Shown here: positions 1-64,000 of the stretch, piece after piece | Layout: the number at the start of each line of letters is the position of its first letter | Position numbering within the stretch: position 1 is the first letter of the stretch | Virus record (IMG/VR): IMGVR_UViG_3300049740_002155 | Reading direction: 5' to 3' (one strand) | DNA length: 64,000 nt | Source: a virus | Lineage: Duplodnaviria > Caudoviricetes | Position numbers and translations under genes: made by a program | The notes under the pieces: generated by a model | What the model was told of the DNA's origin: nothing | Databases searched by the model: none | The model's input: only the letters and a program-made list of their open reading frames with translations

Positions 1-269
1 GTGTTATAGTAGCATTGGTATATTAGTAGAACTACTAACATAAGTGGCTAACTTTTTTTTGTAACCAGAAAGCGAAACCGCCGAAAAACCGCCGGGCAGA
101 CCTACTCTTGTGTGGATGACCATTTTTTTGTCAGATCTTTACTATACAAAAAACGTGACATCTAAAAAATGTTTTTTTGCCCGAAAAACCAAAAAATTAA
201 AATGATAAATTTTTTTCTGAGGAATTTACTATGTGATTATTCAAGAAAAAGTAAATATTTATATACTAT

Positions 270-500
270 ATGAAAAAATCGGAAAGTATAAATGAAGATT
301 ATGTAATGGTATTGCACAATCCCGAACAAAATACCTATGACTACTTAATATATCGTGTATTAGACATCAGTTATATCAATGACAACAAAGTAGTAAACAT
401 ACAACATCGCACCAAGAACAATCAATTAAACCGTCTTATTATGCCGTATCATATTTTCTTGGGACTTATAGAAGAAGATATTCTAACCAGATTACAATAA
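270..500 (+). CDS. hypothetical protein (76 aa)
   Basis: ORF preceded by TATTTATA (256-263); next ORF starts 1 nt after the stop; no recognisable motif. Confidence 0.7.
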   Translation: MKKSESINEDYVMVLHNPEQNTYDYLIYRVLDISYINDNKVVNIQHRTKNNQLNRLIMPYHIFLGLIEEDILTRLQ

Positions 501-501
501 T

Positions 502-897
502 ATGAAGATATTAAACGGAAATAGGTACTTTGATAAAGACGATGTATCAGAACTCAAAAAGAAAAGCATTTATTTTGTGTCAAATAACCCGTCAAATGAG
601 TATGATTTCATATATTCATTGGAAAAAGATGAATTAGATACCTTAATTGAAGGTATTACTGCAATGAATAACACTATAATGTGGGAATTTTTACAAGAAA
701 CTGCGATTAACATGACTAAAATTGAGAAATGTTACAAAACTTTGCGTGTATATAGAACCAATAAAATATCATTTGACGAATTTAGAAACATACCAGCAGA
801 CCAAGTAACCAGTTATTGTGTAGCAAAATACGAAAATTGGTTAAAAAACATCGGACAAGACATTTTTCTCAACTTTTTTGTGGAATACAAAATATAA
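502..897 (+). CDS. hypothetical protein (131 aa)
   Basis: ORF tightly packed after 270..500; no motif recognised. Confidence 0.75.
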   Translation: MKILNGNRYFDKDDVSELKKKSIYFVSNNPSNEYDFIYSLEKDELDTLIEGITAMNNTIMWEFLQETAINMTKIEKCYKTLRVYRTNKISFDEFRNIPADQVTSYCVAKYENWLKNIGQDIFLNFFVEYKI

Positions 898-932
898 GTT
901 AAAAAAACTAATCTTACTTCATATATATATTT

Positions 933-1253
933 ATGATAAATTTACTTGGATTCGGTAAAAACAAACCCAAAGGCATCAAAGTGACGATTGAGTATTGTCC
1001 TAAGAATGTTACTTTACCGTATAAAGTAAAAAAGTTAATAAATCAAGCATCATTACAAGTTCCTTCTTCTAAAGTTGATAATTCTAAGAAAGATCCTTTT
1101 AATTTTGCCGAAAAGACTGTGCGTGTTGGTGAGTTTCTAAATGAATACCAAGTTCAGCATTTAGTTGATAAAGCACGTGAAAACACAAATGAGTTTGAAA
1201 GTATCGAGATAGTAGAAAGAGAATCATCAGGACCTGAAATTCTTATTGATTGA
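933..1253 (+). CDS. hypothetical protein, distant member of a local paralogue family
   Basis: VRVGEFLNEYQVQHL resembles VSVGDRLSKQQAVQI of the next gene; TATTTAT overlaps the start. Confidence 0.75.
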   Translation: MINLLGFGKNKPKGIKVTIEYCPKNVTLPYKVKKLINQASLQVPSSKVDNSKKDPFNFAEKTVRVGEFLNEYQVQHLVDKARENTNEFESIEIVERESSGPEILID

Positions 1254-1258
1254 TTTTT

Positions 1259-1552
1259 ATGAATAAAATAGTAAAAGTACATCTTACCCGTTATGTAGGA
1301 GAACATCCTATTGCTATAAATACACCTGATCGTGTATATGAAATTGCGGAAATGGAAAATGCAGTAGTAGTTAATGTTAATAAACAAGCAAAACTGGAAT
1401 ACGGAGAAGGAACTCAAATAGAAGTTAGTGTAGGAGATAGATTAAGTAAACAACAAGCAGTACAAATAGCGAATACTTATGAAACTACTTTAATTGCTAT
1501 ATCATCAGATAATAATACTTCTACTGAGCATGGCTCATTATTAAAAGGTTAA
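1259..1552 (+). CDS. hypothetical protein, paralogue of 1597..1854
   Basis: ATG at 1259 preferred over TTG at 1250; VHLTRYVGEHP / EIAEMENAVVVNVNK / VSVGDR align with the next ORF. Confidence 0.8.
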   Translation: MNKIVKVHLTRYVGEHPIAINTPDRVYEIAEMENAVVVNVNKQAKLEYGEGTQIEVSVGDRLSKQQAVQIANTYETTLIAISSDNNTSTEHGSLLKG

Positions 1553-1559
1553 ATAGTTA

Positions 1560-1588
1560 TTGACTAATTTTTGGGGACATTATATAAT
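1560..1588 (+). promoter_or_regulatory. sigma70-type promoter
   Basis: TTGACT-N17-TATAAT just upstream of ATG 1597. Confidence 0.8.
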
Positions 1589-1596
1589 TCCCTATC

Positions 1597-1854
1597 ATGT
1601 TTAATAGTAAATCATCAGAAGGCACTACATATGTGTATTTAAAAAGATATGTAAAAAGTCATCCTACTGCTATGCTGGCTAGTGATGCTCACTTTGAAAT
1701 TATGAAAATTGAAAATGGTGTATGCTTTGAAATAAACAAAAACTCAGGATCAAAGCCTAAGATAGTTAGTGTAGGAGATAGAGTAAATATAAATCAAGCA
1801 TATGAAATCTCTTTAGAAGCAAACTGCATTGTAGAACCTGTGTATCCTAACTAA
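1597..1854 (+). CDS. hypothetical protein, paralogue of 1259..1552
   Basis: VYLKRYVKSHP / EIMKIENGVCFEINK / VSVGDR; identical 19-mer agttagtgtaggagataga at 1423-1441 and 1764-1782. Confidence 0.8.
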   Translation: MFNSKSSEGTTYVYLKRYVKSHPTAMLASDAHFEIMKIENGVCFEINKNSGSKPKIVSVGDRVNINQAYEISLEANCIVEPVYPN

Positions 1855-1937
1855 GTGGTATACATCAATTTTTTGGGGGAATATTTACCCAACCTACATA
1901 ATAATTCTAAATTATAAAAAAATTATAAAAATAGATG

Positions 1938-1966
1938 TTGACGTTGAGAAGGTATTATGGTAAGAT
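1938..1966 (+). promoter_or_regulatory. sigma70-type promoter upstream of rIIA
   Basis: TTGACG-N17-TAAGAT with TG extended -10. Confidence 0.65.
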
Positions 1967-2101
1967 GATATCATAATGAGAAATACGAGAGAGATAGAAA
2001 ATCATTTTTTTCTAAGAACTATAATATAACTATAATAAATCGTAGACCTTATTCAGATTCTATTAAACCACTAACATATATTACATCAACTATCATCTAT
2101 T

Positions 2102-4360
2102 ATGCAAGTTAAGACAGCTCCTAACGTAGTAAGTAACACATTACCTAATACTACTCAGTATTCAATTAAAGCATCAGCAAAAGCATTTAAGATATTAAGT
2201 GATGGTTTATATAGTGACAAAATAGCTGCTCCTATTCGTGAGTTATCTACTAACGCATATGATGCTCACGTAGCCAAAGGTAATACTCATACACCTTTTG
2301 ATGTACACCTGCCTTCTGTAGCAGAGCCTTGGTTTGCTATTAGGGATTATGGTATTGGTATGAGCAAGCAAGAACTTGAAACTACTTATACTACTTACTT
2401 TGATAGCAACAAAACTCATAGCAACGACTTTGTGGGTTGTATGGGATTAGGAAGTAAAACTCCTTTTACTCTTAGTGATGCCTTTACGGTTACTTCTGTA
2501 AAAAACGGCAAGAAGACTACGGTTATCAATTACTTGGACGAGGATGTCCCAAATTTTTCTATCATCTCTGAGGAGAACACCGATGAAACATCTGGTACTG
2601 AAATCAAGTTTACTCCTTCTGAAGCAAATACCTACGATAAACTTCGTGAGTCTGCACAACGCATTCTTGGTTACTTTGATGTAACTCCGAATCTCACTAT
2701 CGGATCAACTAAAGAAGAAGTTAAAGTTCCTACCAAGAGACTTGAAGGAAAAGATTGGTATTATGTAGATTCACAACTTGCTTACTCTGATTCTATTATT
2801 CTTATGGGTAATGTTGCTTATCCTTTTAACTTCTCTGATGTTTCTGATGACTTTGAGAAAAAACACGGATGGAGCAACACTTACGAATATCGTAGACTGG
2901 TTAGCAATCTTGTATTTCGTGTTCCTATCGGTAACTTGGATATTACCGCAAGTCGTGAAGAAATCGGTTGGACAAGTGAAGGTCGTGAATACATGGTTAA
3001 TTTCGTTGAACGTGTTAACAACGAAATTAAGGATATAATGAACGAGCAATTAAATAAATGTGAGAACTTTTGGGATGCTCGTATTCTTTTTAATAGTATG
3101 GTTGGTTACAACGAAGAATACTACTCTGACATTGATCGTAACGGAAGTGGAAGCATTGGACACTTCAAGTGGACTGAACAACTATCGTGGAATGGAATAG
3201 ATGTATCTGAACGATACGGTGATGTTTCCAAGAATCCTAATCTTCAAAAAATGGAGTATCGTTTGTTTTGGTTGGGTTACGCAAAACGCAATCGGTATAG
3301 TAGTGGTGATAAGGTAAATCGTAGAAGTGATGTGAATGGTATTCTTCCGTTTGATGCCGAGGTTGAGTTTTTTCAAAATGATCTTCCGACTGGAAGTGTT
3401 AGTCGTGTAAATCATTATGTTCGTGAGAACAATCAAAAAGTAGTTCTTGTGTTTGATAAGTTTTCCAACAAAGAACGTAAGTATCTGAAACTCATTGGTT
3501 ATCCTTCTAAAGTTCGCAAAACTTCTGAATTAGAGAAACCTACGGTTAATCGTACTACATCCACTAAAACCAAAGGAACAATTATTGCTTGCAAGAAGAT
3601 TGATGATTGTGGGTGGAATCATGCGTGTAATTTCTCATCTGATGAAGAACTTCTATTAAACTCAAAGAAAACCATTTATTATGTTCCGATTCGTAATTGG
3701 AAAATTATTCATAAGAACGATGAGTATCATAATTCTCGTCACCTTGAGCAACTTCTTAAAAGGGTTACTGGACAAGATGAAGTGGACATTTATGGAATTA
3801 AGATTGGGCAAACCAAGAAATTATCCAAGTATGAAAACTTCAAGAATGTATTTGATGTAATTTCCGAATACATTGTTTCTTCGTTTGAAAACAAAACTGG
3901 TTCTCTTTATGAAAGTATTACCGCAAGAAAGTTTGATCACTTCAAAACTACACATTCTTACAAAACGGTACTTAATATCATTGATAATCGTGTTTTCAAA
4001 CGAGTTTGTGTTCTTCTCAAGCAATCTGGTAACGATGAATTGGTAAAAGAACTTTTCAAGATTCGTAGAATTATATCTATCAATCGTGATGCTTCCAAGA
4101 ATATATCTGAAGAAGATAATGGATTTGCCAATGACTTTGGAAACTTTGCAAGATACACTCGTAGTTTTGATGATAATAGTCTTACTTCATACTTTGCTTG
4201 TAAGGTGTCATACGAACTCAAGAACATCTATTCTATGCTTTCTAAAGAGTATCCTATGGTAAGGTATATGGGAAATGCTTTAGAGGGTTCTGGTAACTAC
4301 ACCAACGCAATGAACAATCTTGTAGAATACATGGAATTGATAAATTCCACTAAAAAGTAA
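2102..4360 (+). CDS. rIIA: rIIA-like protein with N-terminal GHKL (Hsp90-like) ATPase domain
   Basis: LSDGLYSDKIAAPIRELSTNAYDAH, RDYGIGMS and GCMGLGSK GHKL motifs; rIIB homologue downstream. Confidence 0.85.
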   Translation: MQVKTAPNVVSNTLPNTTQYSIKASAKAFKILSDGLYSDKIAAPIRELSTNAYDAHVAKGNTHTPFDVHLPSVAEPWFAIRDYGIGMSKQELETTYTTYFDSNKTHSNDFVGCMGLGSKTPFTLSDAFTVTSVKNGKKTTVINYLDEDVPNFSIISEENTDETSGTEIKFTPSEANTYDKLRESAQRILGYFDVTPNLTIGSTKEEVKVPTKRLEGKDWYYVDSQLAYSDSIILMGNVAYPFNFSDVSDDFEKKHGWSNTYEYRRLVSNLVFRVPIGNLDITASREEIGWTSEGREYMVNFVERVNNEIKDIMNEQLNKCENFWDARILFNSMVGYNEEYYSDIDRNGSGSIGHFKWTEQLSWNGIDVSERYGDVSKNPNLQKMEYRLFWLGYAKRNRYSSGDKVNRRSDVNGILPFDAEVEFFQNDLPTGSVSRVNHYVRENNQKVVLVFDKFSNKERKYLKLIGYPSKVRKTSELEKPTVNRTTSTKTKGTIIACKKIDDCGWNHACNFSSDEELLLNSKKTIYYVPIRNWKIIHKNDEYHNSRHLEQLLKRVTGQDEVDIYGIKIGQTKKLSKYENFKNVFDVISEYIVSSFENKTGSLYESITARKFDHFKTTHSYKTVLNIIDNRVFKRVCVLLKQSGNDELVKELFKIRRIISINRDASKNISEEDNGFANDFGNFARYTRSFDDNSLTSYFACKVSYELKNIYSMLSKEYPMVRYMGNALEGSGNYTNAMNNLVEYMELINSTKK

Positions 4361-4424
4361 TATCAATGGATACTAACAAGTCGATGGAAAGTTTTTTTTG
4401 ATTTCGCATGAAATTAAAAAAAAG

Positions 4425-4453
4425 TTGACGAGAGACGTTTTATGAGGTATTAT
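4425..4453 (+). promoter_or_regulatory. sigma70-type promoter
   Basis: TTGACG-N17-TATTAT; AAAGGA SD-like site precedes ATG 4494. Confidence 0.65.
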
Positions 4454-4493
4454 TATAATAATTAAATTTAACTAAAAGGAAATATATATAATT

Positions 4494-4634
4494 ATGAAAG
4501 CATCACAACATTGGAAACATCGTTTAAAGAAAAAGTTTGGAATGGGAAAGCAAGCAAAACTTGCTAAGAAATACAAATATGTTCAAATTGAATCAACAAG
4601 AAGAATCAACGAAAGGGAAGCACAAGAACAATGA
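4494..4634 (+). CDS. small basic protein (46 aa), not in the ORF track
   Basis: MKASQHWKHRLKKKFGMGKQAKLAKKYKYVQIESTRRINEREAQEQ; promoter and SD upstream; ATGA overlap with 4631. Confidence 0.6.
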   Translation: MKASQHWKHRLKKKFGMGKQAKLAKKYKYVQIESTRRINEREAQEQ

Positions 4635-4852
4635 GTAAGAAAGCACGACTTAATCTACCTGATAAAGAAAAGCATCCACAACTTTATTCTATTGCAAAAA
4701 AAACCGGTCGAAGTTCCGGAGCATTGGTAAAAGGAATTTATGGAACTATGGTTACACCGAAAATGAATCGGGCGCAAATCGCAAATAAAAACAAAGCAAG
4801 AAAGAAGCATGGTCTTGCTCCTCTTGGAGAAGACGGTCAACCACAATCTTAA
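4631..4852 (+). CDS. small basic hypothetical protein (73 aa)
   Basis: K/R-rich ORF coupled to the upstream ORF; AAAGGA SD for rIIB follows. Confidence 0.7.
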   Translation: MSKKARLNLPDKEKHPQLYSIAKKTGRSSGALVKGIYGTMVTPKMNRAQIANKNKARKKHGLAPLGEDGQPQS

Positions 4853-4873
4853 TTTAACTAAAAGGAATTAATT

Positions 4874-6484
4874 ATGCAAAGTATCATCACCGACTCAACT
4901 ATTACACTAATCTCCGAAACGGGTCCTTCCGTTATCGGTAAAACGCATCCTAACTTCTACAAAATTAAAAAAGCATTGCTTCAAAAAAATTTCCTCGAAG
5001 TTGAAGATATGCTTGATGTCAAGGATGGATACAAAGAATTCTCCAATGGTCGTATTGCCGTTGATGGAGATAATCTTATTTATGATGGAGCAATCATTCA
5101 CACTGTTCTTACACAACGCATCGTAGAAATGATTCACAACGGAGACGAAGCAACACCTATGTTGAACTTCCTCGTTAATCTTATGGATAATCCCTCTGAA
5201 GGTAGCATAGATCAACTTTATACTTTCTTGGAGCATGAGAACCTTCCTATCACCGAAGACGGTTGTTTCCTTGCTTACAAAGCAATTAATCGTGATTATA
5301 CCGACAAGTATACTGGAAAGATTTCCAATAAAGTCGGTGATAAAGTAAAAATGCCTTATGAAGAAGTAACTGCTGATCCAACAAAACATTGTTCACGTGG
5401 TCTTCATTGTGGTAGCATTGATTATGTTCGTAGTTATGGAAACTTTCAAGTTAACGAAATTGGTGAACATACGGGTGATCGTCTTGTTACCGTTAAAGTT
5501 AATCCTAATGCGGTAGTTAGTGTACCGGAAGATAGTGATCGTCAAAAAGTTCGTGTTTATCGTTATGTTGTCCACGAAGAAATTGAAAATCCTTATGATT
5601 TAGTTCCTAAGTACGAAGCACCTGTATATTATGATAGTGAAGGCAATGTATACGATGAAGATATATTTGGTGATGACGATTACGAAAATTATGAACATTG
5701 GGACGAAGATGAATGGACACCGGTAGATGATGGTGTTGTACCAAATGGTCAATCTCAATACGATTGGGTGGGTGATCCATATAAAGATGAGTTAGGACCT
5801 GATGATTCTAATCTTTATTCCGAAAACGGAGTAGAAGGTGAACCTGGTAATCCAGTTGAAGGTCTTATTGATTTTGATGATGTTAAACGCAAAGAATCTA
5901 TTATTGCCGGTTGTATTCGTCAAAGTACCGACAACCCATTGAAAAAAAATTCTTTCGAAACTAATAATATTGTTGGTGATGTAGATGTAGATATGTTTGA
6001 TGCGATGTATAATAACACCGATTATGCAACTGGACAAACGTCCGAAAAAAATTCTTTCGACGTTGTCGAAAAGACAAATGAATCGGATAGTAGTTTTACT
6101 TACGATTGGCACGGTGTTGCGAATACTGAGTGGGATGTTATTCATACAATCAATAATGATAACATACGTGAAGATATGCACCCCAAGGCACGTGAAATTT
6201 TTGAATACTACGAAAACAAGTATGGCAGGAACATTACTGATTGTGTGACCATTACTAGTGTAATTGATGATTTGAAAGATGCTGGATTTGATATGTCTGG
6301 AAATCCTCTTGAAGAATCTAATGATCAAAAAAATTTCCTTGATGAAATGTTCCAAGACGCATCTTGTTATGCAAAAAAGGATGCTGAAAAAAATTCCTTC
6401 GACGTTGTCGAAAAAGACTCTAACGAAGAAAGTGTTGTGAAAGTTGAAAAACCAAATAACATTATTCTTCCTGACAATAACTAA
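4874..6484 (+). CDS. rIIB: rIIB-like protein with long acidic, repeat-bearing C-terminal extension
   Basis: FLAYKAINRDYTDKYTG...VKMP...CSRGLHCGSIDY...VKVNP core typical of rIIB; downstream of rIIA. Confidence 0.85.
   Translation: MQSIITDSTITLISETGPSVIGKTHPNFYKIKKALLQKNFLEVEDMLDVKDGYKEFSNGRIAVDGDNLIYDGAIIHTVLTQRIVEMIHNGDEATPMLNFLVNLMDNPSEGSIDQLYTFLEHENLPITEDGCFLAYKAINRDYTDKYTGKISNKVGDKVKMPYEEVTADPTKHCSRGLHCGSIDYVRSYGNFQVNEIGEHTGDRLVTVKVNPNAVVSVPEDSDRQKVRVYRYVVHEEIENPYDLVPKYEAPVYYDSEGNVYDEDIFGDDDYENYEHWDEDEWTPVDDGVVPNGQSQYDWVGDPYKDELGPDDSNLYSENGVEGEPGNPVEGLIDFDDVKRKESIIAGCIRQSTDNPLKKNSFETNNIVGDVDVDMFDAMYNNTDYATGQTSEKNSFDVVEKTNESDSSFTYDWHGVANTEWDVIHTINNDNIREDMHPKAREIFEYYENKYGRNITDCVTITSVIDDLKDAGFDMSGNPLEESNDQKNFLDEMFQDASCYAKKDAEKNSFDVVEKDSNEESVVKVEKPNNIILPDNN
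5941..6417 (+). repeat. dispersed ~30 bp repeat in the rIIB tail (KNSFDVVEK) with palindromic core TTCGAC-GTT-GTCGAA
   Basis: near-identical copies at 6044-6074 and 6386-6417; partial copies at 5941-5959 and about 6327-6345. Confidence 0.75.
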
Positions 6485-6501
6485 AATATACATAAATATA
6501 T

Positions 6502-6702
6502 ATGAAAAGATATAATAACCACGACCCTCAAACTGAAGTTTATGTGGTCACCCGCGATAGACGCAGAACTTCCGACCGAAATTTCATTAATGAAAATGAT
6601 GCTAAAATTGAGGCTCAATACTGGATTGGAATTTGTAGAAACTATGATCCTTCTTCAAAGGTATCTATTGTTAGAACTAACAAACCTAGAAAGATTAGGT
6701 AA
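6502..6702 (+). CDS. hypothetical protein (66 aa)
   Basis: fills the gap between rIIB and the ClpP-like gene, stopping 2 nt before it. Confidence 0.7.
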   Translation: MKRYNNHDPQTEVYVVTRDRRRTSDRNFINENDAKIEAQYWIGICRNYDPSSKVSIVRTNKPRKIR

Positions 6703-6704
6703 TT

Positions 6705-7358
6705 ATGTACGATTGGAAATTTGAGAAAGCAAACGGTGAACCCACTTCTCCTAAAAAGAAAGTAACACCACCAAAAAAGAAAGTTACAGCAAAAAAGGCT
6801 GCTGATACTGGTTCTATGGACACGGTTGAAGGAGATGATAATATCATTTATTTTTATGCCGGTGTTTCTATGAAAGAAAACTTTACCCTCAACAAAGAGA
6901 TTTCAAGACTTGATCGTGAAATGCAAATGATCTCGATGAAACTTGGATTAAAAGTTCCAATTCCTATTCATTTGAGAATTAATAGTTATGGTGGTAGTGT
7001 ATTCGCCGCATTTAGTAGTATTGATTACATGAACCAAAGCAAGACACCTATATATACGTATATTGATGGTTGTGCGGCTAGTGCAGGAACTATCATGAGT
7101 GTGTGTGGTGACCAAAGGTTTATTGGTGAAAATTCTTATATGCTTGTCCACCAACTTAGTTCTGGTATGTGGGGTAAATATCAAGAACTTCAAGATGATA
7201 TGAAGAACTCTGATAATTTGATGAAACGCATCAAAGAAATCTATGAATCAAAAACCAAGATTCCTAAAACGAAAATGGATGAGATACTCAAACATGACTT
7301 GTGGTGGGATGCACGTACTTGTTTAAAGTATGGTCTTGTAGACGAAATTCTTACTTAA
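6705..7358 (+). CDS. clpP: ClpP-like serine protease (S14 family)
   Basis: INSYGGSV, GCAASAGT (catalytic Ser), MLVHQ (His), HD (Asp), YGLVDEI. Confidence 0.9.
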   Translation: MYDWKFEKANGEPTSPKKKVTPPKKKVTAKKAADTGSMDTVEGDDNIIYFYAGVSMKENFTLNKEISRLDREMQMISMKLGLKVPIPIHLRINSYGGSVFAAFSSIDYMNQSKTPIYTYIDGCAASAGTIMSVCGDQRFIGENSYMLVHQLSSGMWGKYQELQDDMKNSDNLMKRIKEIYESKTKIPKTKMDEILKHDLWWDARTCLKYGLVDEILT

Positions 7359-7369
7359 TAGATTTTCAT

Positions 7370-7678
7370 ATGTCTCGCAAAAATAATTCAGACATCATTG
7401 AGATGGAAGGTATAGTTACAAAACTTCTTCCTGGAACAATGTTCGATGTAGAATTTCAACAAGGAGACGCAAAGGTTATGTTACTTTGTTCACTTGCCGG
7501 AAAACTTAAACAACATTTTATTAAGTTGACGGTGGGTGACAAAGTTCTTGTTGAAATAAGCAAATATGATATGTCAAAAGGTAGAATTACATATCGTCTT
7601 AAAAACAAAACAAGTTACAATACATCAAATAAATCTGTACCAATCAAAAGTGGTGGTGTGGGTAAGAAAAAGAAATAG
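7370..7678 (+). CDS. infA: translation initiation factor IF-1 with basic C-terminal extension
   Basis: IEMEGIVTKLLPGTMFDVE...LAGKLKQHFIKLTVGDKVLVEISKYDMSKGRITYR; ATG at 7370 chosen because the track start overlaps clpP. Confidence 0.9.
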   Translation: MSRKNNSDIIEMEGIVTKLLPGTMFDVEFQQGDAKVMLLCSLAGKLKQHFIKLTVGDKVLVEISKYDMSKGRITYRLKNKTSYNTSNKSVPIKSGGVGKKKK

Positions 7679-7680
7679 AT

Positions 7681-8739
7681 TTATTTAGTCTTTCTATATA
7701 AGTCTAAAATACTTTTTTGTTCTAAACTTATATTCTTGGGAAATTTTGGTTTTATCATTACATACATATCACCTTTAGTACTTCCATTCCTAAGATTGGG
7801 CAATCCATAATTGTTAATTCTTAGAACCGACTCTGGTTGGGTACCTGCGGGTATCTTTAAATTTACTTTTCCGTATAATGAGTTTATTGTTTTTGTGTGA
7901 CCTAATATCATATCATAAAAATCTATGTGTTCTTCACAAACCAAATGGTCACCGTCTCTGTCAAAATACTCATCTTTTTTTACATATATTACTGCATACA
8001 AATCTCCAAATTCTCCACCCTTCGCATAATTTCCATAATTAGATACTCTTAATTTTACCCCGGAGTGACATCCCTTTGGAATTTTAATACGGGTTTCTAC
8101 ACTTTCACTTTGCACTCCTTTTCCACTGCATTGAACACAACCTCCGTGCAATTCACTACCAGAACCTTCGCATACTGGACATATTTGTTCCATTTGCATG
8201 GGTCCCATTCTTCGGTAAACTGCACCTCTACCTCCACACTGTTTACATGATTTGTATGTAGAAGAACTTGTTTCACCAGTTCCATTGCAACTTCCACATT
8301 TTCCGTTTCTATTAAACTTAATTGTTCTATGAACATCATCTACGATCTCACTCAATTTTACTTCTATATCTATTTTTAAATCAGAACCTTGTGTTTGTCT
8401 TCTTCTTTTTCTGTTATCGGATGTAAAAAAACTATCAAAGTTCCCACCACCACCTCCGAAAAATGAATTAAACATATCAAACGGGTCAGAGTGAAATCCA
8501 CCTCCTCCACCACCTTGTTGGAAAGCCGCATGACCAAATTGATCATATTTTGCTCGTTTCGTGGTGTCTGATAAAATATCATATGCTTCTGAAATCTTTT
8601 TAAAGTGTTCTTCTGCATTAGCATCACCTTTATTTTTATCTGGATGCCACTTTATTGCTAGTTTTCTATATGCCTTTTTGATTTCATCTTGTGTAGCAGT
8701 TTTTGATACACTTAAAATATTGTAATAATCTTCACTCAT
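7681..8739 (-). CDS. dnaJ: class I DnaJ co-chaperone
   Basis: J domain with HPD, G/F-rich region, four CxxCxGxG zinc-finger repeats, C-terminal IPAGTQ. Confidence 0.97.
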
Positions 8740-8829
8740 GGTTTGACTTTATTTGTAATGTTTGTATATTATACTATTATTATTGATTACACAATTAAAT
8801 AATTGTTGGTTTTTTCTATATTTATATAT

Positions 8830-9222
8830 ATGTTTACAAAATTAATTGCCAAGTTGCTGAAGAAAAAGTTATATAAATCTAAAATAACTATTCTTGGAGA
8901 TGATTTCGTTGCTACACACGATAGTAATTCTTTACTAGAATCATTAAAGTGGACATTACACGGAATCCATGAGGCTAATGCAACTCAACCAGAACATCAT
9001 AAAAAAAGCATTTCAACTACCAATGGTATTTATGGTCATATATGTGAATTTAGATTATTTAATGTAACGAGATCGTCAATTACGATATGTGGATATAAAA
9101 CACCTAAAAACGAAGATATTCTATTTATGACAGAGCAAATGGTTTATATTCCACAAAAAATTCTCAATACATTGCGAGAACAAGATGCTCACTTACAAGA
9201 CTTGGAAATAATGACTAAATAA
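8830..9222 (+). CDS. hypothetical protein (130 aa)
   Basis: ATG at 8830 follows TATTTATA (8819-8826); converges on the first gdhA. Confidence 0.65.
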   Translation: MFTKLIAKLLKKKLYKSKITILGDDFVATHDSNSLLESLKWTLHGIHEANATQPEHHKKSISTTNGIYGHICEFRLFNVTRSSITICGYKTPKNEDILFMTEQMVYIPQKILNTLREQDAHLQDLEIMTK

Positions 9223-10558
9223 TTCCGTGGGCAACAGCTGCATTTGCTACTCTTAAAAACCCACCAACATTTGCTCCGAGAGTATAATCTCCTTCTGTTC
9301 CGTATTTCCTTGCATTACGCAAACATGAAGCATGAATCTGCTTCATTATTTCTCGTAATTTATTATCGACTTGTGGCATACTCCACTTTTCCCATCCTGC
9401 GTTCTGACGCATTTCTAGTGCTGATACTGCAACCCCACCTGCGTTTACTGCTTTACTTGGTGCAACCACTACCAATTTATCATTAAATAACTTTATTGCG
9501 TCTTCTGTGCAAGGCATATTGGCTGCTTCTGCAACAAACTTACAATCATTATCAATAAGCATTTCCGCATCTTTTTCGTTTATTTCGTTTTGAATTGCAC
9601 TTGGTATTGCTATATCACACGGAACTTCCCAAGGTTTTTTTCCTTTGATATAATCAACTCCGAATTTTTCTGCGAATGGTTTTACAATGTCTTTGTTACT
9701 TTCACGCAACACTTCCATATACGGAATCATATTCTTTTTAATTCCATTCTTCATGTGAACATATCCATCTGGACCAGAAATAGTAACTACTTTAGCACCC
9801 ATTTCTACTGCTTTTTTTACAACACCAAATGCAACTTGACCAAATCCACTTACCGTAATAATTTTTCCTTTAATATTGGTGTGATGGTTTTTTAGCATTT
9901 CTTCTGTAAAATAAATTGTTCCGAATCCAGTTGCTTCTTTTCTTCCGTGTATACCTCCCCATGCAGGTGCTTTACCTGTAATAAGACCAGGTTCATATTT
10001 GCTATATAATGCTTTATATTGACCGAATAAATACCCTATCTCTTTATACCCAACTCCAATGTCACCCGCCGGTACATCTGTCTTGTGACCAAGGTGTTCA
10101 TGAAGTTTAGTCATAAACGACTGACAAAATCTCATAATCTCCAAATCTGTTTTTCCGTTAGGATCAAAATCACTTCCACCCTTTGCTCCTCCAATTTGTA
10201 AACCAGTTAATGAGTTCTTAAATGTTTGTTCAAATCCAAGAAACTTCATCGTTCCTAAATTCACACTTGGATGGAATCTCAATCCACCTTTGTATGGTCC
10301 TAGTACACTATTAAATTGAACACGATACCCACGATTAACATGAACATTTCCTATTTCGTCAATCCAAGGAACACTAAATATAATTTGTTTTTCTGGTTCT
10401 GCTAATCTTTCTAATAGATTTACTTTCTTAAACTCAGAATGTTTATCTATGACAGTGTGTAAACTTGAGTATACTTCATTTACTGCCTGTATAAATGTTG
10501 GTTCAGAATGATTTCTTTCTTCTACCCGTTTTATTACATCATCAACATACTTGCTCAT
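9215..10558 (-). CDS. gdhA: glutamate dehydrogenase, copy 1 (NAD(P)-dependent, hexameric type)
   Basis: [57 protein letters not shown]; start set at MSKYVDD (10558). Confidence 0.95.
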   Translation of the reverse strand: MSKYVDDVIKRVEERNHSEPTFIQAVNEVYSSLHTVIDKHSEFKKVNLLERLAEPEKQIIFSVPWIDEIGNVHVNRGYRVQFNSVLGPYKGGLRFHPSVNLGTMKFLGFEQTFKNSLTGLQIGGAKGGSDFDPNGKTDLEIMRFCQSFMTKLHEHLGHKTDVPAGDIGVGYKEIGYLFGQYKALYSKYEPGLITGKAPAWGGIHGRKEATGFGTIYFTEEMLKNHHTNIKGKIITVSGFGQVAFGVVKKAVEMGAKVVTISGPDGYVHMKNGIKKNMIPYMEVLRESNKDIVKPFAEKFGVDYIKGKKPWEVPCDIAIPSAIQNEINEKDAEMLIDNDCKFVAEAANMPCTEDAIKLFNDKLVVVAPSKAVNAGGVAVSALEMRQNAGWEKWSMPQVDNKLREIMKQIHASCLRNARKYGTEGDYTLGANVGGFLRVANAAVAHGII

Positions 10559-10577
10559 ATAGATATATATGTATTTA

Positions 10578-12000
<1,423 letters not shown>

Positions 12001-12011
12001 AATAAGTAATA

Positions 12012-12296
12012 ATGAAATACTATATAAAAGACTCAACACTTAAAGATTCTCCTGTTAAGTTGTTTGAATCCACCGAGTATGCGATAAACTATCTCAAGAG
12101 TATGGTTCAACGAAAGACAGGTATGAATTATGAACAATATTTAACACATCTTGCTGATTTAGGGCATTTTGGTTACGATGATCGTGAATTATACGAAAGT
12201 ATGCGTGATTCAGTAGATATGGGTGTATTGCGAGGAGAACAATTTCTTCGTTGCAATATATACGAAGCAACAATCAATAAAGATGGAAGTGATTAA
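12012..12296 (+). CDS. hypothetical protein (94 aa)
   Basis: ORF after a promoter, apparently co-transcribed with the nuclease gene. Confidence 0.75.
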   Translation: MKYYIKDSTLKDSPVKLFESTEYAINYLKSMVQRKTGMNYEQYLTHLADLGHFGYDDRELYESMRDSVDMGVLRGEQFLRCNIYEATINKDGSD

Positions 12297-12302
12297 TTTA
12301 TT

Positions 12303-13241
12303 ATGACACAAGTAGCAGCTGGAGAAAAAAAAGAAGTAAAAGAAAAGAAGTTTAACAAGTATGTGAGTTTCTCACAATACTCAATGTATTACAAGTGTCC
12401 TCGTAGTTGGAAACTTGCATATGTTGATAATCTTCGTAAGAAAGAAGCAAATATACATTTAGTATTTGGAACTTCTATGCACGAAACTATACAAGATTAT
12501 CTTGAGATGTTATACAACCAACCACACCTTGATACTGAAAGTGTTGATTGGAAAGCAAAGTTATTGCAAATAATGACTGAACTTGCCGATAATGAACGTA
12601 ATCTTATTGATGGTAAACGTTGTATGGACGATGCCACCTTCAATGAATTTATTCAAGATGGCAATGAAATACTTGATTATTTGCTTTCGGATGATATTCG
12701 CAGTAAATTCTTTTCAAAAACTCGTTATTCGTTATCTGGCATTGAAACTTCAATTGATTTAGAAGTTCGTAACAATGTTGGATACATTGGATTTCTTGAC
12801 GTTGTGCTATTTGATAAAATCAATCAAAAGTATAAAATCATTGACTTGAAAACATCTACACGTGGATGGAACAAGTGGCAAAAAGCAGATGAAAGTAAAA
12901 CTCATCAATTGCTCTTGTATAAAGTATTTTATGCTAAAGAATTTAATGTACCCTTGGATAAAATAGAGGTTGAGTTTATTATTCTTAAACGTAAACACGA
13001 TCCAGATGATCCTTGGGGTGGTGACCGTATTCAACGATTTATTCCACCTCACGGAACAATGAGTAGCAAAGAAGCATGGTCAAGTTTCAATAACTTTTTA
13101 AATGAATCATTTACCAAACGTGGTGAATATAATATGGATTGTTCTTTCCCAAAAACACCTGGTAAAAACAAAAAGAATTGTCGTTATTGCGAGTTTGCAA
13201 AAAAGGCCGGAGGTCCGTGTGACGGAAAAGAAGGAGAATAA
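12303..13241 (+). CDS. PD-(D/E)XK (RecB/Cas4-like) exonuclease
   Basis: SFSQ...KCP, FGTSMH, GFLDVV, IIDLKT, QLLLY, C-terminal CRYCEF...C (possible 4-Cys cluster). Confidence 0.85.
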   Translation: MTQVAAGEKKEVKEKKFNKYVSFSQYSMYYKCPRSWKLAYVDNLRKKEANIHLVFGTSMHETIQDYLEMLYNQPHLDTESVDWKAKLLQIMTELADNERNLIDGKRCMDDATFNEFIQDGNEILDYLLSDDIRSKFFSKTRYSLSGIETSIDLEVRNNVGYIGFLDVVLFDKINQKYKIIDLKTSTRGWNKWQKADESKTHQLLLYKVFYAKEFNVPLDKIEVEFIILKRKHDPDDPWGGDRIQRFIPPHGTMSSKEAWSSFNNFLNESFTKRGEYNMDCSFPKTPGKNKKNCRYCEFAKKAGGPCDGKEGE

Positions 13242-13268
13242 AAGTATTTTAGATTATATTTATATAAA

Positions 13269-13312
13269 GATAATGCTCAACGGAGATTGTCTAGAATGCT
13301 CAAACGAGATTC
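13269..13312 (+). promoter_or_regulatory. tandem bulged-G hairpins in the dnaK leader (putative cis-regulatory RNA)
   Basis: gataat-G-ctc-aacg-gag-attgtc (13269-13291) and gaat-G-ctc-aaac-gag-attc (13294-13312); same architecture as the hsp20 leader. Confidence 0.7.
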
Positions 13313-13347
13313 AAACAAAACTAACAAAATAAAAAGAGGAATAAAAA

Positions 13348-15279
13348 ATGGCTAAAGTAATTGGCATTGATTTAGGTACATCGAACAGTTGTGTTGCGGT
13401 GGTAGAAGCAGGAGAACCAAAAGTGATAACCAACTCAGAGGGAGCAAGAACTACCCCAAGTATAGTTGGATTTGCAAAAGACGGAGAAAGACTTGTAGGT
13501 CAATCCGCAAAAAGACAAGCAGTCACTAATCCAGAGAATACAATTTTTTCTGCGAAACGTTTAATCGGAAGAAAATACAAGGAAGTAAAAAACGAAGTTA
13601 AAAATCTTCCCTATGAAGTTGTCTCGGGTAAAAACGGAGATGCTTATATTAAGTGTAAAGAAGGTGACGAAGAAAAAGAATATGCACCTGAATTCATTTC
13701 AAGTATCATTCTGAGTAAACTTAAAGCAGATGCAGAAGCATATCTTGGTGAGGAGGTAAAACAAGCAGTTGTTACAGTACCTGCTTACTTTAACGATTCA
13801 CAAAGACAAGCAACTAAAGATGCAGGTGAAATCGCAGGACTTGAAGTGTTGCGTATCGTCAACGAACCAACGGCTGCATCTCTTGCCTATGGATTAGAAA
13901 AAAAGAACGAAGAAACAATCGCAGTTTATGACCTCGGTGGTGGAACTTATGATGTTTCTATTTTAGAAATCGGAGACGGAGTATTTGAAGTTAAATCTAC
14001 CAACGGTGACACTCAATTGGGTGGTGACAATTGGGATGAAACTCTTATTCAATATTTGTTAGATGAATTTAAAAAAGATTCTGGAATTGATTTAAGTGGT
14101 GACGGACAAGCAATGCAACGTCTTAAAGAAGAAGCTGAAAAAGCAAAAGTTGCTTTATCGTCAAGTGCTTCCACCACAATTAATCTTCCGTTTATTACTG
14201 CGGATGCAAGTGGTCCTAAGCATTTGAATGTAGAAGTTACTCGTTCAAAGTTTGAACAAATTTGTGATCCTCTTTATACTCGCACAAAAGAACCATTTGA
14301 AAAATGTCTTGATGATGCGGGTATCACAATGAGTGAAGTTAAAAATCTAATTCTCGTTGGTGGGATGACTCGTAGTCCTAAAGTTGTTGAGATAGCAAAA
14401 GAACTTGCAGGTGGTAATGATCCACACCAAGGAGTTAATCCAGATGAGGTAGTTGCTTTGGGTGCGGCTATTCAAGGTGCTATATTAGCAGGAGACGAGG
14501 GTGTAAGTGATGTTTTGTTGCTTGATGTAACTCCTCTTACTCTTGGAATAGAAACTGCCGGTGGAGTGTCTACACCGATGATTGAACGCAACACTACAAT
14601 TCCAACAAAAAAGTCGCAAATATTTACAACCGCAGGTGATAATCAACCAGCAGTTGATATTGTAATTCTTCAAGGAGAACGAGCAATGTCTGTTGATAAT
14701 AAAAAACTTGGTACATTCAAGTTAGATGGAATTCAACCTGCACCAAGAGGTACTCCACAAATTGAAGTTACATTTGATATTGATGCAAATGGTATTCTTA
14801 ATGTAAGTGCTACTGATAAGGGTACAGGTAAAGATCAAAAGATTACAATTAGTGATTCTAGTGGTCTTGACAAAGAAGAAGTTGAACGCATGAAAGCAGA
14901 TGCTGAAAAGTATGCTGACGAAGATAAACAAAAGAAAGAAGGAATCGAACTTCGTAATCAAGTAGATTCCACCGTTTATCAAATTGAAAAAATTCTTGAG
15001 GAAAACAAAGAAAAGATTCCTGAAGAAGAATCAAAGCAAATAAGTGAACTTCTTGAAGATGTTAAAAAGCAACTTGAGAATACTTCACTTGAAAGTGATA
15101 AATTGAAAGAACTTAATTCTTCTTTGATGGAACAACTCCAAAAACTTGCTCCACATATGCAAGCAGAGCAAGAAAGTGCTACTCCGGAAGACGAACCATC
15201 TACTACTGAGTCCGAAGATGTAGTGGATGCTGACTTTGAAGTTGTTGATGAAGAAGAAAAGGAAGAAACTAAAAAGTAG
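13348..15279 (+). CDS. dnaK: Hsp70 chaperone DnaK
   Basis: [42 protein letters not shown], full substrate-binding domain; AGAGGA SD. Confidence 0.98.
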
Positions 15280-15301
15280 TTTTTAGATAGTATTAGTAAA
15301 T

Positions 15302-15334
15302 AAAAAAGGTGGAATTTATTTCCACCTTTTTTTT
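15302..15334 (+). terminator. intrinsic terminator after dnaK
   Basis: aaaaaaggtggaa-tttat-ttccacctttttt perfect stem plus T tract. Confidence 0.85.
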
Positions 15335-15367
15335 ATAAAAACAGTTAGTTGCTTTATATTTATATGC

Positions 15368-15556
15368 GTGAAGAATGGTGAAGTAATTACAAGAATAAAA
15401 AAACGAGCCTATCAACTTAGGCATTTTCGCAAAGAAGGATTTGATGACTCACACTTGGATTCTAAGTGCATAATACACGAAATCAAGTTTCTTTTTAATA
15501 TGCTATCTAAAAAAGAGCAAAGTGATATTCTAAATAAACCATGGCTAGACGATTAA
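15368..15556 (+). CDS. hypothetical protein (62 aa, GTG start)
   Basis: follows TATTTATA (15357-15364). Confidence 0.6.
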   Translation: MKNGEVITRIKKRAYQLRHFRKEGFDDSHLDSKCIIHEIKFLFNMLSKKEQSDILNKPWLDD

Positions 15557-15572
15557 TAAAACACTTACTATA

Positions 15573-16022
15573 ATGGAAAAAATAATTAAAGGATTTACGT
15601 GTGGGGCAATGGATGTGTTTCATGCAGGCCATGTGCTTATGATGGAAGATTGTAAACGTCATTGTGATTATTTAATTGTGGGATTGCACACCAACCCGCA
15701 ATTAGATAGAGCAGATAAAAACAAACCAGTTCAATCGGTTGTGGAAAGATATATACAGCTTCGTGGCAGTAAATTCGTTGACGAAATCATTCCATATGAA
15801 ACTGAATCCGATTTATTAGAAATTTTAAAAGGCATTGATTATGATGTTCGTTTCGTTGGAGATGATTGGAAAGATAAACCATTTACTGGTCATGATCTTC
15901 CTGGACATTTAGATAAAGTCCTGTACAATTCTCGTAAGCATGATTATAGTAGTTCTGCACTCAGACGAAGAGTTGCCGAAGGTGAGAAATTAGAAAAGAA
16001 AAATAAAACAAAGAGTAAATAA
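15573..16022 (+). CDS. TagD-like (glycerol-3-phosphate) cytidylyltransferase
   Basis: FTCGAMDVFHAGH (HxGH), LIVGL, KPVQSVVER, VDEIIPYETE, YSSSALR. Confidence 0.85.
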   Translation: MEKIIKGFTCGAMDVFHAGHVLMMEDCKRHCDYLIVGLHTNPQLDRADKNKPVQSVVERYIQLRGSKFVDEIIPYETESDLLEILKGIDYDVRFVGDDWKDKPFTGHDLPGHLDKVLYNSRKHDYSSSALRRRVAEGEKLEKKNKTKSK

Positions 16023-16070
16023 AAATATATATTATATTTATATTCAAATAAAGGTTATATTCACTTATTG

Positions 16071-16553
16071 ATGAATTGTGATATGAACTTTATTTACTTT
16101 ATATGTCCCGAAACTCCCCAATTTGCAAAATATTGTGAGGGGTTCTATAACTACTTAACATATGGATACAAAAATTGGACACGTGACAGATATGTATCAT
16201 CCAACCCAAAGGATAAAGACGGAAGATCGAGAACTTTGATTTCAAAAAATGCTCCTGTTTCGGATGAAATGAAAACATCAGATTGGGTATTTGACAGAAT
16301 ATATCAAAAAGTAATTACAAGTGATTGTTACACTCACACATATCAACAGATTACAAAAGAAGAAATAGAATCAAGTAAGCAGATAGTATTTATTACTTCA
16401 AACTCTAAACCAAGATCAATTCCATCGTATTTATATACAAAACACAATTCTGTAACTGTTTGGAAACTATCTAATATACACAAACACTCCGATGCAAAGT
16501 ACTCATTACTTGAGTCTAAGTTAAGAGGTATGGCCAAACCTTATCAGTCGTAA
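16071..16553 (+). CDS. hypothetical protein, possibly a degenerate LMW-PTP/ArsC fold
   Basis: FIYFICPETPQFAKYCEGF, QITKEEIESSKQIVFI and VTVWKL spaced like LMWPc elements, but no CX5R Arg. Confidence 0.5.
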   Translation: MNCDMNFIYFICPETPQFAKYCEGFYNYLTYGYKNWTRDRYVSSNPKDKDGRSRTLISKNAPVSDEMKTSDWVFDRIYQKVITSDCYTHTYQQITKEEIESSKQIVFITSNSKPRSIPSYLYTKHNSVTVWKLSNIHKHSDAKYSLLESKLRGMAKPYQS

Positions 16554-18970
16554 AGATTTCCTACGACATCTCCGAAGTTACGCATAATAATACCAGCACA
16601 CGCATTTGCTTCATTCTCTATATCACTACCAGTTTCTCCACTATCTATTTCAAGTAGACCCAGTTCGTTTTGTTTTTGGTGAACCATTTCGTGTGCTATA
16701 CTTCTACAAACATCAGCAAATGCTCTTTCTTTTGTATATATAGAAATTTCATTGGTATTCGGATCATAACAAGCAGCCGTCATATGCTCATGTCGTTTCT
16801 CTAAAAGTTTTACTGATACTTTTTCTTTTAATTGTAGTGCGTTTTTTGCAAATTTGATAAACTCTTGAACATTGTCTTTGTTCATTGCGACTTCGTTTAA
16901 TGCTTTTTTATTATTCATTATTTTAATTTCCTTGATAGTTGCTCCTCCTGTTCTAACGATTTCACGAAAGAACCAACGAGTCCATTCTCCTAATTTACCA
17001 GGACCTCTTATTATATATAGTTTAAATGCTTCTGCAAATGCTTCTTCTGGATTTGTATTCCCGTAGTTAGTAATGTGTTCAATCGGAATTTCCTTACCAG
17101 GACCAACCCATCTATCTGCTAATTTTGTTACAACTTCTTTTCTGTTCTCGGTTGACCAAACCGATGACATTTGCATTGCCTTGAACTTTGCTTTGGTCTC
17201 GACATTGTCTTCGTTTTTATCAATGACTTTTAATCCTGCTCGTCTTTTGTATATCTTGCTTCCATTCTTATCAAAATACTTTTCTACATAATCTTCTACA
17301 TCTTTACGTTCAATAGATACTTTCTTGCTTTTGATCGTATCTTGCCAATGCTTCTTTGCATTAGATGGAACATTACGATACCAAAAACGATGACCAAGTT
17401 CGTGAGTGAATGTATCTTGGGTCATTCCACATCCGTACAACTTGAGCATATCTTTATTCATATAATACTCACCATTAACCATTTCTCCAGTATCTGCTGT
17501 TAATCCGAAGTCTAAATCAACGGTTAATCCTTCTATACACTTTCCGAAACCTGCTTTTTGAATTTTCTTTGACCAACTCTTAATTCCATTTACTAACTCA
17601 TTGAAACTTTTTTCACGACTTGCTTCTCCTTGTTCTGTTCCACCTTTTCTTTTGAAGTTATGAATAACCAATTTGACAGGTCCTATTTGTGCTTGTTCAA
17701 TTGGTTTCTCTCGTTCTTGATCACCTTCTATCGCAATGTACTGAAGAAGTGCTTTGATTCCCAAACGGAATTCTGCACGATACCTTCGAATGTTTGTTTC
17801 TCGTTCTCGTGCCAGTATTTGTGGACTTACACGATGCTTTTTATCTATAAAGTCCCACATCTCTGGAAAGTTACCACCAAGACTTGTAACTGCTCTCCAA
17901 CATTTTTCACGAACTTCTTTTTCTTCCCAGGTTTCCAGTTCCTTACCCTTCGCACCTGTATGTTTATACTGCAAAAAGAATTTGTAAACCCATTGTTCAA
18001 AGTTTTCTTGGAATGTACCAAATGCTCTTCTTACTTTCTTAAAGTCTTTGATTGTCTGTGGGTCTTCACTGTTACCACCAATTGCTTTGTATGCTTTAGT
18101 AAGAACTCTTAAATCCTTTGCCCACTTCTTTACTGAGTTGCTATCAACCTTTACTTTGCTTTCTGAAATGATTTCCGACAGATTACCTTTTTGTATATAC
18201 ATATATAAACCTGCTAATCGTTTCTTAAACTTTTTGAGATATTTACTGTTGATATATGTAAGAAAGTCTTTATCAAAAAACTCTACATCAATTGCCCAAT
18301 CTTGAAATGATTTGTAACTTTCTAATTTCTTCTTTTTAAAGTCGGCAAGAAATTCCGGACGATGTGCAAACCGATCAGATAGATTTTTCCATACACGAAC
18401 TATCTGAGATTGTCCTGCTTGATAATATGCATTAAATTCTTCTGGTGTGTTGTAGTATCCTTCTATATCTTGTGTATCTAAGTACTTGGCACTTGTTTTT
18501 CCTAAACCACGACTACGATACCTTAAATGATCAAGAAAGTGTATATATTCGTGAATGAATGTATCTTTATCAAGACGAGTATCCATATACTTGCCATTGT
18601 AATCACCAATTAGATTGGCATTTACAATTACACCTTTAAATGATATTCCCCCAACTTTCAAACTTTTGTTTGTAAAACCACCTGCGATTGTTACTCCACC
18701 ACGTGATGAGCTTTTTGTTGGAATGAAAAATAATACTACCTCACTTAAAGACGGAAAGTTTTTATCTATGTCTGTTCCTCTAAGAGCAACACCTTTCCAT
18801 TGTGTAAGTGGTATAAATGGTTTGTTGACTATACTATTCTCACCTTCACCTTCTAATTTATCTTTATGTTTAGTTAAAAATCGCACCACTTTATCATATG
18901 CTTTTTCGGCAATACCTGTGTAATACATATCTTGCTCTACATTTGCTTCTTTTATATGGGTGCTATTCAT
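16544..18970 (-). CDS. multi-domain protein with three zincin-like (HExxH) metallopeptidase motifs
   Basis: HEYIH (18539-18553), HELGH (17390-17404), HEMVH (16679-16693), each followed by a candidate third-ligand Glu motif (TPEEFNA, NPEEAFAE, ENEANA). Confidence 0.75.
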   Translation of the reverse strand: MNSTHIKEANVEQDMYYTGIAEKAYDKVVRFLTKHKDKLEGEGENSIVNKPFIPLTQWKGVALRGTDIDKNFPSLSEVVLFFIPTKSSSRGGVTIAGGFTNKSLKVGGISFKGVIVNANLIGDYNGKYMDTRLDKDTFIHEYIHFLDHLRYRSRGLGKTSAKYLDTQDIEGYYNTPEEFNAYYQAGQSQIVRVWKNLSDRFAHRPEFLADFKKKKLESYKSFQDWAIDVEFFDKDFLTYINSKYLKKFKKRLAGLYMYIQKGNLSEIISESKVKVDSNSVKKWAKDLRVLTKAYKAIGGNSEDPQTIKDFKKVRRAFGTFQENFEQWVYKFFLQYKHTGAKGKELETWEEKEVREKCWRAVTSLGGNFPEMWDFIDKKHRVSPQILARERETNIRRYRAEFRLGIKALLQYIAIEGDQEREKPIEQAQIGPVKLVIHNFKRKGGTEQGEASREKSFNELVNGIKSWSKKIQKAGFGKCIEGLTVDLDFGLTADTGEMVNGEYYMNKDMLKLYGCGMTQDTFTHELGHRFWYRNVPSNAKKHWQDTIKSKKVSIERKDVEDYVEKYFDKNGSKIYKRRAGLKVIDKNEDNVETKAKFKAMQMSSVWSTENRKEVVTKLADRWVGPGKEIPIEHITNYGNTNPEEAFAEAFKLYIIRGPGKLGEWTRWFFREIVRTGGATIKEIKIMNNKKALNEVAMNKDNVQEFIKFAKNALQLKEKVSVKLLEKRHEHMTAACYDPNTNEISIYTKERAFADVCRSIAHEMVHQKQNELGLLEIDSGETGSDIENEANACAGIIMRNFGDVVGNLYD

Positions 18971-19020
18971 CAAGTATAAATATTAACTAGCTATAAATAT
19001 ATACATTTTATATAAGTACA

Positions 19021-19052
19021 AAAAAAGAACCAATCCGAAGACTGGTTCTTTT
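19021..19052 (-). terminator. intrinsic terminator with UUCG tetraloop
   Basis: minus strand aaaagaaccagtc-ttcg-gattggttctttttt, downstream of the clamp/clamp-loader operon. Confidence 0.85.
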
Positions 19053-19072
19053 ATACATAACCTTTTTTTGTG

Positions 19073-19177
19073 TTATTCGTTTCCAGTTAATATAAACCAA
19101 ATCTGCAAACACATAATAAAAGCAAATGCTACTATTCCACCTAGCAACTCGTATATTGCATATAGTCTTCTTTTCAC
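19073..19177 (-). CDS. small single-pass membrane peptide (34 aa), not in the ORF track
   Basis: GTG overlaps the clamp-loader TGA; MKRRLYAIYELLGGIVAFAFIMCLQIWFILTGNE; terminator follows. Confidence 0.5.
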   Translation of the reverse strand: MKRRLYAIYELLGGIVAFAFIMCLQIWFILTGNE

Positions 19178-20136
19178 TCTAGCATTTTTTCTAATATTTG
19201 AACAATTGTTGATGCAAATGTGATTTCTTTATCGACAACTAAACTATCATGGTAGGTTTGTTGGTCAAGAATGACTACGACCTTTCCACTTTTACCGGGA
19301 GCATATTCGTCTACATTATCAAACAAAAACTTGTATACATCTGTGAAATCGTTTATTTTTTCATTTGCAATAAGTTGACGGACATCTTTCCATGCTTTCT
19401 TGGGGTCTTTACTTGCATTCTTTAGAATTTCCAATAATTTCAACTTATAGTCACCTTCAATGAGGTCTTCTTTGACAACCTCAAGAGTACCATTGATACT
19501 ATTTTGTTGTGCGTTGTTGATTACCTTACGAATATCAGGATATCCTTTATTCACCATCAATGCAATATCATCTGGTTGTGCTTTAACGGACTCCTTTGCA
19601 AGAATCTTAGCAAGATGAATTGCAACATCTTTACGATTGGGAGGAACGATGTTGAATGTTTGACAACGACTGACAATCGGTTCAATGATTTTTTCGTGGT
19701 AATTACAAGTAAGAATAAAACGAGTAGTGGCACTAAACTGCTCCATAAGATTTCTTAAAGCAGCCTGAGCATTACCTGTAAGAAAGTCACACTCATCAAG
19801 TAGAATAATCTTAAGGTCATTGAAACCCATACTACTTGCGAACGACTTAATCTTTGTACGAACGGTATCCACATTATTTTCATCACTCGCATTGATGTAC
19901 AGATAATCACAAGGAACTTGTTTGGTAATCAACTTACCTAAAGTTGTTTTACCCGTACCTGCTTTACCATACAAAAGCAAATGAGGAATGTCCTTGGACT
20001 CAATCCAAGATGCAGCCCGTTTCTTTAAAGGTTCGTTTCCGATATAATCGGATAAGTCTTTGGGTCGATATTTCTCAACCCAAAGACTATTTTCCGATTC
20101 AACTGGAGACTTTGTTGCTTCTTCTAAGAAATTCAT
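19174..20136 (-). CDS. gp44: clamp loader AAA+ subunit (T4 gp44 / RFC-small-like)
   Basis: LWVEKYRP, GKAGTGKTT Walker A, LLDECD Walker B, SRC motif. Confidence 0.95.
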   Translation of the reverse strand: MNFLEEATKSPVESENSLWVEKYRPKDLSDYIGNEPLKKRAASWIESKDIPHLLLYGKAGTGKTTLGKLITKQVPCDYLYINASDENNVDTVRTKIKSFASSMGFNDLKIILLDECDFLTGNAQAALRNLMEQFSATTRFILTCNYHEKIIEPIVSRCQTFNIVPPNRKDVAIHLAKILAKESVKAQPDDIALMVNKGYPDIRKVINNAQQNSINGTLEVVKEDLIEGDYKLKLLEILKNASKDPKKAWKDVRQLIANEKINDFTDVYKFLFDNVDEYAPGKSGKVVVILDQQTYHDSLVVDKEITFASTIVQILEKMLE

Positions 20137-20861
20137 TAATCGGTTGTTTGAATTTCAACCAAGTAATAACTGCTACGGAAGTCACCGACTTCAAACTCAA
20201 TGCTTGCAATTCCCTTGGAACTAACATTGAGGACACTCTTTTCAGAGTCACTGTTTGCATTAAGAATTTCCTTAAAATACTTTGAGGAAAAACTAATAGG
20301 ATCTGTGATTGTACTCTTACCTTCGGTGATCGCATTCAAAGAAACACGATTGCTATTGATAGTAGAATAACCAATTACCAACTGAATTCCGTCCTTAGAC
20401 GGAACGATGGTAAAGGTATCACAATCACTCAATGCACTTGCTGAACGAACAAACTTCTTTGCGAAGTCGTTGCTAAAAGGAATTTGCAGATCAAAATCTG
20501 GCAAGTCCTTCAATGCAGGTACATTAGGAATTACTGCTAAATCAGCAAGCATGAAGTTAACACTTGTTGTGTCATCTGAAACATTAATGCTGACATTCTT
20601 TTCGTTCTTTTCAACGACCTCAACATTAATTTCGTCACCAACGACTGACAACAACTGCTTCAACTTTGCAGTATCATAAACACCAACTTCACCTTCTGTG
20701 AGTTCAAAGTCCTTTGCAGATACTTTGCCGAGAACACTTTTGTCATCGGTAATGAAGGTGGTTTCGCAAACGTTGTCTCCGTTAGTTTCCCACTTAACTG
20801 ATTCTACGTTACCATTAAGATTGTAACGAGAAATGAATTGTAGTACTTTATCTTTTTTCAT
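20136..20861 (-). CDS. gp45: DNA sliding clamp (T4 gp45-like)
   Basis: 241 aa acidic, beta-rich ORF coupled by TAATG to the clamp loader; C-terminal SSKGIASIEF...SSYYLV pattern. Confidence 0.8.
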   Translation of the reverse strand: MKKDKVLQFISRYNLNGNVESVKWETNGDNVCETTFITDDKSVLGKVSAKDFELTEGEVGVYDTAKLKQLLSVVGDEINVEVVEKNEKNVSINVSDDTTSVNFMLADLAVIPNVPALKDLPDFDLQIPFSNDFAKKFVRSASALSDCDTFTIVPSKDGIQLVIGYSTINSNRVSLNAITEGKSTITDPISFSSKYFKEILNANSDSEKSVLNVSSKGIASIEFEVGDFRSSYYLVEIQTTD

Positions 20862-20868
20862 AGTTTAT

Positions 20869-20897
20869 ATATTATTATTTTAATTGTTAATTGTCAA
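20869..20897 (-). promoter_or_regulatory. sigma70-type promoter for the clamp operon
   Basis: minus strand TTGACA-N17-TAATAT. Confidence 0.7.
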
Positions 20898-20906
20898 TAT
20901 TTGTTT

Positions 20907-21158
20907 TCAGTCTTCTGGACTTTTTAGAATTTTCTCATAAGAAAAACCATCTTTATTTTTTGCACAATTTGTAACTAACTCTTGAACGTATTGTGATAAT
21001 ACCTGAGGTGATACTTTCTTTATTTTCTTTTCAGTTTTTATCATATCTAAGAAAGCATCATTTACTTCAAACAACATATCAGGCACACCCTCGGAGGTTT
21101 CTGTTATGTCTATTACTTCAATGTGTGGAGTTTTGCTTTTCTTATGATAATCGTCCAT
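20907..21158 (-). CDS. hypothetical protein (83 aa)
   Basis: ORF in the operon direction, overlapping the upstream stop region. Confidence 0.7.
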   Translation of the reverse strand: MDDYHKKSKTPHIEVIDITETSEGVPDMLFEVNDAFLDMIKTEKKIKKVSPQVLSQYVQELVTNCAKNKDGFSYEKILKSPED

Positions 21159-21522
21159 CGGTAATCATGCTTCTTATTTGAACTGGTATTATTTCTATAT
21201 CATTACCTTTTGTATTTTTCAGTGTAATCGAATGATTGTTTAGTTTTGCTTCCATGAAACTTTCTATATCAAAGAAATATAATTTATCTTTGATTGAAAT
21301 CTCCAAGATTCTATCTGATGGTTTCATGCTTTTAATATCCAATAATGTATGATTGCAAATTTTATTATTAATTGTAATTGCATGGCATTCCATCAATGCA
21401 GAGTACATTGCATAAAACTTTTTTTCTCGTTTCAATTCAAATATAGAACTAAATCCAGAAGCATATTTTTTATGTCTATCTGTATAATCTTCTTCTATAT
21501 CAAATAAATCTTCGTAAAACAT
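21142..21522 (-). CDS. hypothetical protein (126 aa)
   Basis: directly follows the consensus promoter at 21529-21557. Confidence 0.7.
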   Translation of the reverse strand: MFYEDLFDIEEDYTDRHKKYASGFSSIFELKREKKFYAMYSALMECHAITINNKICNHTLLDIKSMKPSDRILEISIKDKLYFFDIESFMEAKLNNHSITLKNTKGNDIEIIPVQIRSMITDGRLS

Positions 21523-21528
21523 GAATAT

Positions 21529-21557
21529 ATTATATTATATATGTATATATTCGTCAA
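21529..21557 (-). promoter_or_regulatory. sigma70-type promoter
   Basis: minus strand TTGACG-N17-TATAAT. Confidence 0.75.
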
Positions 21558-21560
21558 CCA

Positions 21561-22679
21561 TTATTTCAATAATTGATCGGGGTTGAGTGGAATTAAATCA
21601 TTAACAACGAACTCTCCGTCTTTACGAATAAGTTCATCATCAAAGTAAATTTCACCTCCACCATAATCTGGTCGTTGAATCTTCACCATGTCCCAATGAA
21701 CTTGTGAATCGTTTCCGTTGCTCGCATCGTCATAGCATTGTCCAGGTGTGAAATGAAAACTACCACCAATTTTTTCGTCAAATAAAATATCACGCATTGG
21801 ATGTGTAACATATGGATTGAATCCAATAGCAAACTCACCAATGTATCTTGCTCCATCGTCACTATCAAGAATTTCATTTAGTGCTTCGGTGCTTGAATTG
21901 CTATTTGCATAAGCATCAATAATCTTTCCTTTATTAAATTCTAACTTAATTCCGTCAAAGTCAATTCCACGATAAATTGTTGGGGCATTGAACTGAATGT
22001 GACCATATACACTATCTTTAATTGGACAACTAAATACTTCTCCATCTGGTATATTATGAGTACCACCACAAGCAACTGCACCAATTCCCTTTATAGAGAA
22101 TCGCAAATCTGTGTCATCACCTTTAATGTGAACTTTATCTGCGTTCTGCATTCTCTTTTGCAGATTGCTCATACCAGGATTAAATTTAGCATAATCAAAT
22201 GTACAAACATCAAAGTAAAAGTTTTCAAATGCTTCGGTACTCATATTTGCTTGTTGTGCCATAGCAGGATGCGGCCATCTTAAAATACACCATTTGGTTT
22301 CGTTTACACGATAATCAAGATAAGGTTTGGTAATCTTAGACATCATTGTTTTAATATCTGGATCAACATCACTTGTTTCGTATATATTATGAGAACCTGC
22401 GATAGCAATATAAGCATCCATTTCTTGAATCTTAGGCATACTGAACTTCATAAAGGTTTCCATTTGTTCTTTGGTTGCATGAAGCATAATTTCACGACCT
22501 ATGCGACTTTGTGAGGTTTGTACAAAAGGAATTCCTCCATATTCACGAACTGCACGAACAAGTGCAATCGTCATATTCTCTGGTACTTCGGTGTTGTCTA
22601 TTAAAACCTTTTCACCTTTCTTTAAAGATACACTATGCCTTACAAGAAGGTCTGCTAATTTTGTATAGTTCTGTTCCAT
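21561..22679 (-). CDS. M29 family aminopeptidase (AmpS/PepS-like)
   Basis: [33 protein letters not shown] and SQVHWDM metal-ligand motifs. Confidence 0.92.
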
Positions 22680-22719
22680 AATGATTTATATTTTATATAT
22701 TTATGTATGTATATACAAG

Positions 22720-24135
22720 TTAAAATGCAAAGAATTCTTTGCTTTTATTTTTTTCACTTGCTTGTGTAGGACTCTCTGCATCATTTACTCGTGTTTTGGC
22801 AATAATAGCATAATCCTTTTCTTTTTCAATTCCGATATATTTTCTATCAAGCAGTTTGGCCGCAATACAAGTTGTTCCACTTCCAACAAACGGATCAACA
22901 ACAACATCATTTTCACGACTTCCAAGTGTTACTAAATAACTCATAAGTTCAATAGGTTTGACAGTTGGATGAACGTTTTGTTTTTCCGTGACAAATCTAC
23001 CGGTAACATCGTGGTCGATTTTGCTATTGCTCATATCTTCTGCATTTCTTCTTCCTGGCATTGATGAACTTTTCTTTTTGGGAAGATGTTCAAGACCTTT
23101 GTTTTTTTCTGCTTTGCTTGCTTTTGCGACAATCATAAAAGGAAATGTCTTTTGAACACTTTTGGGTAATTTATGTATTTGTGATTTCCACCAAGAATCC
23201 AAATCGTAAAAACGAGAAAATGATCCTTCGTCTCCGTAAGTTCTTCCGGCAGGTTTGCCTGTACTTTCTTGCCAAATACCACCAGATGCACTTCCACTAT
23301 CTGTGTGTTTTCCTTTGCTTCGTTTTACTCCATCATTAAGTACATCATCTTGTACAATCAAATTGGCTGCAAATCTTCCGTCTGGTTTGTCGTAACCAAT
23401 TTGTTCCCCACTTGAATAAACTCCAGTATTTTCTCCGTGGAATCCACCACGATCATCACTTTGTTTATTTTGAGATTCGGATTGATCATCTTCGTTTTTG
23501 TAAGGAATTCTACAATCGTCCAACCAAGTAATTCCTTTGCCATTTTTCATTGCTTGTTCAATGGTGGTTTTTTCTGTGATTGGTTTCATTGCAACAAGTA
23601 CAACTTCTACCGCAGGTTTTGGTTGATAACCAACATAAGAACCTTCAAGTGCTTTTGCTTCATCGGATGCAGGTTCAGTTATATCGGGTGTTCTTCTTTC
23701 TTGCGTGTCACTATCCTTCCAATTGTTATATGTAGTTAGTTCTTGGTTGCCTTCAGGAGTTTTGTATTTTCCAATAACTTTTCTTTTTTTACCAAGTTGC
23801 TTGTCCACCGTCTTTCCTACATTATGTGCTTTTGGAAATCCTGTTGCGTATGTCCAATAAATCGGAGTGAATCCGATATTGAATCCTGCATCTTCTAAAC
23901 GAACCATCATACGACTTTGTACATCTGAACGAGGTGCTGACATAACGAAGCAGAATCCTCCTGGTTTCAAAACTCGTAGACACTCTTGCCAAATTTCTAA
24001 TGCAGGAACTGCTTTGTCCCAATCACGATTCATAAACGAATAACCATAAGGTGGGTCTGTGCAGATCAAGTCTACCGATTCATCCTCAAGTTTCTTGAGA
24101 ACTTTCAAACTATCTCCATTGATTATTTTATTCAT
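22720..24135 (-). CDS. DNA amino-methyltransferase, beta class (N6-A/N4-C)
   Basis: motif IV DLICTDPPY precedes HPTVKP and motif I DPFVGSGTT; start MNKIINGDSL (24135). Confidence 0.92.
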   Translation of the reverse strand: MNKIINGDSLKVLKKLEDESVDLICTDPPYGYSFMNRDWDKAVPALEIWQECLRVLKPGGFCFVMSAPRSDVQSRMMVRLEDAGFNIGFTPIYWTYATGFPKAHNVGKTVDKQLGKKRKVIGKYKTPEGNQELTTYNNWKDSDTQERRTPDITEPASDEAKALEGSYVGYQPKPAVEVVLVAMKPITEKTTIEQAMKNGKGITWLDDCRIPYKNEDDQSESQNKQSDDRGGFHGENTGVYSSGEQIGYDKPDGRFAANLIVQDDVLNDGVKRSKGKHTDSGSASGGIWQESTGKPAGRTYGDEGSFSRFYDLDSWWKSQIHKLPKSVQKTFPFMIVAKASKAEKNKGLEHLPKKKSSSMPGRRNAEDMSNSKIDHDVTGRFVTEKQNVHPTVKPIELMSYLVTLGSRENDVVVDPFVGSGTTCIAAKLLDRKYIGIEKEKDYAIIAKTRVNDAESPTQASEKNKSKEFFAF

Positions 24136-25024
24136 AACTAAAAAACTTATTTGAGTTAACACGAAGCTCGTCTTGCTCACAATAATCGGGTATTTCATAT
24201 TCACCTTTTTTGCGAAAAACCATAATATATTCGTGTATTTTACTTGTGTATCTTTTGCTTGCTACTTTCGCACATTGAACATAAGCAAACGGACTAAGAT
24301 TCTTCATAATAATTGTATCGTGGTGAATCATTCCTTCGTTTACAAATGCAGTAATCAAGTCCGAATGAAAACTACGAAGACCACTACCTGTCATATCTCT
24401 CCAATCTGAAACAACCCATACGCAAAATGCTCCTGGTTTCAAAACACGATTTATATTTTTACCACACTTTTGAATTTGAGTCATAAAGTCTTCGTATGTT
24501 TCACATTCACTTAATTGATTTTTTGCAGTTTCGTATTTTTCAAGATTGTGATACGGAGGACAAGTAAATACCAAATCAGCAGTTTCATTTCGTGTATATA
24601 ACATCTCTGTTCCATCACAATTAAAAAGTTTGGGTGATACCTTGAACTTTTTAAAATGTTTCATACAACGATCATATGTTTGCTTTGATACTTCGTAACC
24701 TTGATAGTTACGACCAAGTTTACTTGCAACCATAGCACGTGTAGCACGACCTGAAAATGGGTCTACGATTACACTTCCACGCATACTCCAATAACGAAGA
24801 ATTTGCTCTGCTAATCCTGCGTGAAACTCACTGAATCTAAGACCAGGAAGATTCTCTGCATCTTTACTTCTTTTTGTTTCACGAATTCCATCATCAAGAT
24901 ATGCTTCCGGCCATTGTTCACGGTGATCACGACTTGGTTCTAATACACTCAAAGGCAACCAACCGAATTGTTCGTCAATTCTACAATCTTTTCTGATTGG
25001 AAGTATTTGATTATAGTTTGCCAT
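24128..25024 (-). CDS. DNA amino-methyltransferase-like protein with variant motif IV (TCPPY)
   Basis: IVDPFSGRATR (motif I), then ADLVFTCPPYHNLEKY; LKPGAF. Confidence 0.8.
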   Translation of the reverse strand: MANYNQILPIRKDCRIDEQFGWLPLSVLEPSRDHREQWPEAYLDDGIRETKRSKDAENLPGLRFSEFHAGLAEQILRYWSMRGSVIVDPFSGRATRAMVASKLGRNYQGYEVSKQTYDRCMKHFKKFKVSPKLFNCDGTEMLYTRNETADLVFTCPPYHNLEKYETAKNQLSECETYEDFMTQIQKCGKNINRVLKPGAFCVWVVSDWRDMTGSGLRSFHSDLITAFVNEGMIHHDTIIMKNLSPFAYVQCAKVASKRYTSKIHEYIMVFRKKGEYEIPDYCEQDELRVNSNKFFSYE

Positions 25025-27531
25025 TAGAAAGCAAAAAACTTTTGAGCAGTTGCAAGATTCTCACTTGCAAAGTCCCAACTAAGTGCATCGTAAAAGTCAC
25101 GCAACTTTCCTTCAAGTTCTCGTTCAAACAATTTATCTTTATCTGCATACTTCTCAATAAACTCCATAAGTTGTGGTGGGTCTTCATAACCACGAAACGC
25201 AAGTGCATCTAAACCAAGTTCATTGTTCTTCAAATAAATCCACTTAATTTTTTCACCATTACGAATAGGTTCACTTTGTATTTTAAACTTTTTGAGAAAC
25301 TGATTGTGAATGATACTTGATTTAACGTGTGCGGGTGTACTTTTTGCACACTCACCCATAACTGCACCTTTATCCATCATCTTTACATACTTGGATATAT
25401 TTTTAACTGCACTCGTCTTTGCAATATCATCAACCGACTCGTTCTTAACTTGCTTTTTGAGTGTAACAATCTTTTCATCAATTTCTTCTTTCGGTACATC
25501 CTTCAAAATATCTTTGAGGATTTCCGTCATAAACTTACGAAACCGAGTTGGAAAACTACTACGCACAACATCAAGACCTTTAACTTCCAATTCGTCACAA
25601 GTAACACCGTTGTTGTTGATAATCCATTGTGCATATCGTTTCTTTGCCAACCACATACTTGCTTTGGCAATCACTTCTTGTTTAATGTCATAACGATGCT
25701 CTTCAATGTTGAAGAAACGTTTTGCCATAACATCATAACTTTTATTGATGAAGTTTTGTACATCACCCGCAACTTCAAGAATTGCAGTTGCCATTTCGTC
25801 ATCGTTCTTTACATCAACGTGAGGCATCGTTTTTTCTACGATAGGCAATGCTGAAAAGAAAACCGAGTCGGTATCAATGTATATACAATGATCTTCTGTA
25901 TCACCAAGTGTTTTATTGTAATAGTGATTCGCAATCTTGCGACTAAACTTAATCACGGACACACCTGTGGTCGTAACTGCTTCTGCATTGTCCACATCAT
26001 AAAACCGAAAAATAGGCAAACCAAGAACACCATACAACGAATTAAGAAGAATCTTTTGCACGTGCTGACGTCTTTTATAGAACACATACTTTGCATCGTC
26101 ACCTGAGTTACCATACTCTTTCATTTTGTTCTTGAACTCAACACGTTGGTTGAACCATTGATCAAGAATCGCAGGAATAAGTCCGACCTTATTCTTGGTA
26201 TACATAACTCCGTTGCTACTGATAGAAAGATTGTTATCTTTTAGAAATGCCTTGAACTCATCTGCTGAATATGTTTCTCCACGAAATCCAACTTCGGTTT
26301 GTTCTCCGTCACAAAACTTCTCGGGACTCCAATTATCAACAACACCCACTTTGGTTTCTGGTGAAATATTCGTGGACATAATAATAGATGGATACAGAGA
26401 AGTTAAATCCAAGTCAAACACCCACTTGTATTTGCCAGGTGTCGGTGCAGCCACATATGCTCCACTAAACTTCTTGGATTCGTCACCTTTAATTTCATTG
26501 AATCGTTCACGACCATTTGGGTCTTTATTTGGTGCGACAAGATTGTGTCTGCGAAGATAAGTAAGCAATGCACCTTCAAGATAACGAGACGAAAATAAAA
26601 TGTCTTCATACGGAACGTGTCCAACGTGACAAATGCTACGAGTCAATTCAATGAGTTCCATCTTTCTATCAATCTCAACAACAATCTTTACGTCGTTCAA
26701 ATTGTATTCAATGAACTTCTCAATATCTTGTGAAAACAAATCATCAAGATTACCTTCGTATTCAACTTTACCAATACCAACTTCTTTACGACCAATTGCA
26801 TCCAAACGATAACTTGGTTCAACACTAAATGTAAAGTTCTTGTATAACGCAAGATAATCCAAGCAACTAACACCTGCAATAACAATACGTTTCTTGAACT
26901 GATGATAATATGCGTGTCCAATAGGACTCAAACGATTTGCATCACCTTGCCCTAAAACTCTTGCGAGTCTACGATACAAATAAGGAACGTCAAAGTAATC
27001 AATGTTCCAACCGGTCAATATTGTCGGACTAATCTCTTGATAAAAATCAAGAAAGTGTTCAAGCATTGCTCGTTCTGTATCATAAGAATAAACCGAAACT
27101 TCATCATTAGAATAGTCGGTGATTTTATCTTCCTTGTCTAAAACAAGAACCACATAGTTATTAGAACAACTATCGTGATACGCAATGGAAGTAATAGGAT
27201 TGTTTGCTCGTTCTGTGTCAGGCAACTCTCCTTCCATACTAACCTCAATATCGAAGTTTAATACACAATGACCTGTACTTGGTTCATCGTCATCTTCGTA
27301 CAAATCAATTAAATTACGTGTTTCAATCGGAACATCTGATTCAAACAAACCTTCGTCTTCATAACGATACTTAGTTACCTTTTCTAACTTGTCACCATAC
27401 ATACTACGATACATTCCGTTCGGAGACTTTCTGTATGCGTATGGTTTGTTTTTGTAGGTTACTAAACCTTGTTTATCATCCCACAAATAAATTGTGTTGT
27501 TCTTTTTGCTTACGAATATATTTTGGTACAT
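25024..27531 (-). CDS. gp43: family B DNA polymerase (T4 gp43-like)
   Basis: exonuclease motifs FDIE, GWNIDYFD, YNLND; polymerase motifs DLTSLYPS, KILLNSLYG, YIDTDS; no intein-sized insertion. Confidence 0.97.
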   Translation of the reverse strand: MYQNIFVSKKNNTIYLWDDKQGLVTYKNKPYAYRKSPNGMYRSMYGDKLEKVTKYRYEDEGLFESDVPIETRNLIDLYEDDDEPSTGHCVLNFDIEVSMEGELPDTERANNPITSIAYHDSCSNNYVVLVLDKEDKITDYSNDEVSVYSYDTERAMLEHFLDFYQEISPTILTGWNIDYFDVPYLYRRLARVLGQGDANRLSPIGHAYYHQFKKRIVIAGVSCLDYLALYKNFTFSVEPSYRLDAIGRKEVGIGKVEYEGNLDDLFSQDIEKFIEYNLNDVKIVVEIDRKMELIELTRSICHVGHVPYEDILFSSRYLEGALLTYLRRHNLVAPNKDPNGRERFNEIKGDESKKFSGAYVAAPTPGKYKWVFDLDLTSLYPSIIMSTNISPETKVGVVDNWSPEKFCDGEQTEVGFRGETYSADEFKAFLKDNNLSISSNGVMYTKNKVGLIPAILDQWFNQRVEFKNKMKEYGNSGDDAKYVFYKRRQHVQKILLNSLYGVLGLPIFRFYDVDNAEAVTTTGVSVIKFSRKIANHYYNKTLGDTEDHCIYIDTDSVFFSALPIVEKTMPHVDVKNDDEMATAILEVAGDVQNFINKSYDVMAKRFFNIEEHRYDIKQEVIAKASMWLAKKRYAQWIINNNGVTCDELEVKGLDVVRSSFPTRFRKFMTEILKDILKDVPKEEIDEKIVTLKKQVKNESVDDIAKTSAVKNISKYVKMMDKGAVMGECAKSTPAHVKSSIIHNQFLKKFKIQSEPIRNGEKIKWIYLKNNELGLDALAFRGYEDPPQLMEFIEKYADKDKLFERELEGKLRDFYDALSWDFASENLATAQKFFAF

Positions 27532-27539
27532 TGAATACT

Positions 27540-27568
27540 ATCGTATCTTAATTTATATAAAAAGTCAA
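27540..27568 (-). promoter_or_regulatory. sigma70-type promoter for the DNA polymerase gene
   Basis: minus strand TTGACT-N17-TACGAT. Confidence 0.6.
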
Positions 27569-28092
27569 GCACCTGTGCTTCCAAAACCACCGTTTCCTCG
27601 GTCTGTCTCTGACAATTCTTCTACGACTTCAAATTCAACTTTATGCGTTTCTGCAATTACAAGTTGTGCAATGCGTTCACCTTTTTTATATATCTTCTCC
27701 ATATTAACATTTGTTAACATAGGAACTTGGGTACAATGACCTTTAATTTTTGCATAAATATCTTCTGGTTGAGTAATATACTTAAAACGAATAAGTAACT
27801 CTCCACGATAACCTGCATCAATCAATCCAATTGAATTCGCAAGCATAAGATTTTTATTGCTGATACTACTTCTTGGAAAAATATTAGTATGATAAACTTT
27901 ATCATCAACACACGGTTCTATATACAAGTCTGTGTGGTATTGTATATAATCTATTCGTGACCAAGCCTGTGCTTCTTCGTCATATTCACCAGAAATTGCT
28001 GGATGTGATGATGCAACTAAATCATAACCCACATCGTATTGCGTTAAATTTTTTGGTACAATAGTTCCAGTATTTTTTATCTTAATTTTCAT
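27565..28092 (-). CDS. dut: trimeric dUTPase
   Basis: DVGYDL, FPRSSIS, GLIDAGYRGE, ERIAQL, RGNGGFGSTG. Confidence 0.95.
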   Translation of the reverse strand: MKIKIKNTGTIVPKNLTQYDVGYDLVASSHPAISGEYDEEAQAWSRIDYIQYHTDLYIEPCVDDKVYHTNIFPRSSISNKNLMLANSIGLIDAGYRGELLIRFKYITQPEDIYAKIKGHCTQVPMLTNVNMEKIYKKGERIAQLVIAETHKVEFEVVEELSETDRGNGGFGSTGA

Positions 28093-28558
28093 TTAGATAT
28101 AATACTGCATCTTCAAAGGTGTTGACAACCTTAATATTATTTTCTTTTGCTTCGTGTTCAAGCATCCCTCTCCAAAATTTAATTGTTGCCCACATATGAT
28201 TCTGATTTATTTCCAACAAATTTTGCTTATGTCGTTCTTCATCAATAGTTACAAGAACATCAGGTTTAATAGACCATTCCCAAAAACTTCTTGCACTCCA
28301 CACTTCTGGTATACTTAAAATTACATCATTTTCATTTGTATAATTCTCAAGAACTTTCCAAGAATCACGTGAAAACTGAACTGCGAGTTCATGTTCATCA
28401 ATTAAAGATGAAGAATATATTTTGTCGGAAAACTCTTTTTTGTCAAAATGAGATGGCCAACCAATTGCTTCTCCGATTATTTTATCACAATCTACGAAAT
28501 TAAGTGATTTACTATGATAGGTTTTTCCTGAATGTCTAACTGCTGATAATATTTTCAT
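28082..28558 (-). CDS. hypothetical protein, possible small P-loop kinase
   Basis: N-terminal ILSAVRHSGKT followed by FVDCD; degenerate Walker A. Confidence 0.5.
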   Translation of the reverse strand: MKILSAVRHSGKTYHSKSLNFVDCDKIIGEAIGWPSHFDKKEFSDKIYSSSLIDEHELAVQFSRDSWKVLENYTNENDVILSIPEVWSARSFWEWSIKPDVLVTIDEERHKQNLLEINQNHMWATIKFWRGMLEHEAKENNIKVVNTFEDAVLYLNEN

Positions 28559-28895
28559 CTGGGTAATATTTGTTTATTAATTTTACGATAATATCTCCGT
28601 GACAAGGTTTGGGTTTGCACCAGCATCCTAATCGTTTTCCTTTTAATCCTTTAAGTGCTTCTAATAGTTTAGGAGACGATTCTAAATATTCCTCGTAACT
28701 TTGTATTGCTTCTGATTTGCTTCTGACTAAATACTTGGCAAGAGTTCCTTTTTTTGAGGAATACGGATTACCCCACAAAGAAGGCCTTCCAATATAAACA
28801 TCATATTCGGACTTTTTGCAATGTACTATTTGCGTTGTATTTGTTGTCGTTTCTAAGTTAGAATAAAATGATAAATTAACTGCTTTTTTTGTCAT
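28536..28895 (-). CDS. DUF4326-like protein
   Basis: VHCKK..YDVYIGRPSLWGNPY...LKGKRLGCWCKPKPCHGD. Confidence 0.85.
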   Translation of the reverse strand: MTKKAVNLSFYSNLETTTNTTQIVHCKKSEYDVYIGRPSLWGNPYSSKKGTLAKYLVRSKSEAIQSYEEYLESSPKLLEALKGLKGKRLGCWCKPKPCHGDIIVKLINKYYPDENIISS

Positions 28896-29217
28896 CCAAA
28901 TCTATATCAGTATCTTTATCAAAATTTTCTATGTCGGTGAATAATTCTTTTACAAAATCAAACTCTAATTGCTGATTTTGGAATTCTGGTTGATTTACAT
29001 CTGCGTAACTTGTATTTGTTGGATTATTATTTTCATCAACAAATTCAAGGTGACCATCAAAATGAAATCCAGCACCTCTTAAAAACAATTCAAATGCATT
29101 TAATACTTCTCCAAGAGTTTCATCTGCGGTTGTATGTCTTGTTCTTGAAACAAGATTATCATCAGAATCTCTCCAAGTATAATCAAATGTGAATTTTGCT
29201 GTATTATCGTATTTCAT
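28876..29217 (-). CDS. hypothetical phage protein (113 aa)
   Basis: ORF with TATTTAT upstream; LNAFELFLRGAGFHFDG segment. Confidence 0.75.
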   Translation of the reverse strand: MKYDNTAKFTFDYTWRDSDDNLVSRTRHTTADETLGEVLNAFELFLRGAGFHFDGHLEFVDENNNPTNTSYADVNQPEFQNQQLEFDFVKELFTDIENFDKDTDIDLDDKKSS

Positions 29218-29259
29218 ATATACATAAATATATACACAATAATACCAAACGTAAAGTCT

Positions 29260-29469
29260 TTATTTTTTAGGAATCGTATGAATTGTAGATGCCTTTATTA
29301 TTAATTGCAAATATAATTGCAAAAATGCTACACCTAACCAATTCCATAATGTATATTCAATGTTCAATTGAAAAACAATATTGACCGACCAAATAAATCC
29401 AAGTGGTAAAATAATTAGACCAAGAATACCTGCAAGAAATGTTGCTAATTTAGTTGTATCTATTTCCAT
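29260..29469 (-). CDS. small membrane protein (two predicted TM segments)
   Basis: hydrophobic stretches LATFLAGILGLIILPLGFIWSV and LWNWLGVAFLQLYLQLII. Confidence 0.7.
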   Translation of the reverse strand: MEIDTTKLATFLAGILGLIILPLGFIWSVNIVFQLNIEYTLWNWLGVAFLQLYLQLIIKASTIHTIPKK

Positions 29470-29474
29470 CTGTA

Positions 29475-29765
29475 TTACTTTTTTATTTCACAAATTTTTT
29501 CATGCAACAATTTTACATCATCGCAAGTCATCCCAAATATTGCTTCAACCCCTTCGACCATTTTTGTAAAGTTTATGAGTGTACCAATTTCTCTTGGGTC
29601 ACCTTCGGATTCTGTTATTTTGTATTTTAGGTCCAGTGTATCATCCTGAACTTCTTCAAGTTTACACAATGTCATATGCTCGTACAACGCAACAAAGTCA
29701 TCAACGGAGCAAGTCGTTAAAAAGTCAAGAGACTCTTGTTCAATTCTATTTTCTTCGGAATCCAT
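29475..29765 (-). CDS. hypothetical acidic protein (96 aa)
   Basis: ORF with TATTTATA upstream (29796-29803). Confidence 0.7.
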   Translation of the reverse strand: MDSEENRIEQESLDFLTTCSVDDFVALYEHMTLCKLEEVQDDTLDLKYKITESEGDPREIGTLINFTKMVEGVEAIFGMTCDDVKLLHEKICEIKK

Positions 29766-29823
29766 TTTTATTTTCTAGTTAAGGTTATGTATTTATATAA
29801 ATATATATTATAATCAACAAATG

Positions 29824-31050
29824 TCAATTCTTTTTCCAAATCCAAATTGGTTCTGCGAATGCAACATCTTTATTTTCTTCGGTAATTTCTTTGAGGTCTT
29901 CCGAGAAATATTCACTCTTGGCATTACCTGCTCCACCTGAATTAAATCGTTTCGTCATTTCCATTCCAACGCAACCAAGATATTCAAGACCTTGTGATTT
30001 AATAAAGTCATTCATTGGATTTGTGATTTCAACATAGTCGTTGATAGGAGCATTGAATACATCTGCAATGTTGATGGCAAGAATACCATTCTTCTTTATT
30101 GCCGGAATTATCTTACCGAGGGTGGTGTGAAGAAACTTCTCGTTCCAATCATCTATCTTTTTATATCGTACCCAAGATTGCGTATCATCTTCTGAATACT
30201 TTTCTGTATTAAAATAAGGTGGACTTGTAAACACCGTATCAAAGTAATTTTCATATTGGGAGTAATCTACGTCTTCGGCAGGACTTTCTATTAAGTCTGC
30301 TTTTCTATTCTGTTCAAAAAAGGTAGAATACTTTTCATAGAACTGAATTTGCTTTTGGTAATTAGGATGGTTAAGTGTATTGGGATCAATTCCAACATAA
30401 TGCTCTGTGGTTTCACCTGTATAAAATCCCGCTAATCTATCTCCCCAACCTGCACTAAAGTCTAATACGTTCTTGCTTTGAAAGTGATCATAAAATGCTT
30501 TTGCTACTGCTGGTTTGAATTGTGATGCGACATACTTACGAAGGGTCGTAGCAACACGAAGAGTATTAACATCAACACGATTAAGAACTTTATCCAATGT
30601 CCAATAAGCACGAACAATTGTTTTGATTCCTTTCACCGTCTGCCAAGTTTTCCAACCACTTGGTGTTCTTGTCCAGTCTACTTTCCAACGAGTTTCTACA
30701 TGAAATGGATTAGAAGCATTGTTACCCGAGTTGTTTCTTTTCAATAGAAACTGAGAATCTTTGTAGTTAAGGTGGTAGTTGCTTTTTCTTTCATTGCGAG
30801 GAAACCACTTTTTTTCTACAAGCACATCATTGTGCTTTATTCCTTTTAACTTGTTCAAACTATCAAGAGTTTGCTTATCCGTAATCTCGGGTAAAGGAGC
30901 AGGATATGTGTGTAATACTTTAGCAAGTTCTTCTACAACATCTTCTTTATCATACTTTTGCATGATATCTTTCCATTCATCTTCTTCAATTAGAAGGTAT
31001 GGTTTCATGTTGTAGAACTTTTTAAAATGTTCTTTTAAGTCAACACACAT
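29824..31050 (-). CDS. SPPY-type DNA amino-methyltransferase-like protein, paralogue of 39206..40795
   Basis: ASQFKPAVAK, VLDFSAGWGDRLAG, YVGIDPN, FDTVFTSPPYFNTEKYS. Confidence 0.85.
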   Translation of the reverse strand: MCVDLKEHFKKFYNMKPYLLIEEDEWKDIMQKYDKEDVVEELAKVLHTYPAPLPEITDKQTLDSLNKLKGIKHNDVLVEKKWFPRNERKSNYHLNYKDSQFLLKRNNSGNNASNPFHVETRWKVDWTRTPSGWKTWQTVKGIKTIVRAYWTLDKVLNRVDVNTLRVATTLRKYVASQFKPAVAKAFYDHFQSKNVLDFSAGWGDRLAGFYTGETTEHYVGIDPNTLNHPNYQKQIQFYEKYSTFFEQNRKADLIESPAEDVDYSQYENYFDTVFTSPPYFNTEKYSEDDTQSWVRYKKIDDWNEKFLHTTLGKIIPAIKKNGILAINIADVFNAPINDYVEITNPMNDFIKSQGLEYLGCVGMEMTKRFNSGGAGNAKSEYFSEDLKEITEENKDVAFAEPIWIWKKN

Positions 31051-31872
31051 TTAGTCAGAGTTTTCAATTTTATTTTGAGTAGACGTGACATCTGACTCCT
31101 TCAGTATTGATTCGGTTATCTCTTCAGGTTCGTCTTGGTGATCTGTGATTATAGTTTCGGAAAAACTTCCACTTGAATTTTTATCAGTACCCTGTTGTGC
31201 TTTTTTTAATTTATTTTCGTTGTGTGCTTTTAGTTTCTGTGTAATATAGTCATCAACTTCATCGTTGTTGCCACCTGGCATACCATTTACACTTTCTCCA
31301 TTGGCTGCTCTGATTATCGCTTGTTGAGATAAACCATCAGAGGTTTGTGCTCGTTTATTCATTTCAGGATACTGATCACCATATCGTGTTCTATCTACTA
31401 CTAAATCCTGTGGGGTGTTTTGTTTGGGTTTTATGTCGTTGGTTTTGTTTTTTGAATCTACTATCTGTACATTAGTTTGCTCTACAACTAAATTTGAGAT
31501 TGGATTCTTTTCAACTGACTTACTTTCTTCATTGATTGGTTCACTCTTTTTACTCAAGAGATCAGCAATTTCTTCTTTGGATACTTCGGATTTAGTAGAA
31601 TCGTTTGATTTAGTTATTATGTCATTTGAAGTAACTGATATAGTATCAAACTCAGAACCATCTTTTATTCTTTCTTTTGTTGACTGCTCAAGTTTTTTTT
31701 GAAACATTGACAAAAGTCCAGATGTATCGTTGAAACTTTTTTCATACTTTTCTTTGTCTGAGTTATGCTGTTGTTGTGCGTGTTTCATTGCATCTTGCTC
31801 AACGGAACTCGTATGCTCATTTTTATTTTGAGCAACTTTTTCAAAGTTTTGATCTAGGTTTTCAAATGACAT
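31051..31872 (-). CDS. hypothetical low-complexity hydrophilic protein (273 aa)
   Basis: S/E/K/N/D-rich ORF with TATTTATA upstream (31877-31884). Confidence 0.75.
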   Translation of the reverse strand: MSFENLDQNFEKVAQNKNEHTSSVEQDAMKHAQQQHNSDKEKYEKSFNDTSGLLSMFQKKLEQSTKERIKDGSEFDTISVTSNDIITKSNDSTKSEVSKEEIADLLSKKSEPINEESKSVEKNPISNLVVEQTNVQIVDSKNKTNDIKPKQNTPQDLVVDRTRYGDQYPEMNKRAQTSDGLSQQAIIRAANGESVNGMPGGNNDEVDDYITQKLKAHNENKLKKAQQGTDKNSSGSFSETIITDHQDEPEEITESILKESDVTSTQNKIENSD

Positions 31873-31911
31873 GGTATATAAATATGTATATACAAATCAA
31901 ATAATTTAGAA

Positions 31912-32169
31912 TTAATCAATTTTTTCAAATAGCAAAGTTGGTCTTCCAATTTCACCTTCTACTTTACCTGCTTGTTTTATTGTTCCGTTTTCCAATGCTT
32001 TTTTGACACGAAATCTAAGAGTAATTGGAACTGCGGTAGGATGCGCCTTTTCTAAGTCGGCAATACTAAACTTACCAGTTGGCCAATTAACTATTAACTT
32101 CTTTTTCTTGGGAATTGAAACAGTTGTTTCAACACTAATATTTCTTTTTACTTGGGTTTCGTCAGTCAT
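31912..32169 (-). CDS. putative winged-helix DNA-binding protein
   Basis: FSIADLEK...LRFRVKKALENGTIK...GRPTLLF wing-like pattern. Confidence 0.55.
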   Translation of the reverse strand: MTDETQVKRNISVETTVSIPKKKKLIVNWPTGKFSIADLEKAHPTAVPITLRFRVKKALENGTIKQAGKVEGEIGRPTLLFEKID

Positions 32170-32184
32170 AATAACTCCGTTCTA

Positions 32185-32367
32185 TTATTGTTTAGATTCT
32201 TCAACAGATGCCTTACGATACTCGGTTGCGAGTTTCTTAATTTCACCAATTGCTTTTCTTGCCCGAGTACCAGATGCTTTGATACCTGATTCCACGTTCT
32301 TGTTGTGATTGTCCTCAAATGCTTCGTACAAAGCCTTGATTTGTTCATATAGTTCTTGTGATTTCAT
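32185..32367 (-). CDS. histone H1-like Hc1-family nucleoid protein
   Basis: GIKASGTRARKAIGEIKKLATEYRKASVE matches the Hc1-type GxKAAGTRARK...RK.S signature. Confidence 0.75.
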   Translation of the reverse strand: MKSQELYEQIKALYEAFEDNHNKNVESGIKASGTRARKAIGEIKKLATEYRKASVEESKQ

Positions 32368-32441
32368 AATTTTTATTAGGGTTACTTTTATTGTTAAATA
32401 ATATTATATTATAGTATTTTGAAATAGGTTGCAAGTTTTTT

Positions 32442-32861
32442 TTAAGCAAAGAATATTACATACTTATCATCCTCAACGGCAACTGACATATATCTGAATG
32501 CCCATTTTTCTTGTTGCATTCTATTGACAAACTCCATATATGCACTTTCTGTTTTATCAATTTTAAAAAACTGACCAGATACTACATTAGTTTCGTACTT
32601 CTGAATAAATGCACGATAATCAATAGCATTTGGATGCTGACTTAAAAAGTTTTCTGTGAATTTAGAAACCGACTCTTTGTTTTCGTCATAAAATTTTATT
32701 ATATCATTCCGACAACTGCATCCGGGGTCAACCGAAAAACTCAAGACTTTATCTTCAATTGGTGGAAATGCTTTGATAAGTTCATTTAAATAATCTTCGG
32801 ATTTCAAAATTAATTCCAAAACTAAAATGCTTCCATATGAGGTTATTGTTTGATTGTTCAT
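32442..32861 (-). CDS. hypothetical protein (139 aa)
   Basis: ORF with TTGACT-N17-TAAATT upstream; contains PGCSCR. Confidence 0.7.
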   Translation of the reverse strand: MNNQTITSYGSILVLELILKSEDYLNELIKAFPPIEDKVLSFSVDPGCSCRNDIIKFYDENKESVSKFTENFLSQHPNAIDYRAFIQKYETNVVSGQFFKIDKTESAYMEFVNRMQQEKWAFRYMSVAVEDDKYVIFFA

Positions 32862-32939
32862 TTTTTTAATTTACTGCAAATCATAATTTTAGTCAACAAT
32901 TATCTTGAAAAACTCAAAAACATATTATATTCTAAGTTC

Positions 32940-33548
32940 ATGTATCAATATGTAAGTGGTTCTGACAATCTTGTTCTTTTGCTTACGCACTACTGGACTC
33001 CATTAAATGTAACCTCTGTAAAAGAGGGTTTGAAAAAGTTAATGGGTGCAAAAGAGAGATTTCACAAAACAAGGCCTAAGGTCGTTGCCGTGGCAAGTGA
33101 TGGAAACACGTGTGACTGGGATACATGGATTGAATATAAACATGGATTTTATCCAGAACAACCATTTGTTCGTTCTGTTAATCACGTAATACCCGTTCCA
33201 ACTATACTACTCACTACCGCAAATTTTACATATAATACAAAAAAGAAACCTTCACTTAAATACCTTTACAAGAAATACGAAGGACGGTGTCAAATTTGTG
33301 GTGAACATTTTCCCCAAAACAAATTGACAATAGAACACATCAAACCAAAAAGCAAAGGTGGGGATAATGACTATTTCAATTTAACACTCACCTGTGTTAA
33401 GTGTAATTCAAGAAAAGGAAGTATATTTCCATACTACGATTATAAAGGAGATATTCTAAAAGCAAGTCCACCTAAACCATTTTATGAAGTTGGAAATGTA
33501 GTTCGTGAAGAGTGGAAACCATTTCTTTTTAAAAATTCCTCTTTTTAG
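32940..33548 (+). CDS. HNH endonuclease
   Basis: CQICG...LTIEHIKPKSKGGDNDYFNLTLTCVKCNSRKG; start set at ATG 32940. Confidence 0.9.
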   Translation: MYQYVSGSDNLVLLLTHYWTPLNVTSVKEGLKKLMGAKERFHKTRPKVVAVASDGNTCDWDTWIEYKHGFYPEQPFVRSVNHVIPVPTILLTTANFTYNTKKKPSLKYLYKKYEGRCQICGEHFPQNKLTIEHIKPKSKGGDNDYFNLTLTCVKCNSRKGSIFPYYDYKGDILKASPPKPFYEVGNVVREEWKPFLFKNSSF

Positions 33549-33551
33549 TGT

Positions 33552-33580
33552 TTGACATTTATTATAATTTTTAATATATT
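33552..33580 (+). promoter_or_regulatory. sigma70-type promoter of the tRNA cluster
   Basis: TTGACA-N17-TATATT. Confidence 0.7.
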
Positions 33581-33678
33581 ACAAACATAATTTATACTTC
33601 CTATGTAGAGAACATAGGCATAACGTCCAATAAGGGGTGTCCAAACCGTATAACGAGAGGGGCAAGTGTTTCTTTTAC

Positions 33679-33753
33679 GCATCGGTGGCGGAATGGTGAC
33701 GCAAGGGACTGCAAATCCCTACCATGCAGGTTCGAGTCCTGTCCGATGCTCCA
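33679..33753 (+). tRNA. tRNA-Cys(GCA)
   Basis: acceptor gcatcgg/ccgatgc, anticodon arm aggga-ctGCAaa-tccct, GTTCGA T loop, U73, encoded CCA. Confidence 0.95.
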
Positions 33754-33766
33754 TAATCAATTTATT

Positions 33767-33842
33767 GCCACCTTAGCTCAGCTGGTAGAGCACCTGATTT
33801 GTAATCAGGATGTCGTCGGTTCGATTCCGACAGGTGGCTCCA
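33767..33842 (+). tRNA. tRNA-Thr(TGT)
   Basis: acceptor gccacct/aggtggc, anticodon arm cctga-ttTGTaa-tcagg, encoded CCA. Confidence 0.95.
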
Positions 33843-33853
33843 TTTTAATGTGT

Positions 33854-33930
33854 CGGGATATAGCGTAGCCTGGTATCGCGCTTGCTTTGGGAGCAAGAGG
33901 TCGCAGGTTCAAATCCTGCTATCCCGACCA
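33854..33930 (+). tRNA. tRNA-Pro(TGG)
   Basis: acceptor cgggata/tatcccg, anticodon arm cttgc-ttTGGga-gcaag, encoded CCA. Confidence 0.95.
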
Positions 33931-33933
33931 AAT

Positions 33934-34010
33934 GTCCACATCGTCTAGTCAGGTCAGGACACCGGGTTTTCATCCCGGCAACCGGAGTTCGAGTCTCCGT
34001 GTGGATGCCA
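33934..34010 (+). tRNA. tRNA-Glu(TTC)
   Basis: acceptor gtccaca/tgtggat, anticodon arm ccggg-ttTTCat-cccgg, encoded CCA. Confidence 0.93.
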
Positions 34011-34066
34011 ATTTTTTATATAAATGTATATGTATATAAATGCGTATATATACATACAATACTCTT

Positions 34067-34142
<76 letters not shown>

Positions 34143-34161
34143 ATTTTAAAGGGGCATCAAA

Positions 34162-34347
34162 ATGAAAGTAGAAATAGACAAAGAAACAAACGAAGTAATC
34201 ATTCGTTTACCGATAGAAAAGCAACCAAGAGATTCTGCAAGTGGTAAAACAAAAATCATTGCCAGTTCAAGTGGAAGAAACATTACAACCGAAACATATG
34301 ACGGAAAACAGTTGATGGTAACTGCAAGTGTTTATTATAAACCATAA
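34162..34347 (+). CDS. hypothetical protein (61 aa)
   Basis: AAGGGG SD-like site; beta-rich SASGKTKIIASSSG pattern. Confidence 0.7.
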   Translation: MKVEIDKETNEVIIRLPIEKQPRDSASGKTKIIASSSGRNITTETYDGKQLMVTASVYYKP

Positions 34348-34378
34348 CTTTTTTGTTATAGATATATATTTATCATAC

Positions 34379-35302
34379 ATGAAGTCCGAAAATATCGTTT
34401 GTGAGGAGTGGAAAGGGTATAAACCTAATATGCCTGTTCAAGTTGTTGGTGTTAAAAACGGAAAAATTACTGGTAACGGTAGTGGAGTAGAAGTATTTAA
34501 AAACCTTAAAGATGCACAAAGTAGATATGATGATCTTGATCCAGAAGAAAACTCAATGAGATTTACTTGGGTAACCAAAGGAGAAGTTAAAGGAAAAGAT
34601 GCCGGACGATTTGAAACATGGAGAGCATATAAAATGTATTCTATGGAAGAGCAGATATTCCAAGATACAATGAAAGAAGCAAAATTTAATGCTCGTATTC
34701 TGCCTGCTAATTTAGAAGACCTTGAAATGAAAACTTTGATTGTTGCAATCGGTAGTACCGTTACTGGTTTGCTAGACAAAATCAAAAAGAACACAGGTTC
34801 TAATGCTAATCCAGTAAGTTTGCAAGTAATCAAAGGTGGAGATGCTATTAAGTCTGCCCTTAAAAGTCAAATGGATTTAAAAGGCAAAGAGGCACTTGTA
34901 GCATTTTTCAAAGAAACAAATAAACACTTTGCAGGCAACGCACCTGCATTATCTAGTATAGTAAGGAAATATAAATTGAAATCTGATAAATATAGTGGTA
35001 AGGTATTTGCAGAACAAGAAACTAAATTACGTGAACTTGTTCGTGGTTATTTAAAAAATAAATTGAATATGAACGAAGCAAAGAAAAGCAAAATGATTCC
35101 TATGGAAAAATATGGGGCTGCGTTCATGGTTGACAACGGACATCTTATGTCGGTTGCTATGAATCGTGACGGAAGTCTTGAAACGTTTGATGGTGATTTG
35201 GATTGGGGAGAAGTAACTGCTCCAGAATCTCAAAAGTTTCTTGATGACATTAATAAAAAGTTCAAGACGAAGTTCAAGATGGATGACTTTGCAGGTAGAT
35301 AA
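34379..35302 (+). CDS. hypothetical multi-module protein, possible virion-internal protein
   Basis: ATG 34379 after TATTTAT; modules separated by MEEQ / MKEAK / LRELVR / MNEAKK linkers. Confidence 0.7.
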   Translation: MKSENIVCEEWKGYKPNMPVQVVGVKNGKITGNGSGVEVFKNLKDAQSRYDDLDPEENSMRFTWVTKGEVKGKDAGRFETWRAYKMYSMEEQIFQDTMKEAKFNARILPANLEDLEMKTLIVAIGSTVTGLLDKIKKNTGSNANPVSLQVIKGGDAIKSALKSQMDLKGKEALVAFFKETNKHFAGNAPALSSIVRKYKLKSDKYSGKVFAEQETKLRELVRGYLKNKLNMNEAKKSKMIPMEKYGAAFMVDNGHLMSVAMNRDGSLETFDGDLDWGEVTAPESQKFLDDINKKFKTKFKMDDFAGR

Positions 35303-35631
35303 TGTATAAATTAGGTGAATCAAACATTCACGGACACGGTTTAATTGCCACCTACGATATAAAAGCAAATACTGATATTGGTTTAAGTCATATAGGGATT
35401 GGGTTTATAAACGAACGAGTTGTTGCAGGTGAAGCAACCGATATAGGCAACTTCCAAAATCATAGCAATACAAATAATTGTATTAATAAAATTGTCGGCA
35501 AAGATTTGCATATGTTTACACTCAAAGATGTAAAGTGCGGTGAAGAACTTACAATTAACTTTCATGAAAATACAGACATCTGTGCTAACATTGAAAACTC
35601 AGAAAATTGGAAGAAAAGTCAGTTTTTATAA
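35302..35631 (+). CDS. minimal SET-domain protein
   Basis: SNIHGHGLIA, NFQNHSNTNNC, DVKCGEELTINF; Phe where SET domains usually have Tyr. Confidence 0.85.
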   Translation: MYKLGESNIHGHGLIATYDIKANTDIGLSHIGIGFINERVVAGEATDIGNFQNHSNTNNCINKIVGKDLHMFTLKDVKCGEELTINFHENTDICANIENSENWKKSQFL

Positions 35632-35645
35632 TATTTATAGATACT

Positions 35646-35972
35646 ATGGTAAATAAAAAAGAATTTAAAGGAAAACCGTTTTCTGGAGAAGATAGAGAAC
35701 AGGCAATAAAAGACATTGTTCCATCTAATATGGATGATAAAAGAACCGTGTGTAATGTAGTTCGTTTGATATTTGAAAATGCCCAAGATGAAGCATATAA
35801 TCTCGGAGCAATTCGTGAATTGGCATTAGAGGCACTGTGGATGGGTAAACGCATGAATGATAAACTTACTGAGTATCGTCAGAAGGAAATGTATGAAGAA
35901 TATCTTGACCAAAAAGATAGTCATCTTAATTCCAACTACGATATGTATCCTGCTCAAGGAAATTGGGATTGA
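35646..35972 (+). CDS. hypothetical protein (108 aa)
   Basis: ATG 35646 after TATTTATA (35632-35639). Confidence 0.7.
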   Translation: MVNKKEFKGKPFSGEDREQAIKDIVPSNMDDKRTVCNVVRLIFENAQDEAYNLGAIRELALEALWMGKRMNDKLTEYRQKEMYEEYLDQKDSHLNSNYDMYPAQGNWD

Positions 35973-36005
35973 TTTTGAATTCTATCCAATATATATTGTA
36001 TTAGG

Positions 36006-37562
36006 ATGGAGTCACAAAAATGCACACAAAAAAAATGTAAATATCCAATAAGTTGCAAGCATAACGATATGTGCATGGAAATTGAAATGCAAAAAAGTGT
36101 TTCATCAAAGAAAATTAAAAAAACCTCAACTCAAAAAGTTGGGGTTATTTTGTGTCATGGTTTTTTATCAAAGCACGAACAAATGGTCCCACTTAGTGAT
36201 TTTGTTTTTGAAAATTTTGGTTGGGAAACTCATTTGGTAGAATTGAGTGGCCACGGATACGATTCTGATAATATTACAAAAGTAACTTGGAATGATTGGG
36301 TAGATGATGTAAAAAGTAAATATGAAAAAGTTTCCAAGGAGTGTGATAAAATTTACTTCATCGGATTTTCACTCGGTGGGTGTGTGGGTGCGTATGTGTC
36401 TACTTTAAAAAATGTTAGATTCTCTGGTATGGTATTAATTAACTGTCCGTTTGGTGTCAAGAATGTATTCAACAAACTTTTACCAGGTGTCATGATTTAC
36501 AATAAAATTTGTAAGAAATTGAATCTACAAAAAATAATGCTTGAGTGTATTACGAATCATAGTGAGATGCCTGAACTAAATCAACCATTAATTAATTTGT
36601 CGGCAACAAATGAACTCCGTAAAATGTCTAATGTTTCTAAAACTATATTAGATAGAATTCTATGTCCTGTGTTTCAAATACAAGAATATAACGATCCAAC
36701 TGTTTTTTATAGTAGTGGTGTTCGTGCTTTCAGAAAGATTGCGTCAACATATAAGAAATTATATACAACAAAATTAAATACACATCTTACGATTTACGAC
36801 AAAGGATTAGAATGTAGTGTATTTTGTAAAATAAAACAATTTCTTTCGGAAATAGAAGAGCATAAGTTTGTTAATATTGCTCACCGTGGTGCAAGTGGCA
36901 CTTGTACGGAAAATACACTTTCTGCGTTTGAAAAAGCAATTGAATATAATTGCGATATGGTTGAATTTGATGTTCAGTATATTGATAGAAAATTGTGCGT
37001 ATTTCACGATTACACTGCAAATAGAATGTTTGGTGTAGATAAAAAAATGAGTGATTTAAATTCAGGTGAATTTGATAAATTAATTTATGCTAATTGTGAA
37101 AGAATTCCTACTTTACAACAAGCACTTGATTGTATAAATGGAAGGTGTGGTGTTAATATTGAAGTTAAGGATAGTAGCATTGCAACTAATATTGTTGCTA
37201 TTGTTAGAGATTATCAAAAAAAGAAACAATGGAGGAATGTTGATATTGTATTAAGTTCGTTTAGTTGTGCAACCGTCAATTTGATAAGACGAAGTGATTC
37301 CGATATTAATGTGTCCCAATTATTTCACGAAGATAATGTCACACTAAGAGACATAAAGAATTTTAAGAAAGACTACTTTGAAAAAAATATATATTCTGTA
37401 AATTTGTATGTAGAAGATATTACGCAACCTATCGTTGAGTATTGTAATGAAAATAGCATGAAAATATATGTATATACCGTAAATGAACTTCGTGCTATAA
37501 GATTTTTACGTGAATTGGGTGTAAATGGTGTATTTACAGATTATCCCGAAAGAATACAATAA
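36006..37562 (+). CDS. alpha/beta-hydrolase fused to glycerophosphodiester phosphodiesterase (GDPD)
   Basis: CHGF, GHG, GFSLGG nucleophile elbow, NDPTV, NTHL; C-terminal IAHRGASG..ENTLSAF, EFDVQ, NIEVK, GVNGVFTDYP; exact start uncertain. Confidence 0.88.
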   Translation: MESQKCTQKKCKYPISCKHNDMCMEIEMQKSVSSKKIKKTSTQKVGVILCHGFLSKHEQMVPLSDFVFENFGWETHLVELSGHGYDSDNITKVTWNDWVDDVKSKYEKVSKECDKIYFIGFSLGGCVGAYVSTLKNVRFSGMVLINCPFGVKNVFNKLLPGVMIYNKICKKLNLQKIMLECITNHSEMPELNQPLINLSATNELRKMSNVSKTILDRILCPVFQIQEYNDPTVFYSSGVRAFRKIASTYKKLYTTKLNTHLTIYDKGLECSVFCKIKQFLSEIEEHKFVNIAHRGASGTCTENTLSAFEKAIEYNCDMVEFDVQYIDRKLCVFHDYTANRMFGVDKKMSDLNSGEFDKLIYANCERIPTLQQALDCINGRCGVNIEVKDSSIATNIVAIVRDYQKKKQWRNVDIVLSSFSCATVNLIRRSDSDINVSQLFHEDNVTLRDIKNFKKDYFEKNIYSVNLYVEDITQPIVEYCNENSMKIYVYTVNELRAIRFLRELGVNGVFTDYPERIQ

Positions 37563-37588
37563 ATCTATTTTGATATATATTTATTGTC

Positions 37589-39205
37589 GTGGACATTATA
37601 GAGCATTATATAAAGAATTCATCTTTAGTTGATATCTCCAGTGATTTTGACGATGTATTATTTGAATCGACATTAAAAAATCATTTAGGAGATATGTTTA
37701 AAAGAAAAGACAAATTTATAGACATAGTAGATAGTGCAATTGCAGGTGACATCAATTTACTTGATGGTAAGGGAAAGGAGTTAAAGAAACCAAATGCAGA
37801 GCTATGGAAAACCTTAAAAAAACAACTTCAAAATGCCAAGAGTATAGAGGATATTAAAACATGGTCTAATCCACCTGGTTCAGAAAAAGGTGAATTTGAA
37901 AAATTATTTGGAGTAATTCCTTCTAATTTTGGAAAGGATCTAAATGGTCTAACAGGTAAATCTGGTGAACCAACAGGTGCAGAGTGGGAGCATTTAATTA
38001 CCTATCAATTTAATAAGTTAGTTGGTGCATCTGATCACAAGGAGTCTACCAAAGTTGCATTAGGATTTCCTAATTATTTAGAAACTGCAAAGAACGTAGC
38101 AGAAAACCTAAAAAAGGAAAGTGCAGTTGGTAGTGGTCAAATGACACAATTTGGTGGTGGTAGTAGTTCAAGTAATTGTTCTACTTGGTGGATTAACCAA
38201 GGTGGTTCAAACGGAACACCAAAAGCAGATATGATTACAAGTTCATGTGGTATATCGTTAAAAAAGAAAGGTGGTTCTCAACTAATGTCTGCGGGTACAG
38301 GTGAAACTTTGGCAACATTTAATACAGCACTTGGTTGGTTTAGTGGCGATAATGACGGTATCAAGAAAGTAAATGACCTTATAAATAAAATAGAAGATAA
38401 ATTTGATAAGATAACAACCCACTTAGGCAAACGAGAACTTGATAAACTATCTAAATTACCCGAGGATCAATGGCCAGAAAAAAGCAAGTCATCCATCGAG
38501 AAATATATTGAAGTGGAAGCATACCACAAAGAAATTAATCAGACTATTAAGGATTTTGATTTTCATAGTAACAAAAAATTTAGAGATTTCTTTGTTTACG
38601 AAGCAATGTCAGGACAAAGAAAATTTACAGGTGGGGAAAATGACGCAAGGGCAAGTTTGTGTGTAGAGTTTGATGGATCTACTGGTGCTTTATCAAAAGT
38701 TATTTCCACAACATCAGATGGTAAAAAGAATTTCACCGACCCACCCAAGGTTTCTTCTGATATTAGTAAACTTGCTTCTGGTGCAAAATTTTATGTTGCT
38801 TGGAAAAGTTCATCTGGTAATCCATATTCAACTTTTCGTGCAAATATATCCGAGGGACAAAATTCAACAATTGAAATTCCCACGATTTCGGAAATATTTA
38901 GAAAAACTTTAGCAGAAGACACTCTAATAATTGAATATAAGAAAAAACTTTTATCTGAAAATAAACAACTCAATGAGTTTCAGATACTAAAAAAGATGTG
39001 GTCTTCTGTAAAAGGTGCAGGTAAAAAGTTTCTGAATTGGATGCAGAGTATATACAAAAAGTTTTTGAAGAATATCAAAAAAACATTAAATAAAATTAAG
39101 AAACTTGGTAAAGATGCGTTTAATGCTGTTTTAAAGTTTGCAGGTATTGAGATTTCATCTGTGAGAGCAGATATTCCAAAAGACGTAGAGCAATTTATGT
39201 ATTGA
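37589..39205 (+). CDS. hypothetical protein with restriction-endonuclease-like core
   Basis: GAEWE...TPKADM...GISLKKKGGSQLMS resembles E..PD..(S)xK; GTG start after TATTTAT. Confidence 0.55.
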   Translation: MDIIEHYIKNSSLVDISSDFDDVLFESTLKNHLGDMFKRKDKFIDIVDSAIAGDINLLDGKGKELKKPNAELWKTLKKQLQNAKSIEDIKTWSNPPGSEKGEFEKLFGVIPSNFGKDLNGLTGKSGEPTGAEWEHLITYQFNKLVGASDHKESTKVALGFPNYLETAKNVAENLKKESAVGSGQMTQFGGGSSSSNCSTWWINQGGSNGTPKADMITSSCGISLKKKGGSQLMSAGTGETLATFNTALGWFSGDNDGIKKVNDLINKIEDKFDKITTHLGKRELDKLSKLPEDQWPEKSKSSIEKYIEVEAYHKEINQTIKDFDFHSNKKFRDFFVYEAMSGQRKFTGGENDARASLCVEFDGSTGALSKVISTTSDGKKNFTDPPKVSSDISKLASGAKFYVAWKSSSGNPYSTFRANISEGQNSTIEIPTISEIFRKTLAEDTLIIEYKKKLLSENKQLNEFQILKKMWSSVKGAGKKFLNWMQSIYKKFLKNIKKTLNKIKKLGKDAFNAVLKFAGIEISSVRADIPKDVEQFMY

Positions 39206-40795
39206 TTACTTCTTGTAAAACACAAAGATAGGTTCGTATTTTTGCAACTCTCCGTTTATCTTGCAACAATTCTTAACCGTTTCTGCTTTAACACCACGCA
39301 TTGTTGTCATAAGCATTTTAAGAGTTTCAACATACTCAAGTCCGTATTCCGCAAGAATATCACGACTATCTTTTTCTAATGGCATAAATCCATCTCCGTC
39401 TGCGATGTCTGCGATATTCCAAAGCAAGTATCTATCGTTCTTTAAATACTCGGCAGCCGTCTTTAAAGTAGGACGAAGAAAGTTGTCTCTCCAATCTTCA
39501 TACTCTGGAAACTTTTTGAAACTCTGAGATTCATCTGCTGAATATTGTTCACGATTAAAATATGGTGGACTCGTAAAAACTAAATCAAGTTTGCCTTTGT
39601 ATTTTTGGAAACTTGGATTGTTGGAAATTTCTTCACTTCCGTTTTGATAAACATCATACGTGTTACGGTGACCAAAGAACGGATTGCCTCCGTTTGTTTT
39701 GTCATTAAAGAAGTCGGCAAGATATTCGTAACGACTTTGATTTAGTTCGTCTATATAATTATCTGTGTTTGGATCAGTTCCTATATAATGAATTTGACGG
39801 TCGTGTACTGACATAGCACCAAGAATACGTCCACCCCAACCTGCACTTGGATCATATATATGAAGATTGCTTTTATCTTGAATGTGATCTGTGTACGTCT
39901 GATAAATATACTTTGCAGTCAACGGAGGAAAGTTTACTGCTGGTTGACTAAGACCAAGTTTAAATGCTTCCATTGCTGACGGAAAGATTCTTGAGTTCTT
40001 GTTGTAGTAACGAATACTGAATTTGAATTGTACTTCTTTTTCGTCTTCGATAATTACATCATTTATATTTTCTATATCGTCACCGAAGTTTGCAGTTCTT
40101 TCTAAATTTCTAATGTTGTTTAATTTAAGCAAACCTTCTTTGTATAATTTCTTGATTTGCTTTGCCGTTAACATTAAACTGCTTGCTTCATATGAATCAA
40201 ACTTTTTTTCTGTAAATAATTCTATTATCCAAAAATCATTGTCTGGGTGAAGGTGTTTTTCTTTTACAAAGTTACGAATCCATTGCTCTCCGTTTTCCGT
40301 TGGACACGGAACATCAAAATCATTTTTCTTTATTGTTTTTCCGTGGGCATAAAAAGAATCTCTACGAACTGTTCTTCTCATACAAGTATGAAAACTTTCA
40401 CGTTTAGCAGGATTGGCAAAGCAATCATAAACACTCCAAGATGTATGCTTACTTGAACCTATTTTAGTTTTAAGCATCGTTGGAAAGAACTGATCAACCA
40501 CAGTTGCAAACTTATTAAAGTTTTTGATGATAGTTTTTGTTCCATCCATTTCATCTGTATGTTGAAATTTGTAAACATCATAACCAGGCAACTTGTTAAA
40601 GTTTGCTATAATGTCTTTTTCGTTTTTACCTGTTCTTGGCGGAAGACCTTCATTGTCCCATGTTTCTACTATATAATTTCTAAGTTCATCAATCCACATT
40701 TCCAACTCTGCACCATTCTTTTGTAGCAGTTCGTGGAATGTTATATTTACTTTACATTCTGCTAAATTGTTTTTTTCGTAGAAATATTTTTTCAT
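39206..40795 (-). CDS. SPPY-type DNA amino-methyltransferase-like protein with large N-terminal domain
   Basis: AVNFPPLTAK, IYDPSAGWGGRILGA, YIGTDPN, LDLVFTSPPYFNREQYS; start MKKYF (40795). Confidence 0.85.
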   Translation of the reverse strand: MKKYFYEKNNLAECKVNITFHELLQKNGAELEMWIDELRNYIVETWDNEGLPPRTGKNEKDIIANFNKLPGYDVYKFQHTDEMDGTKTIIKNFNKFATVVDQFFPTMLKTKIGSSKHTSWSVYDCFANPAKRESFHTCMRRTVRRDSFYAHGKTIKKNDFDVPCPTENGEQWIRNFVKEKHLHPDNDFWIIELFTEKKFDSYEASSLMLTAKQIKKLYKEGLLKLNNIRNLERTANFGDDIENINDVIIEDEKEVQFKFSIRYYNKNSRIFPSAMEAFKLGLSQPAVNFPPLTAKYIYQTYTDHIQDKSNLHIYDPSAGWGGRILGAMSVHDRQIHYIGTDPNTDNYIDELNQSRYEYLADFFNDKTNGGNPFFGHRNTYDVYQNGSEEISNNPSFQKYKGKLDLVFTSPPYFNREQYSADESQSFKKFPEYEDWRDNFLRPTLKTAAEYLKNDRYLLWNIADIADGDGFMPLEKDSRDILAEYGLEYVETLKMLMTTMRGVKAETVKNCCKINGELQKYEPIFVFYKK

Positions 40796-40796
40796 A

Positions 40797-41618
40797 TTAT
40801 GCACCTACATTCCAAAATAAAGCACCTTCTTTTGCATATTCTTTTACAAACTTCCATGCTTTAGCATCATATGTTGGAGCAGATGGAAATGGTGGCATTT
40901 CATTTTCTTTTATTGCTTTATCAAACTGATATTCTGATCTGTAATATTTTGCTCGTCCTATTTCTCTTTCATTCATTTTATGTCCAACAGATACTACATT
41001 AACAGGTATCTCAGGAAAAGCAAGTTGTAAACCACGACTAATCGTTCCACTTGACCCAACACTCCAAATTTCACTTGGTGGATTTTCGGATAAAGCATTT
41101 CTTGCAACTTTAATAATACTTGCTACAACCGTTGGGTGTTCTAATCCGATTGGAAATTCCATTCTATTTTCTGGATCGTCTGCTACATATTTTTTTGCTC
41201 TTGATTTAGTAACTGATAACATTCCCATATTTACCCACTCGTATATAGCACCCAAGTCCATTCCTCTTTTTTGATATTCATGATAGTTTTCTGGATTGCG
41301 TTTTGCCATAAACAATACAACTTTTTTGTTGTATTTCTGTGCAACTGCCGGTAAAGATATTTGTGCGTAACCCGTTGCAGGACAACATCCAAATACAATT
41401 TCTTTTGCGGAAGTTTCACGAATGAGTTTATCTACGAAACGAATTTTACTTCCGTGGTTTAGTAGATCATCTCTAACCACATCAATTCCTTCGTAGTTCA
41501 TAATAATCGGTTTTGGATTTGGGTCTTCCCAATCTTTAACCAAATCTAACAATTGATCTTCACTCCACATATTACCTGTGTTGTCTTCGTATACTGATTC
41601 TATAAATTTTGATAACAT
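40797..41618 (-). CDS. PLP-dependent fold-type II enzyme (ACC deaminase / cysteine desulfhydrase-like)
   Basis: VVRDDLLNHGSKIR (candidate PLP Lys), GYAQISL, SVGSSGTISRGL phosphate loop, PTYDAKAW, LFWNVG; start 41618 from TAATG overlap. Confidence 0.8.
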   Translation of the reverse strand: MLSKFIESVYEDNTGNMWSEDQLLDLVKDWEDPNPKPIIMNYEGIDVVRDDLLNHGSKIRFVDKLIRETSAKEIVFGCCPATGYAQISLPAVAQKYNKKVVLFMAKRNPENYHEYQKRGMDLGAIYEWVNMGMLSVTKSRAKKYVADDPENRMEFPIGLEHPTVVASIIKVARNALSENPPSEIWSVGSSGTISRGLQLAFPEIPVNVVSVGHKMNEREIGRAKYYRSEYQFDKAIKENEMPPFPSAPTYDAKAWKFVKEYAKEGALFWNVGA

Positions 41619-42088
41619 TACCATGATTTTGTATTTACTTTAATTGCTCGTTCTTCTGATAACTCATATCCCATGAGTTCTGCTAAAATTCTTGTTCGTT
41701 TTGATGGTCCGGGTACTCCGAATGTATTCACCATGAAATAGCATTTTTTTGCTTTTGTATAATCCACATCTTCAAAGTTGGGAAATTGATCAACTGCCAA
41801 ATCAACAACAGAATAATCTGGCCACATAATAAACCTATGCAATCCATCGTCTCCAGGTATGCCAGGTAACTTATATGGTTTAGAACCACGTGGTGATAAA
41901 TAATAATAAACAAATTCTGCAATTACATAACAATAGTTTTTAGTTGGATTGTCGTGTGTCCACCCTTCTTTCATTAACTTTGTTTTTAGATGCTTTTTTC
42001 CCATAACACGAAGTGCATCATGTAAAGTTTGTTTATTGACACCTGCTAACTCATACATAGCTTGCAGTCGTTCTTCTGAGATTTTCAT
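41618..42088 (-). CDS. putative transglutaminase/papain-like Cys-His-Asp protein
   Basis: NYCYVIAE (Cys on a helix), LHRF (His), VVDLAVDQF (Asp) in the expected order. Confidence 0.55.
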   Translation of the reverse strand: MKISEERLQAMYELAGVNKQTLHDALRVMGKKHLKTKLMKEGWTHDNPTKNYCYVIAEFVYYYLSPRGSKPYKLPGIPGDDGLHRFIMWPDYSVVDLAVDQFPNFEDVDYTKAKKCYFMVNTFGVPGPSKRTRILAELMGYELSEERAIKVNTKSW

Positions 42089-43371
42089 TCAATATAATCG
42101 TCGGCATCTTTGGTGGGTGGATACAATGTACTACTTTCAACCAACCAGTCTCTAAAGTTTTGATTTGCTTTTAAATCAACAACCAGATGATAACGATCCT
42201 GTGATCCACCGTTAAATGCAGTATGTGGTTTCCTCATATCAAGATACCACAATTCTCCTTCTTTCATTTTATCAACCGTTTTTGTTCCGTCTGTGTTCCA
42301 AAGTGTGAATTGTACTTTTGGATTTGTTTGAATTGGGAAGTGAACTCTTGCCCATTGATTATCTGAAATACCTGCTTCTTTGTCTTGACGGTCTGTGTGA
42401 CGTTGTAACTCTCCTTCGCCACCCGCAAGTTTAAGAATTCTGATTCTTTCAAATTCATAAGGAAGAAGTTTTAAATATTCTTCTACTGCTGGTAGTTTTG
42501 CACGAAGTGGAGTATCTTCTACTTTCCATTTTAATTTTTCTGGATTATTCTTTTTCCACTTGTTGTTCATTTCACTTGGTTTGATAATGAAATCCCACTC
42601 ACCTCCATAACCAGATACTGTTACTCCTGACCATGAATCACTTTTATTGTAATTTGAATAATGATTAGAAAACTCGGAACTTACTTTATTTAATTGTTCC
42701 ATGATTTTTTTAGGATTAGGAACACCTGGCATTGCTAATCTTTGTAAGGCAATTTCTTGTGCAGGGTCTATTTGTGAGTGTTCACCACCTTTAAACCAAA
42801 ATCCATACATATCTGCGAAACTGCTTATAAGATTATCTTTTCTTGTATAACCAATAGATGCAAGAAGTTCACGAATTCTTTTGAGTTGCATATCACATTC
42901 AATGACTGTAACTCCTTCTTCAAAGAAGTTTCCTTTTGCTTCGTGCTTTTCAATTAGTTTACCTAACCATTCTTCGTAACCAGGATAACAAGCAACTTCT
43001 TGAATATAAGCATCATTTGAACTTAAAGTAATTTCACGACCTGTAAAACTTACTATCTTCTTTTTCTTGGAGTGCATTTTTGGAATATCAAAATATAAAA
43101 TACACGCACGAATAATTCCATTTTCATCTTCCACCCAATCAACTTTTTCATATGTATCTTCTTTATGACCAAGAAGTTTCTGATTCGTCATATTGTTTAT
43201 TTTTCTAAACGGATCACGTAATCTAGGTGAATCTTTATACGAGTCTTCTGGATGTTGTGTTTCCCAAAAGCAATTTAATAAGTTGTCGTAAATTGGACTA
43301 TCCTCATAGACCCACTTCTTTCCGTTGTGAAACGGCTTAGGATATTCAAGTTCAACATTTCTAAAATTCAT
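42085..43371 (-). CDS. GNAT-like N-terminal domain fused to an AspH-like 2OG-Fe(II) oxygenase
   Basis: C-terminal RIRILKL...RHTD...RVHFPI.TN...GELWYLD..KPHTAFNGG..RYHLVVD (HxD...H...R); N-terminal AYIQEVACYPG...LASIGY is only weakly GNAT-like. Confidence 0.7.
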   Translation of the reverse strand: MNFRNVELEYPKPFHNGKKWVYEDSPIYDNLLNCFWETQHPEDSYKDSPRLRDPFRKINNMTNQKLLGHKEDTYEKVDWVEDENGIIRACILYFDIPKMHSKKKKIVSFTGREITLSSNDAYIQEVACYPGYEEWLGKLIEKHEAKGNFFEEGVTVIECDMQLKRIRELLASIGYTRKDNLISSFADMYGFWFKGGEHSQIDPAQEIALQRLAMPGVPNPKKIMEQLNKVSSEFSNHYSNYNKSDSWSGVTVSGYGGEWDFIIKPSEMNNKWKKNNPEKLKWKVEDTPLRAKLPAVEEYLKLLPYEFERIRILKLAGGEGELQRHTDRQDKEAGISDNQWARVHFPIQTNPKVQFTLWNTDGTKTVDKMKEGELWYLDMRKPHTAFNGGSQDRYHLVVDLKANQNFRDWLVESSTLYPPTKDADDYIE

Positions 43372-43392
43372 CTATATATTATATAAACAAAT

Positions 43393-44298
43393 TTATTTGG
43401 CGTCAACTATTTTTTTGATATAATCTTCTAGTTTAATTTTTGCGTTCCAACCAAGATGTTGGTAGGTTAGAGATGGAATTGCTTTTCCGTAGAATCTTTC
43501 ACCACGTCTTTCTGGAATCATAATATGTTTATGATTAAACATTTTTGCTACATCAATTATTTTATGTGGAATTCCTGTGCCAAGTGGGTATTCTCCTTGT
43601 TGTCCTTTTGTGGCTGCCAATACAACCCCATTTACAATATCGTCTATATGTGTAAAATCTCTTGACTGATTACCCGGTTCTACGACAGTGAGTGGTTCTC
43701 CTTTGGAATATTGTTCTTCAAATATACCAATAACGGTTGCGTAATCACCCGTTCTTACTTGTCCTGGACCATAAGCATTATAGAAATAAGTGATTTCAAA
43801 TTTAAGATTAAACCATTCTGCATAATTGTTGATTAGTTCAACCATTTTTGCTTTCATCCACGCATACGGAGAAAGATTTTCGTCTTTACCATCATTACCA
43901 AATTTACTTGAACTTGCTGAATAAACTAACTTTGCTTTTTTTGCGACACAATAATCAAGAACCATTTTAGTTCCTTGCATATTATAGTCCCAACAATTAT
44001 CAAACGAATCAAAACTTGTTACGATTCTTGAAAACTCACCAAAGTGGAAAACAACATCTGGTTCGAAGGCATCTGCAATATCCATCTTGGTATTGGTTAC
44101 GTCAAATTTTTTCGGAATTAAAGTTTGAGTATCTTTATTAAGATAAGTTACTTTTTTACTTTTAATATGATTGCTTTCAAATCCACTACTATAATTGTCA
44201 ATGCTTATAATCTGAATGTTCTTATATTTTCGTATAAGTTTGCGTATAAGTGCAGTACCAACAAAACCTGCACCACCTGTTATCAAGACTTTATTCAT
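43393..44298 (-). CDS. NAD-dependent nucleotide-sugar epimerase/dehydratase
   Basis: VLITGGAGFVG, YSASSS, PYAWMK (YxxxK), YFYNAYGP, RDFTHIDD. Confidence 0.92.
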   Translation of the reverse strand: MNKVLITGGAGFVGTALIRKLIRKYKNIQIISIDNYSSGFESNHIKSKKVTYLNKDTQTLIPKKFDVTNTKMDIADAFEPDVVFHFGEFSRIVTSFDSFDNCWDYNMQGTKMVLDYCVAKKAKLVYSASSSKFGNDGKDENLSPYAWMKAKMVELINNYAEWFNLKFEITYFYNAYGPGQVRTGDYATVIGIFEEQYSKGEPLTVVEPGNQSRDFTHIDDIVNGVVLAATKGQQGEYPLGTGIPHKIIDVAKMFNHKHIMIPERRGERFYGKAIPSLTYQHLGWNAKIKLEDYIKKIVDAK

Positions 44299-44321
44299 AT
44301 AAATAAATAAATAGATTGAAA

Positions 44322-44729
44322 CTACTTCTTTTCTTTTAATCCAGTTAAATCACTTGAACTGCGTATTTTGTCACCGAGACCATCAACCATTTCAATGTTA
44401 TGTTTTTTACAAACAACACTTTCAGGGACTTCTCCGGTGCTTCTGTCTCCACCATTTGCAAAAATGTCTGGTTTGATTGCATCGAGAGAAGCACACACAC
44501 TTTTGTCTTCATCAATGCTGAGAAATGCTTCATCAACAATTCCAAGTGCTTCTACGATTTTTACTCGGTCTACTTCGTCCATAAATGGTTTGCCCTTTTT
44601 AAGAACACATTGATGATTGTTGTTTACGATAACAACAAGACGATCACCAAGTTTCTTTGCTAATTCAAGATATTCCAAATGCCCCACGTGAATTGGGTCA
44701 AAGTATCCACTAACTGCTACTGTTTTCAT
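44322..44729 (-). CDS. cytidylyltransferase-like nucleotidyltransferase
   Basis: VSGYFDPIHVGH, KKGKPFM, FANGGDR, KIRSSS; start MKTVAV (44729). Confidence 0.88.
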   Translation of the reverse strand: MKTVAVSGYFDPIHVGHLEYLELAKKLGDRLVVIVNNNHQCVLKKGKPFMDEVDRVKIVEALGIVDEAFLSIDEDKSVCASLDAIKPDIFANGGDRSTGEVPESVVCKKHNIEMVDGLGDKIRSSSDLTGLKEKK

Positions 44730-44733
44730 TATG

Positions 44734-45105
44734 TTACTCCGATTCGTGTTTTTCTGGACGATCATAATCGTCTTGGACTCTTACAATGTCATCTTCACCA
44801 AAATAAGTTCCTGTTTGAACCTCCACCAAAATCATATCTTCTGAATCACTTGGGTTTGCCATACGATGTTTTGCTCCGAGTGGAATCAATACGGTTTCAC
44901 CTGGTTTGTAATCTTCCGTGACATCATCTAAGGTTATTCTTGCCACACCACTAACAATTGTCCATGCTTCTTGTCGTTTGTGATGATACTGATAACTTAG
45001 TCTTTGTCCTGGTTTTACAAAGATGCGTTTAACTTTGCAATATTCTGCGTCTAAAAGGATTTCGTAATTTCCCCACGGTCTTATACTTTCGTCTTGTTTG
45101 CTCAT
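44734..45105 (-). CDS. mannose-6-phosphate isomerase-like cupin (ManC C-terminal type)
   Basis: RPWGNY, KVKRIFVKPGQRLSYQYHHKRQEAW, EVQTGTYFGEDDIVR. Confidence 0.9.
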   Translation of the reverse strand: MSKQDESIRPWGNYEILLDAEYCKVKRIFVKPGQRLSYQYHHKRQEAWTIVSGVARITLDDVTEDYKPGETVLIPLGAKHRMANPSDSEDMILVEVQTGTYFGEDDIVRVQDDYDRPEKHESE

Positions 45106-45109
45106 AATT

Positions 45110-45247
45110 TTATCCCCATCTGTCTGCTAAATCTTGTTCTGATATTTTATGTTTTTTTGGTTGTATGTATTTTATTGATTTGTTCAATATGATTATACTA
45201 TGTTTTTTTGTTTTAATAAATACTTTTTTTAGATTATCCATTTCCAT
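45110..45247 (-). CDS. possible small basic protein
   Basis: fills the gap between the DHH and cupin genes; start overlaps the upstream 3' end. Confidence 0.3.
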   Translation of the reverse strand: MEMDNLKKVFIKTKKHSIIILNKSIKYIQPKKHKISEQDLADRWG

Positions 45248-46190
45248 ATATATCTTCAAACTTATCAATAAATTTTTTAAGTTCTGTTTTTGGTAATTCA
45301 TTTATACCGGCTGCTTTTTCACGACCACCACCTGTTGGGAAACTTAAAGCAAGTTTACTCGCACCTACTGGATTGTCTTTTGGGGAACGAATGCTAATAC
45401 GATAATCATCTTCATTGATATTTGTTAAAATTGCAAATGCTTTGCTTGGATTGTCTGTGGTCTGCTTGTTACTATATATACCCGAGTATCTGACGGATGC
45501 TTTTGTGTCTGGGAGTAAAATTATGCTTCCGGTGTCCGATGAGTATAATACTTCTGAGGAATTTAGTTCCTGCTCATCCAACTTCATCTGTGAGTTTATT
45601 TTGTTATATAGTTCAGATTTTTTTCTATATTCAAACGGAGATTCATAATCCTTTATGTCAAGATATACATCTTTAGGGTGAGCAGTTAAGTCTGACTCTT
45701 GATTTCCATACCCATTGTAATTCAATGTTTCTCCAATTTCTTTTAAATAACTCATGTATACTTCATTAAAACATGGATTTAGTTTTTCTGCTTGTTCGTG
45801 TAAGTTATCTCCGTATGCTCCACATATTGTCCAAGGACGATGTAACCCATCAATATATTTGTCCACCAAAATGTTGGTACAACAATTTGGGTTTGTATCT
45901 ACAAATATTTCAAAGTTGTCTCCGAGTTTAGTTTCACCGGGTTCGTGATGATCAAACCAACGAATTGTATTTCCGTTACTTAAAATTTTATTAACATGAT
46001 CTTTGTTTGATAATAACGATACATCAAATACGGTAAACTTTGATTTTTTTATGTCGGTGCAATGTCTCAGCAACTCAACATCTCGTTTGACTCCGGTAAA
46101 TACTTCCGAGTTTTGTGGATAGTGCATTCTATACTGATGTAGACTTATTATTCCGTCTGCATCTCCGTTGAAAAAATCAAAGTATTTCAT
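45234..46190 (-). CDS. DHH-family phosphoesterase-like protein
   Basis: FNGDADG, FDVS, WFDHH, C-terminal SIRSP...GGGREKAAG (DHHA1). Confidence 0.85.
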   Translation of the reverse strand: MKYFDFFNGDADGIISLHQYRMHYPQNSEVFTGVKRDVELLRHCTDIKKSKFTVFDVSLLSNKDHVNKILSNGNTIRWFDHHEPGETKLGDNFEIFVDTNPNCCTNILVDKYIDGLHRPWTICGAYGDNLHEQAEKLNPCFNEVYMSYLKEIGETLNYNGYGNQESDLTAHPKDVYLDIKDYESPFEYRKKSELYNKINSQMKLDEQELNSSEVLYSSDTGSIILLPDTKASVRYSGIYSNKQTTDNPSKAFAILTNINEDDYRISIRSPKDNPVGASKLALSFPTGGGREKAAGINELPKTELKKFIDKFEDIYGNG

Positions 46191-47056
46191 TTCTTTGTTT
46201 TCTTTTCTAACCCAACATCCGCAGAAACTGCACGTCCTTTATCTGCCATCCAATCTTTTTCTGGACGATCAAGTTCTTCGTTTCTTTTTATTACCGCATC
46301 AAGTATAGGAGTTGGTATTGAATTATCTTCTGCAAATTTTGCCAAAGCATTTGTGTCTTTTGGAAAGCAGGTTCCTCCAAATCCACGATGACCATCGTGA
46401 CCAGGAACTTTAGTATGACCAGTTCCGATTCTTTTATCTTGTGTTGCAATGCAACGCACGTTTTCATAATCAATGTCAAGTTCTGAGCATATTGATTCAA
46501 GTTCGTTAAAGAAACCAACCTTTACACTTAGAAATACATTTTTTAAATACTTTATCATTTCCGCTTCACTCGGTTTGCACTGAATTACATCTTTGTTTAC
46601 TACCGAACCACTTCCGTTATTATATGCAAGTTCAAACATACGTTTCATTTTTTCATATAAAAAAACATCCGTTGAACCAAGTATCCATTGGTCGCAATTT
46701 TTAAAATCTTCTTTCCAGTTTTTTTCAGTAAGAAATTCGGGCATAAATGCAACATCAAGTTCCTCACTTGTTCCAGGTGGAATAGTAGAACGAAGTACAA
46801 TATATTTTGAGTCATCAATTTCTTGAATTTCTTCGCAAACAGAACGCACAATGTCAAGATTTGCACTTCCGTCTGAATTCATTGGAGTAGGAACTGCAAC
46901 GAAAATAATTTCGGACTCCTCCACAAATGTTTCTATATCCAATGTTTTTGGATCTCTCTTTTCGGGAACCAAATCCCATACTAATACTTCTACGTGTGGT
47001 CTAAGCAATGTCATCGCATGACCCACGAAACCATTTCCAACAACTCCAATCTTCAT
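46187..47056 (-). CDS. ugd: UDP-glucose/GDP-mannose dehydrogenase family protein (short form)
   Basis: IGVVGNGFVG, FVAVPTP, RSTIPPG, PEFL, AEMIKY, GFGGTCFPKD; start 47056 fits the GGAGA SD spacing. Confidence 0.9.
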   Translation of the reverse strand: MKIGVVGNGFVGHAMTLLRPHVEVLVWDLVPEKRDPKTLDIETFVEESEIIFVAVPTPMNSDGSANLDIVRSVCEEIQEIDDSKYIVLRSTIPPGTSEELDVAFMPEFLTEKNWKEDFKNCDQWILGSTDVFLYEKMKRMFELAYNNGSGSVVNKDVIQCKPSEAEMIKYLKNVFLSVKVGFFNELESICSELDIDYENVRCIATQDKRIGTGHTKVPGHDGHRGFGGTCFPKDTNALAKFAEDNSIPTPILDAVIKRNEELDRPEKDWMADKGRAVSADVGLEKKTKK

Positions 47057-47121
47057 ATAACGCATTCTCCGTTTTTTAAGTGCGATATAACCTTTTATTA
47101 TAAATATAAAAAAAGATATTA

Positions 47122-47931
47122 TTACTTAAATTTTCTTTTAATTCTATCGATTGCGTTTTTGTCGGAAACATTTGTGGAATTACCTAATGATGAACCAAAT
47201 ATTTTTAAAATTTCGTTTTTACTAAATTTCTTTTCGTCATCTGCTGAACGGATTTTTTCTTTTGCATCATGAACTCCTTTAATTATATTTGATGTCATTT
47301 GACTGCTTGTAATTCCTAACCAAGTAATAAGTCCTGGTATTTTACTTACGATCCAACCAATAAGTTGTGTAATTATCGGAAGAAGTGCAGGTCCTGCGAT
47401 TACTAAAACTGCAATTGCACCGACAATTCCAAACGTTGCAGTTAACCATCCCCAGAAAGAATCAAAGAATCCTTCTTTTTGTTCTTTTGCTTTTAATTCT
47501 CCTAAACTAATTAGTTTTTCTTCTGTATCCTTTAGGTCATGACCAAGCATTTGTTTTCTTCGTGCAAGTTTTATTACATCTTCTTCTCGGTCTGTCAAAT
47601 TTTTTACTGCTATTTCGTTTTCATTTACAACATCTTCAATGTGAATTTTATCTCCTGGTTGTGGAAGACCTACAATTTCCTGTGCCTTTCGTGTAAGATT
47701 AAGTGCAACTAAGTCTTCTTTTGATTTGTTTTCTGACAAAGAAAGTGCGTCAACTGCACCTGATATATATGCACTTGTGTGACGATCAAGTTCTGATTCT
47801 TTTCTTGATATTTCCCCTGCAATTTCTTGTCTATCTTGTTTAAGTCCCCAATTTGAAATCGTAAGGCATCCACTTGTAGAAAATGATAATATTAAAACAG
47901 AGAATACAACAACAATTTTTTTATAATCCAT
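47122..47931 (-). CDS. predicted lipoprotein with coiled coil and C-terminal membrane segment
   Basis: MDYKKIVVVFSVLILSFSTSG-C signal/lipobox; hydrophobic FWGWLTATFGIVGAIAVLVIAGPALLPII. Confidence 0.7.
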   Translation of the reverse strand: MDYKKIVVVFSVLILSFSTSGCLTISNWGLKQDRQEIAGEISRKESELDRHTSAYISGAVDALSLSENKSKEDLVALNLTRKAQEIVGLPQPGDKIHIEDVVNENEIAVKNLTDREEDVIKLARRKQMLGHDLKDTEEKLISLGELKAKEQKEGFFDSFWGWLTATFGIVGAIAVLVIAGPALLPIITQLIGWIVSKIPGLITWLGITSSQMTSNIIKGVHDAKEKIRSADDEKKFSKNEILKIFGSSLGNSTNVSDKNAIDRIKRKFK

Positions 47932-48808
47932 GATTATATATAGTGTCGTTAATCTTTTTTTTAAAAAAACCAAGTTCCATATAAAAGTGTTTATTTGCGT
48001 TTTCTCTGAAGTTAATGATATTGTTTTTTAAAGATGAATCTGGTTGTTGGTAAAATCTATCCTCAACAACAACCATGTTTTTTAAAATGTATTGTTGTAC
48101 ATTCATGTTTTTTGATTTCATATATTTACAACATTCCATCACAAATGTATCATCGGGTCCATACCCTTTAAATGTATTTGGTATTCCAATGAGTTTCAAT
48201 AAATTTGCGGATATAACATTGAACCACCCACCTCCCCATTTGAATGTGTTACAGGATGTAAGTTTTACATCTCCATGATTTTTTTGTATAATCTTATTTG
48301 GATTGACTTTCTTATAGAAGTTATGAGATTTATTTAAATAAGTTTCATTTACGATACAATCCCATGTTGTGTCCCATAGTTTTACAACCTGTGGTGATAT
48401 TACAAAAAAATCACTATTTTGTCCTACGAGCTCAATAGCATTAATTTGATTTGCTAATATTTTTTTATCAAAATACAAGTCACAGTCTAAAAATAATATA
48501 TAGTCAGATTGCTTTGCTGTTGAAATTGTGCTTCTTCTGTGCTCATTGACTCCTAGAAAATTTTTATCACTGATTATTTTAAAATTAGGTTTTATCTTTG
48601 AGTTTAATTCACACTTAGAAAAAATGCTTATTAGATTTGATATATCAATTGATTTCATATTAACAATCTCTGTATTGATATTCAAGGAAACATCAAGTAT
48701 TATTTCTTCTAAATTTTTAACAAAATATGTGGCATCATTCAAACTCTCTACGATGCGTTGAAAGTTTTTAATTTCATGTGGAAATAAATGAATAGATATA
48801 AAAATCAT
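47921..48808 (-). CDS. GT-A fold glycosyltransferase-like protein
   Basis: LFLDCD (DxD), GGGWF, GYGPDDTF (resembles GT7 GWGxED). Confidence 0.75.
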   Translation of the reverse strand: MIFISIHLFPHEIKNFQRIVESLNDATYFVKNLEEIILDVSLNINTEIVNMKSIDISNLISIFSKCELNSKIKPNFKIISDKNFLGVNEHRRSTISTAKQSDYILFLDCDLYFDKKILANQINAIELVGQNSDFFVISPQVVKLWDTTWDCIVNETYLNKSHNFYKKVNPNKIIQKNHGDVKLTSCNTFKWGGGWFNVISANLLKLIGIPNTFKGYGPDDTFVMECCKYMKSKNMNVQQYILKNMVVVEDRFYQQPDSSLKNNIINFRENANKHFYMELGFFKKKINDTIYNHGL

Positions 48809-50496
48809 GATAACAAAAGTTGCCAAGAATATAAAAGATATATTGCTTCCTCACACTTTCCATTATTGTTTGAAACGGATGCAAGGAGAGATTTGTATTT
48901 TTTAAGAGGATTTTTTAATATTACATTTTTACCGACATAAAAGCATTGCTTCGGATCATAGTCAACTGGTTTGGATGAATGATTCCATATATTATATCCA
49001 TCCGTTGTTTTCTTATACTCAATTGTATGATTTCCTATATATCGTTTTTGCCATGTGTCAAATGAATAATTTGAAAATTTGATCTCATTTTTTCGTGTGA
49101 TATGCTTATGTGGATTAAGTTTAATTGTGTTTCGTGTTTTTTCAAAAGGTGTATACTTGCATTCATCGTTTAAAGAATTAGTTTCGTTTGTTAGGTAATT
49201 GACTTGATCAAAATATTTTTTGTATACAAGTTCGTTTACAAAGAAAACTACATCTGGTAAATTTTCGTAATTTTCTATAATATAGTTCAAATAAAACTTT
49301 CCGTAATTGTAGTGTTTTTCTTTTTTTATATTGTCGTATAAGTGTGTTTCACATTTTATCTTTTTTAAATTAAAACTTTTGTTAAAAAATCTAACACCAC
49401 ACACCGAGAATTCACCATTTTTTTTAGTCAATTCTTTTTTTGATTTGGGTTTTATGTTTTTTAACTTATTTACAAAATCAAATGAATTGTCATTAATTGA
49501 AAACTCACGATAATATTTCTTTATGAGCACAAGAATTTTGTTTTTAAAATGATAATTTTCTAAACTATTTTGTAAGTGATCATCTTCTTTCCGTGAATAG
49601 AAATAGTTTTTAAGTAGTTCAAGTAGTTTTTTGTTTTTAATTTTATATAATGTTTTGGTTTCTTCTAAATCACAACTTGGATTATACTTAGATGCCCTCA
49701 GTAAATGCTCACGACTTGAATACTGACGATTTATAAAATTTCCATGATATCCAATTTCAAACTCAACGCCAAGTGGTTCTATGCTTATTACCTTTTTTGT
49801 TGTGTGTCTCCATTTAATAAAATCTTTTTTAAATTCGTCCAATTCTTTAAAGAATCTATCATCTGATATAAATTGTGTAAATTCTTTAAATTCCAAATAG
49901 CCAATGAAGTTGAGGAAATCTCCTGAACCAAAGACTGCCTTGTCATATAAAGGTTTGTCTGTATCTTTAAATAGTTTGCTTGGGTATATATAGCCATAAC
50001 CCGGTTCCCCTTTTCTGTATAATAATATGTCATATAGCGAATGCTCGTTTCTTGATATAAAATATGACATTGAACAATCAAGAGCATAATCACCAAAGTG
50101 ATTTTTATGCTTTCTCATAGTGGAGCAAATTTGTACGATTTTATTTTCATTTAGTGTAGATTTAAGTTTATCAAACCAATTTGGGTTAACCGGAACTATG
50201 TCTGCATCTACCCACCCCACAAAATCATATTTATTTTTTATTTTATTCAATCCGATGTTAAGTAGTTGTTCCTTTTGCCAAAATATTTGAGTTGATTTTA
50301 TGCTTGTAATATTGTGACAATTTTTATTTACTCTGTAAATTGAATTGTCTTGATATGCTTCAATTACATATAAATCATAAAGTTCATCTTTATTCATTTT
50401 GTCGTAAAACATCAAAAAGTTTATATATTTTGATAGATAGTTACACGGGTTGAAATAACAACAAACCAAAGCAATCTTATTTTTTAATACTTCCAT
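48805..50496 (-). CDS. two-domain glycosyltransferase-like protein
   Basis: FWQKEQLLNIG, GWVDADI (DxD), GSGD; C-terminal YLNYIIENYENLPDVVFF (DUF3431-like). Confidence 0.7.
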   Translation of the reverse strand: MEVLKNKIALVCCYFNPCNYLSKYINFLMFYDKMNKDELYDLYVIEAYQDNSIYRVNKNCHNITSIKSTQIFWQKEQLLNIGLNKIKNKYDFVGWVDADIVPVNPNWFDKLKSTLNENKIVQICSTMRKHKNHFGDYALDCSMSYFISRNEHSLYDILLYRKGEPGYGYIYPSKLFKDTDKPLYDKAVFGSGDFLNFIGYLEFKEFTQFISDDRFFKELDEFKKDFIKWRHTTKKVISIEPLGVEFEIGYHGNFINRQYSSREHLLRASKYNPSCDLEETKTLYKIKNKKLLELLKNYFYSRKEDDHLQNSLENYHFKNKILVLIKKYYREFSINDNSFDFVNKLKNIKPKSKKELTKKNGEFSVCGVRFFNKSFNLKKIKCETHLYDNIKKEKHYNYGKFYLNYIIENYENLPDVVFFVNELVYKKYFDQVNYLTNETNSLNDECKYTPFEKTRNTIKLNPHKHITRKNEIKFSNYSFDTWQKRYIGNHTIEYKKTTDGYNIWNHSSKPVDYDPKQCFYVGKNVILKNPLKKYKSLLASVSNNNGKCEEAIYLLYSWQLLLS

Positions 50497-51109
50497 CTGA
50501 ATTGTAATTGCTTGAATATAAACTATTATTATACTCTTGTTTTTGTATACCCTTAATATGCATTAGATCAAGGCCAACATCTTTTGGCAAATTTGTTGAG
50601 GATGTGTGTCCGGAGATATATTCATGAACTGGACGAGTCCATCTTATAGACTTTTTGTTTTTAAAAATTCTTGTTTGATAATCTGGATAATTAATTCTAC
50701 TCTGTGTGTCAATTTTCCAATTCCACTTTTTAATATGATGTGTTTGAATTCCTTTTACGAAGTTAATTCGTGGAACTCTAAATAATTCTATTTCGTTATT
50801 TGCTATCAATATTTTTTTAATGTTCAATAGAAGTAGTTCACTTGGATATTCATCTGCATCAATTTGAAATATATATTCACCGTTACACCTCTCTATTAAA
50901 TAATTTTTATGCTTTGCATAGTCTTTGTTTAATTTATGATAATATACATTTTCATGCTTTTCTAAAATATTTTTCGTTTCATCGTTAGTTGAATAATCGT
51001 CTAAAATTACTACTTCATCATTTAAATCTTTTTTTGAATTTAGTAGTTTTAAAAGTTGATCTAAGCACTCAACCTCGTTATGTGTGCAGATTGCGTATGA
51101 TATATTCAT
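50477..51109 (-). CDS. GT2 family glycosyltransferase
   Basis: ISYAICTHNE, LDDYSTN, FQIDADE, YPDYQTRIF, VHE. Confidence 0.88.
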   Translation of the reverse strand: MNISYAICTHNEVECLDQLLKLLNSKKDLNDEVVILDDYSTNDETKNILEKHENVYYHKLNKDYAKHKNYLIERCNGEYIFQIDADEYPSELLLLNIKKILIANNEIELFRVPRINFVKGIQTHHIKKWNWKIDTQSRINYPDYQTRIFKNKKSIRWTRPVHEYISGHTSSTNLPKDVGLDLMHIKGIQKQEYNNSLYSSNYNSDGSIKK

Positions 51110-51810
51110 TTTTCTTCTATGGGTGGTATTTCCGAAGAAGTTGCTTCTGCGTCTTTTACGAAATCTTCAACTTCTCTAAATACTTTTACAAAGGTATTCA
51201 CATCACCAAATCTTTCTAATACAACACTTTTAAATTTTTTATCGGATATTTTATCTAACTTAAACCCCAAGGCCTCTTCAACTATCTTCTTCTCTCTCTG
51301 CAATTCATTGATATTATCTTGTCTACTTATTAATGTTTGTTGCATATCTTTTTTACCAGAAAACAACTTTGAGAAATCTAGATATCCAAGTTTTATTTGA
51401 GTCATGTTTGTTGTAATATAAGTACGATAACATTCCCTTTTTTGCAGTATCCTTTTTATCGTGGACGAATAAAATGGTTGAGGTCGATTTATTATTTCTT
51501 TGACTGGTGATTTTATTTCATATCTTCTTTTTAGCAAACTGATAGTATCTGTAACCAGTATGTTATTTAAAAAAGTTTTAAATTCTGTCCAAGGTAATAT
51601 CTCTAAATTTAATCCGTGTAATTTAAGTGATTTTTGATCACGATATGTATTCAGTACAAAAACAATCCTAAAAAGTTTTCTTCGTGTCGTTTTATCTTCA
51701 TCGGATGGGTTGTATTTAAATGTAATAACTTGTCCAGGTTTTATTCTGGCTACATTTGTGTTTTTAAAACCACCAACTAATCTTGTTAAATATGCTCTGT
51801 AAAAACTCAT
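51106..51810 (-). CDS. hypothetical protein, possibly a distant T4 gp2-like DNA end protector
   Basis: PGQVITFKYNP...LHGLNLEILP...ECYRTYI; TATTTATA upstream; function call is weak. Confidence 0.45.
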   Translation of the reverse strand: MSFYRAYLTRLVGGFKNTNVARIKPGQVITFKYNPSDEDKTTRRKLFRIVFVLNTYRDQKSLKLHGLNLEILPWTEFKTFLNNILVTDTISLLKRRYEIKSPVKEIINRPQPFYSSTIKRILQKRECYRTYITTNMTQIKLGYLDFSKLFSGKKDMQQTLISRQDNINELQREKKIVEEALGFKLDKISDKKFKSVVLERFGDVNTFVKVFREVEDFVKDAEATSSEIPPIEEK

Positions 51811-51831
51811 TGCATATATAAATATATAGAA

Positions 51832-53067
51832 TTAGGATATATCAGGTAAGTCTAATTCAACTTCTACTGGAATATTTTCTATCTCCGGAATTATTAGTTC
51901 TTCATATTGCTTGAACACAGACTCTTTAGAAAACTTCTTTAGATTTGTTTTCTGCAATAGAACTGCCTGTTTTTTATGAGTATCATAATCATCAAATATT
52001 TTTTTCATAGAATTGGCAGAATCTGTTTCGTTTATATTTGCCCAAGTTGAATCTTCGCAAAATAAGTCGTTGCTTATTCCCACCTTTATTTGAGAGCAGT
52101 TTACTAACTCGGATTTGTCACTATCAAGAAAGTCTAAATGACCAGACCAGTTTGGTGCTATTACGGGACATCCACACAAAGTTGCTTCTAATATGGGTCT
52201 TCCAAATCCCTCACCCCGGGTGTGTGTTACGAATGCTTTTATTTTATCATGTGAGTATAAACTCTTTAATTCGGCTGCATTTAATTCACCATGTAAAAGA
52301 TAAACATTGGGACGTGCTTCTGGAGTAAAGTTATCAAGTTGTTCTTTGATTTTATCCTGAATATCATAATAGTCAGATGTACTGAAGTTTGTTCCGTTAG
52401 TTTTTAGAACTAGTGCAGGTCGTTTATCGTATGATGCAAATGCAGTTCCGAATGATTTTATTAAAGATGATATATTCTTTCTACCACCATCGTCTGTTGG
52501 TGATGATGTCCATTGTCCCACAAATAAAAAACAAAAGTCTTCGTTTATTTCGTCAAGTTCCTTTACGGGTACATCTGTGGTTGTTTCATAAAAAGAACCA
52601 ACTGCGTATTCAGGTACTACATCTATGTTGGTTTCTAGCTTTATATTCTCTTTTTCGTATATAGAGTTCTCGAATGACTCTTTTGTAAATGTAGATGGAA
52701 CTATCACTTTGTCCATTTGGTTACATCCACGAATGAACGGCAAGTTTACTTTTGATGTTTCAACTCCGGCAGTTATTCCAATGTTATATGTACCCAATCG
52801 TTTGAATTCTGGCGGGAGACCTAATTGAATATATACATCATAAAAGTCATATACATCTTTTGAGTCAACAAACATATTTTTAAGTTTGTCGTTTAATTCT
52901 TCGTTTGCTTGTAAACCAGTCTGTGGATTGTGACCCCACGGAGTTCCAATCATGTGTATTTCGTAATCATCTGCGTAGTTGGTTAAAAACTCGGCAAACT
53001 CTCTCGCATGATCACCGTACCCACTTCGTGATAAAATTGGAGAGACATATAATAATTTTTTTTTCAT
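51832..53067 (-). CDS. GT4 (GT-B) glycosyltransferase
   Basis: RSGYG, FLFVGQW, RKN, TRGEGFGRPILEA (EX7E). Confidence 0.88.
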   Translation of the reverse strand: MKKKLLYVSPILSRSGYGDHAREFAEFLTNYADDYEIHMIGTPWGHNPQTGLQANEELNDKLKNMFVDSKDVYDFYDVYIQLGLPPEFKRLGTYNIGITAGVETSKVNLPFIRGCNQMDKVIVPSTFTKESFENSIYEKENIKLETNIDVVPEYAVGSFYETTTDVPVKELDEINEDFCFLFVGQWTSSPTDDGGRKNISSLIKSFGTAFASYDKRPALVLKTNGTNFSTSDYYDIQDKIKEQLDNFTPEARPNVYLLHGELNAAELKSLYSHDKIKAFVTHTRGEGFGRPILEATLCGCPVIAPNWSGHLDFLDSDKSELVNCSQIKVGISNDLFCEDSTWANINETDSANSMKKIFDDYDTHKKQAVLLQKTNLKKFSKESVFKQYEELIIPEIENIPVEVELDLPDIS

Positions 53068-53068
53068 T

Positions 53069-54328
53069 TTATATTTTCTTTAATTTAATTTTATTCACTG
53101 GTTTAAATTTTTTGATTGTAGATTTGAGTATATTTGCAATTCCATTTGTCATTCGTTCCATCGGAAATGTTTTCTCAACAAACTCTCTTCCACGTTTACC
53201 CATACCCAAACGATCCATTTTATTCAACGAATAAATTGATATAAGTGCTTTAGCAACATCGTCTGATGATATAAAGTCTTCATAAATAAACGGAGTTGAT
53301 TCGTCACCCGACAACTTTCTAACACTTGGTTCAATGTGAATTCCCCAATCATTGTTTTTTACAATTTGTGATGAAAGTCCACCTGTATTTGTACAAATTA
53401 TTGGTGTTCCGGCTGCAAGTGACTCAAGTGTCGTTAATCCAAAACCTTCGTTACTGGCCGTATTTACAGTTACATCAAATGTATTGTACATTCTATTTAA
53501 TATAGTTTCTTCAACCTTTGCATTAGAAAACAGTATATTTCTATTGGGGTACAATTGCTCTGAGAGTTTTACTATATCGTGATTTCCTTCACCTACTCTG
53601 TTTGTATGAATCATTAAAACTGTTTTGTCTGCCTGATTCGGTTTAAGTAGACTGCAAAACTTATCATACGACTCCATCAATAAAGGTAGTTGCTTTCGTC
53701 TCATATTTGCGTTATTGCAGAATATTGCAAACTCACAACCTTCACTTAATAAATTATATTTACTTTCGGCTATGTGCTTTTCCGAAAGTTTATTAAATAC
53801 ATCAAGGGCAACTCCATGTGGAACATATTCACATATAATTTTGTTGGTATCAATTAATTCTGATATGAGGTTGTAAGTTAATTCACTTATACAAGCAATT
53901 CCATCGCAACTATCATAGTATTTTTTATTAAATATTGGTAGTGGATCGTTGTCCCATACATGATAATAAATCATGGGACATATTTGACGAACTTGATTGT
54001 CTAACGCAAACAACCACTTATAATACCTCGGATCGGTCATAAATAATATTGCATCAGGTTTTTCGTTTTCTAGTATTTTAAATAGCAACTCTTCATTGCC
54101 ATAACCAGATGTGCAATATAATCTAACATACACATCGTTAATGTTGCAAAGTTTTTCTATTGACTGCGATACATCAATTATACTTCCCGACTCTGGATGT
54201 TTTTTTCTGGCTGCAATTTGAATCCAATCAAACTCTTCTGCGTTATTTAGTATAATGTTTTTACAAACATTCGCAACACCAGACGGATACCTTATGTCAT
54301 CCCCTATAAGTAATATTTTAGACTTCAC
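53069..54328 (-). CDS. GT4 (GT-B) glycosyltransferase
   Basis: SGVA, YVPHGV, NMRRKQ, SNEGFGLTTLESLAAGTPII (EX7E); GTG start. Confidence 0.9.
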   Translation of the reverse strand: MKSKILLIGDDIRYPSGVANVCKNIILNNAEEFDWIQIAARKKHPESGSIIDVSQSIEKLCNINDVYVRLYCTSGYGNEELLFKILENEKPDAILFMTDPRYYKWLFALDNQVRQICPMIYYHVWDNDPLPIFNKKYYDSCDGIACISELTYNLISELIDTNKIICEYVPHGVALDVFNKLSEKHIAESKYNLLSEGCEFAIFCNNANMRRKQLPLLMESYDKFCSLLKPNQADKTVLMIHTNRVGEGNHDIVKLSEQLYPNRNILFSNAKVEETILNRMYNTFDVTVNTASNEGFGLTTLESLAAGTPIICTNTGGLSSQIVKNNDWGIHIEPSVRKLSGDESTPFIYEDFISSDDVAKALISIYSLNKMDRLGMGKRGREFVEKTFPMERMTNGIANILKSTIKKFKPVNKIKLKKI

Positions 54329-54363
54329 CCATCTACTATTACTTTTTTTTATTAAAATGTCAA

Positions 54364-54561
54364 CTAATATTTTTTATTATCAGTAATTGGTGTAGCTGCG
54401 TCAATAGTCTTTTTAAATTCAGAATCAGTCAGATACAAATGAATTGCTCTATTTACGAGTTTTTGCAGAGTCATATCTGAATTCAAAGTCTCCATTTTAA
54501 ATTCTTTGTATTTGTCCGAAAGGACTTTTACAGTTGTAAGTTTGTAATTTGCATCATTCAT
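54364..54561 (-). CDS. ribbon-helix-helix DNA-binding protein (putative)
   Basis: LTTVKV strand followed by two helices (DKYKEFKM; TLQKLVNRAIHLY). Confidence 0.65.
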   Translation of the reverse strand: MNDANYKLTTVKVLSDKYKEFKMETLNSDMTLQKLVNRAIHLYLTDSEFKKTIDAATPITDNKKY

Positions 54562-54618
54562 TTGAATATAAATATATCGTAAAAAAGTTTTAATACTAAA
54601 AAAATTATAAAAACTATT

Positions 54619-55317
54619 TTACCACTTGGGGGGATTGAGTGGGCAACGACTACTTGACAATAGCAATTTTCCACTACCACAACCACACTTTGTACACTTA
54701 GCATGATTGGATGCTTGATTTTCTACCCAATATGAACAAGACCTACACGTATTAATTCTGTTATTCCATTCAGATGCATTCACAACAGGACGACCTGTTT
54801 TTCTCCATGACATCAATGAATGTGCGAGATTCTTGGGTAAATTCTTGAATCCAAGTTTCTCTGCTTCTTGTTCATAACTTTCTTTAAACGGTAGTTCACT
54901 TTCATTGTGATTGGTTACAGATTGTGAAATCTGACGATTAGGTTCATTTGGTACTTCTGTCTGAGTTTGCTTTGTGAGTGAATCATAGTTTTGTTCATCT
55001 ATATAAGACTTTAAATGGTCTTTAAACTCCGTTGGTACATTAAAACGTGGATCATCTAAATCACCCAACGGAGTCTCTTGACTTGATAATTGTTCATCTA
55101 TACTCGGTGGATTGTGTGCATCAACCTTATCCTTATCAAGTAGATTATGTGAATCTCGTTTTGCGACAGATTCTAATTGCAGTTGATTATCTTGGCCAAT
55201 ACTTGGTGCAACATCTTCAATATCATCTGATGTTTTTTCTACTTCTACATACTCTGCCTTTTCAAAGTCTGAGACTTGACGACCGTTACGTTTGTACCTT
55301 TGATATAACTTTCCCAT
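54619..55317 (-). CDS. hypothetical protein with C-terminal Cys-rich metal-binding domain
   Basis: RINTCRSC...CTKCGC...CPLNPPKW. Confidence 0.7.
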   Translation of the reverse strand: MGKLYQRYKRNGRQVSDFEKAEYVEVEKTSDDIEDVAPSIGQDNQLQLESVAKRDSHNLLDKDKVDAHNPPSIDEQLSSQETPLGDLDDPRFNVPTEFKDHLKSYIDEQNYDSLTKQTQTEVPNEPNRQISQSVTNHNESELPFKESYEQEAEKLGFKNLPKNLAHSLMSWRKTGRPVVNASEWNNRINTCRSCSYWVENQASNHAKCTKCGCGSGKLLLSSSRCPLNPPKW

Positions 55318-55364
55318 AATTTATGTTCCAAAAATAATTTTTACCTTAAATACTTATATAGTAC

Positions 55365-55667
55365 ATGGATTCAAATATAATTAAAATTCCAAGCACAAAT
55401 AGTGAACTTGATGCTGACTTGTCTAAGAATAAAGAAAAATATATGGACTTCATTTATGAAAAATTTATAGAGATTTTAAAAATAAATGATATTCCAACAC
55501 AAGTCAAGATTTTTAACTTTGAAAAAACCGACCTACAAGTCATTGTTAAATATCCTAATTACATATCTAACATTGACAATCTCTTAAACTATTATATAAA
55601 CAAGGAGGAATATGAAAAATGTAATAAGCTAGCTAAATTAAAAAATAGAATAGTGGATACTAATTAG
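55365..55667 (+). CDS. hypothetical protein (100 aa)
   Basis: C-terminal YYINKEEYEKCNKL (UVR-like helix pair). Confidence 0.7.
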   Translation: MDSNIIKIPSTNSELDADLSKNKEKYMDFIYEKFIEILKINDIPTQVKIFNFEKTDLQVIVKYPNYISNIDNLLNYYINKEEYEKCNKLAKLKNRIVDTN

Positions 55668-55714
55668 TAGTAGTAGTATATAGCATTATAAACAATTTAA
55701 CAGGGGGAAATACG

Positions 55715-56458
55715 ATGTCAAGCAAAAAGAACGAATCAAGTTCAAATGGATATAAATCGGACTCACAACTCCAAGAAAAAATCAGAAACAACGAGAAACC
55801 AAGAACATTAAAAATCAAACACAAAAAATTTACTGACAAGCAGAAAAATTTTGTAGAAATTGGTTTGGCAGAAAATACAAATTTAATGTTCATAAACGGG
55901 CCAGCCGGTAGTGCCAAGACATATATTAGCATTTATTGTGGTCTTAAATTATTATCAGAACAAAAAGTAGAAGAACTTGTCTATATAAGAAACGCAGTAG
56001 AAAGTTCTGATCACAAATTAGGTTTTTTACCAGGTGCACAGGATGATAAAATGGCTCCTTACCTCGAACCTCTTAAAGATAAATTAGAAGAATTTCTTAG
56101 TATAGTTGACATAAAGTATTTACAGGAAGAACAACGTATATACGGAGTACCTGTTGGATTTTTGCGTGGAGCAAGTTGGATTGACAAATTTGTTGTTGTA
56201 GACGAGGCACAAAACATGACAGAAAAAGAACTTATCACTATAATGACACGGGTCGGTGAAAATACACGGGTATTTATATGTGGTGACACCATGCAAAGTG
56301 ACATCGGAAATAAATCTGGTTTTGCTAATATACAGAATTTATTTAATGACCAAGCATCGAAAGAGCAGGGAATTCACACTTTTGAGTTTGACGAAAACGA
56401 TATTATACGCAGTGAACTCGTTAAATTCATAGTTAGAAAGATAAAAAGTTTAAGATAA
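55715..56458 (+). CDS. phoH: PhoH-like ATPase
   Basis: GPAGSAKT (variant Walker A), LGFLPG..DDKMAPY, FLRGAS, VVDEAQN, TRVGEN, GDTMQSD. Confidence 0.93.
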   Translation: MSSKKNESSSNGYKSDSQLQEKIRNNEKPRTLKIKHKKFTDKQKNFVEIGLAENTNLMFINGPAGSAKTYISIYCGLKLLSEQKVEELVYIRNAVESSDHKLGFLPGAQDDKMAPYLEPLKDKLEEFLSIVDIKYLQEEQRIYGVPVGFLRGASWIDKFVVVDEAQNMTEKELITIMTRVGENTRVFICGDTMQSDIGNKSGFANIQNLFNDQASKEQGIHTFEFDENDIIRSELVKFIVRKIKSLR

Positions 56459-56522
56459 GTCATATTTATTGAAATATAAAAAATATATGTATATTTATTT
56501 ATAGACAACGATTTCTTGAAAA

Positions 56523-58262
56523 ATGGCCAACCAAAAGATAACAGATTTAAACAAGCACGACAAACTAAGTGGTGATGACTTATTTATTGTAGTTGATAAA
56601 GACGAATACGGAACATCACCAACAGGTGAAACAAAATCTATAAATGCAAAGACCTTAGCCGAGCAACTTGCGGAAATAAAACACTCAGATGTTGGAATTA
56701 GATTTAGTGAACTATCAGATGTACCAAATGAGTATACTGAAAGTGCAGGTTCTTTTGTAAAAATAAATGATAGTGGAGATGGGGTATCATTTACAGAGTC
56801 ACCTGGTCACTCTGAAATAACAATTAATTTTGAAGAGTTATTTCAAAATATAGAAAGCAATCAGATAATTCTATATAGAGTTGGTGATGTTTTAATGAGA
56901 GACCCCTCCACAAATACATTCAAACACGCATCATCTGACAATCCAGACTCTTCTGAAGTAGTGGGTATTATCAGAAAGATTAAAAAAGATATAGACGGTG
57001 AAGTGTTAAGTGTCAATATTGCATTTGGTGGTCATGTTACATTTGAAGAACCTGTTCATGTTGAGAAAAGTCAAATTGATGCAACGAAGGCAGTAGCAAC
57101 CGAATCTGTTTTAGTCGGTGGTAAAACCTATTTCTTAGGAAGAATAGGTAAACTTGCAGACTACGATCCATCTATCCAGGTAAACGATAGTGATCCACAC
57201 GTTTCTAAACCTTTGTTAATAGCAACAGGTCCTCAATCGGGTGTATTTGTAAACTATCGTGGATTGCTTTCGGAGAAGACAGACGAACCACATAAGTTTG
57301 TAATTGAATATAGTGCAAGTTGTTCCAAAATAAAAGTTGGGGATATAGTACGAGTTCGTAGAAGAATAAAACGAAATGTGAATGGAGGTTTTGGTAGTGC
57401 AATTGAAAGTGGTGACAATGCGTTTGAGGGTTTGCCTGAAAACATTAGACCTGCGTTTTTAGATTTTGAAAGTGGGGAATCTCCTTATGTTTTGGCAAAT
57501 TCTGCGTCACAACAAGCAGAATTGGAATCTGAAGATGCGTATGCTTGTGATTTTGTCGGAATTGTAACCATTGCATCATCAGACTATTTTCAAGTTCAAA
57601 CAAGTGGAATGATTACGTTTGAAATGCCAAGCACAATTGTTTCGGATGATTCGTCAGTCATTGAGAAATCAAATGCGATATTTAAAAGAGGATACACATA
57701 TTATTTAGAATCATTTGATGTAAATTCCGACCAAAATACTAATATATACACAAAGAGACTGCGTAGAACAATTTATGATTACAATATAGAAGAAATAAAC
57801 GACTTCTACGGAAATAACATAGTAGACTCAAACATAGAGGACGTGGTTACTGGAGTTTCACCTTTTAGAAATACAACCATTGATAATCCTTTTAAAAGAG
57901 ATCCTGAAACACAAAAAGTAACTGCATATTGCAAACCAGTTTTTTATGCAGTTTCCGAAAATCAAATCCTTTTATTAAATCACCCTGTTTACCCACAACC
58001 ATTTGATGCGTGTAACGCAATAAACCCAACAGTAAACCAACCATGTCGTGAATTGCAGACCACTAAAAGTTTCGTAGTAAACCAAAACACAACAGATGTA
58101 AATGAGTATTTAAACGAACGATGGAAAGATGCAAATAAAGGTGACCTGGCAGAGATGAGTCGCATTGACTTTAGTTCTAATGAAATAATAAATGAAGTGT
58201 GGAGAAAACTTGAAGAAGGAAACGTTGGTGGTATGTGGCAAATGATAGAAGGAGAAGAATAA
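56523..58262 (+). CDS. putative virion structural (tail/decoration) protein with two copies of a beta-rich module
   Basis: N-terminal NQKITDL; modules VGDV...EVVGII...KTYFL...SKPLLIA and VGDIV...FVGIV...YTYYL...KPVFYA. Confidence 0.65.
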   Translation: MANQKITDLNKHDKLSGDDLFIVVDKDEYGTSPTGETKSINAKTLAEQLAEIKHSDVGIRFSELSDVPNEYTESAGSFVKINDSGDGVSFTESPGHSEITINFEELFQNIESNQIILYRVGDVLMRDPSTNTFKHASSDNPDSSEVVGIIRKIKKDIDGEVLSVNIAFGGHVTFEEPVHVEKSQIDATKAVATESVLVGGKTYFLGRIGKLADYDPSIQVNDSDPHVSKPLLIATGPQSGVFVNYRGLLSEKTDEPHKFVIEYSASCSKIKVGDIVRVRRRIKRNVNGGFGSAIESGDNAFEGLPENIRPAFLDFESGESPYVLANSASQQAELESEDAYACDFVGIVTIASSDYFQVQTSGMITFEMPSTIVSDDSSVIEKSNAIFKRGYTYYLESFDVNSDQNTNIYTKRLRRTIYDYNIEEINDFYGNNIVDSNIEDVVTGVSPFRNTTIDNPFKRDPETQKVTAYCKPVFYAVSENQILLLNHPVYPQPFDACNAINPTVNQPCRELQTTKSFVVNQNTTDVNEYLNERWKDANKGDLAEMSRIDFSSNEIINEVWRKLEEGNVGGMWQMIEGEE

Positions 58263-58612
58263 TGGGATCGTTATACGACATAGGAAATTTTAGATATAAG
58301 CATTTTACATTTTATTCACCATGTGAAGGTCAAGTTGATTGTTTTCCGTTTGAGAACCAATCTGCACTAATTGATACTGAAATAAAAAACTTTTTAAATA
58401 AAGTGTGGCCATATCGTGGAGTTTTAATAGGAGATTCTTCAGAAGGAGATTATGCGTTTGTTACTTACATACACAAAGAAGTTGACTCACAACAAAATCC
58501 AACTCAGATTGTAGATAATATATACACATATACTCGCATACAACTTGGAAGTGGTGAACCACAATGGGTACAAGCAACAACTCCAAAAAAGACATTAGAA
58601 AGAACATCATAG
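58262..58612 (+). CDS. hypothetical protein (116 aa), probably structural
   Basis: TAATG coupling to the upstream gene. Confidence 0.7.
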   Translation: MGSLYDIGNFRYKHFTFYSPCEGQVDCFPFENQSALIDTEIKNFLNKVWPYRGVLIGDSSEGDYAFVTYIHKEVDSQQNPTQIVDNIYTYTRIQLGSGEPQWVQATTPKKTLERTS

Positions 58613-58616
58613 AAAA

Positions 58617-60788
58617 ATGGCTACACTACAACACAGATCAGCATTTAATTTAAGAGGAAGTCTTCCATTGGGAGGAAGTGCAGTTCAGTCAACAGACTCT
58701 GGATGTGACGCAGAAGTTTTGGAAAACATACACGAACAAGTTCGTAAGGCTGCAAACGACTACACATGGGAAGCAAATCGCATAGCAATAAAAGCAAAAC
58801 TAAAATATACCTGCCCAAAAGTAGGAGATGCTGTAAGATGGGACCCGTCTATAAACGGATATAACTTATCATATGCTATGTTTGACACAAACAATCCGTT
58901 TGACCAAGAACATCTAGTTGAAGTGGTTGGTGTTGTTGAATCAGTCACAACAGACTGTACAGGTGACGGAGTTGACTTTACCGATGATGAAACAGAAACA
59001 AATGCGGTAATTGTATTAAGTGGTCAGATTTCGTTTGACTCTCTTCCAAATGAGTCGGCATTAAGTCCGGGTGTAGTTTATTATTTATGGGATAAAGGAA
59101 ATCCTCAAAATCTTGCACTTGGAAACAATGTGGTCAATGACACAAACGAACCGGTAATAAGTAAACCTTTATTTTTATCAACGGGAACTCACTCTGCGGT
59201 TGTTCTAACATATAGACCTCTCACAGGTTCACCAACTGGTGGAAAACCCCGTTCCGAGACATATGACATTGAAGTTAAGAACATTCCAAGTGGTTGGAGA
59301 GTTCGTGTAAAAAATACATCAGTTGTTTCGTCAAAGCACCCACTTGTAGTACAATTGGATTATGATAGAGCAATCGGTCCACGTGATAATCTTAACGGAA
59401 ACGAAGTTTACTCTATGTTTAAGCACATTGGAATCTTACATGATCAAGTTGTAGCAAGTACAACGGTTGATGAAAATGGCATGACAACATTATTAAACGA
59501 AATCACATTTGATGTAGATATTAATTCGGAGTTTGGTATAAGTGGTGGAATTGCAGGTAATGCAGAAAATGGAGTAAACGGAGTTGGTCGTTTAACGGTT
59601 TCTTTGAAATCTAACACAACAGGATCAATGAGCACAAGTGCGTTGGCATCACTCATATCAATGCAGACTACACCGAGATATATTCGCAAACCATCTGTTA
59701 AAATTTCAACAAAGTGTAACGATACAAATGCACTCGGCAACATCACAACAAACGATCCAGACATCCGTGACTTAAAAGTCACACCTGACGGAACAACTCA
59801 AAATGATATTCAAGAGGGAATTGTTTATGAAATTGAACTTCTTGAGGCAGGTGGGAATTGGGTATACAACGGTGATGAAAATGCAAAGAATTATATTGAA
59901 ATGTCAGAACCACTTCACTTTGAAATTAGTAGTTCTGCACTAGAAAAACCGATTAGAAGTTCAATTGAACTGCACCATCCAGATAAAACAAACGGAAACG
60001 GTGCGGCGGTAGAAATAATACCAGTTAATGATTCTGGAAAGGGAGTAACCAAAAGTAAAGTTTTCCTCAAGTTTATAAATGCAGACGGAACGGACTTACA
60101 CAAAAACCATTGGGCATATTCACTCGGAGTTGCGGGTCGTTCGTGTGACGATAAGATATGTTGCGATACTACCACACATATGAATATTGATGTAGAACGC
60201 ATTGGTCTTACCAATCCAGATGCTCCATTGAGTGACCTACTTGAAACCGATGATTCATACATGAACAACGTTGGTGGTGCGAGACTATACACACTCGACC
60301 CTGATAAAATACCTGCACTTACAAACTTTGCATCACCGAACACTCTCATTGCATCTTTCAAGAACACAAGAGAAGGAACGGTATTGTGCTACTCAGCAGA
60401 TATTCAGTCCGGAAGTGAACCAAGGTTTATGGCAATTTACTTTAATGACGCAAAACGCACACCTTCACTTGACAGAACATCAAAGGCATATGACCCAAGA
60501 TATGTTTGCATTGAAATTGGAGGTCAGGAAACATTACAAGACCAAGTGATGACCCTCACATTAAAACGTGATACGGACGATCAAGTATGTGTAGAATTTA
60601 TTTTCGATGGTAGTGCTACTGGAAATCACTATACATTTGAAGAACTTTATGCTGAAGGAAAAATTAAGAGTTGGGGAAGCAAACTTGACAAACACAATTA
60701 TTTTGGAGACACAGCTGTAAACGTTTCCACGGACGGTTCGTTCGGAAACGAGGACACAACCGCTGGTTCGGAGACAGATGAATACTAA
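58617..60788 (+). CDS. putative virion structural protein with a third copy of the module
   Basis: KVGDAV...EVVGVV...LSGQI...GVVYYL...ISKPLFLSTG; beta-rich remainder. Confidence 0.65.
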   Translation: MATLQHRSAFNLRGSLPLGGSAVQSTDSGCDAEVLENIHEQVRKAANDYTWEANRIAIKAKLKYTCPKVGDAVRWDPSINGYNLSYAMFDTNNPFDQEHLVEVVGVVESVTTDCTGDGVDFTDDETETNAVIVLSGQISFDSLPNESALSPGVVYYLWDKGNPQNLALGNNVVNDTNEPVISKPLFLSTGTHSAVVLTYRPLTGSPTGGKPRSETYDIEVKNIPSGWRVRVKNTSVVSSKHPLVVQLDYDRAIGPRDNLNGNEVYSMFKHIGILHDQVVASTTVDENGMTTLLNEITFDVDINSEFGISGGIAGNAENGVNGVGRLTVSLKSNTTGSMSTSALASLISMQTTPRYIRKPSVKISTKCNDTNALGNITTNDPDIRDLKVTPDGTTQNDIQEGIVYEIELLEAGGNWVYNGDENAKNYIEMSEPLHFEISSSALEKPIRSSIELHHPDKTNGNGAAVEIIPVNDSGKGVTKSKVFLKFINADGTDLHKNHWAYSLGVAGRSCDDKICCDTTTHMNIDVERIGLTNPDAPLSDLLETDDSYMNNVGGARLYTLDPDKIPALTNFASPNTLIASFKNTREGTVLCYSADIQSGSEPRFMAIYFNDAKRTPSLDRTSKAYDPRYVCIEIGGQETLQDQVMTLTLKRDTDDQVCVEFIFDGSATGNHYTFEELYAEGKIKSWGSKLDKHNYFGDTAVNVSTDGSFGNEDTTAGSETDEY

Positions 60789-62154
60789 TGAAGTAACAAT
60801 TGTAGTACCTGTCTATAAACTGGGACCTTTGCGTTTTAATAATTTTTGCTTTTTAATTCGCAAATTAAACGAAGTTGGGTGTTCTGTAGTTGTAGTAGAA
60901 CAAAACTCTGATAAAGCAGGAGCAGTTGAGCAAATATGTCTCGGTTACAACAATGTTAGTCATACAATAGCCTCGGTTGAGGGAAATGAAATCAACAAAT
61001 CAATTTTAATTAACACAGCATTTAAAAGAGTTTACACAGATTTTATGTGGATGGTTGATGGTGATTTCTATACTGACTTTTGTGAGGTTCTGTCCGGTGT
61101 GGACTCAAGTTCAGACTTTGTAGTTCCATTTAGTGATGTGTTGTTTTTAGATAAATCAGAAACAATTGACTTACAAACGCAAAATACAATATCACTTGAT
61201 ACAGAAAAAAAATATAAAACTAACAACCAAGAGGGAAAATTTTCGTTTATAGTAAGAAGTTCTACCTTTTCAAGTTGTGATGGTATGAACGAAAACTTTT
61301 TCGGGTGGGGATTTCAAGATTTAGATTTTGTAGAAAATCGTCTTACCGGTGAGGAAATTAAGTCAAGGGTTATGGTACAGGGGTATCATATGTTCCACCT
61401 CCCACAATCAAAAACAAACATAGATGTTAATAAAAAACTTTATTTAAATTACAAAGAAGTTAGCATTAAAAATGTTGTAAAACAAAAACTTAAAGAGTAT
61501 GTCGGTCATGCAAATTCACTTGACCAAAGAAAGACAGATTTTTACACAAAAAAACTAAAATTAAAACCAGGATCGCAGGCAAGTGAACCTAATAAGAAAA
61601 TAGTAAAAAAAGTAATTACAAAGTGGAAAAAACCAGAGTACGGAATTTTGTATTCTACAAACTCAAAAATATATTATCCTACAAACGATGTAATAACAAT
61701 TAGAGATTCTTCGTTGGTTGAATATAAGAACATAAACGGTCATTTTTCTAAACTAAATGCGAACAGACATTATTTGTATTATTATTTTGAATATATTTGT
61801 CATGTTTATGGAATGTTTAGTTCTGGTGATATTATTTTGTTTGCAAACGATGGATTTTGTAAAACAACCGAGCAGGTGAATAGTTTTTCAAATAAACTAA
61901 AACAAATAAAGCAAGGTGATGTGATAAATACACATAATGAAGAATTTATGTATTTATACAAAGAGCAAAATATAAAAGATGGAAATCTTATTAAAAAATA
62001 TTCACCACAGGGGTGCTTTTTAATAAAGTCTGACCTTATTTTAAAAAAGAAATTTGATTACTACTATAATATCTACACACAACTTGAAAAAGCATCAGCA
62101 GACGATTTGGTGAAAAAGTCCCAAAATCTTTCTAGTTTTTTCCTTGACTATTAA
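60778..62154 (+). CDS. GT-A glycosyltransferase-like protein (GT2/GT7-like N-terminal domain)
   Basis: TIVVPVY, NKSILIN, WMVDGD (DxD), GMNENFFGWGFQDLDF. Confidence 0.8.
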   Translation: MNTNEVTIVVPVYKLGPLRFNNFCFLIRKLNEVGCSVVVVEQNSDKAGAVEQICLGYNNVSHTIASVEGNEINKSILINTAFKRVYTDFMWMVDGDFYTDFCEVLSGVDSSSDFVVPFSDVLFLDKSETIDLQTQNTISLDTEKKYKTNNQEGKFSFIVRSSTFSSCDGMNENFFGWGFQDLDFVENRLTGEEIKSRVMVQGYHMFHLPQSKTNIDVNKKLYLNYKEVSIKNVVKQKLKEYVGHANSLDQRKTDFYTKKLKLKPGSQASEPNKKIVKKVITKWKKPEYGILYSTNSKIYYPTNDVITIRDSSLVEYKNINGHFSKLNANRHYLYYYFEYICHVYGMFSSGDIILFANDGFCKTTEQVNSFSNKLKQIKQGDVINTHNEEFMYLYKEQNIKDGNLIKKYSPQGCFLIKSDLILKKKFDYYYNIYTQLEKASADDLVKKSQNLSSFFLDY

Positions 62155-62172
62155 AAAAAGTCTTAGTAATAT
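62144..62172 (+). promoter_or_regulatory. sigma70-type promoter
   Basis: TTGACT-N17-TAATAT before ATG 62182. Confidence 0.6.
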
Positions 62173-62181
62173 AGATTCTGT

Positions 62182-62850
62182 ATGAAAAATTATACCGAAT
62201 CTGAATTAGAAGAAAACTATAAGGCATTTTTAAAGTTTATAGAAGATACCTTTGAAGGTGAACGACAAGAAAAGTTGTTATATATGTACGGAACAGACGA
62301 TGGTTGTCTTGGGTTGCGGGCATTAATTGCACCTGCAAGTGGAACAATACATTACCATAATTGCTATGATGGTGGTTATATTGATCATGTTATGAATGTG
62401 TGTAAAGCAGCCATGGGTCAGAAAGTTCTACTTCAGAGTTTAGGTGCGAGAATTGATTTTACTGATGATGAATTGATGTTTTCTGCTCTTAATCACGATC
62501 TTGGAAAATTAGGATCACTTGACGGTGAACAATATCAACGTAACGATAGTGAGTGGCACGTCAAAAATCAAGGTAAGGTTTATAAAATGAACACAGACTT
62601 ACACTGGATGGGTGTGACAGACAGAAGTTTATTTCTATTACAACACTTTGAAATAAAGTATAATCAAAAAGAGTGTTTAGCAATCAAACTATCAGACGGA
62701 ATGTATGATGATGCTAATATTGACTATCTAAAATCATTTAATCCTGGCAATGGTCTTAAAACAGAACTTCCACGGGTTGTTCACTGGGCAGATCATATGT
62801 CGTGTGTTTTAGAGAAATCACTAACAGACCAAAACTTTAAGTTTGAATAA
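62182..62850 (+). CDS. HD-domain phosphohydrolase (YhaM-like)
   Basis: APAS..HYHNCYDGGYIDHV, LNHDLGK, HWAD. Confidence 0.85.
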   Translation: MKNYTESELEENYKAFLKFIEDTFEGERQEKLLYMYGTDDGCLGLRALIAPASGTIHYHNCYDGGYIDHVMNVCKAAMGQKVLLQSLGARIDFTDDELMFSALNHDLGKLGSLDGEQYQRNDSEWHVKNQGKVYKMNTDLHWMGVTDRSLFLLQHFEIKYNQKECLAIKLSDGMYDDANIDYLKSFNPGNGLKTELPRVVHWADHMSCVLEKSLTDQNFKFE

Positions 62851-62856
62851 AAAAAT

Positions 62857-62885
62857 TTGACATTATTATACTTTTTTAGTATATT
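62857..62885 (+). promoter_or_regulatory. sigma70-type promoter of hsp20
   Basis: TTGACA-N17-TATATT; the -10 overlaps TATTTAT. Confidence 0.7.
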
Positions 62886-62894
62886 TATTTTATA

Positions 62895-62943
62895 GAGTAA
62901 TGCTCAAATGAGGTTACTCGGCGGATGCCCAAATCGGGATTCG
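62895..62943 (+). promoter_or_regulatory. tandem bulged-G hairpins in the hsp20 leader (putative cis-regulatory RNA)
   Basis: gagtaat-G-ctc-aaat-gag-gttactc (62895-62919) and cggat-G-ccc-aaatc-ggg-attcg (62922-62943). Confidence 0.72.
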
Positions 62944-62968
62944 TAACTATAATAAAAGGAAAAATAAA

Positions 62969-63463
62969 ATGAAAAAGTTCGGATATAAGTCCAACGGAAC
63001 AGGACTTGATAAACACGTTCCAAATTTAAGAGACGAATTTTTAACACCATTCGACTCAATTTTTGACAAAGTAGTCAATCAAGCATTTCCAAACTTCGGA
63101 CAGGAATTCGGAGTAAATTTTTTTGGAAATAGTTCGTACCCACGGGTGAATGTAGCAGACACAAAAAACGATGTAAGAATTGAAGCAGAAATTGCAGGTC
63201 TTTCACGTGATGATGTTTCTGTTGAATACGAAGACGGTCTTCTTATCATTTCGGGTGAAAAGAAAACTGAAATTGAGGATCCAGAAGTAAAGTATGTTTA
63301 CAAGGAACTAAAAAGGTCTTCCTTTAAACGATCATTCAAAGTCGATGACGCAACACTTGAGGTTGATAAAATATCAGCAAAGTTTGACAATGGCATTCTA
63401 AATGTTACTATTCCAAAAAAAGAAGTAATTGAAACAAAAGCAAAGAAGGTTAAAATTCTCTGA
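62969..63463 (+). CDS. hsp20: small heat-shock protein Hsp20
   Basis: YPRVNV..., EIAGL..DV.V.YEDGLL.ISG, SFKRSF, ISAKFDNGILNVTIPK. Confidence 0.95.
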   Translation: MKKFGYKSNGTGLDKHVPNLRDEFLTPFDSIFDKVVNQAFPNFGQEFGVNFFGNSSYPRVNVADTKNDVRIEAEIAGLSRDDVSVEYEDGLLIISGEKKTEIEDPEVKYVYKELKRSSFKRSFKVDDATLEVDKISAKFDNGILNVTIPKKEVIETKAKKVKIL

Positions 63464-63487
63464 AATAGAATAATATAAACTTAACTT

Positions 63488-63520
63488 AAAGAGGGTAAAC
63501 AAAATTTACCCTCTTTTTTT
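63488..63520 (+). terminator. intrinsic terminator after hsp20
   Basis: aaagagggtaaa-caaaa-tttaccctcttt plus T tract. Confidence 0.85.
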
Positions 63521-63586
63521 ATAATTATATTATATTTATACATATTAGATTTATGAGTAAAATTAAAGAAGGAGATATGTATTAAT

Positions 63587-64000
63587 ATGAGAGTATTTAC
63601 TGCTATCATAGGAGGACTTGCACTTGCGGTGGCAGGAACAGCTGCTTTCTTTTCGGTGCGTGGTATTGGATTATTATTTGCAGGTGCGGCCATTGCAGCC
63701 ATGGTTATGGCGGGAGTTCTTGAAGCAGGAAAACTTGCAATGACTTCTTTTTTGTATCGTTATTGGGAAAGAATTCCAAGAATGTTAAAATGGTATTGTA
63801 CAATTGCAGTTGTCGTTTTGATCGGAATTACCTCGTTGGGTATTTATGGATTTTTAAGTGATGCTTATGATGACACACGATCAAGAGTGGAAATGCATGA
63901 AAATAACATAGAAACACTTAACAAAGAAATAGTAGTTATCGAAACAGAGATTGAAACACTTAAAAATACAGATGTTACGGTAGAAGATAAAAAAACCGAA
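63587..64000 (+). CDS. multi-pass membrane protein with coiled coil, truncated by the window end
   Basis: MRVFTAIIGGLALAVAGTAAFFSVRGI...LEAGKL...ITSLGIYGFLS, then heptad-like segment; open frame to the end; AAGGAG upstream; absent from the ORF track. Confidence 0.8.
   Translation, partial: MRVFTAIIGGLALAVAGTAAFFSVRGIGLLFAGAAIAAMVMAGVLEAGKLAMTSFLYRYWERIPRMLKWYCTIAVVVLIGITSLGIYGFLSDAYDDTRSRVEMHENNIETLNKEIVVIETEIETLKNTDVTVEDKKTE

Follow-up and report, generated by a model that had tools for sequence, protein, structure and literature searches.

A conserved pair of bulged-G RNA hairpins in the dnaK and hsp20 leaders of a phage, resembling ROSE hairpin I and probably not a thermometer

The DNA analyzed, hereafter the window, is a 64,000-nt stretch of the 161-kb viral record IMGVR_UViG_3300049740_002155. 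Two chaperone genes reside on its plus strand, dnaK (Hsp70, 643 aa; 13348-15279; PF00012, E 2.7e-255) and hsp20 (alpha-crystallin small heat-shock protein, 164 aa; 62969-63463; PF00011, E 2.7e-19). DnaJ (7681-8739, minus strand) and ClpP (6705-7358, plus strand) are also encoded by the phage, the dnaJ leader being plain, about 30 nt long and located after a TATAAT-like box; a cluster of five tRNAs is found at 33679-34139 (Rfam scores 58-74 bits). A TATATTTAT promoter-like box (13255-13263, plus strand) precedes dnaK, transcription presumably starting at about 13267. Upstream of hsp20, a sigma-70-type promoter (TTGACA-N17-TATATT, 62857-62888, plus strand; 11 of 12 matches), with a putative start at about 62892, overlaps another TATATTTAT box at 62880-62888. 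The hsp20 gene is taken as monocistronic because it is followed by a terminator-like stem plus T-run (63488-63520, plus strand), read by eye from the context without a terminator-scan score.

Both leaders contain two adjacent hairpins, all four of the same design: a lower stem of 4-7 pairs ending at the top with A-U, A-U and U-R, a single bulged G on the 5' side, an upper stem made up by C-G, Y-R and C-G, and a loop of 4-5 nt with A as first residue. All lie on the plus strand. Hairpin A of the dnaK leader, (A)GAUAAU-G-CUC-AACG-GAG-AUUGUC(U), spans residues 13268/9-13291/2 and features a 7-bp lower stem, the bulged G at 13275, a CUC/GAG upper stem and the loop AACG (25.2 bits with R2, the covariance model of the single hairpin). 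Hairpin B, GAAU-G-CUC-AAAC-GAG-AUUC, spans 13294-13312, with a 4-bp lower stem, the bulged G at 13298, the same CUC/GAG stem and the loop AAAC (27.1 bits, R2). In the hsp20 leader, hairpin A, GAGUAAU-G-CUC-AAAU-GAG-GUUACUC, covers 62895-62919 and has a 7-bp lower stem, the bulged G at 62902, CUC/GAG and the loop AAAU (32.3 bits, R2); hairpin B, CGGAU-G-CCC-AAAUC-GGG-AUUCG, covers 62922-62943 and has a 5-bp lower stem, the bulged G at 62927, CCC/GGG and the loop AAAUC (30.9 bits, R2). Hairpin A starts 5-6 nt past the TATATTTAT box, and hairpin B ends 35 nt before the ATG of dnaK and 25 nt before that of hsp20. The pattern ATGCYC-N4-5-GRGRTT occurs four times in the window, 0.04 matches being expected, and the whole 161-kb record holds the same four sites only. 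Sequence reading, pattern counts and minimum free energy folds thus agree on the four bulged-G hairpins of one architecture that the original prediction had placed here, and the distances it had given, from box to hairpin A and of 25-35 nt from hairpin B to the ATG, hold on direct reading.

The minimum free energy fold of each leader consists of exactly two tandem hairpins followed by an unpaired tail. The tail is an A-rich, unstructured spacer, located on the plus strand at 13313-13347 for dnaK (SD AGAGGA at 13334-13339, ATG at 13348) and at 62944-62968 for hsp20 (SD AAGGA, ATG at 62969). The mean probability of residues being unpaired in the dnaK spacer is 0.66-0.80 between 10 and 45 °C, according to an ensemble fold model. 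The two tails are alike from hairpin B to the ATG (AACUAA...AAAAUA...RGGA), and this common A-rich sequence could be a translation-enhancing or S1-binding stretch.

The TATATTTAT box is a general promoter-like box of the phage, separate from the hairpin element. The box is found 20 times in the window, vs. 2.8 expected (example sites are 926, 15355, 34365 and 37576, and 29232 and 51826 on the minus strand), and 42 times in the 161-kb record. The TATTTAT motif named in the original prediction is this general box, not specific to the chaperone genes. A same-strand ORF follows 38 of the 42 boxes, and 18 of these ORFs start -2 to +7 nt from the box; many mRNAs of the phage would therefore be leaderless, or nearly so. 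The word TATAAATA, known from T4 late promoters, was discarded as a promoter, being enriched only as the reverse complement of TATATTTAT, in the wrong orientation for the genes. If the box acts as a -10 element, 13267 and 62892 would be the approximate starts, with hairpin A 1-3 nt beyond; given such starts, dnaK and hsp20 would stand out for leaders of about 80 nt. Contigs from RNA libraries (four runs) cover the interval 62903-63476, hairpin B included. Contig ends differ (62903, 62928), contigs cannot reveal 5' ends, and DNA may be present in RNA libraries; the lack of RNA contigs over 62620-62902, next to several over 62903-63476, was hence taken as no evidence on the start site.

Two covariance models, R1 for the tandem unit and R2 for the single hairpin, were used to scan the phage genome and the window. 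R1 recovered the two tandem sites at 76 and 58 bits, the next best match scoring 14; R2 recovered the four known hairpins at 25-32 bits, the next best scoring 12. No further copy, tandem or single, was found in the genome or in the window by either model; only the dnaK and hsp20 leaders score, and the absence of the element before dnaJ and clpP, noted in the original prediction by reading, is borne out by the same scans. Among 2.9 million viral contigs, the full tandem pattern fits 40 stretches, and 37 of these lie before dnaK or hsp20 on contigs of this phage family. The strict tandem form is absent from 185,579 cellular genomes (one per prokaryote species), the 20 raw pattern matches obtained there being chance direct repeats or coding sequences which do not fold alike. 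R1 detected only noise (E 0.001-0.05) in 151 Bacteroidota genomes. A host origin was dropped, the element having been found in none of the cellular genomes searched (185,579 by pattern, 151 Bacteroidota by R1). A looser version of the tandem pattern was swamped by chance matches in the collection scan. No Rfam family was matched at threshold by the window leaders, and nothing relevant emerged either at the gathering score or at E ≤10 and E ≤5. Likenesses to CtsR boxes and to GGA-loop sites of CsrA were dropped on reading, spacing and loops being unfit.

Relatives of the window leaders were collected from viral contigs by protein searches, which yielded 41 hsp20 and 6 dnaK loci. Tandem hairpins are present in nearly all of them, and the Hsp20 proteins of the phage family are 79-90% identical. 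In an alignment of 34 distinct leaders the drawn structure is 98.7% paired, and 7 of the 18 pairs underwent changes on both sides; pairing dropped to 31-53% in controls in which partners were slid by 1-3 columns, and RNAalifold, unaided, gives the same fold. The claim that lower stems differ in sequence and stay paired, first made on four hairpins, extends in this way to 34 leaders. Pairing rises to 99.2% when 49 distinct single hairpins are considered. The outer two pairs occur as 5-6 pair types each; no variation is seen in the inner six pairs, the bulge or the 2-nt linker. Besides the bulged G, four upper pairs (A-U, U-R, C-G, C-G) belong to the invariant part, and 13 core positions are constant across the 49 hairpins, on two genes. 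The flanking intergenic DNA is unalignable between the same contigs that keep the hairpin cores, and an invariant core in such surroundings points to selection acting on the sequence as well as on the shape.

About 74 cells of the 34-leader alignment are G-U pairs (UG in 26 of 34 leaders and GU in 15 of 34 at single positions, for example), and each of them would become an A-C mismatch in a fold of the opposite strand or in a DNA palindrome. These cells and the invariant, one-sided G indicate that the structure is a sense-strand RNA, not a DNA palindrome or an antisense fold. As read from the alignments, the element is a conserved, covarying sense-strand RNA structure, common to the dnaK and hsp20 leaders only.

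More distant phages were reached by a search with the Hsp20 alignment. R1 locates the hairpin, in the same place, before hsp20 genes whose products are 49% and 27-31% identical to that of the window (E 5e-6 and 0.009). Leaders L259-268 have one such hairpin, with a 13-nt core (AAU-G-CUC...GAG-GUU) identical to that of the window, followed by ACUU-G-CU...AG-GAGU, which covers the SD. In leaders L250-256 a tandem pair is found about 80 nt before hsp20; the first bulge is A in place of G (GAAGU-A-CUC...GAG-GCUUC), the pair under the bulge alternates between U-G and C-G, and the SD is free as in the window. L258 features two hairpins in swapped order; the same record (IMGVR_UViG_3300015610_000999) encodes, at 468-890 and just upstream of the hsp20 leader, a tRNA along with a tmRNA that passes the Rfam threshold at 71.5 bits. 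The window family, the L250-256 group and L258 are alike in having two or three hairpins of the upstream type and a free SD. The cultured cyanomyoviruses S-ShM2, P-RSM1, S-SCSM2R, ACG-2014d and S-BM3 (L269-L273) have a ROSE-like leader of two hairpins some 90 nt ahead of hsp20. The first, with a bulged G, is capped by a UUCG loop; the second, CUC-G-CUU...AAG-GAG, covers the SD and is the anti-SD/SD hairpin of ROSE elements, as in E. coli ibpA and ibpB. The single-hairpin model R2 does not detect the cyanophage or the L250-256 hairpins, and the L259 leader had no match in GenBank phage DNA.

Leaders L259, L266 and L270 repeatedly scored about 21 bits against ROSE_3 (RF02523), short of the gathering score of 43 bits; E was 0.015 when the search was targeted. 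Hairpin I of ROSE_3, according to the Rfam consensus and structure lines, is a bulged-G hairpin (GAU-G-CCG-AAgU-CGG-GUC), and hairpin B of the hsp20 leader (GAU-G-CCC-AAAUC-GGG-AUU) is the nearest of the four to it, the comparison being with the Rfam consensus line only. The motif does have relatives: it shares the design of ROSE_3 hairpin I and is also found, as a single copy or in tandem, before hsp20 of distant phages. The kinship suggested with ROSE_3 derives from sub-threshold scores and from the Rfam consensus line. Searching 151 Gammaproteobacteria with the ROSE_3 family gave no match anywhere; a pattern allowing two mismatches gave thousands of chance matches in 401 genomes, three candidates being checked without an Rfam match; and a plasmid search for ROSE_3 members returned rhizobial small heat-shock proteins, none from Pseudomonas. 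No paper was found in the literature on ROSE-like leaders in phages, that of the cyanomyoviruses included. The window leader may be viewed as a derived form of the ROSE-like, two-hairpin leader which many phages place on hsp20.

Hairpin I and hairpin II have been set apart in Pseudomonas, where temperature is sensed by hairpin II only; hairpin I stays unmelted from 20 to 50 °C, is dispensable for thermoregulation, and is conserved in sequence without an established function, its role being 'not fully understood' (PMC3669281). The window carries two copies of the non-sensing part of ROSE, on two genes. It is probable that the phage sets the pair on dnaK and hsp20 as a shared protein-binding or stabilizing handle, not as a thermometer. 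The interpretation preferred here, held tentatively and with a confidence somewhat short of even, is that of a shared post-transcriptional handle at the 5' end of the two mRNAs, most plausibly bound by the phage Hsp20, which would come with protection of the 5' end. The dnaK and hsp20 mRNAs would begin, 1-3 nt past the putative start, with two adjacent bulged-G stem-loops; the SD-masking thermosensor hairpin would have been replaced by two stable copies of the hairpin I type, after which the A-rich region for ribosome binding is left free. The hairpin pair would be read in a sequence-specific manner by a factor acting in trans, probably dimeric or oligomeric. Such a reader is suggested because no change is seen in the upper six pairs, in the bulged G or in the 2-nt linker, the lower stems covarying freely; that the spacing is fixed and that only two chaperone genes carry the pair likewise argues for a specific partner.

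The phage Hsp20 itself would be the best candidate for this factor, acting like E. coli IbpA, because the gene for the small heat-shock protein is the only one which always travels with this hairpin type, in bacteria as in phages of very different hosts. Aggregates would titrate Hsp20 away and tie dnaK and hsp20 in one feedback loop, the signal sensed being proteotoxic stress, not temperature. The 5'-terminal hairpins would also shield the mRNAs from 5'-end-dependent decay, a second, simpler effect. In this scheme we infer where transcription starts, that a binding factor exists and what it is, and which way regulation goes. Arg93 of IbpA is required for RNA binding; in a BLASTP alignment (24% identity) residues E92-R93 of IbpA face R116-S117 of the phage Hsp20, which places an Arg adjacent to, not at, the aligned site. 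IbpA binds stem-loops in the leaders of ibpA, ibpB and rpoH and represses translation of these mRNAs, and aggregates titrate it away (bioRxiv 10.1101/2020.04.20.050740; PMC10410725; PMC10474464); it did not act on the E. coli dnaK 5' UTR, and the RNA features it recognizes are undefined, without a known motif (PMC10410725). The leaders controlled by IbpA and those of the window are alike in being multi-stem-loop leaders of heat-shock genes. One small heat-shock protein, titrated by aggregates, controls several chaperone-related mRNAs in E. coli, and by analogy a parallel arrangement may be proposed for the window. In contrast, the ibpA, ibpB and rpoH leaders mask the SD, which the window leaders do not, and E. 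coli dnaK is not a direct target of IbpA.

A further, rather unlikely reading regards the bulged-G stem-loop as an RNA operator that can be moved from gene to gene and is recognized by the phage small heat-shock protein, or by some other chaperone-titratable RNA binder. Both messages, hsp20 and dnaK, would have their tandem operators occupied by free Hsp20 oligomers; once misfolded proteins drew Hsp20 off, the two chaperones would rise together. If true, this would amount to a virus-carried, temperature-independent proteotoxic-stress regulon, and would explain the long-unexplained conservation of hairpin I in bacterial ROSE-like leaders.

Ordered by weight, the rival explanations run from a 5'-end stabilizer to a thermometer, and then to a DNA operator and a functionless relic. 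The hairpins might only block RNase attack dependent on the 5' end and lengthen the life of the mRNA, with no specific partner. This is rather unlikely as a full account, and has in its favor the position of hairpin A about 1-3 nt past the putative start, the folded state predicted for the hairpins up to 45 °C or more, and the role proposed by Krajewski et al. for the stable hairpin I, along with the long-lived ibpA mRNA (PMC3669281). A stem alone would do for such a task, yet 49 hairpins on two genes, in which the outer pairs drift, all agree at 13 core positions, in the bulged G and in linker length; moreover, other phage genes lack the element, and many seem nearly leaderless. Stabilizers of the ompA type are stem-loops set a few nt from the 5' end, with no sequence-specific core. 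The window hairpins would be similar in lying within a few nt of the 5' end, if the start is placed correctly, and differ by their sequence-specific core.

The original prediction spoke of a protein-binding or thermosensing RNA. Protein binding stays, by analogy, the best reading; thermosensing is made unlikely by the fold model, in which the SD is free and the hairpins are folded between 10 and 45 °C. A thermometer would work by melting, which would free an internal SD-like GAGG or GGGA and an AUG, and thereby a heat-controlled upstream ORF, or would influence the ribosome-binding site in another way. In support of this, the design is that of ROSE hairpins, and relatives do have true SD-masking hairpins; hsp20 hairpin A has GAGGU on its 3' side, 11 nt upstream of the invariant AUG in hairpin B; and the ORF opened by this AUG stops no more than 5 nt from the main ATG in 18 of 29 hsp20 leaders, and reads into it in frame in 5 of 29. 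The functional SD and AUG lie, however, in an unpaired A-rich stretch (mean P(unpaired) 0.62-0.86 over 10-45 °C in both leaders), SD accessibility is predicted to be nearly flat over the same range, P(unfolded) is at most 0.03 at 45 °C for every hairpin in the model, and melting is predicted above 55 °C. The free SD and the high predicted melting temperature make a thermometer role unlikely. Nor does the upstream ORF keep to one frame (frames 2, 0 and 1 in 19, 5 and 5 leaders); dnaK copies end at scattered places, stops are common in the A-rich spacer anyway, and the AUG is absent from some homologous hairpins; a leader peptide initiated at the hairpin AUG was rejected on the same count of frames in 29 hsp20 leaders. 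Taken together, these points leave the thermometer a quite improbable explanation.

Imperfect inverted repeats past a promoter could also bind a transcriptional repressor at the DNA level, as CIRCE binds HrcA. The arms of CIRCE form a perfect 9-bp DNA palindrome and are separated by 9 nt; like the window element, it is an inverted repeat located between promoter and chaperone gene start. The position, the tandem sites, the nature of the genes and a superficial GCTC...GAG likeness to CIRCE would fit. The one-sided extra G and the abundant G-U pairs, A-C on the other strand, would instead break a DNA palindrome, the window element having the bulge and the G-U pairs of an RNA-type helix; the flanking stems covary without conservation of sequence, as expected for a folded strand and not for protein-DNA contacts. 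The consensus TTAGCACTC-N9-GAGTGCTAA is unmatched by the window hairpins, with their bulge, G-U pairs and loops of 4-5 nt, and the initial statement that the element is not CIRCE was correct. A DNA operator is very improbable, and the same applies to a functionless remnant of a ROSE-like leader kept by descent, which would agree with the loss of the thermosensing hairpin and the closeness of the family (Hsp20 79-90% identical), and is at odds with invariant cores and compensatory stem changes in otherwise unalignable intergenic DNA, and with the independent retention of the element on two genes separated by about 50 kb.

The phage leaders provide a natural separation of functions, in which a stem-loop of the hairpin I type is duplicated, constrained, detached from SD masking and placed on two chaperone genes. 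The question of the role of hairpin I becomes testable with a 50-nt RNA and one 164-aa protein. Phages with an Hsp70 and a small heat-shock protein of their own would appear to co-regulate the two after transcription, without a heat-shock sigma factor.

ROSE elements are textbook RNA thermometers, in which the 3'-proximal hairpin pairs the SD with U(U/C)GCU and features a bulged G. The window leaders belong to the 5' UTR of a small heat-shock gene and have two stem-loops, the range in ROSE being two to four; they lack the 3'-proximal hairpin pairing with the SD, and fall short of the gathering score. ROSE_3 in the leader of Pseudomonas ibpA and the window element are alike in consisting of two adjacent hairpins before a small heat-shock gene, and hairpin I is close to the window hairpins in being a stable 5'-proximal stem with a single 5' bulged G, a 3-bp upper stem of C/G pairs and a tetraloop starting with A. 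Unlike ROSE_3, the window leaders have no U(U/C)GCU anti-SD hairpin, the SD being free 10-25 nt further down, and score below the Rfam reporting level; both hairpins are of the hairpin I type, dnaK carries the element too, and the element is phage-borne and AU-rich. The hsp20 leaders of distant phages share with the window the design of the first hairpin and its position directly past the promoter and before hsp20, whereas the L259-268 group and the cyanophages keep an SD-masking hairpin of the CUC-G-CUU/AAG-GAG type. The combination of a free SD and a duplicated hairpin of type I is a newly described form, absent from Rfam, of the ROSE-like leader class.

What the first reader, a model, noticed from the sequence alone, without database searches (positions are those of the whole stretch)
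39206..43371. Coupled four-gene operon resembling an uncharacterised DNA hypermodification pathway
Seen: four minus-strand genes joined by ATGA, TAATG and TAA-T-ATG junctions. They encode a GNAT-like/AspH-type 2OG-Fe(II) oxygenase fusion (HTD...H...R), a Cys-His-Asp protein, a fold-II PLP enzyme (GSKIR) and an SPPY amino-MTase with a large extra N-terminal domain. Known: PLP enzymes and acetyltransferases tailor hypermodified thymidines in Pseudomonas phages M6 and PaMx11, Mu Mom is a GNAT acting on adenine, and TET/JBP 2OG oxygenases oxidise methylated bases. No dUMP hydroxymethylase, 5hmU kinase or aGPT-Pplase is visible in this window. Inference: the MTase-like enzyme adds a SAM-derived group (methyl or aminocarboxypropyl) to the exocyclic amine of A or C, which the other enzymes oxidise, decarboxylate/deaminate or acylate into a new modified base.
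Basis: partly seen in the sequence, partly recalled or inferred. Interest (0 to 1): 0.82.

Follow-up and report, generated by a model that had tools for sequence, protein, structure and literature searches.

The report
Methylase-linked phage DNA hypermodification gene set
A marine T4-like phage carries four tightly packed genes, one of them a close relative of an enzyme proven to trim amino acids attached to phage DNA, that recur together and fused to one another in many uncultured phages and probably build an undescribed chemical decoration on a DNA base.

Summary
Four overlapping minus-strand genes encode a GNAT-fold/AspH-type 2OG oxygenase fusion, a YunG-like Cys-His-Asp protein, a short fold-II PLP enzyme, and an SPPY amino-methyltransferase-fold protein with a 290-residue N-terminal domain of unknown fold.

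- The PLP protein is a homologue of Pseudomonas phage M6 gp52, the PLP decarboxylase shown experimentally to act on an amino acid attached to thymine in DNA. Both match phrog_7093, hhalign gives 98% probability, and the catalytic Lys aligns.
- Of 22 non-redundant viral loci with a PLP homologue and enough flank, 17 have a full-length methylase-like gene within 3.5 kb, 16 have the oxygenase and 14 have both.
- Natural fusions link methylase+PLP, methylase+GNAT/oxygenase, oxygenase+YunG and YunG+PLP.
- In a mycobacteriophage the oxygenase homologue follows an amino acid:DNA transferase gene.
- No gene of the known 5-hydroxymethyl-uracil route was found.

Best reading: a DNA hypermodification pathway in which the methylase-fold enzyme installs a SAM-derived handle that the other enzymes tailor. 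The chemistry and the target base are inferred, not shown.

The closest relatives (methylase 83% identical) lack the other three genes, so those three behave as an add-on cassette.

This scan found the same module earlier on other DNA. I found no paper describing it.

The parts
42085..43371 (-). P0001, 428 aa: divergent GNAT-fold domain (residues 1-198) fused to an AspH/proline-hydroxylase-type Fe(II)/2OG oxygenase (residues 202-404)
   Evidence: Pfam PF05118 E 1.1e-9. AlphaFold model pLDDT 92.3. VIA-align Z 15 to AspH and proline hydroxylases and Z 11-12 to GNATs. H325, D327, H383 and R393 are invariant. The GNAT-like domain has its own invariant motifs: RLRDPFRK, SSFAD and E..D.Q.
41618..42088 (-). 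P0002, 156 aa: YunG-like small protein with a conserved Cys53-His84-Asp96 set
   Evidence: Weak PF24585 hit for P0002 itself (E 0.01). 160 relatives in the exhaustive HMMER search. Conserved residues in A2. Homologues are fused to PALP, AspH and 5'-nucleotidase domains and reach the YunG cut-off. The Atlas neighbours are YunG/Phage_YunG-like clusters.
40797..41624 (-). P0003, 275 aa (probable start Met3 at 41618): fold-type II PLP enzyme of the M6 gp52 / ViI gp226 family (phrog_7093)
   Evidence: phrog_7093 E 9.8e-40; M6 gp52 matches the same PHROG at 2.2e-159. hhalign of A1 against M6 gp52 gives probability 98.2, E 3.2e-14, 221 columns, with K60 aligned to the SKIR lysine of gp52. The best PDB profile hit is 1J0A with the lysine aligned.
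39206..40804 (-). P0004, 532 aa from GTG (probable ATG start at 40795, giving 529 aa): amino-methyltransferase-fold enzyme (motif I at 318-326, FTSPPYF at 410-416) with a conserved N-terminal domain of about 290 residues and unknown fold
   Evidence: PF01555 E 5.7e-5, below the cut-off. phrog_12517 and phrog_498 match. More than 2,300 homologues. Invariant motifs. Model pLDDT 86. Structural matches to Trm11/TrmN/Trm14 (Z 14-15) and to AFDB clusters auto-named N4-cytosine DNA MTase. The N-terminal domain has no PDB sequence match.
43378..43406 (-). sigma70-like promoter match TTGACG-17-TATAAT (11 of 12), ending 7 nt before the P0001 ATG; a possible own promoter for the cassette
   Evidence: This is a consensus match only; the total count of such sites in the region equals the shuffle expectation.

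Best explanation
The four genes form a methylase-linked DNA hypermodification module of a T4-like marine phage.

Proposed mechanism:
1. P0004 has the fold and the motifs (motif I and SPPY) of the enzymes that alkylate exocyclic amino groups of bases. It binds phage DNA and installs a SAM-derived group on a base. This step is inferred. The preferred reading is the 3-amino-3-carboxypropyl part of SAM on N4 of cytosine or N6 of adenine, because the PLP enzyme needs a primary-amine amino acid substrate. Minimal versions of the module contain only the methylase-fold and PLP genes.
2. P0003 is a homologue of the proven DNA-acting decarboxylases M6 gp52 and ViI gp226. It decarboxylates the appended amino acid to an amine. 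The homology is shown; the activity is inferred.
3. The oxygenase domain of P0001 hydroxylates the side chain. Its GNAT-fold domain acylates the free amine, or binds the substrate. Both are inferred.
4. The YunG-like Cys-His-Asp protein performs an unknown thiol-dependent step, such as hydrolysis or transfer.

The likely benefit is protection of phage DNA from host nucleases, as with other hypermodifications. P0001-P0003 behave as an optional tailoring cassette that travels next to the methylase-fold gene.
For: (1) Homology to a tested enzyme. P0003 and M6 gp52 both belong to phrog_7093. hhalign gives 98.2% probability with the catalytic Lys, the SSGT loop and the C-terminal PFPxxPxYDxKAW...FWN(V/I)G motif all aligned. 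PMC8989533 shows that M6 gp52 and ViI gp226 decarboxylate amino acid:nucleobase conjugates in DNA.

(2) Conserved neighbourhood. All 12 loci found with P0003 carry the P0004-like and AspH-like genes, in two different orders and in different genomic contexts. Among 22 non-redundant loci with at least 3 kb on both sides, 17 have a full P0004-like gene within 3.5 kb and 2 more have a partial one. Sixteen have the AspH-like gene, 14 have both and 5 have YunG.

(3) Natural fusions.
- Erythrobacter phage vB_EliS_R6L gp1 is ParB + MTase with the PLP domain embedded.
- P0185 is a PF01555 MTase fused to P0001-like residues 89-424. Its contig also carries genes of 160, 271 and 544 aa with MTase-like features.
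- P0402 is AspH + YunG.
- P0381, P0393 and P0426 are YunG + PALP.
- An 815-aa AFDB entry named as a PLP enzyme matches the P0004 MTase domain.

(4) DNA context. P0004 orthologues sit between PolB and the clamp loader in other phages. Module neighbours include dCMP deaminase, the gp45 clamp, gp46-like SbcC and UvsW.

(5) A second DNA link for the oxygenase. In Mycobacterium phage LilMcDreamy the P0001 homologue (gp4) directly follows an amino acid:DNA transferase (PF18724, E 2.7e-12) and a DpdA-like gene.

(6) All catalytic motifs are intact and invariant.

(7) Precedents in the literature. A DNA methyltransferase homologue in a cyanophage transfers carboxymethyl from a SAM analogue (PMC12783734). 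The GNAT enzyme Mom puts glycine on adenine N6 in DNA (PMC13219725). An acetyltransferase caps the amine in PaMx11 (PMC8989533).
Against: No experiment bears on this module, so the product, the base and the donor group are unknown.

The nearest relatives have a P0004 orthologue 83% identical but no P0001-P0003, so P0004 works alone there and may be a plain methyltransferase. If it only methylates, the source of the amino acid for the PLP enzyme is unexplained.

The best solved-structure neighbours of the P0004 catalytic domain are tRNA N2-guanine methyltransferases (Trm11/TrmN/Trm14, Z 14-15), not DNA methyltransferases. P0004 itself is below the PF01555 gathering score.

The GNAT-like domain has no recognisable acyl-CoA motif and no sequence similarity to Mom or to any PDB chain.

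Identity of P0003 to M6 gp52 is only about 24-30%, so the reaction type may differ.

The module abuts a nucleotide-sugar island in this genome.
Confidence: 0.6

Rival explanations
1. This is DNA hypermodification, but with a different installing enzyme. The GNAT-fold domain of P0001 puts an amino acid on an exocyclic amine of a DNA base, in the manner of Mom, using aminoacyl-tRNA or an acyl donor. The AspH domain and the PLP enzyme then tailor it. P0004 only methylates, either the base or the appended amine.
For: Mom is a GNAT that transfers glycine from Gly-tRNA to adenine N6 in dsDNA (PMC13219725). P0001 has a GNAT fold with strongly conserved basic and acidic motifs. This would explain why a P0004 orthologue can stand alone in relatives. 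Extra small methyltransferases (Methyltransf_23) sit in some modules.
Against: Minimal modules contain the PLP and methylase-fold genes with no AspH/GNAT gene within 8 kb: loci L076, L092, L094 and L095, plus Erythrobacter phage gp1 and Microcystis phage Mae-JY30. The GNAT domain therefore cannot be the general installer. It shows no sequence similarity to Mom (hhalign probability 0.08%).
Confidence: 0.13
2. P0004 is an ordinary m4C or m6A DNA methyltransferase. The other three enzymes act on free small molecules, such as amino acids or SAM by-products like ACC or homoserine derivatives, and are merely co-located with it.
For: The SPPY motif and AFDB neighbours auto-named N4-cytosine methyltransferase. 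P0004 orthologues occur without the trio. The closest solved relatives of the oxygenase domain are free-amino-acid hydroxylases (proline cis-4-hydroxylase 4P7W, E 2e-11). The best PDB profile match for P0003 is an ACC-deaminase homologue.
Against: Covalent fusions of MTase with PLP and of MTase with GNAT/AspH are hard to explain by co-location alone. The nearest characterised relative of P0003 acts on polymeric DNA, not on a metabolite. The adjacency survives changes of gene order and of genomic context.
Confidence: 0.12
3. The target is RNA, for example the phage's or the host's tRNA. This would be an acp- or amino-acid-type tRNA base modification, tailored as in hydroxywybutosine synthesis.
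For: The top solved-structure matches of the P0004 catalytic domain are the tRNA m2G methyltransferases Trm11, TrmN and Trm14 (Z 14.3-15.4). From established knowledge, the wybutosine pathway combines an MTase-fold acp transferase (TYW2) with a 2OG hydroxylase (TYW5).
Against: Fusion partners are ParB-type DNA-binding domains and PF01555 DNA methylases. The module sits in DNA replication and nucleotide-metabolism gene blocks. The PLP homologue and the LilMcDreamy neighbour (an amino acid:DNA transferase) both act on DNA.
Confidence: 0.08
4. The genes belong to the neighbouring nucleotide-sugar and glycosyltransferase island and tailor a glycan or a virion protein.
For: P0001 starts 21 nt after an NAD-dependent epimerase gene, in a co-directional array with cytidylyltransferase, cupin, Ugd and glycosyltransferase genes. 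GNAT and oxygenase enzymes are common in sugar tailoring.
Against: The same sugar island exists without P0001-P0003 in the closest relatives. In other phages the module lies next to baseplate or replication genes with no sugar genes nearby.
Confidence: 0.05

Closest known systems
Thymidine hypermodification pathways of Pseudomonas phage M6, Salmonella phage ViI and Pseudomonas phage PaMx11 (PMC8989533, PMC5889632)
   Same: An amino-acid-derived group on a DNA base is tailored after replication. P0003 is a true homologue of the PLP decarboxylases M6 gp52 and ViI gp226. An acetyltransferase-fold domain is present, as in PaMx11 gp48.
   Different: No dUMP hydroxymethylase, 5-hmdU DNA kinase, amino acid:DNA transferase or radical SAM isomerase was found in the 161-kb record or in 97 related loci. 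The constant partner here is an amino-methyltransferase-fold protein, plus an AspH-type oxygenase and a YunG-like thiol protein. None of these occurs in the known pathways. The target is therefore probably not thymine C5.
CmoA/CmoX/CmoY 5-carboxymethylcytosine system of Synechococcus phage S-B43 (PMC12783734)
   Same: In a T4-like marine phage, a DNA methyltransferase homologue transfers a non-methyl group from a SAM-type donor to make a handle that is then elaborated.
   Different: CmoX is a C5-cytosine methyltransferase homologue that uses carboxy-SAM made by CmoA. Here the enzyme is of the exocyclic-amine (SPPY) type. I did not search for CmoA, and none appeared among the annotated neighbours. 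The tailoring enzymes are a PLP enzyme and a 2OG oxygenase, not an amide ligase.
Phage Mu Mom (PMC13219725)
   Same: A GNAT-fold enzyme is involved in placing an amino-acid-derived group on an exocyclic amine of a DNA base.
   Different: There is no detectable sequence similarity between the P0001 GNAT-like domain and Mom. Mom acts alone, whereas this is a multi-enzyme set.
Phage TET/5mYOX plus C5-methyltransferase systems (PMC8256090)
   Same: A methyltransferase is paired with an Fe(II)/2OG oxygenase in phage DNA hypermodification.
   Different: The oxygenase here belongs to the AspH/proline-hydroxylase branch (PF05118), not TET/JBP. The methyltransferase is of the amino type, not the C5 type.
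Hydroxywybutosine synthesis in tRNA (TYW2 acp transferase, TYW5 hydroxylase); from established knowledge, not tested here
   Same: The logic is the same: an MTase-fold enzyme uses SAM as an amino-acid (acp) donor, and a cupin-type 2OG oxygenase then hydroxylates the side chain.
   Different: It acts on RNA, not DNA, the families are unrelated at the sequence level, and there is no PLP step.

Membership tests
M6 gp52 / ViI gp226 PLP decarboxylases of DNA-linked amino acids (phrog_7093) | Sequence membership in the family profile | tested here: met
   P0003 matches phrog_7093 at E 9.8e-40 over residues 42-275. M6 gp52 matches the same profile at 2.2e-159. hhalign probability is 98.2%, E 3.2e-14.
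M6 gp52 / ViI gp226 PLP decarboxylases of DNA-linked amino acids (phrog_7093) | Catalytic lysine for the internal aldimine (K36 in M6 gp52) and the phosphate-binding loop | tested here: met
   K60 is invariant in 15 sequences and aligns with the SKIR lysine of gp52. The SSGT loop and the C-terminal PFP..P.YD.KAW motif also align.
M6 gp52 / ViI gp226 PLP decarboxylases of DNA-linked amino acids (phrog_7093) | Decarboxylase activity on an amino acid:nucleobase conjugate in DNA | not testable with these tools
   This needs purified enzyme and a modified DNA substrate.
5-hmdU-based thymidine hypermodification pathway | dUMP hydroxymethylase, 5-hmdU DNA kinase and amino acid:DNA transferase encoded by the phage | tested here: not met
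   PF00303, PF18724, PF18746, M6 gp51 and M6 gp54 gave no match in the 161-kb record. The record is estimated 80% complete, and two of the Pfam searches had no positive control. There were zero tblastn hits in 97 related loci (1.32 Mb), where M6 gp52 hit 78 times.
Exocyclic-amine (N6-A / N4-C) methyltransferases, PF01555-like | Motif IV (S/D/N)PP(Y/F) and SAM-binding motif I on a class I Rossmann fold | tested here: met
   FTSPPYF (410-416) and D318-S320-G322-W323-G325-R326 are invariant in 29 sequences. The fold matches class I methyltransferases.
Exocyclic-amine (N6-A / N4-C) methyltransferases, PF01555-like | Pfam gathering score reached | tested here: inconclusive
   P0004 scores 23.6 bits against a cut-off of 26.7. 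Orthologues in L022 (30.9 bits) and L024 (29.0 bits) pass, and many homologues carry a precomputed PF01555 hit.
Exocyclic-amine (N6-A / N4-C) methyltransferases, PF01555-like | Transfers a methyl group to DNA | not testable with these tools
   Neither the donor group (methyl or aminocarboxypropyl) nor the substrate (DNA or RNA) can be read from sequence.
Aspartyl/asparaginyl beta-hydroxylase family (PF05118) | Profile match above the cut-off, a double-stranded beta-helix fold, an HxD...H iron triad and a 2OG-binding Arg | tested here: met
   38.7 bits against a cut-off of 22.6. Z 15.1-15.3 to human AspH. H325, D327, H383 and R393 are invariant.
GNAT acyltransferases | GNAT fold | tested here: met
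   Residues 1-198 align to many GNATs at Z 10.5-11.9, with 135-161 residues at 3.0-4.0 A. One related Atlas cluster carries PF00583 in 71% of its members (a lead only).
GNAT acyltransferases | Sequence profile match and the acyl-CoA pyrophosphate-binding motif (Q/R-x-x-G-x-G/A) | tested here: not met
   No Pfam GNAT hit. The PDB profile search found nothing. The beta4-alpha3 loop reads CYPGYE, without the canonical motif.
Mom-type DNA-modifying GNAT | Sequence similarity to Mu Mom | tested here: not met
   hhalign probability 0.08%.
YunG / Phage_YunG-like (PF24585, PF24591) | Profile match above the cut-off | tested here: inconclusive
   P0002 scores 16.5 bits against a cut-off of 27. Its homologue P0378 reaches 36.1 bits. 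The Atlas neighbours are YunG-like clusters. The family has no known function.

The most novel reading that the evidence does not exclude
The P0004 family is a DNA aminocarboxypropyl transferase. On this reading, an amino-methyltransferase-fold enzyme uses SAM as an amino-acid donor to alkylate N4 of cytosine or N6 of adenine in phage DNA. The M6 gp52-like PLP enzyme then decarboxylates the adduct to an aminopropyl base, which is optionally hydroxylated and acylated. That would be a new class of DNA base modification, made without the 5-hydroxymethylpyrimidine route and widespread in marine and freshwater T4-like phages.
Probability: 0.3. Interest if true: 0.88.

Novelty: new variant of a known kind. 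Interest (0 to 1): 0.72.

Why it matters
All characterised amino-acid-derived phage DNA hypermodifications start from 5-hydroxymethyl-pyrimidines or, for Mom, from aminoacyl-tRNA. This module pairs a proven type of DNA-tailoring PLP enzyme with a methyltransferase-fold enzyme instead. It therefore probably marks an undescribed route and an undescribed modified base.

It is not rare. About 460 stretches in IMG/VR encode a relative of the PLP protein, which also has nearly 1,000 protein clusters at 90% identity. The methylase-like protein has thousands of relatives, many from ocean metagenomes.

A new base would matter in three ways: for phage-host arms races (restriction and CRISPR evasion), for interpreting sequencing signals from environmental viromes, and as a source of enzymes for site-specific DNA functionalisation.

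The hypothesis can be tested directly with four small genes.

Tried and rejected
- Nucleotide search of the four genes against cultured phages found nothing. Protein searches found only partial matches: the MTase domain in Staphylococcus, Bacteroides and Mycobacterium phages, and the AspH domain in LilMcDreamy.
- An early reading that synteny is not conserved, based on L004-L009 where the MTase-like gene stands alone, was withdrawn after the wider survey.
- An early guess that the genome is a prasinovirus or giant virus (HSP70, PolB, many MTases) was rejected. Relatives carry T4-type clamp loader, gp45, gp46, UvsW and gp25 genes, and PolB is closest to the T4-like Microcystis phage Mel-JY01 and to cyanomyophages.
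- Single-sequence PDB search with P0003 gave nothing useful.
- The PDB profile search with the P0002 alignment gave only spurious protein A repeats.
- PDB profile searches with the P0004 N-terminal domain and the P0001 GNAT-like domain found no meaningful match.
- NCBIfam found nothing for any of the four proteins.
- The Atlas holds no structure model for any of them, so no structure-based Atlas search was possible.
- Complex prediction of P0004 with P0003 gave no verdict (score 0.00).
- The literature search for YunG was swamped by the surname.
- Searches for the combination of AspH, PLP, methyltransferase and phage hypermodification found no paper describing this module.

Full report
**What is there**

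The window is bases 3388-67387 of a 161-kb IMG/VR virus record. Its gene content is that of a distant T4-like phage. It has a family B DNA polymerase, 47% identical to that of Microcystis phage Mel-JY01 and about 32% to cyanomyophage gp43. It also has DnaK/HSP70 and several amino-methyltransferases. Relatives carry clamp loader, gp45, gp46-like, UvsW and gp25 genes.

Their junctions read ATGA, TAATG (or a 7-nt overlap) and TAA-T-ATG. They end a long co-directional array that begins with a nucleotide-sugar and glycosyltransferase island. An 11/12 sigma70-like site lies just upstream of the first gene, but such sites are no more frequent in the region than in shuffled sequence.

**The four proteins**

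- P0001 (428 aa) was modelled at pLDDT 92.
  - Residues 202-404 form an AspH/proline-hydroxylase-type double-stranded beta-helix. VIA-align gives Z 15-15.7 to proline cis-4-hydroxylase, human AspH and a nucleoside-antibiotic hydroxylase, and the Foldseek E-value is 2e-11. H325, D327, H383 and R393 are invariant.
  - Residues 1-198 have a GNAT fold (Z about 11-12 to many acetyltransferases) but no GNAT sequence signature. This domain has its own invariant motifs. It shows no similarity to Mu Mom.
- P0002 (156 aa) belongs to the uncharacterised YunG/Phage_YunG-like group. His84 and Asp96 are invariant and Cys53 is nearly so.
- P0003 (275 aa) is a short fold-type II PLP protein with invariant Lys60.
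- P0004 (532 aa) was modelled at pLDDT 86.
  - Its C-terminal domain is a class I methyltransferase with invariant motif I and FTSPPYF.
  - Its closest solved structures are the N2-guanine tRNA methyltransferases Trm11, TrmN and Trm14 (Z 14-15).
  - Its closest predicted structures are clusters auto-named N4-cytosine DNA methyltransferase.
  - The conserved N-terminal 290 residues match nothing in PDB by sequence.

**The key identification**

P0003 matches phrog_7093 at 1e-39. Pseudomonas phage M6 gp52 matches the same PHROG at 2e-159. A profile of P0003 relatives aligns to gp52 with 98.2% hhalign probability over 221 columns. The aligned features are the PLP lysine, the SSGT loop and a distinctive C-terminal motif.

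Lee et al. (PMC8989533) purified M6 gp52 and ViI gp226 and showed that they are PLP-dependent decarboxylases of amino acids attached to thymine in polymeric DNA. They also report modelling ViI gp226 on PDB 1J0A, which is the top hit of my own profile search. So P0003's nearest characterised relatives act on DNA, not on free metabolites.

**Are the genes functionally linked?**

At first it seemed not. The closest relatives (P0004 orthologue 83% identical) have the epimerase gene followed directly by the methylase-like gene. More distant phages place the methylase-like gene between PolB and the clamp loader. The wider survey reversed that impression.

- All 12 viral loci found with P0003 carry the oxygenase and methylase-like genes. 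They occur either in the window's order or as MTase-oxygenase-YunG-PLP next to baseplate genes.
- I took 80 loci found with the P0003 family profile and collapsed them to 37 clusters at 90% identity. Twenty-two of these have at least 3 kb on both sides. Of those 22:
  - 17 have a full-length P0004-like gene within 3.5 kb on the same strand, and 2 more have a partial one;
  - 16 have the oxygenase;
  - 14 have both;
  - 5 have YunG;
  - 3 have neither.
- Natural fusions tie all four together.
  - Methylase with an embedded PLP domain and an N-terminal ParB domain: Erythrobacter phage vB_EliS_R6L gp1.
  - PF01555 methylase with the GNAT/oxygenase protein: P0185.
  - Oxygenase with YunG, and YunG with PLP.
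- In Mycobacterium phage LilMcDreamy the P0001 homologue lies directly after an amino acid:DNA transferase (PF18724) and a DpdA-like gene. This is a second, independent link between this oxygenase family and amino-acid-decorated DNA.

**What it is not**

The record has no thymidylate-synthase-family gene, no amino acid:DNA transferase, and no homologue of the M6 DNA kinase. The record is estimated 80% complete, and some of these searches lacked a positive control.

Across 97 related loci (1.32 Mb), M6 gp52 finds 78 homologues. M6 gp51, gp53, gp54, gp58 and the LilMcDreamy transferase find none. The module is therefore not a copy of the 5-hydroxymethyl-uracil pathway.

**Mechanism**

Shown:
- homology of P0003 to DNA-acting PLP decarboxylases;
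- intact catalytic motifs in all four proteins;
- conserved linkage and fusions.

Inferred:
- The methylase-fold enzyme creates the handle on an exocyclic amine. The SPPY motif favours cytosine N4.
- The handle is probably the aminocarboxypropyl part of SAM. Two-gene modules (methylase-fold plus PLP) have no other visible source of an amino acid.
- P0003 decarboxylates the handle to an aminopropyl group.
- The oxygenase hydroxylates the side chain, and the GNAT-like domain caps the amine.
- The role of YunG is unknown.

Precedents exist for each idea:
- a DNA methyltransferase homologue that transfers carboxymethyl (PMC12783734);
- the GNAT enzyme Mom aminoacylating adenine N6 (PMC13219725);
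- an acetyltransferase capping the amine in PaMx11 (PMC8989533);
- from general knowledge, the acp transferase TYW2 and the hydroxylase TYW5 in tRNA.

Because a near-identical P0004 stands alone in the nearest relatives, plain methylation by P0004 remains a serious alternative. I give the DNA-hypermodification reading about 0.6 overall and the specific aminocarboxypropyl chemistry about 0.3.

**Rivals**

I considered four:
- a Mom-like installation by the GNAT domain (0.13);
- an ordinary methylase plus unrelated metabolite enzymes (0.12);
- an RNA target (0.08);
- membership of the neighbouring sugar island (0.05).

The fusions, the DNA-related contexts and the absence of the trio from an otherwise identical sugar island in relatives argue against the last three.

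**Novelty**

Five literature searches found no description of this module. Earlier follow-ups in this same scan reached the same reading on other genomes. I saw those notes only after my own identification of the M6 gp52 homology. They are not independent evidence, but they show that the module is recurrent.

I class it as a new variant of a known kind: phage DNA hypermodification with amino-acid-derived groups. It is widespread and can be tested directly.

Noticed in passing
window 43378-43406 (-): A near-consensus sigma70-like promoter (TTGACG-17-TATAAT, 11/12) ends 7 nt before the ATG of P0001. It would give a leaderless or nearly leaderless transcript for the cassette. The overall number of promoter-like sites in the region equals the shuffle expectation.
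   Followed up: no
window 37589-39205 (+): A 538-aa gene ends base-to-base against the stop codon of P0004 (convergent, zero gap). It has no Pfam, PHROG or NCBIfam match. A homologue about 30% identical holds the same position in relatives L010-L014.
   Followed up: partly
window 43393-54328 (-); L008/L009: The nucleotide-sugar and glycosyltransferase island (epimerase, cytidylyltransferase, ManC-type cupin, DHH protein, Ugd, DUF3431, glycosyltransferases) is conserved in the closest relatives. Those relatives also carry a sulfotransferase (PF03567) between the DHH and cupin genes, which the window lacks.
   Followed up: partly
window 22720-24204 (-) and 29824-31050 (-): There are two more amino-methyltransferase genes. 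One is a 494-aa PF01555 protein (E 7e-32). The other is a 408-aa paralogue of the P0004 catalytic domain (35% identity over residues 291-501).
   Followed up: partly
window 13348-15279 (+): A full-length DnaK/HSP70 gene (PF00012, E 2.7e-255) sits in a T4-like phage. IMG/VR classes the record as a provirus, although its gene content is that of a lytic T4-like phage.
   Followed up: no
L106 (Mycobacterium phage LilMcDreamy) 1-3759: The leftmost genes form a cluster that looks like another uncharacterised DNA modification set: ParB-like gp1, a queuine tRNA-ribosyltransferase/DpdA-like gp2, an amino acid:DNA transferase gp3 (PF18724) and a P0001-like oxygenase gp4.
   Followed up: partly
protein P0472 (684 aa, metagenomic): A fusion of a 5'-nucleotidase/metallophosphoesterase with a YunG-like domain. 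It hints that YunG-like proteins handle nucleotide-type substrates.
   Followed up: no
L029-L031, about 8780-11990: Close relatives of the window carry two tandem full-length P0004-like genes after the PLP gene; the window has one.
   Followed up: no
L022 6468-9412; L055 8780-9331: Some versions of the module hold extra tailoring genes: a JmjC/cupin protein, a second small 2OG oxygenase and a Methyltransf_23 methyltransferase. This suggests combinatorial variation of the final product.
   Followed up: no
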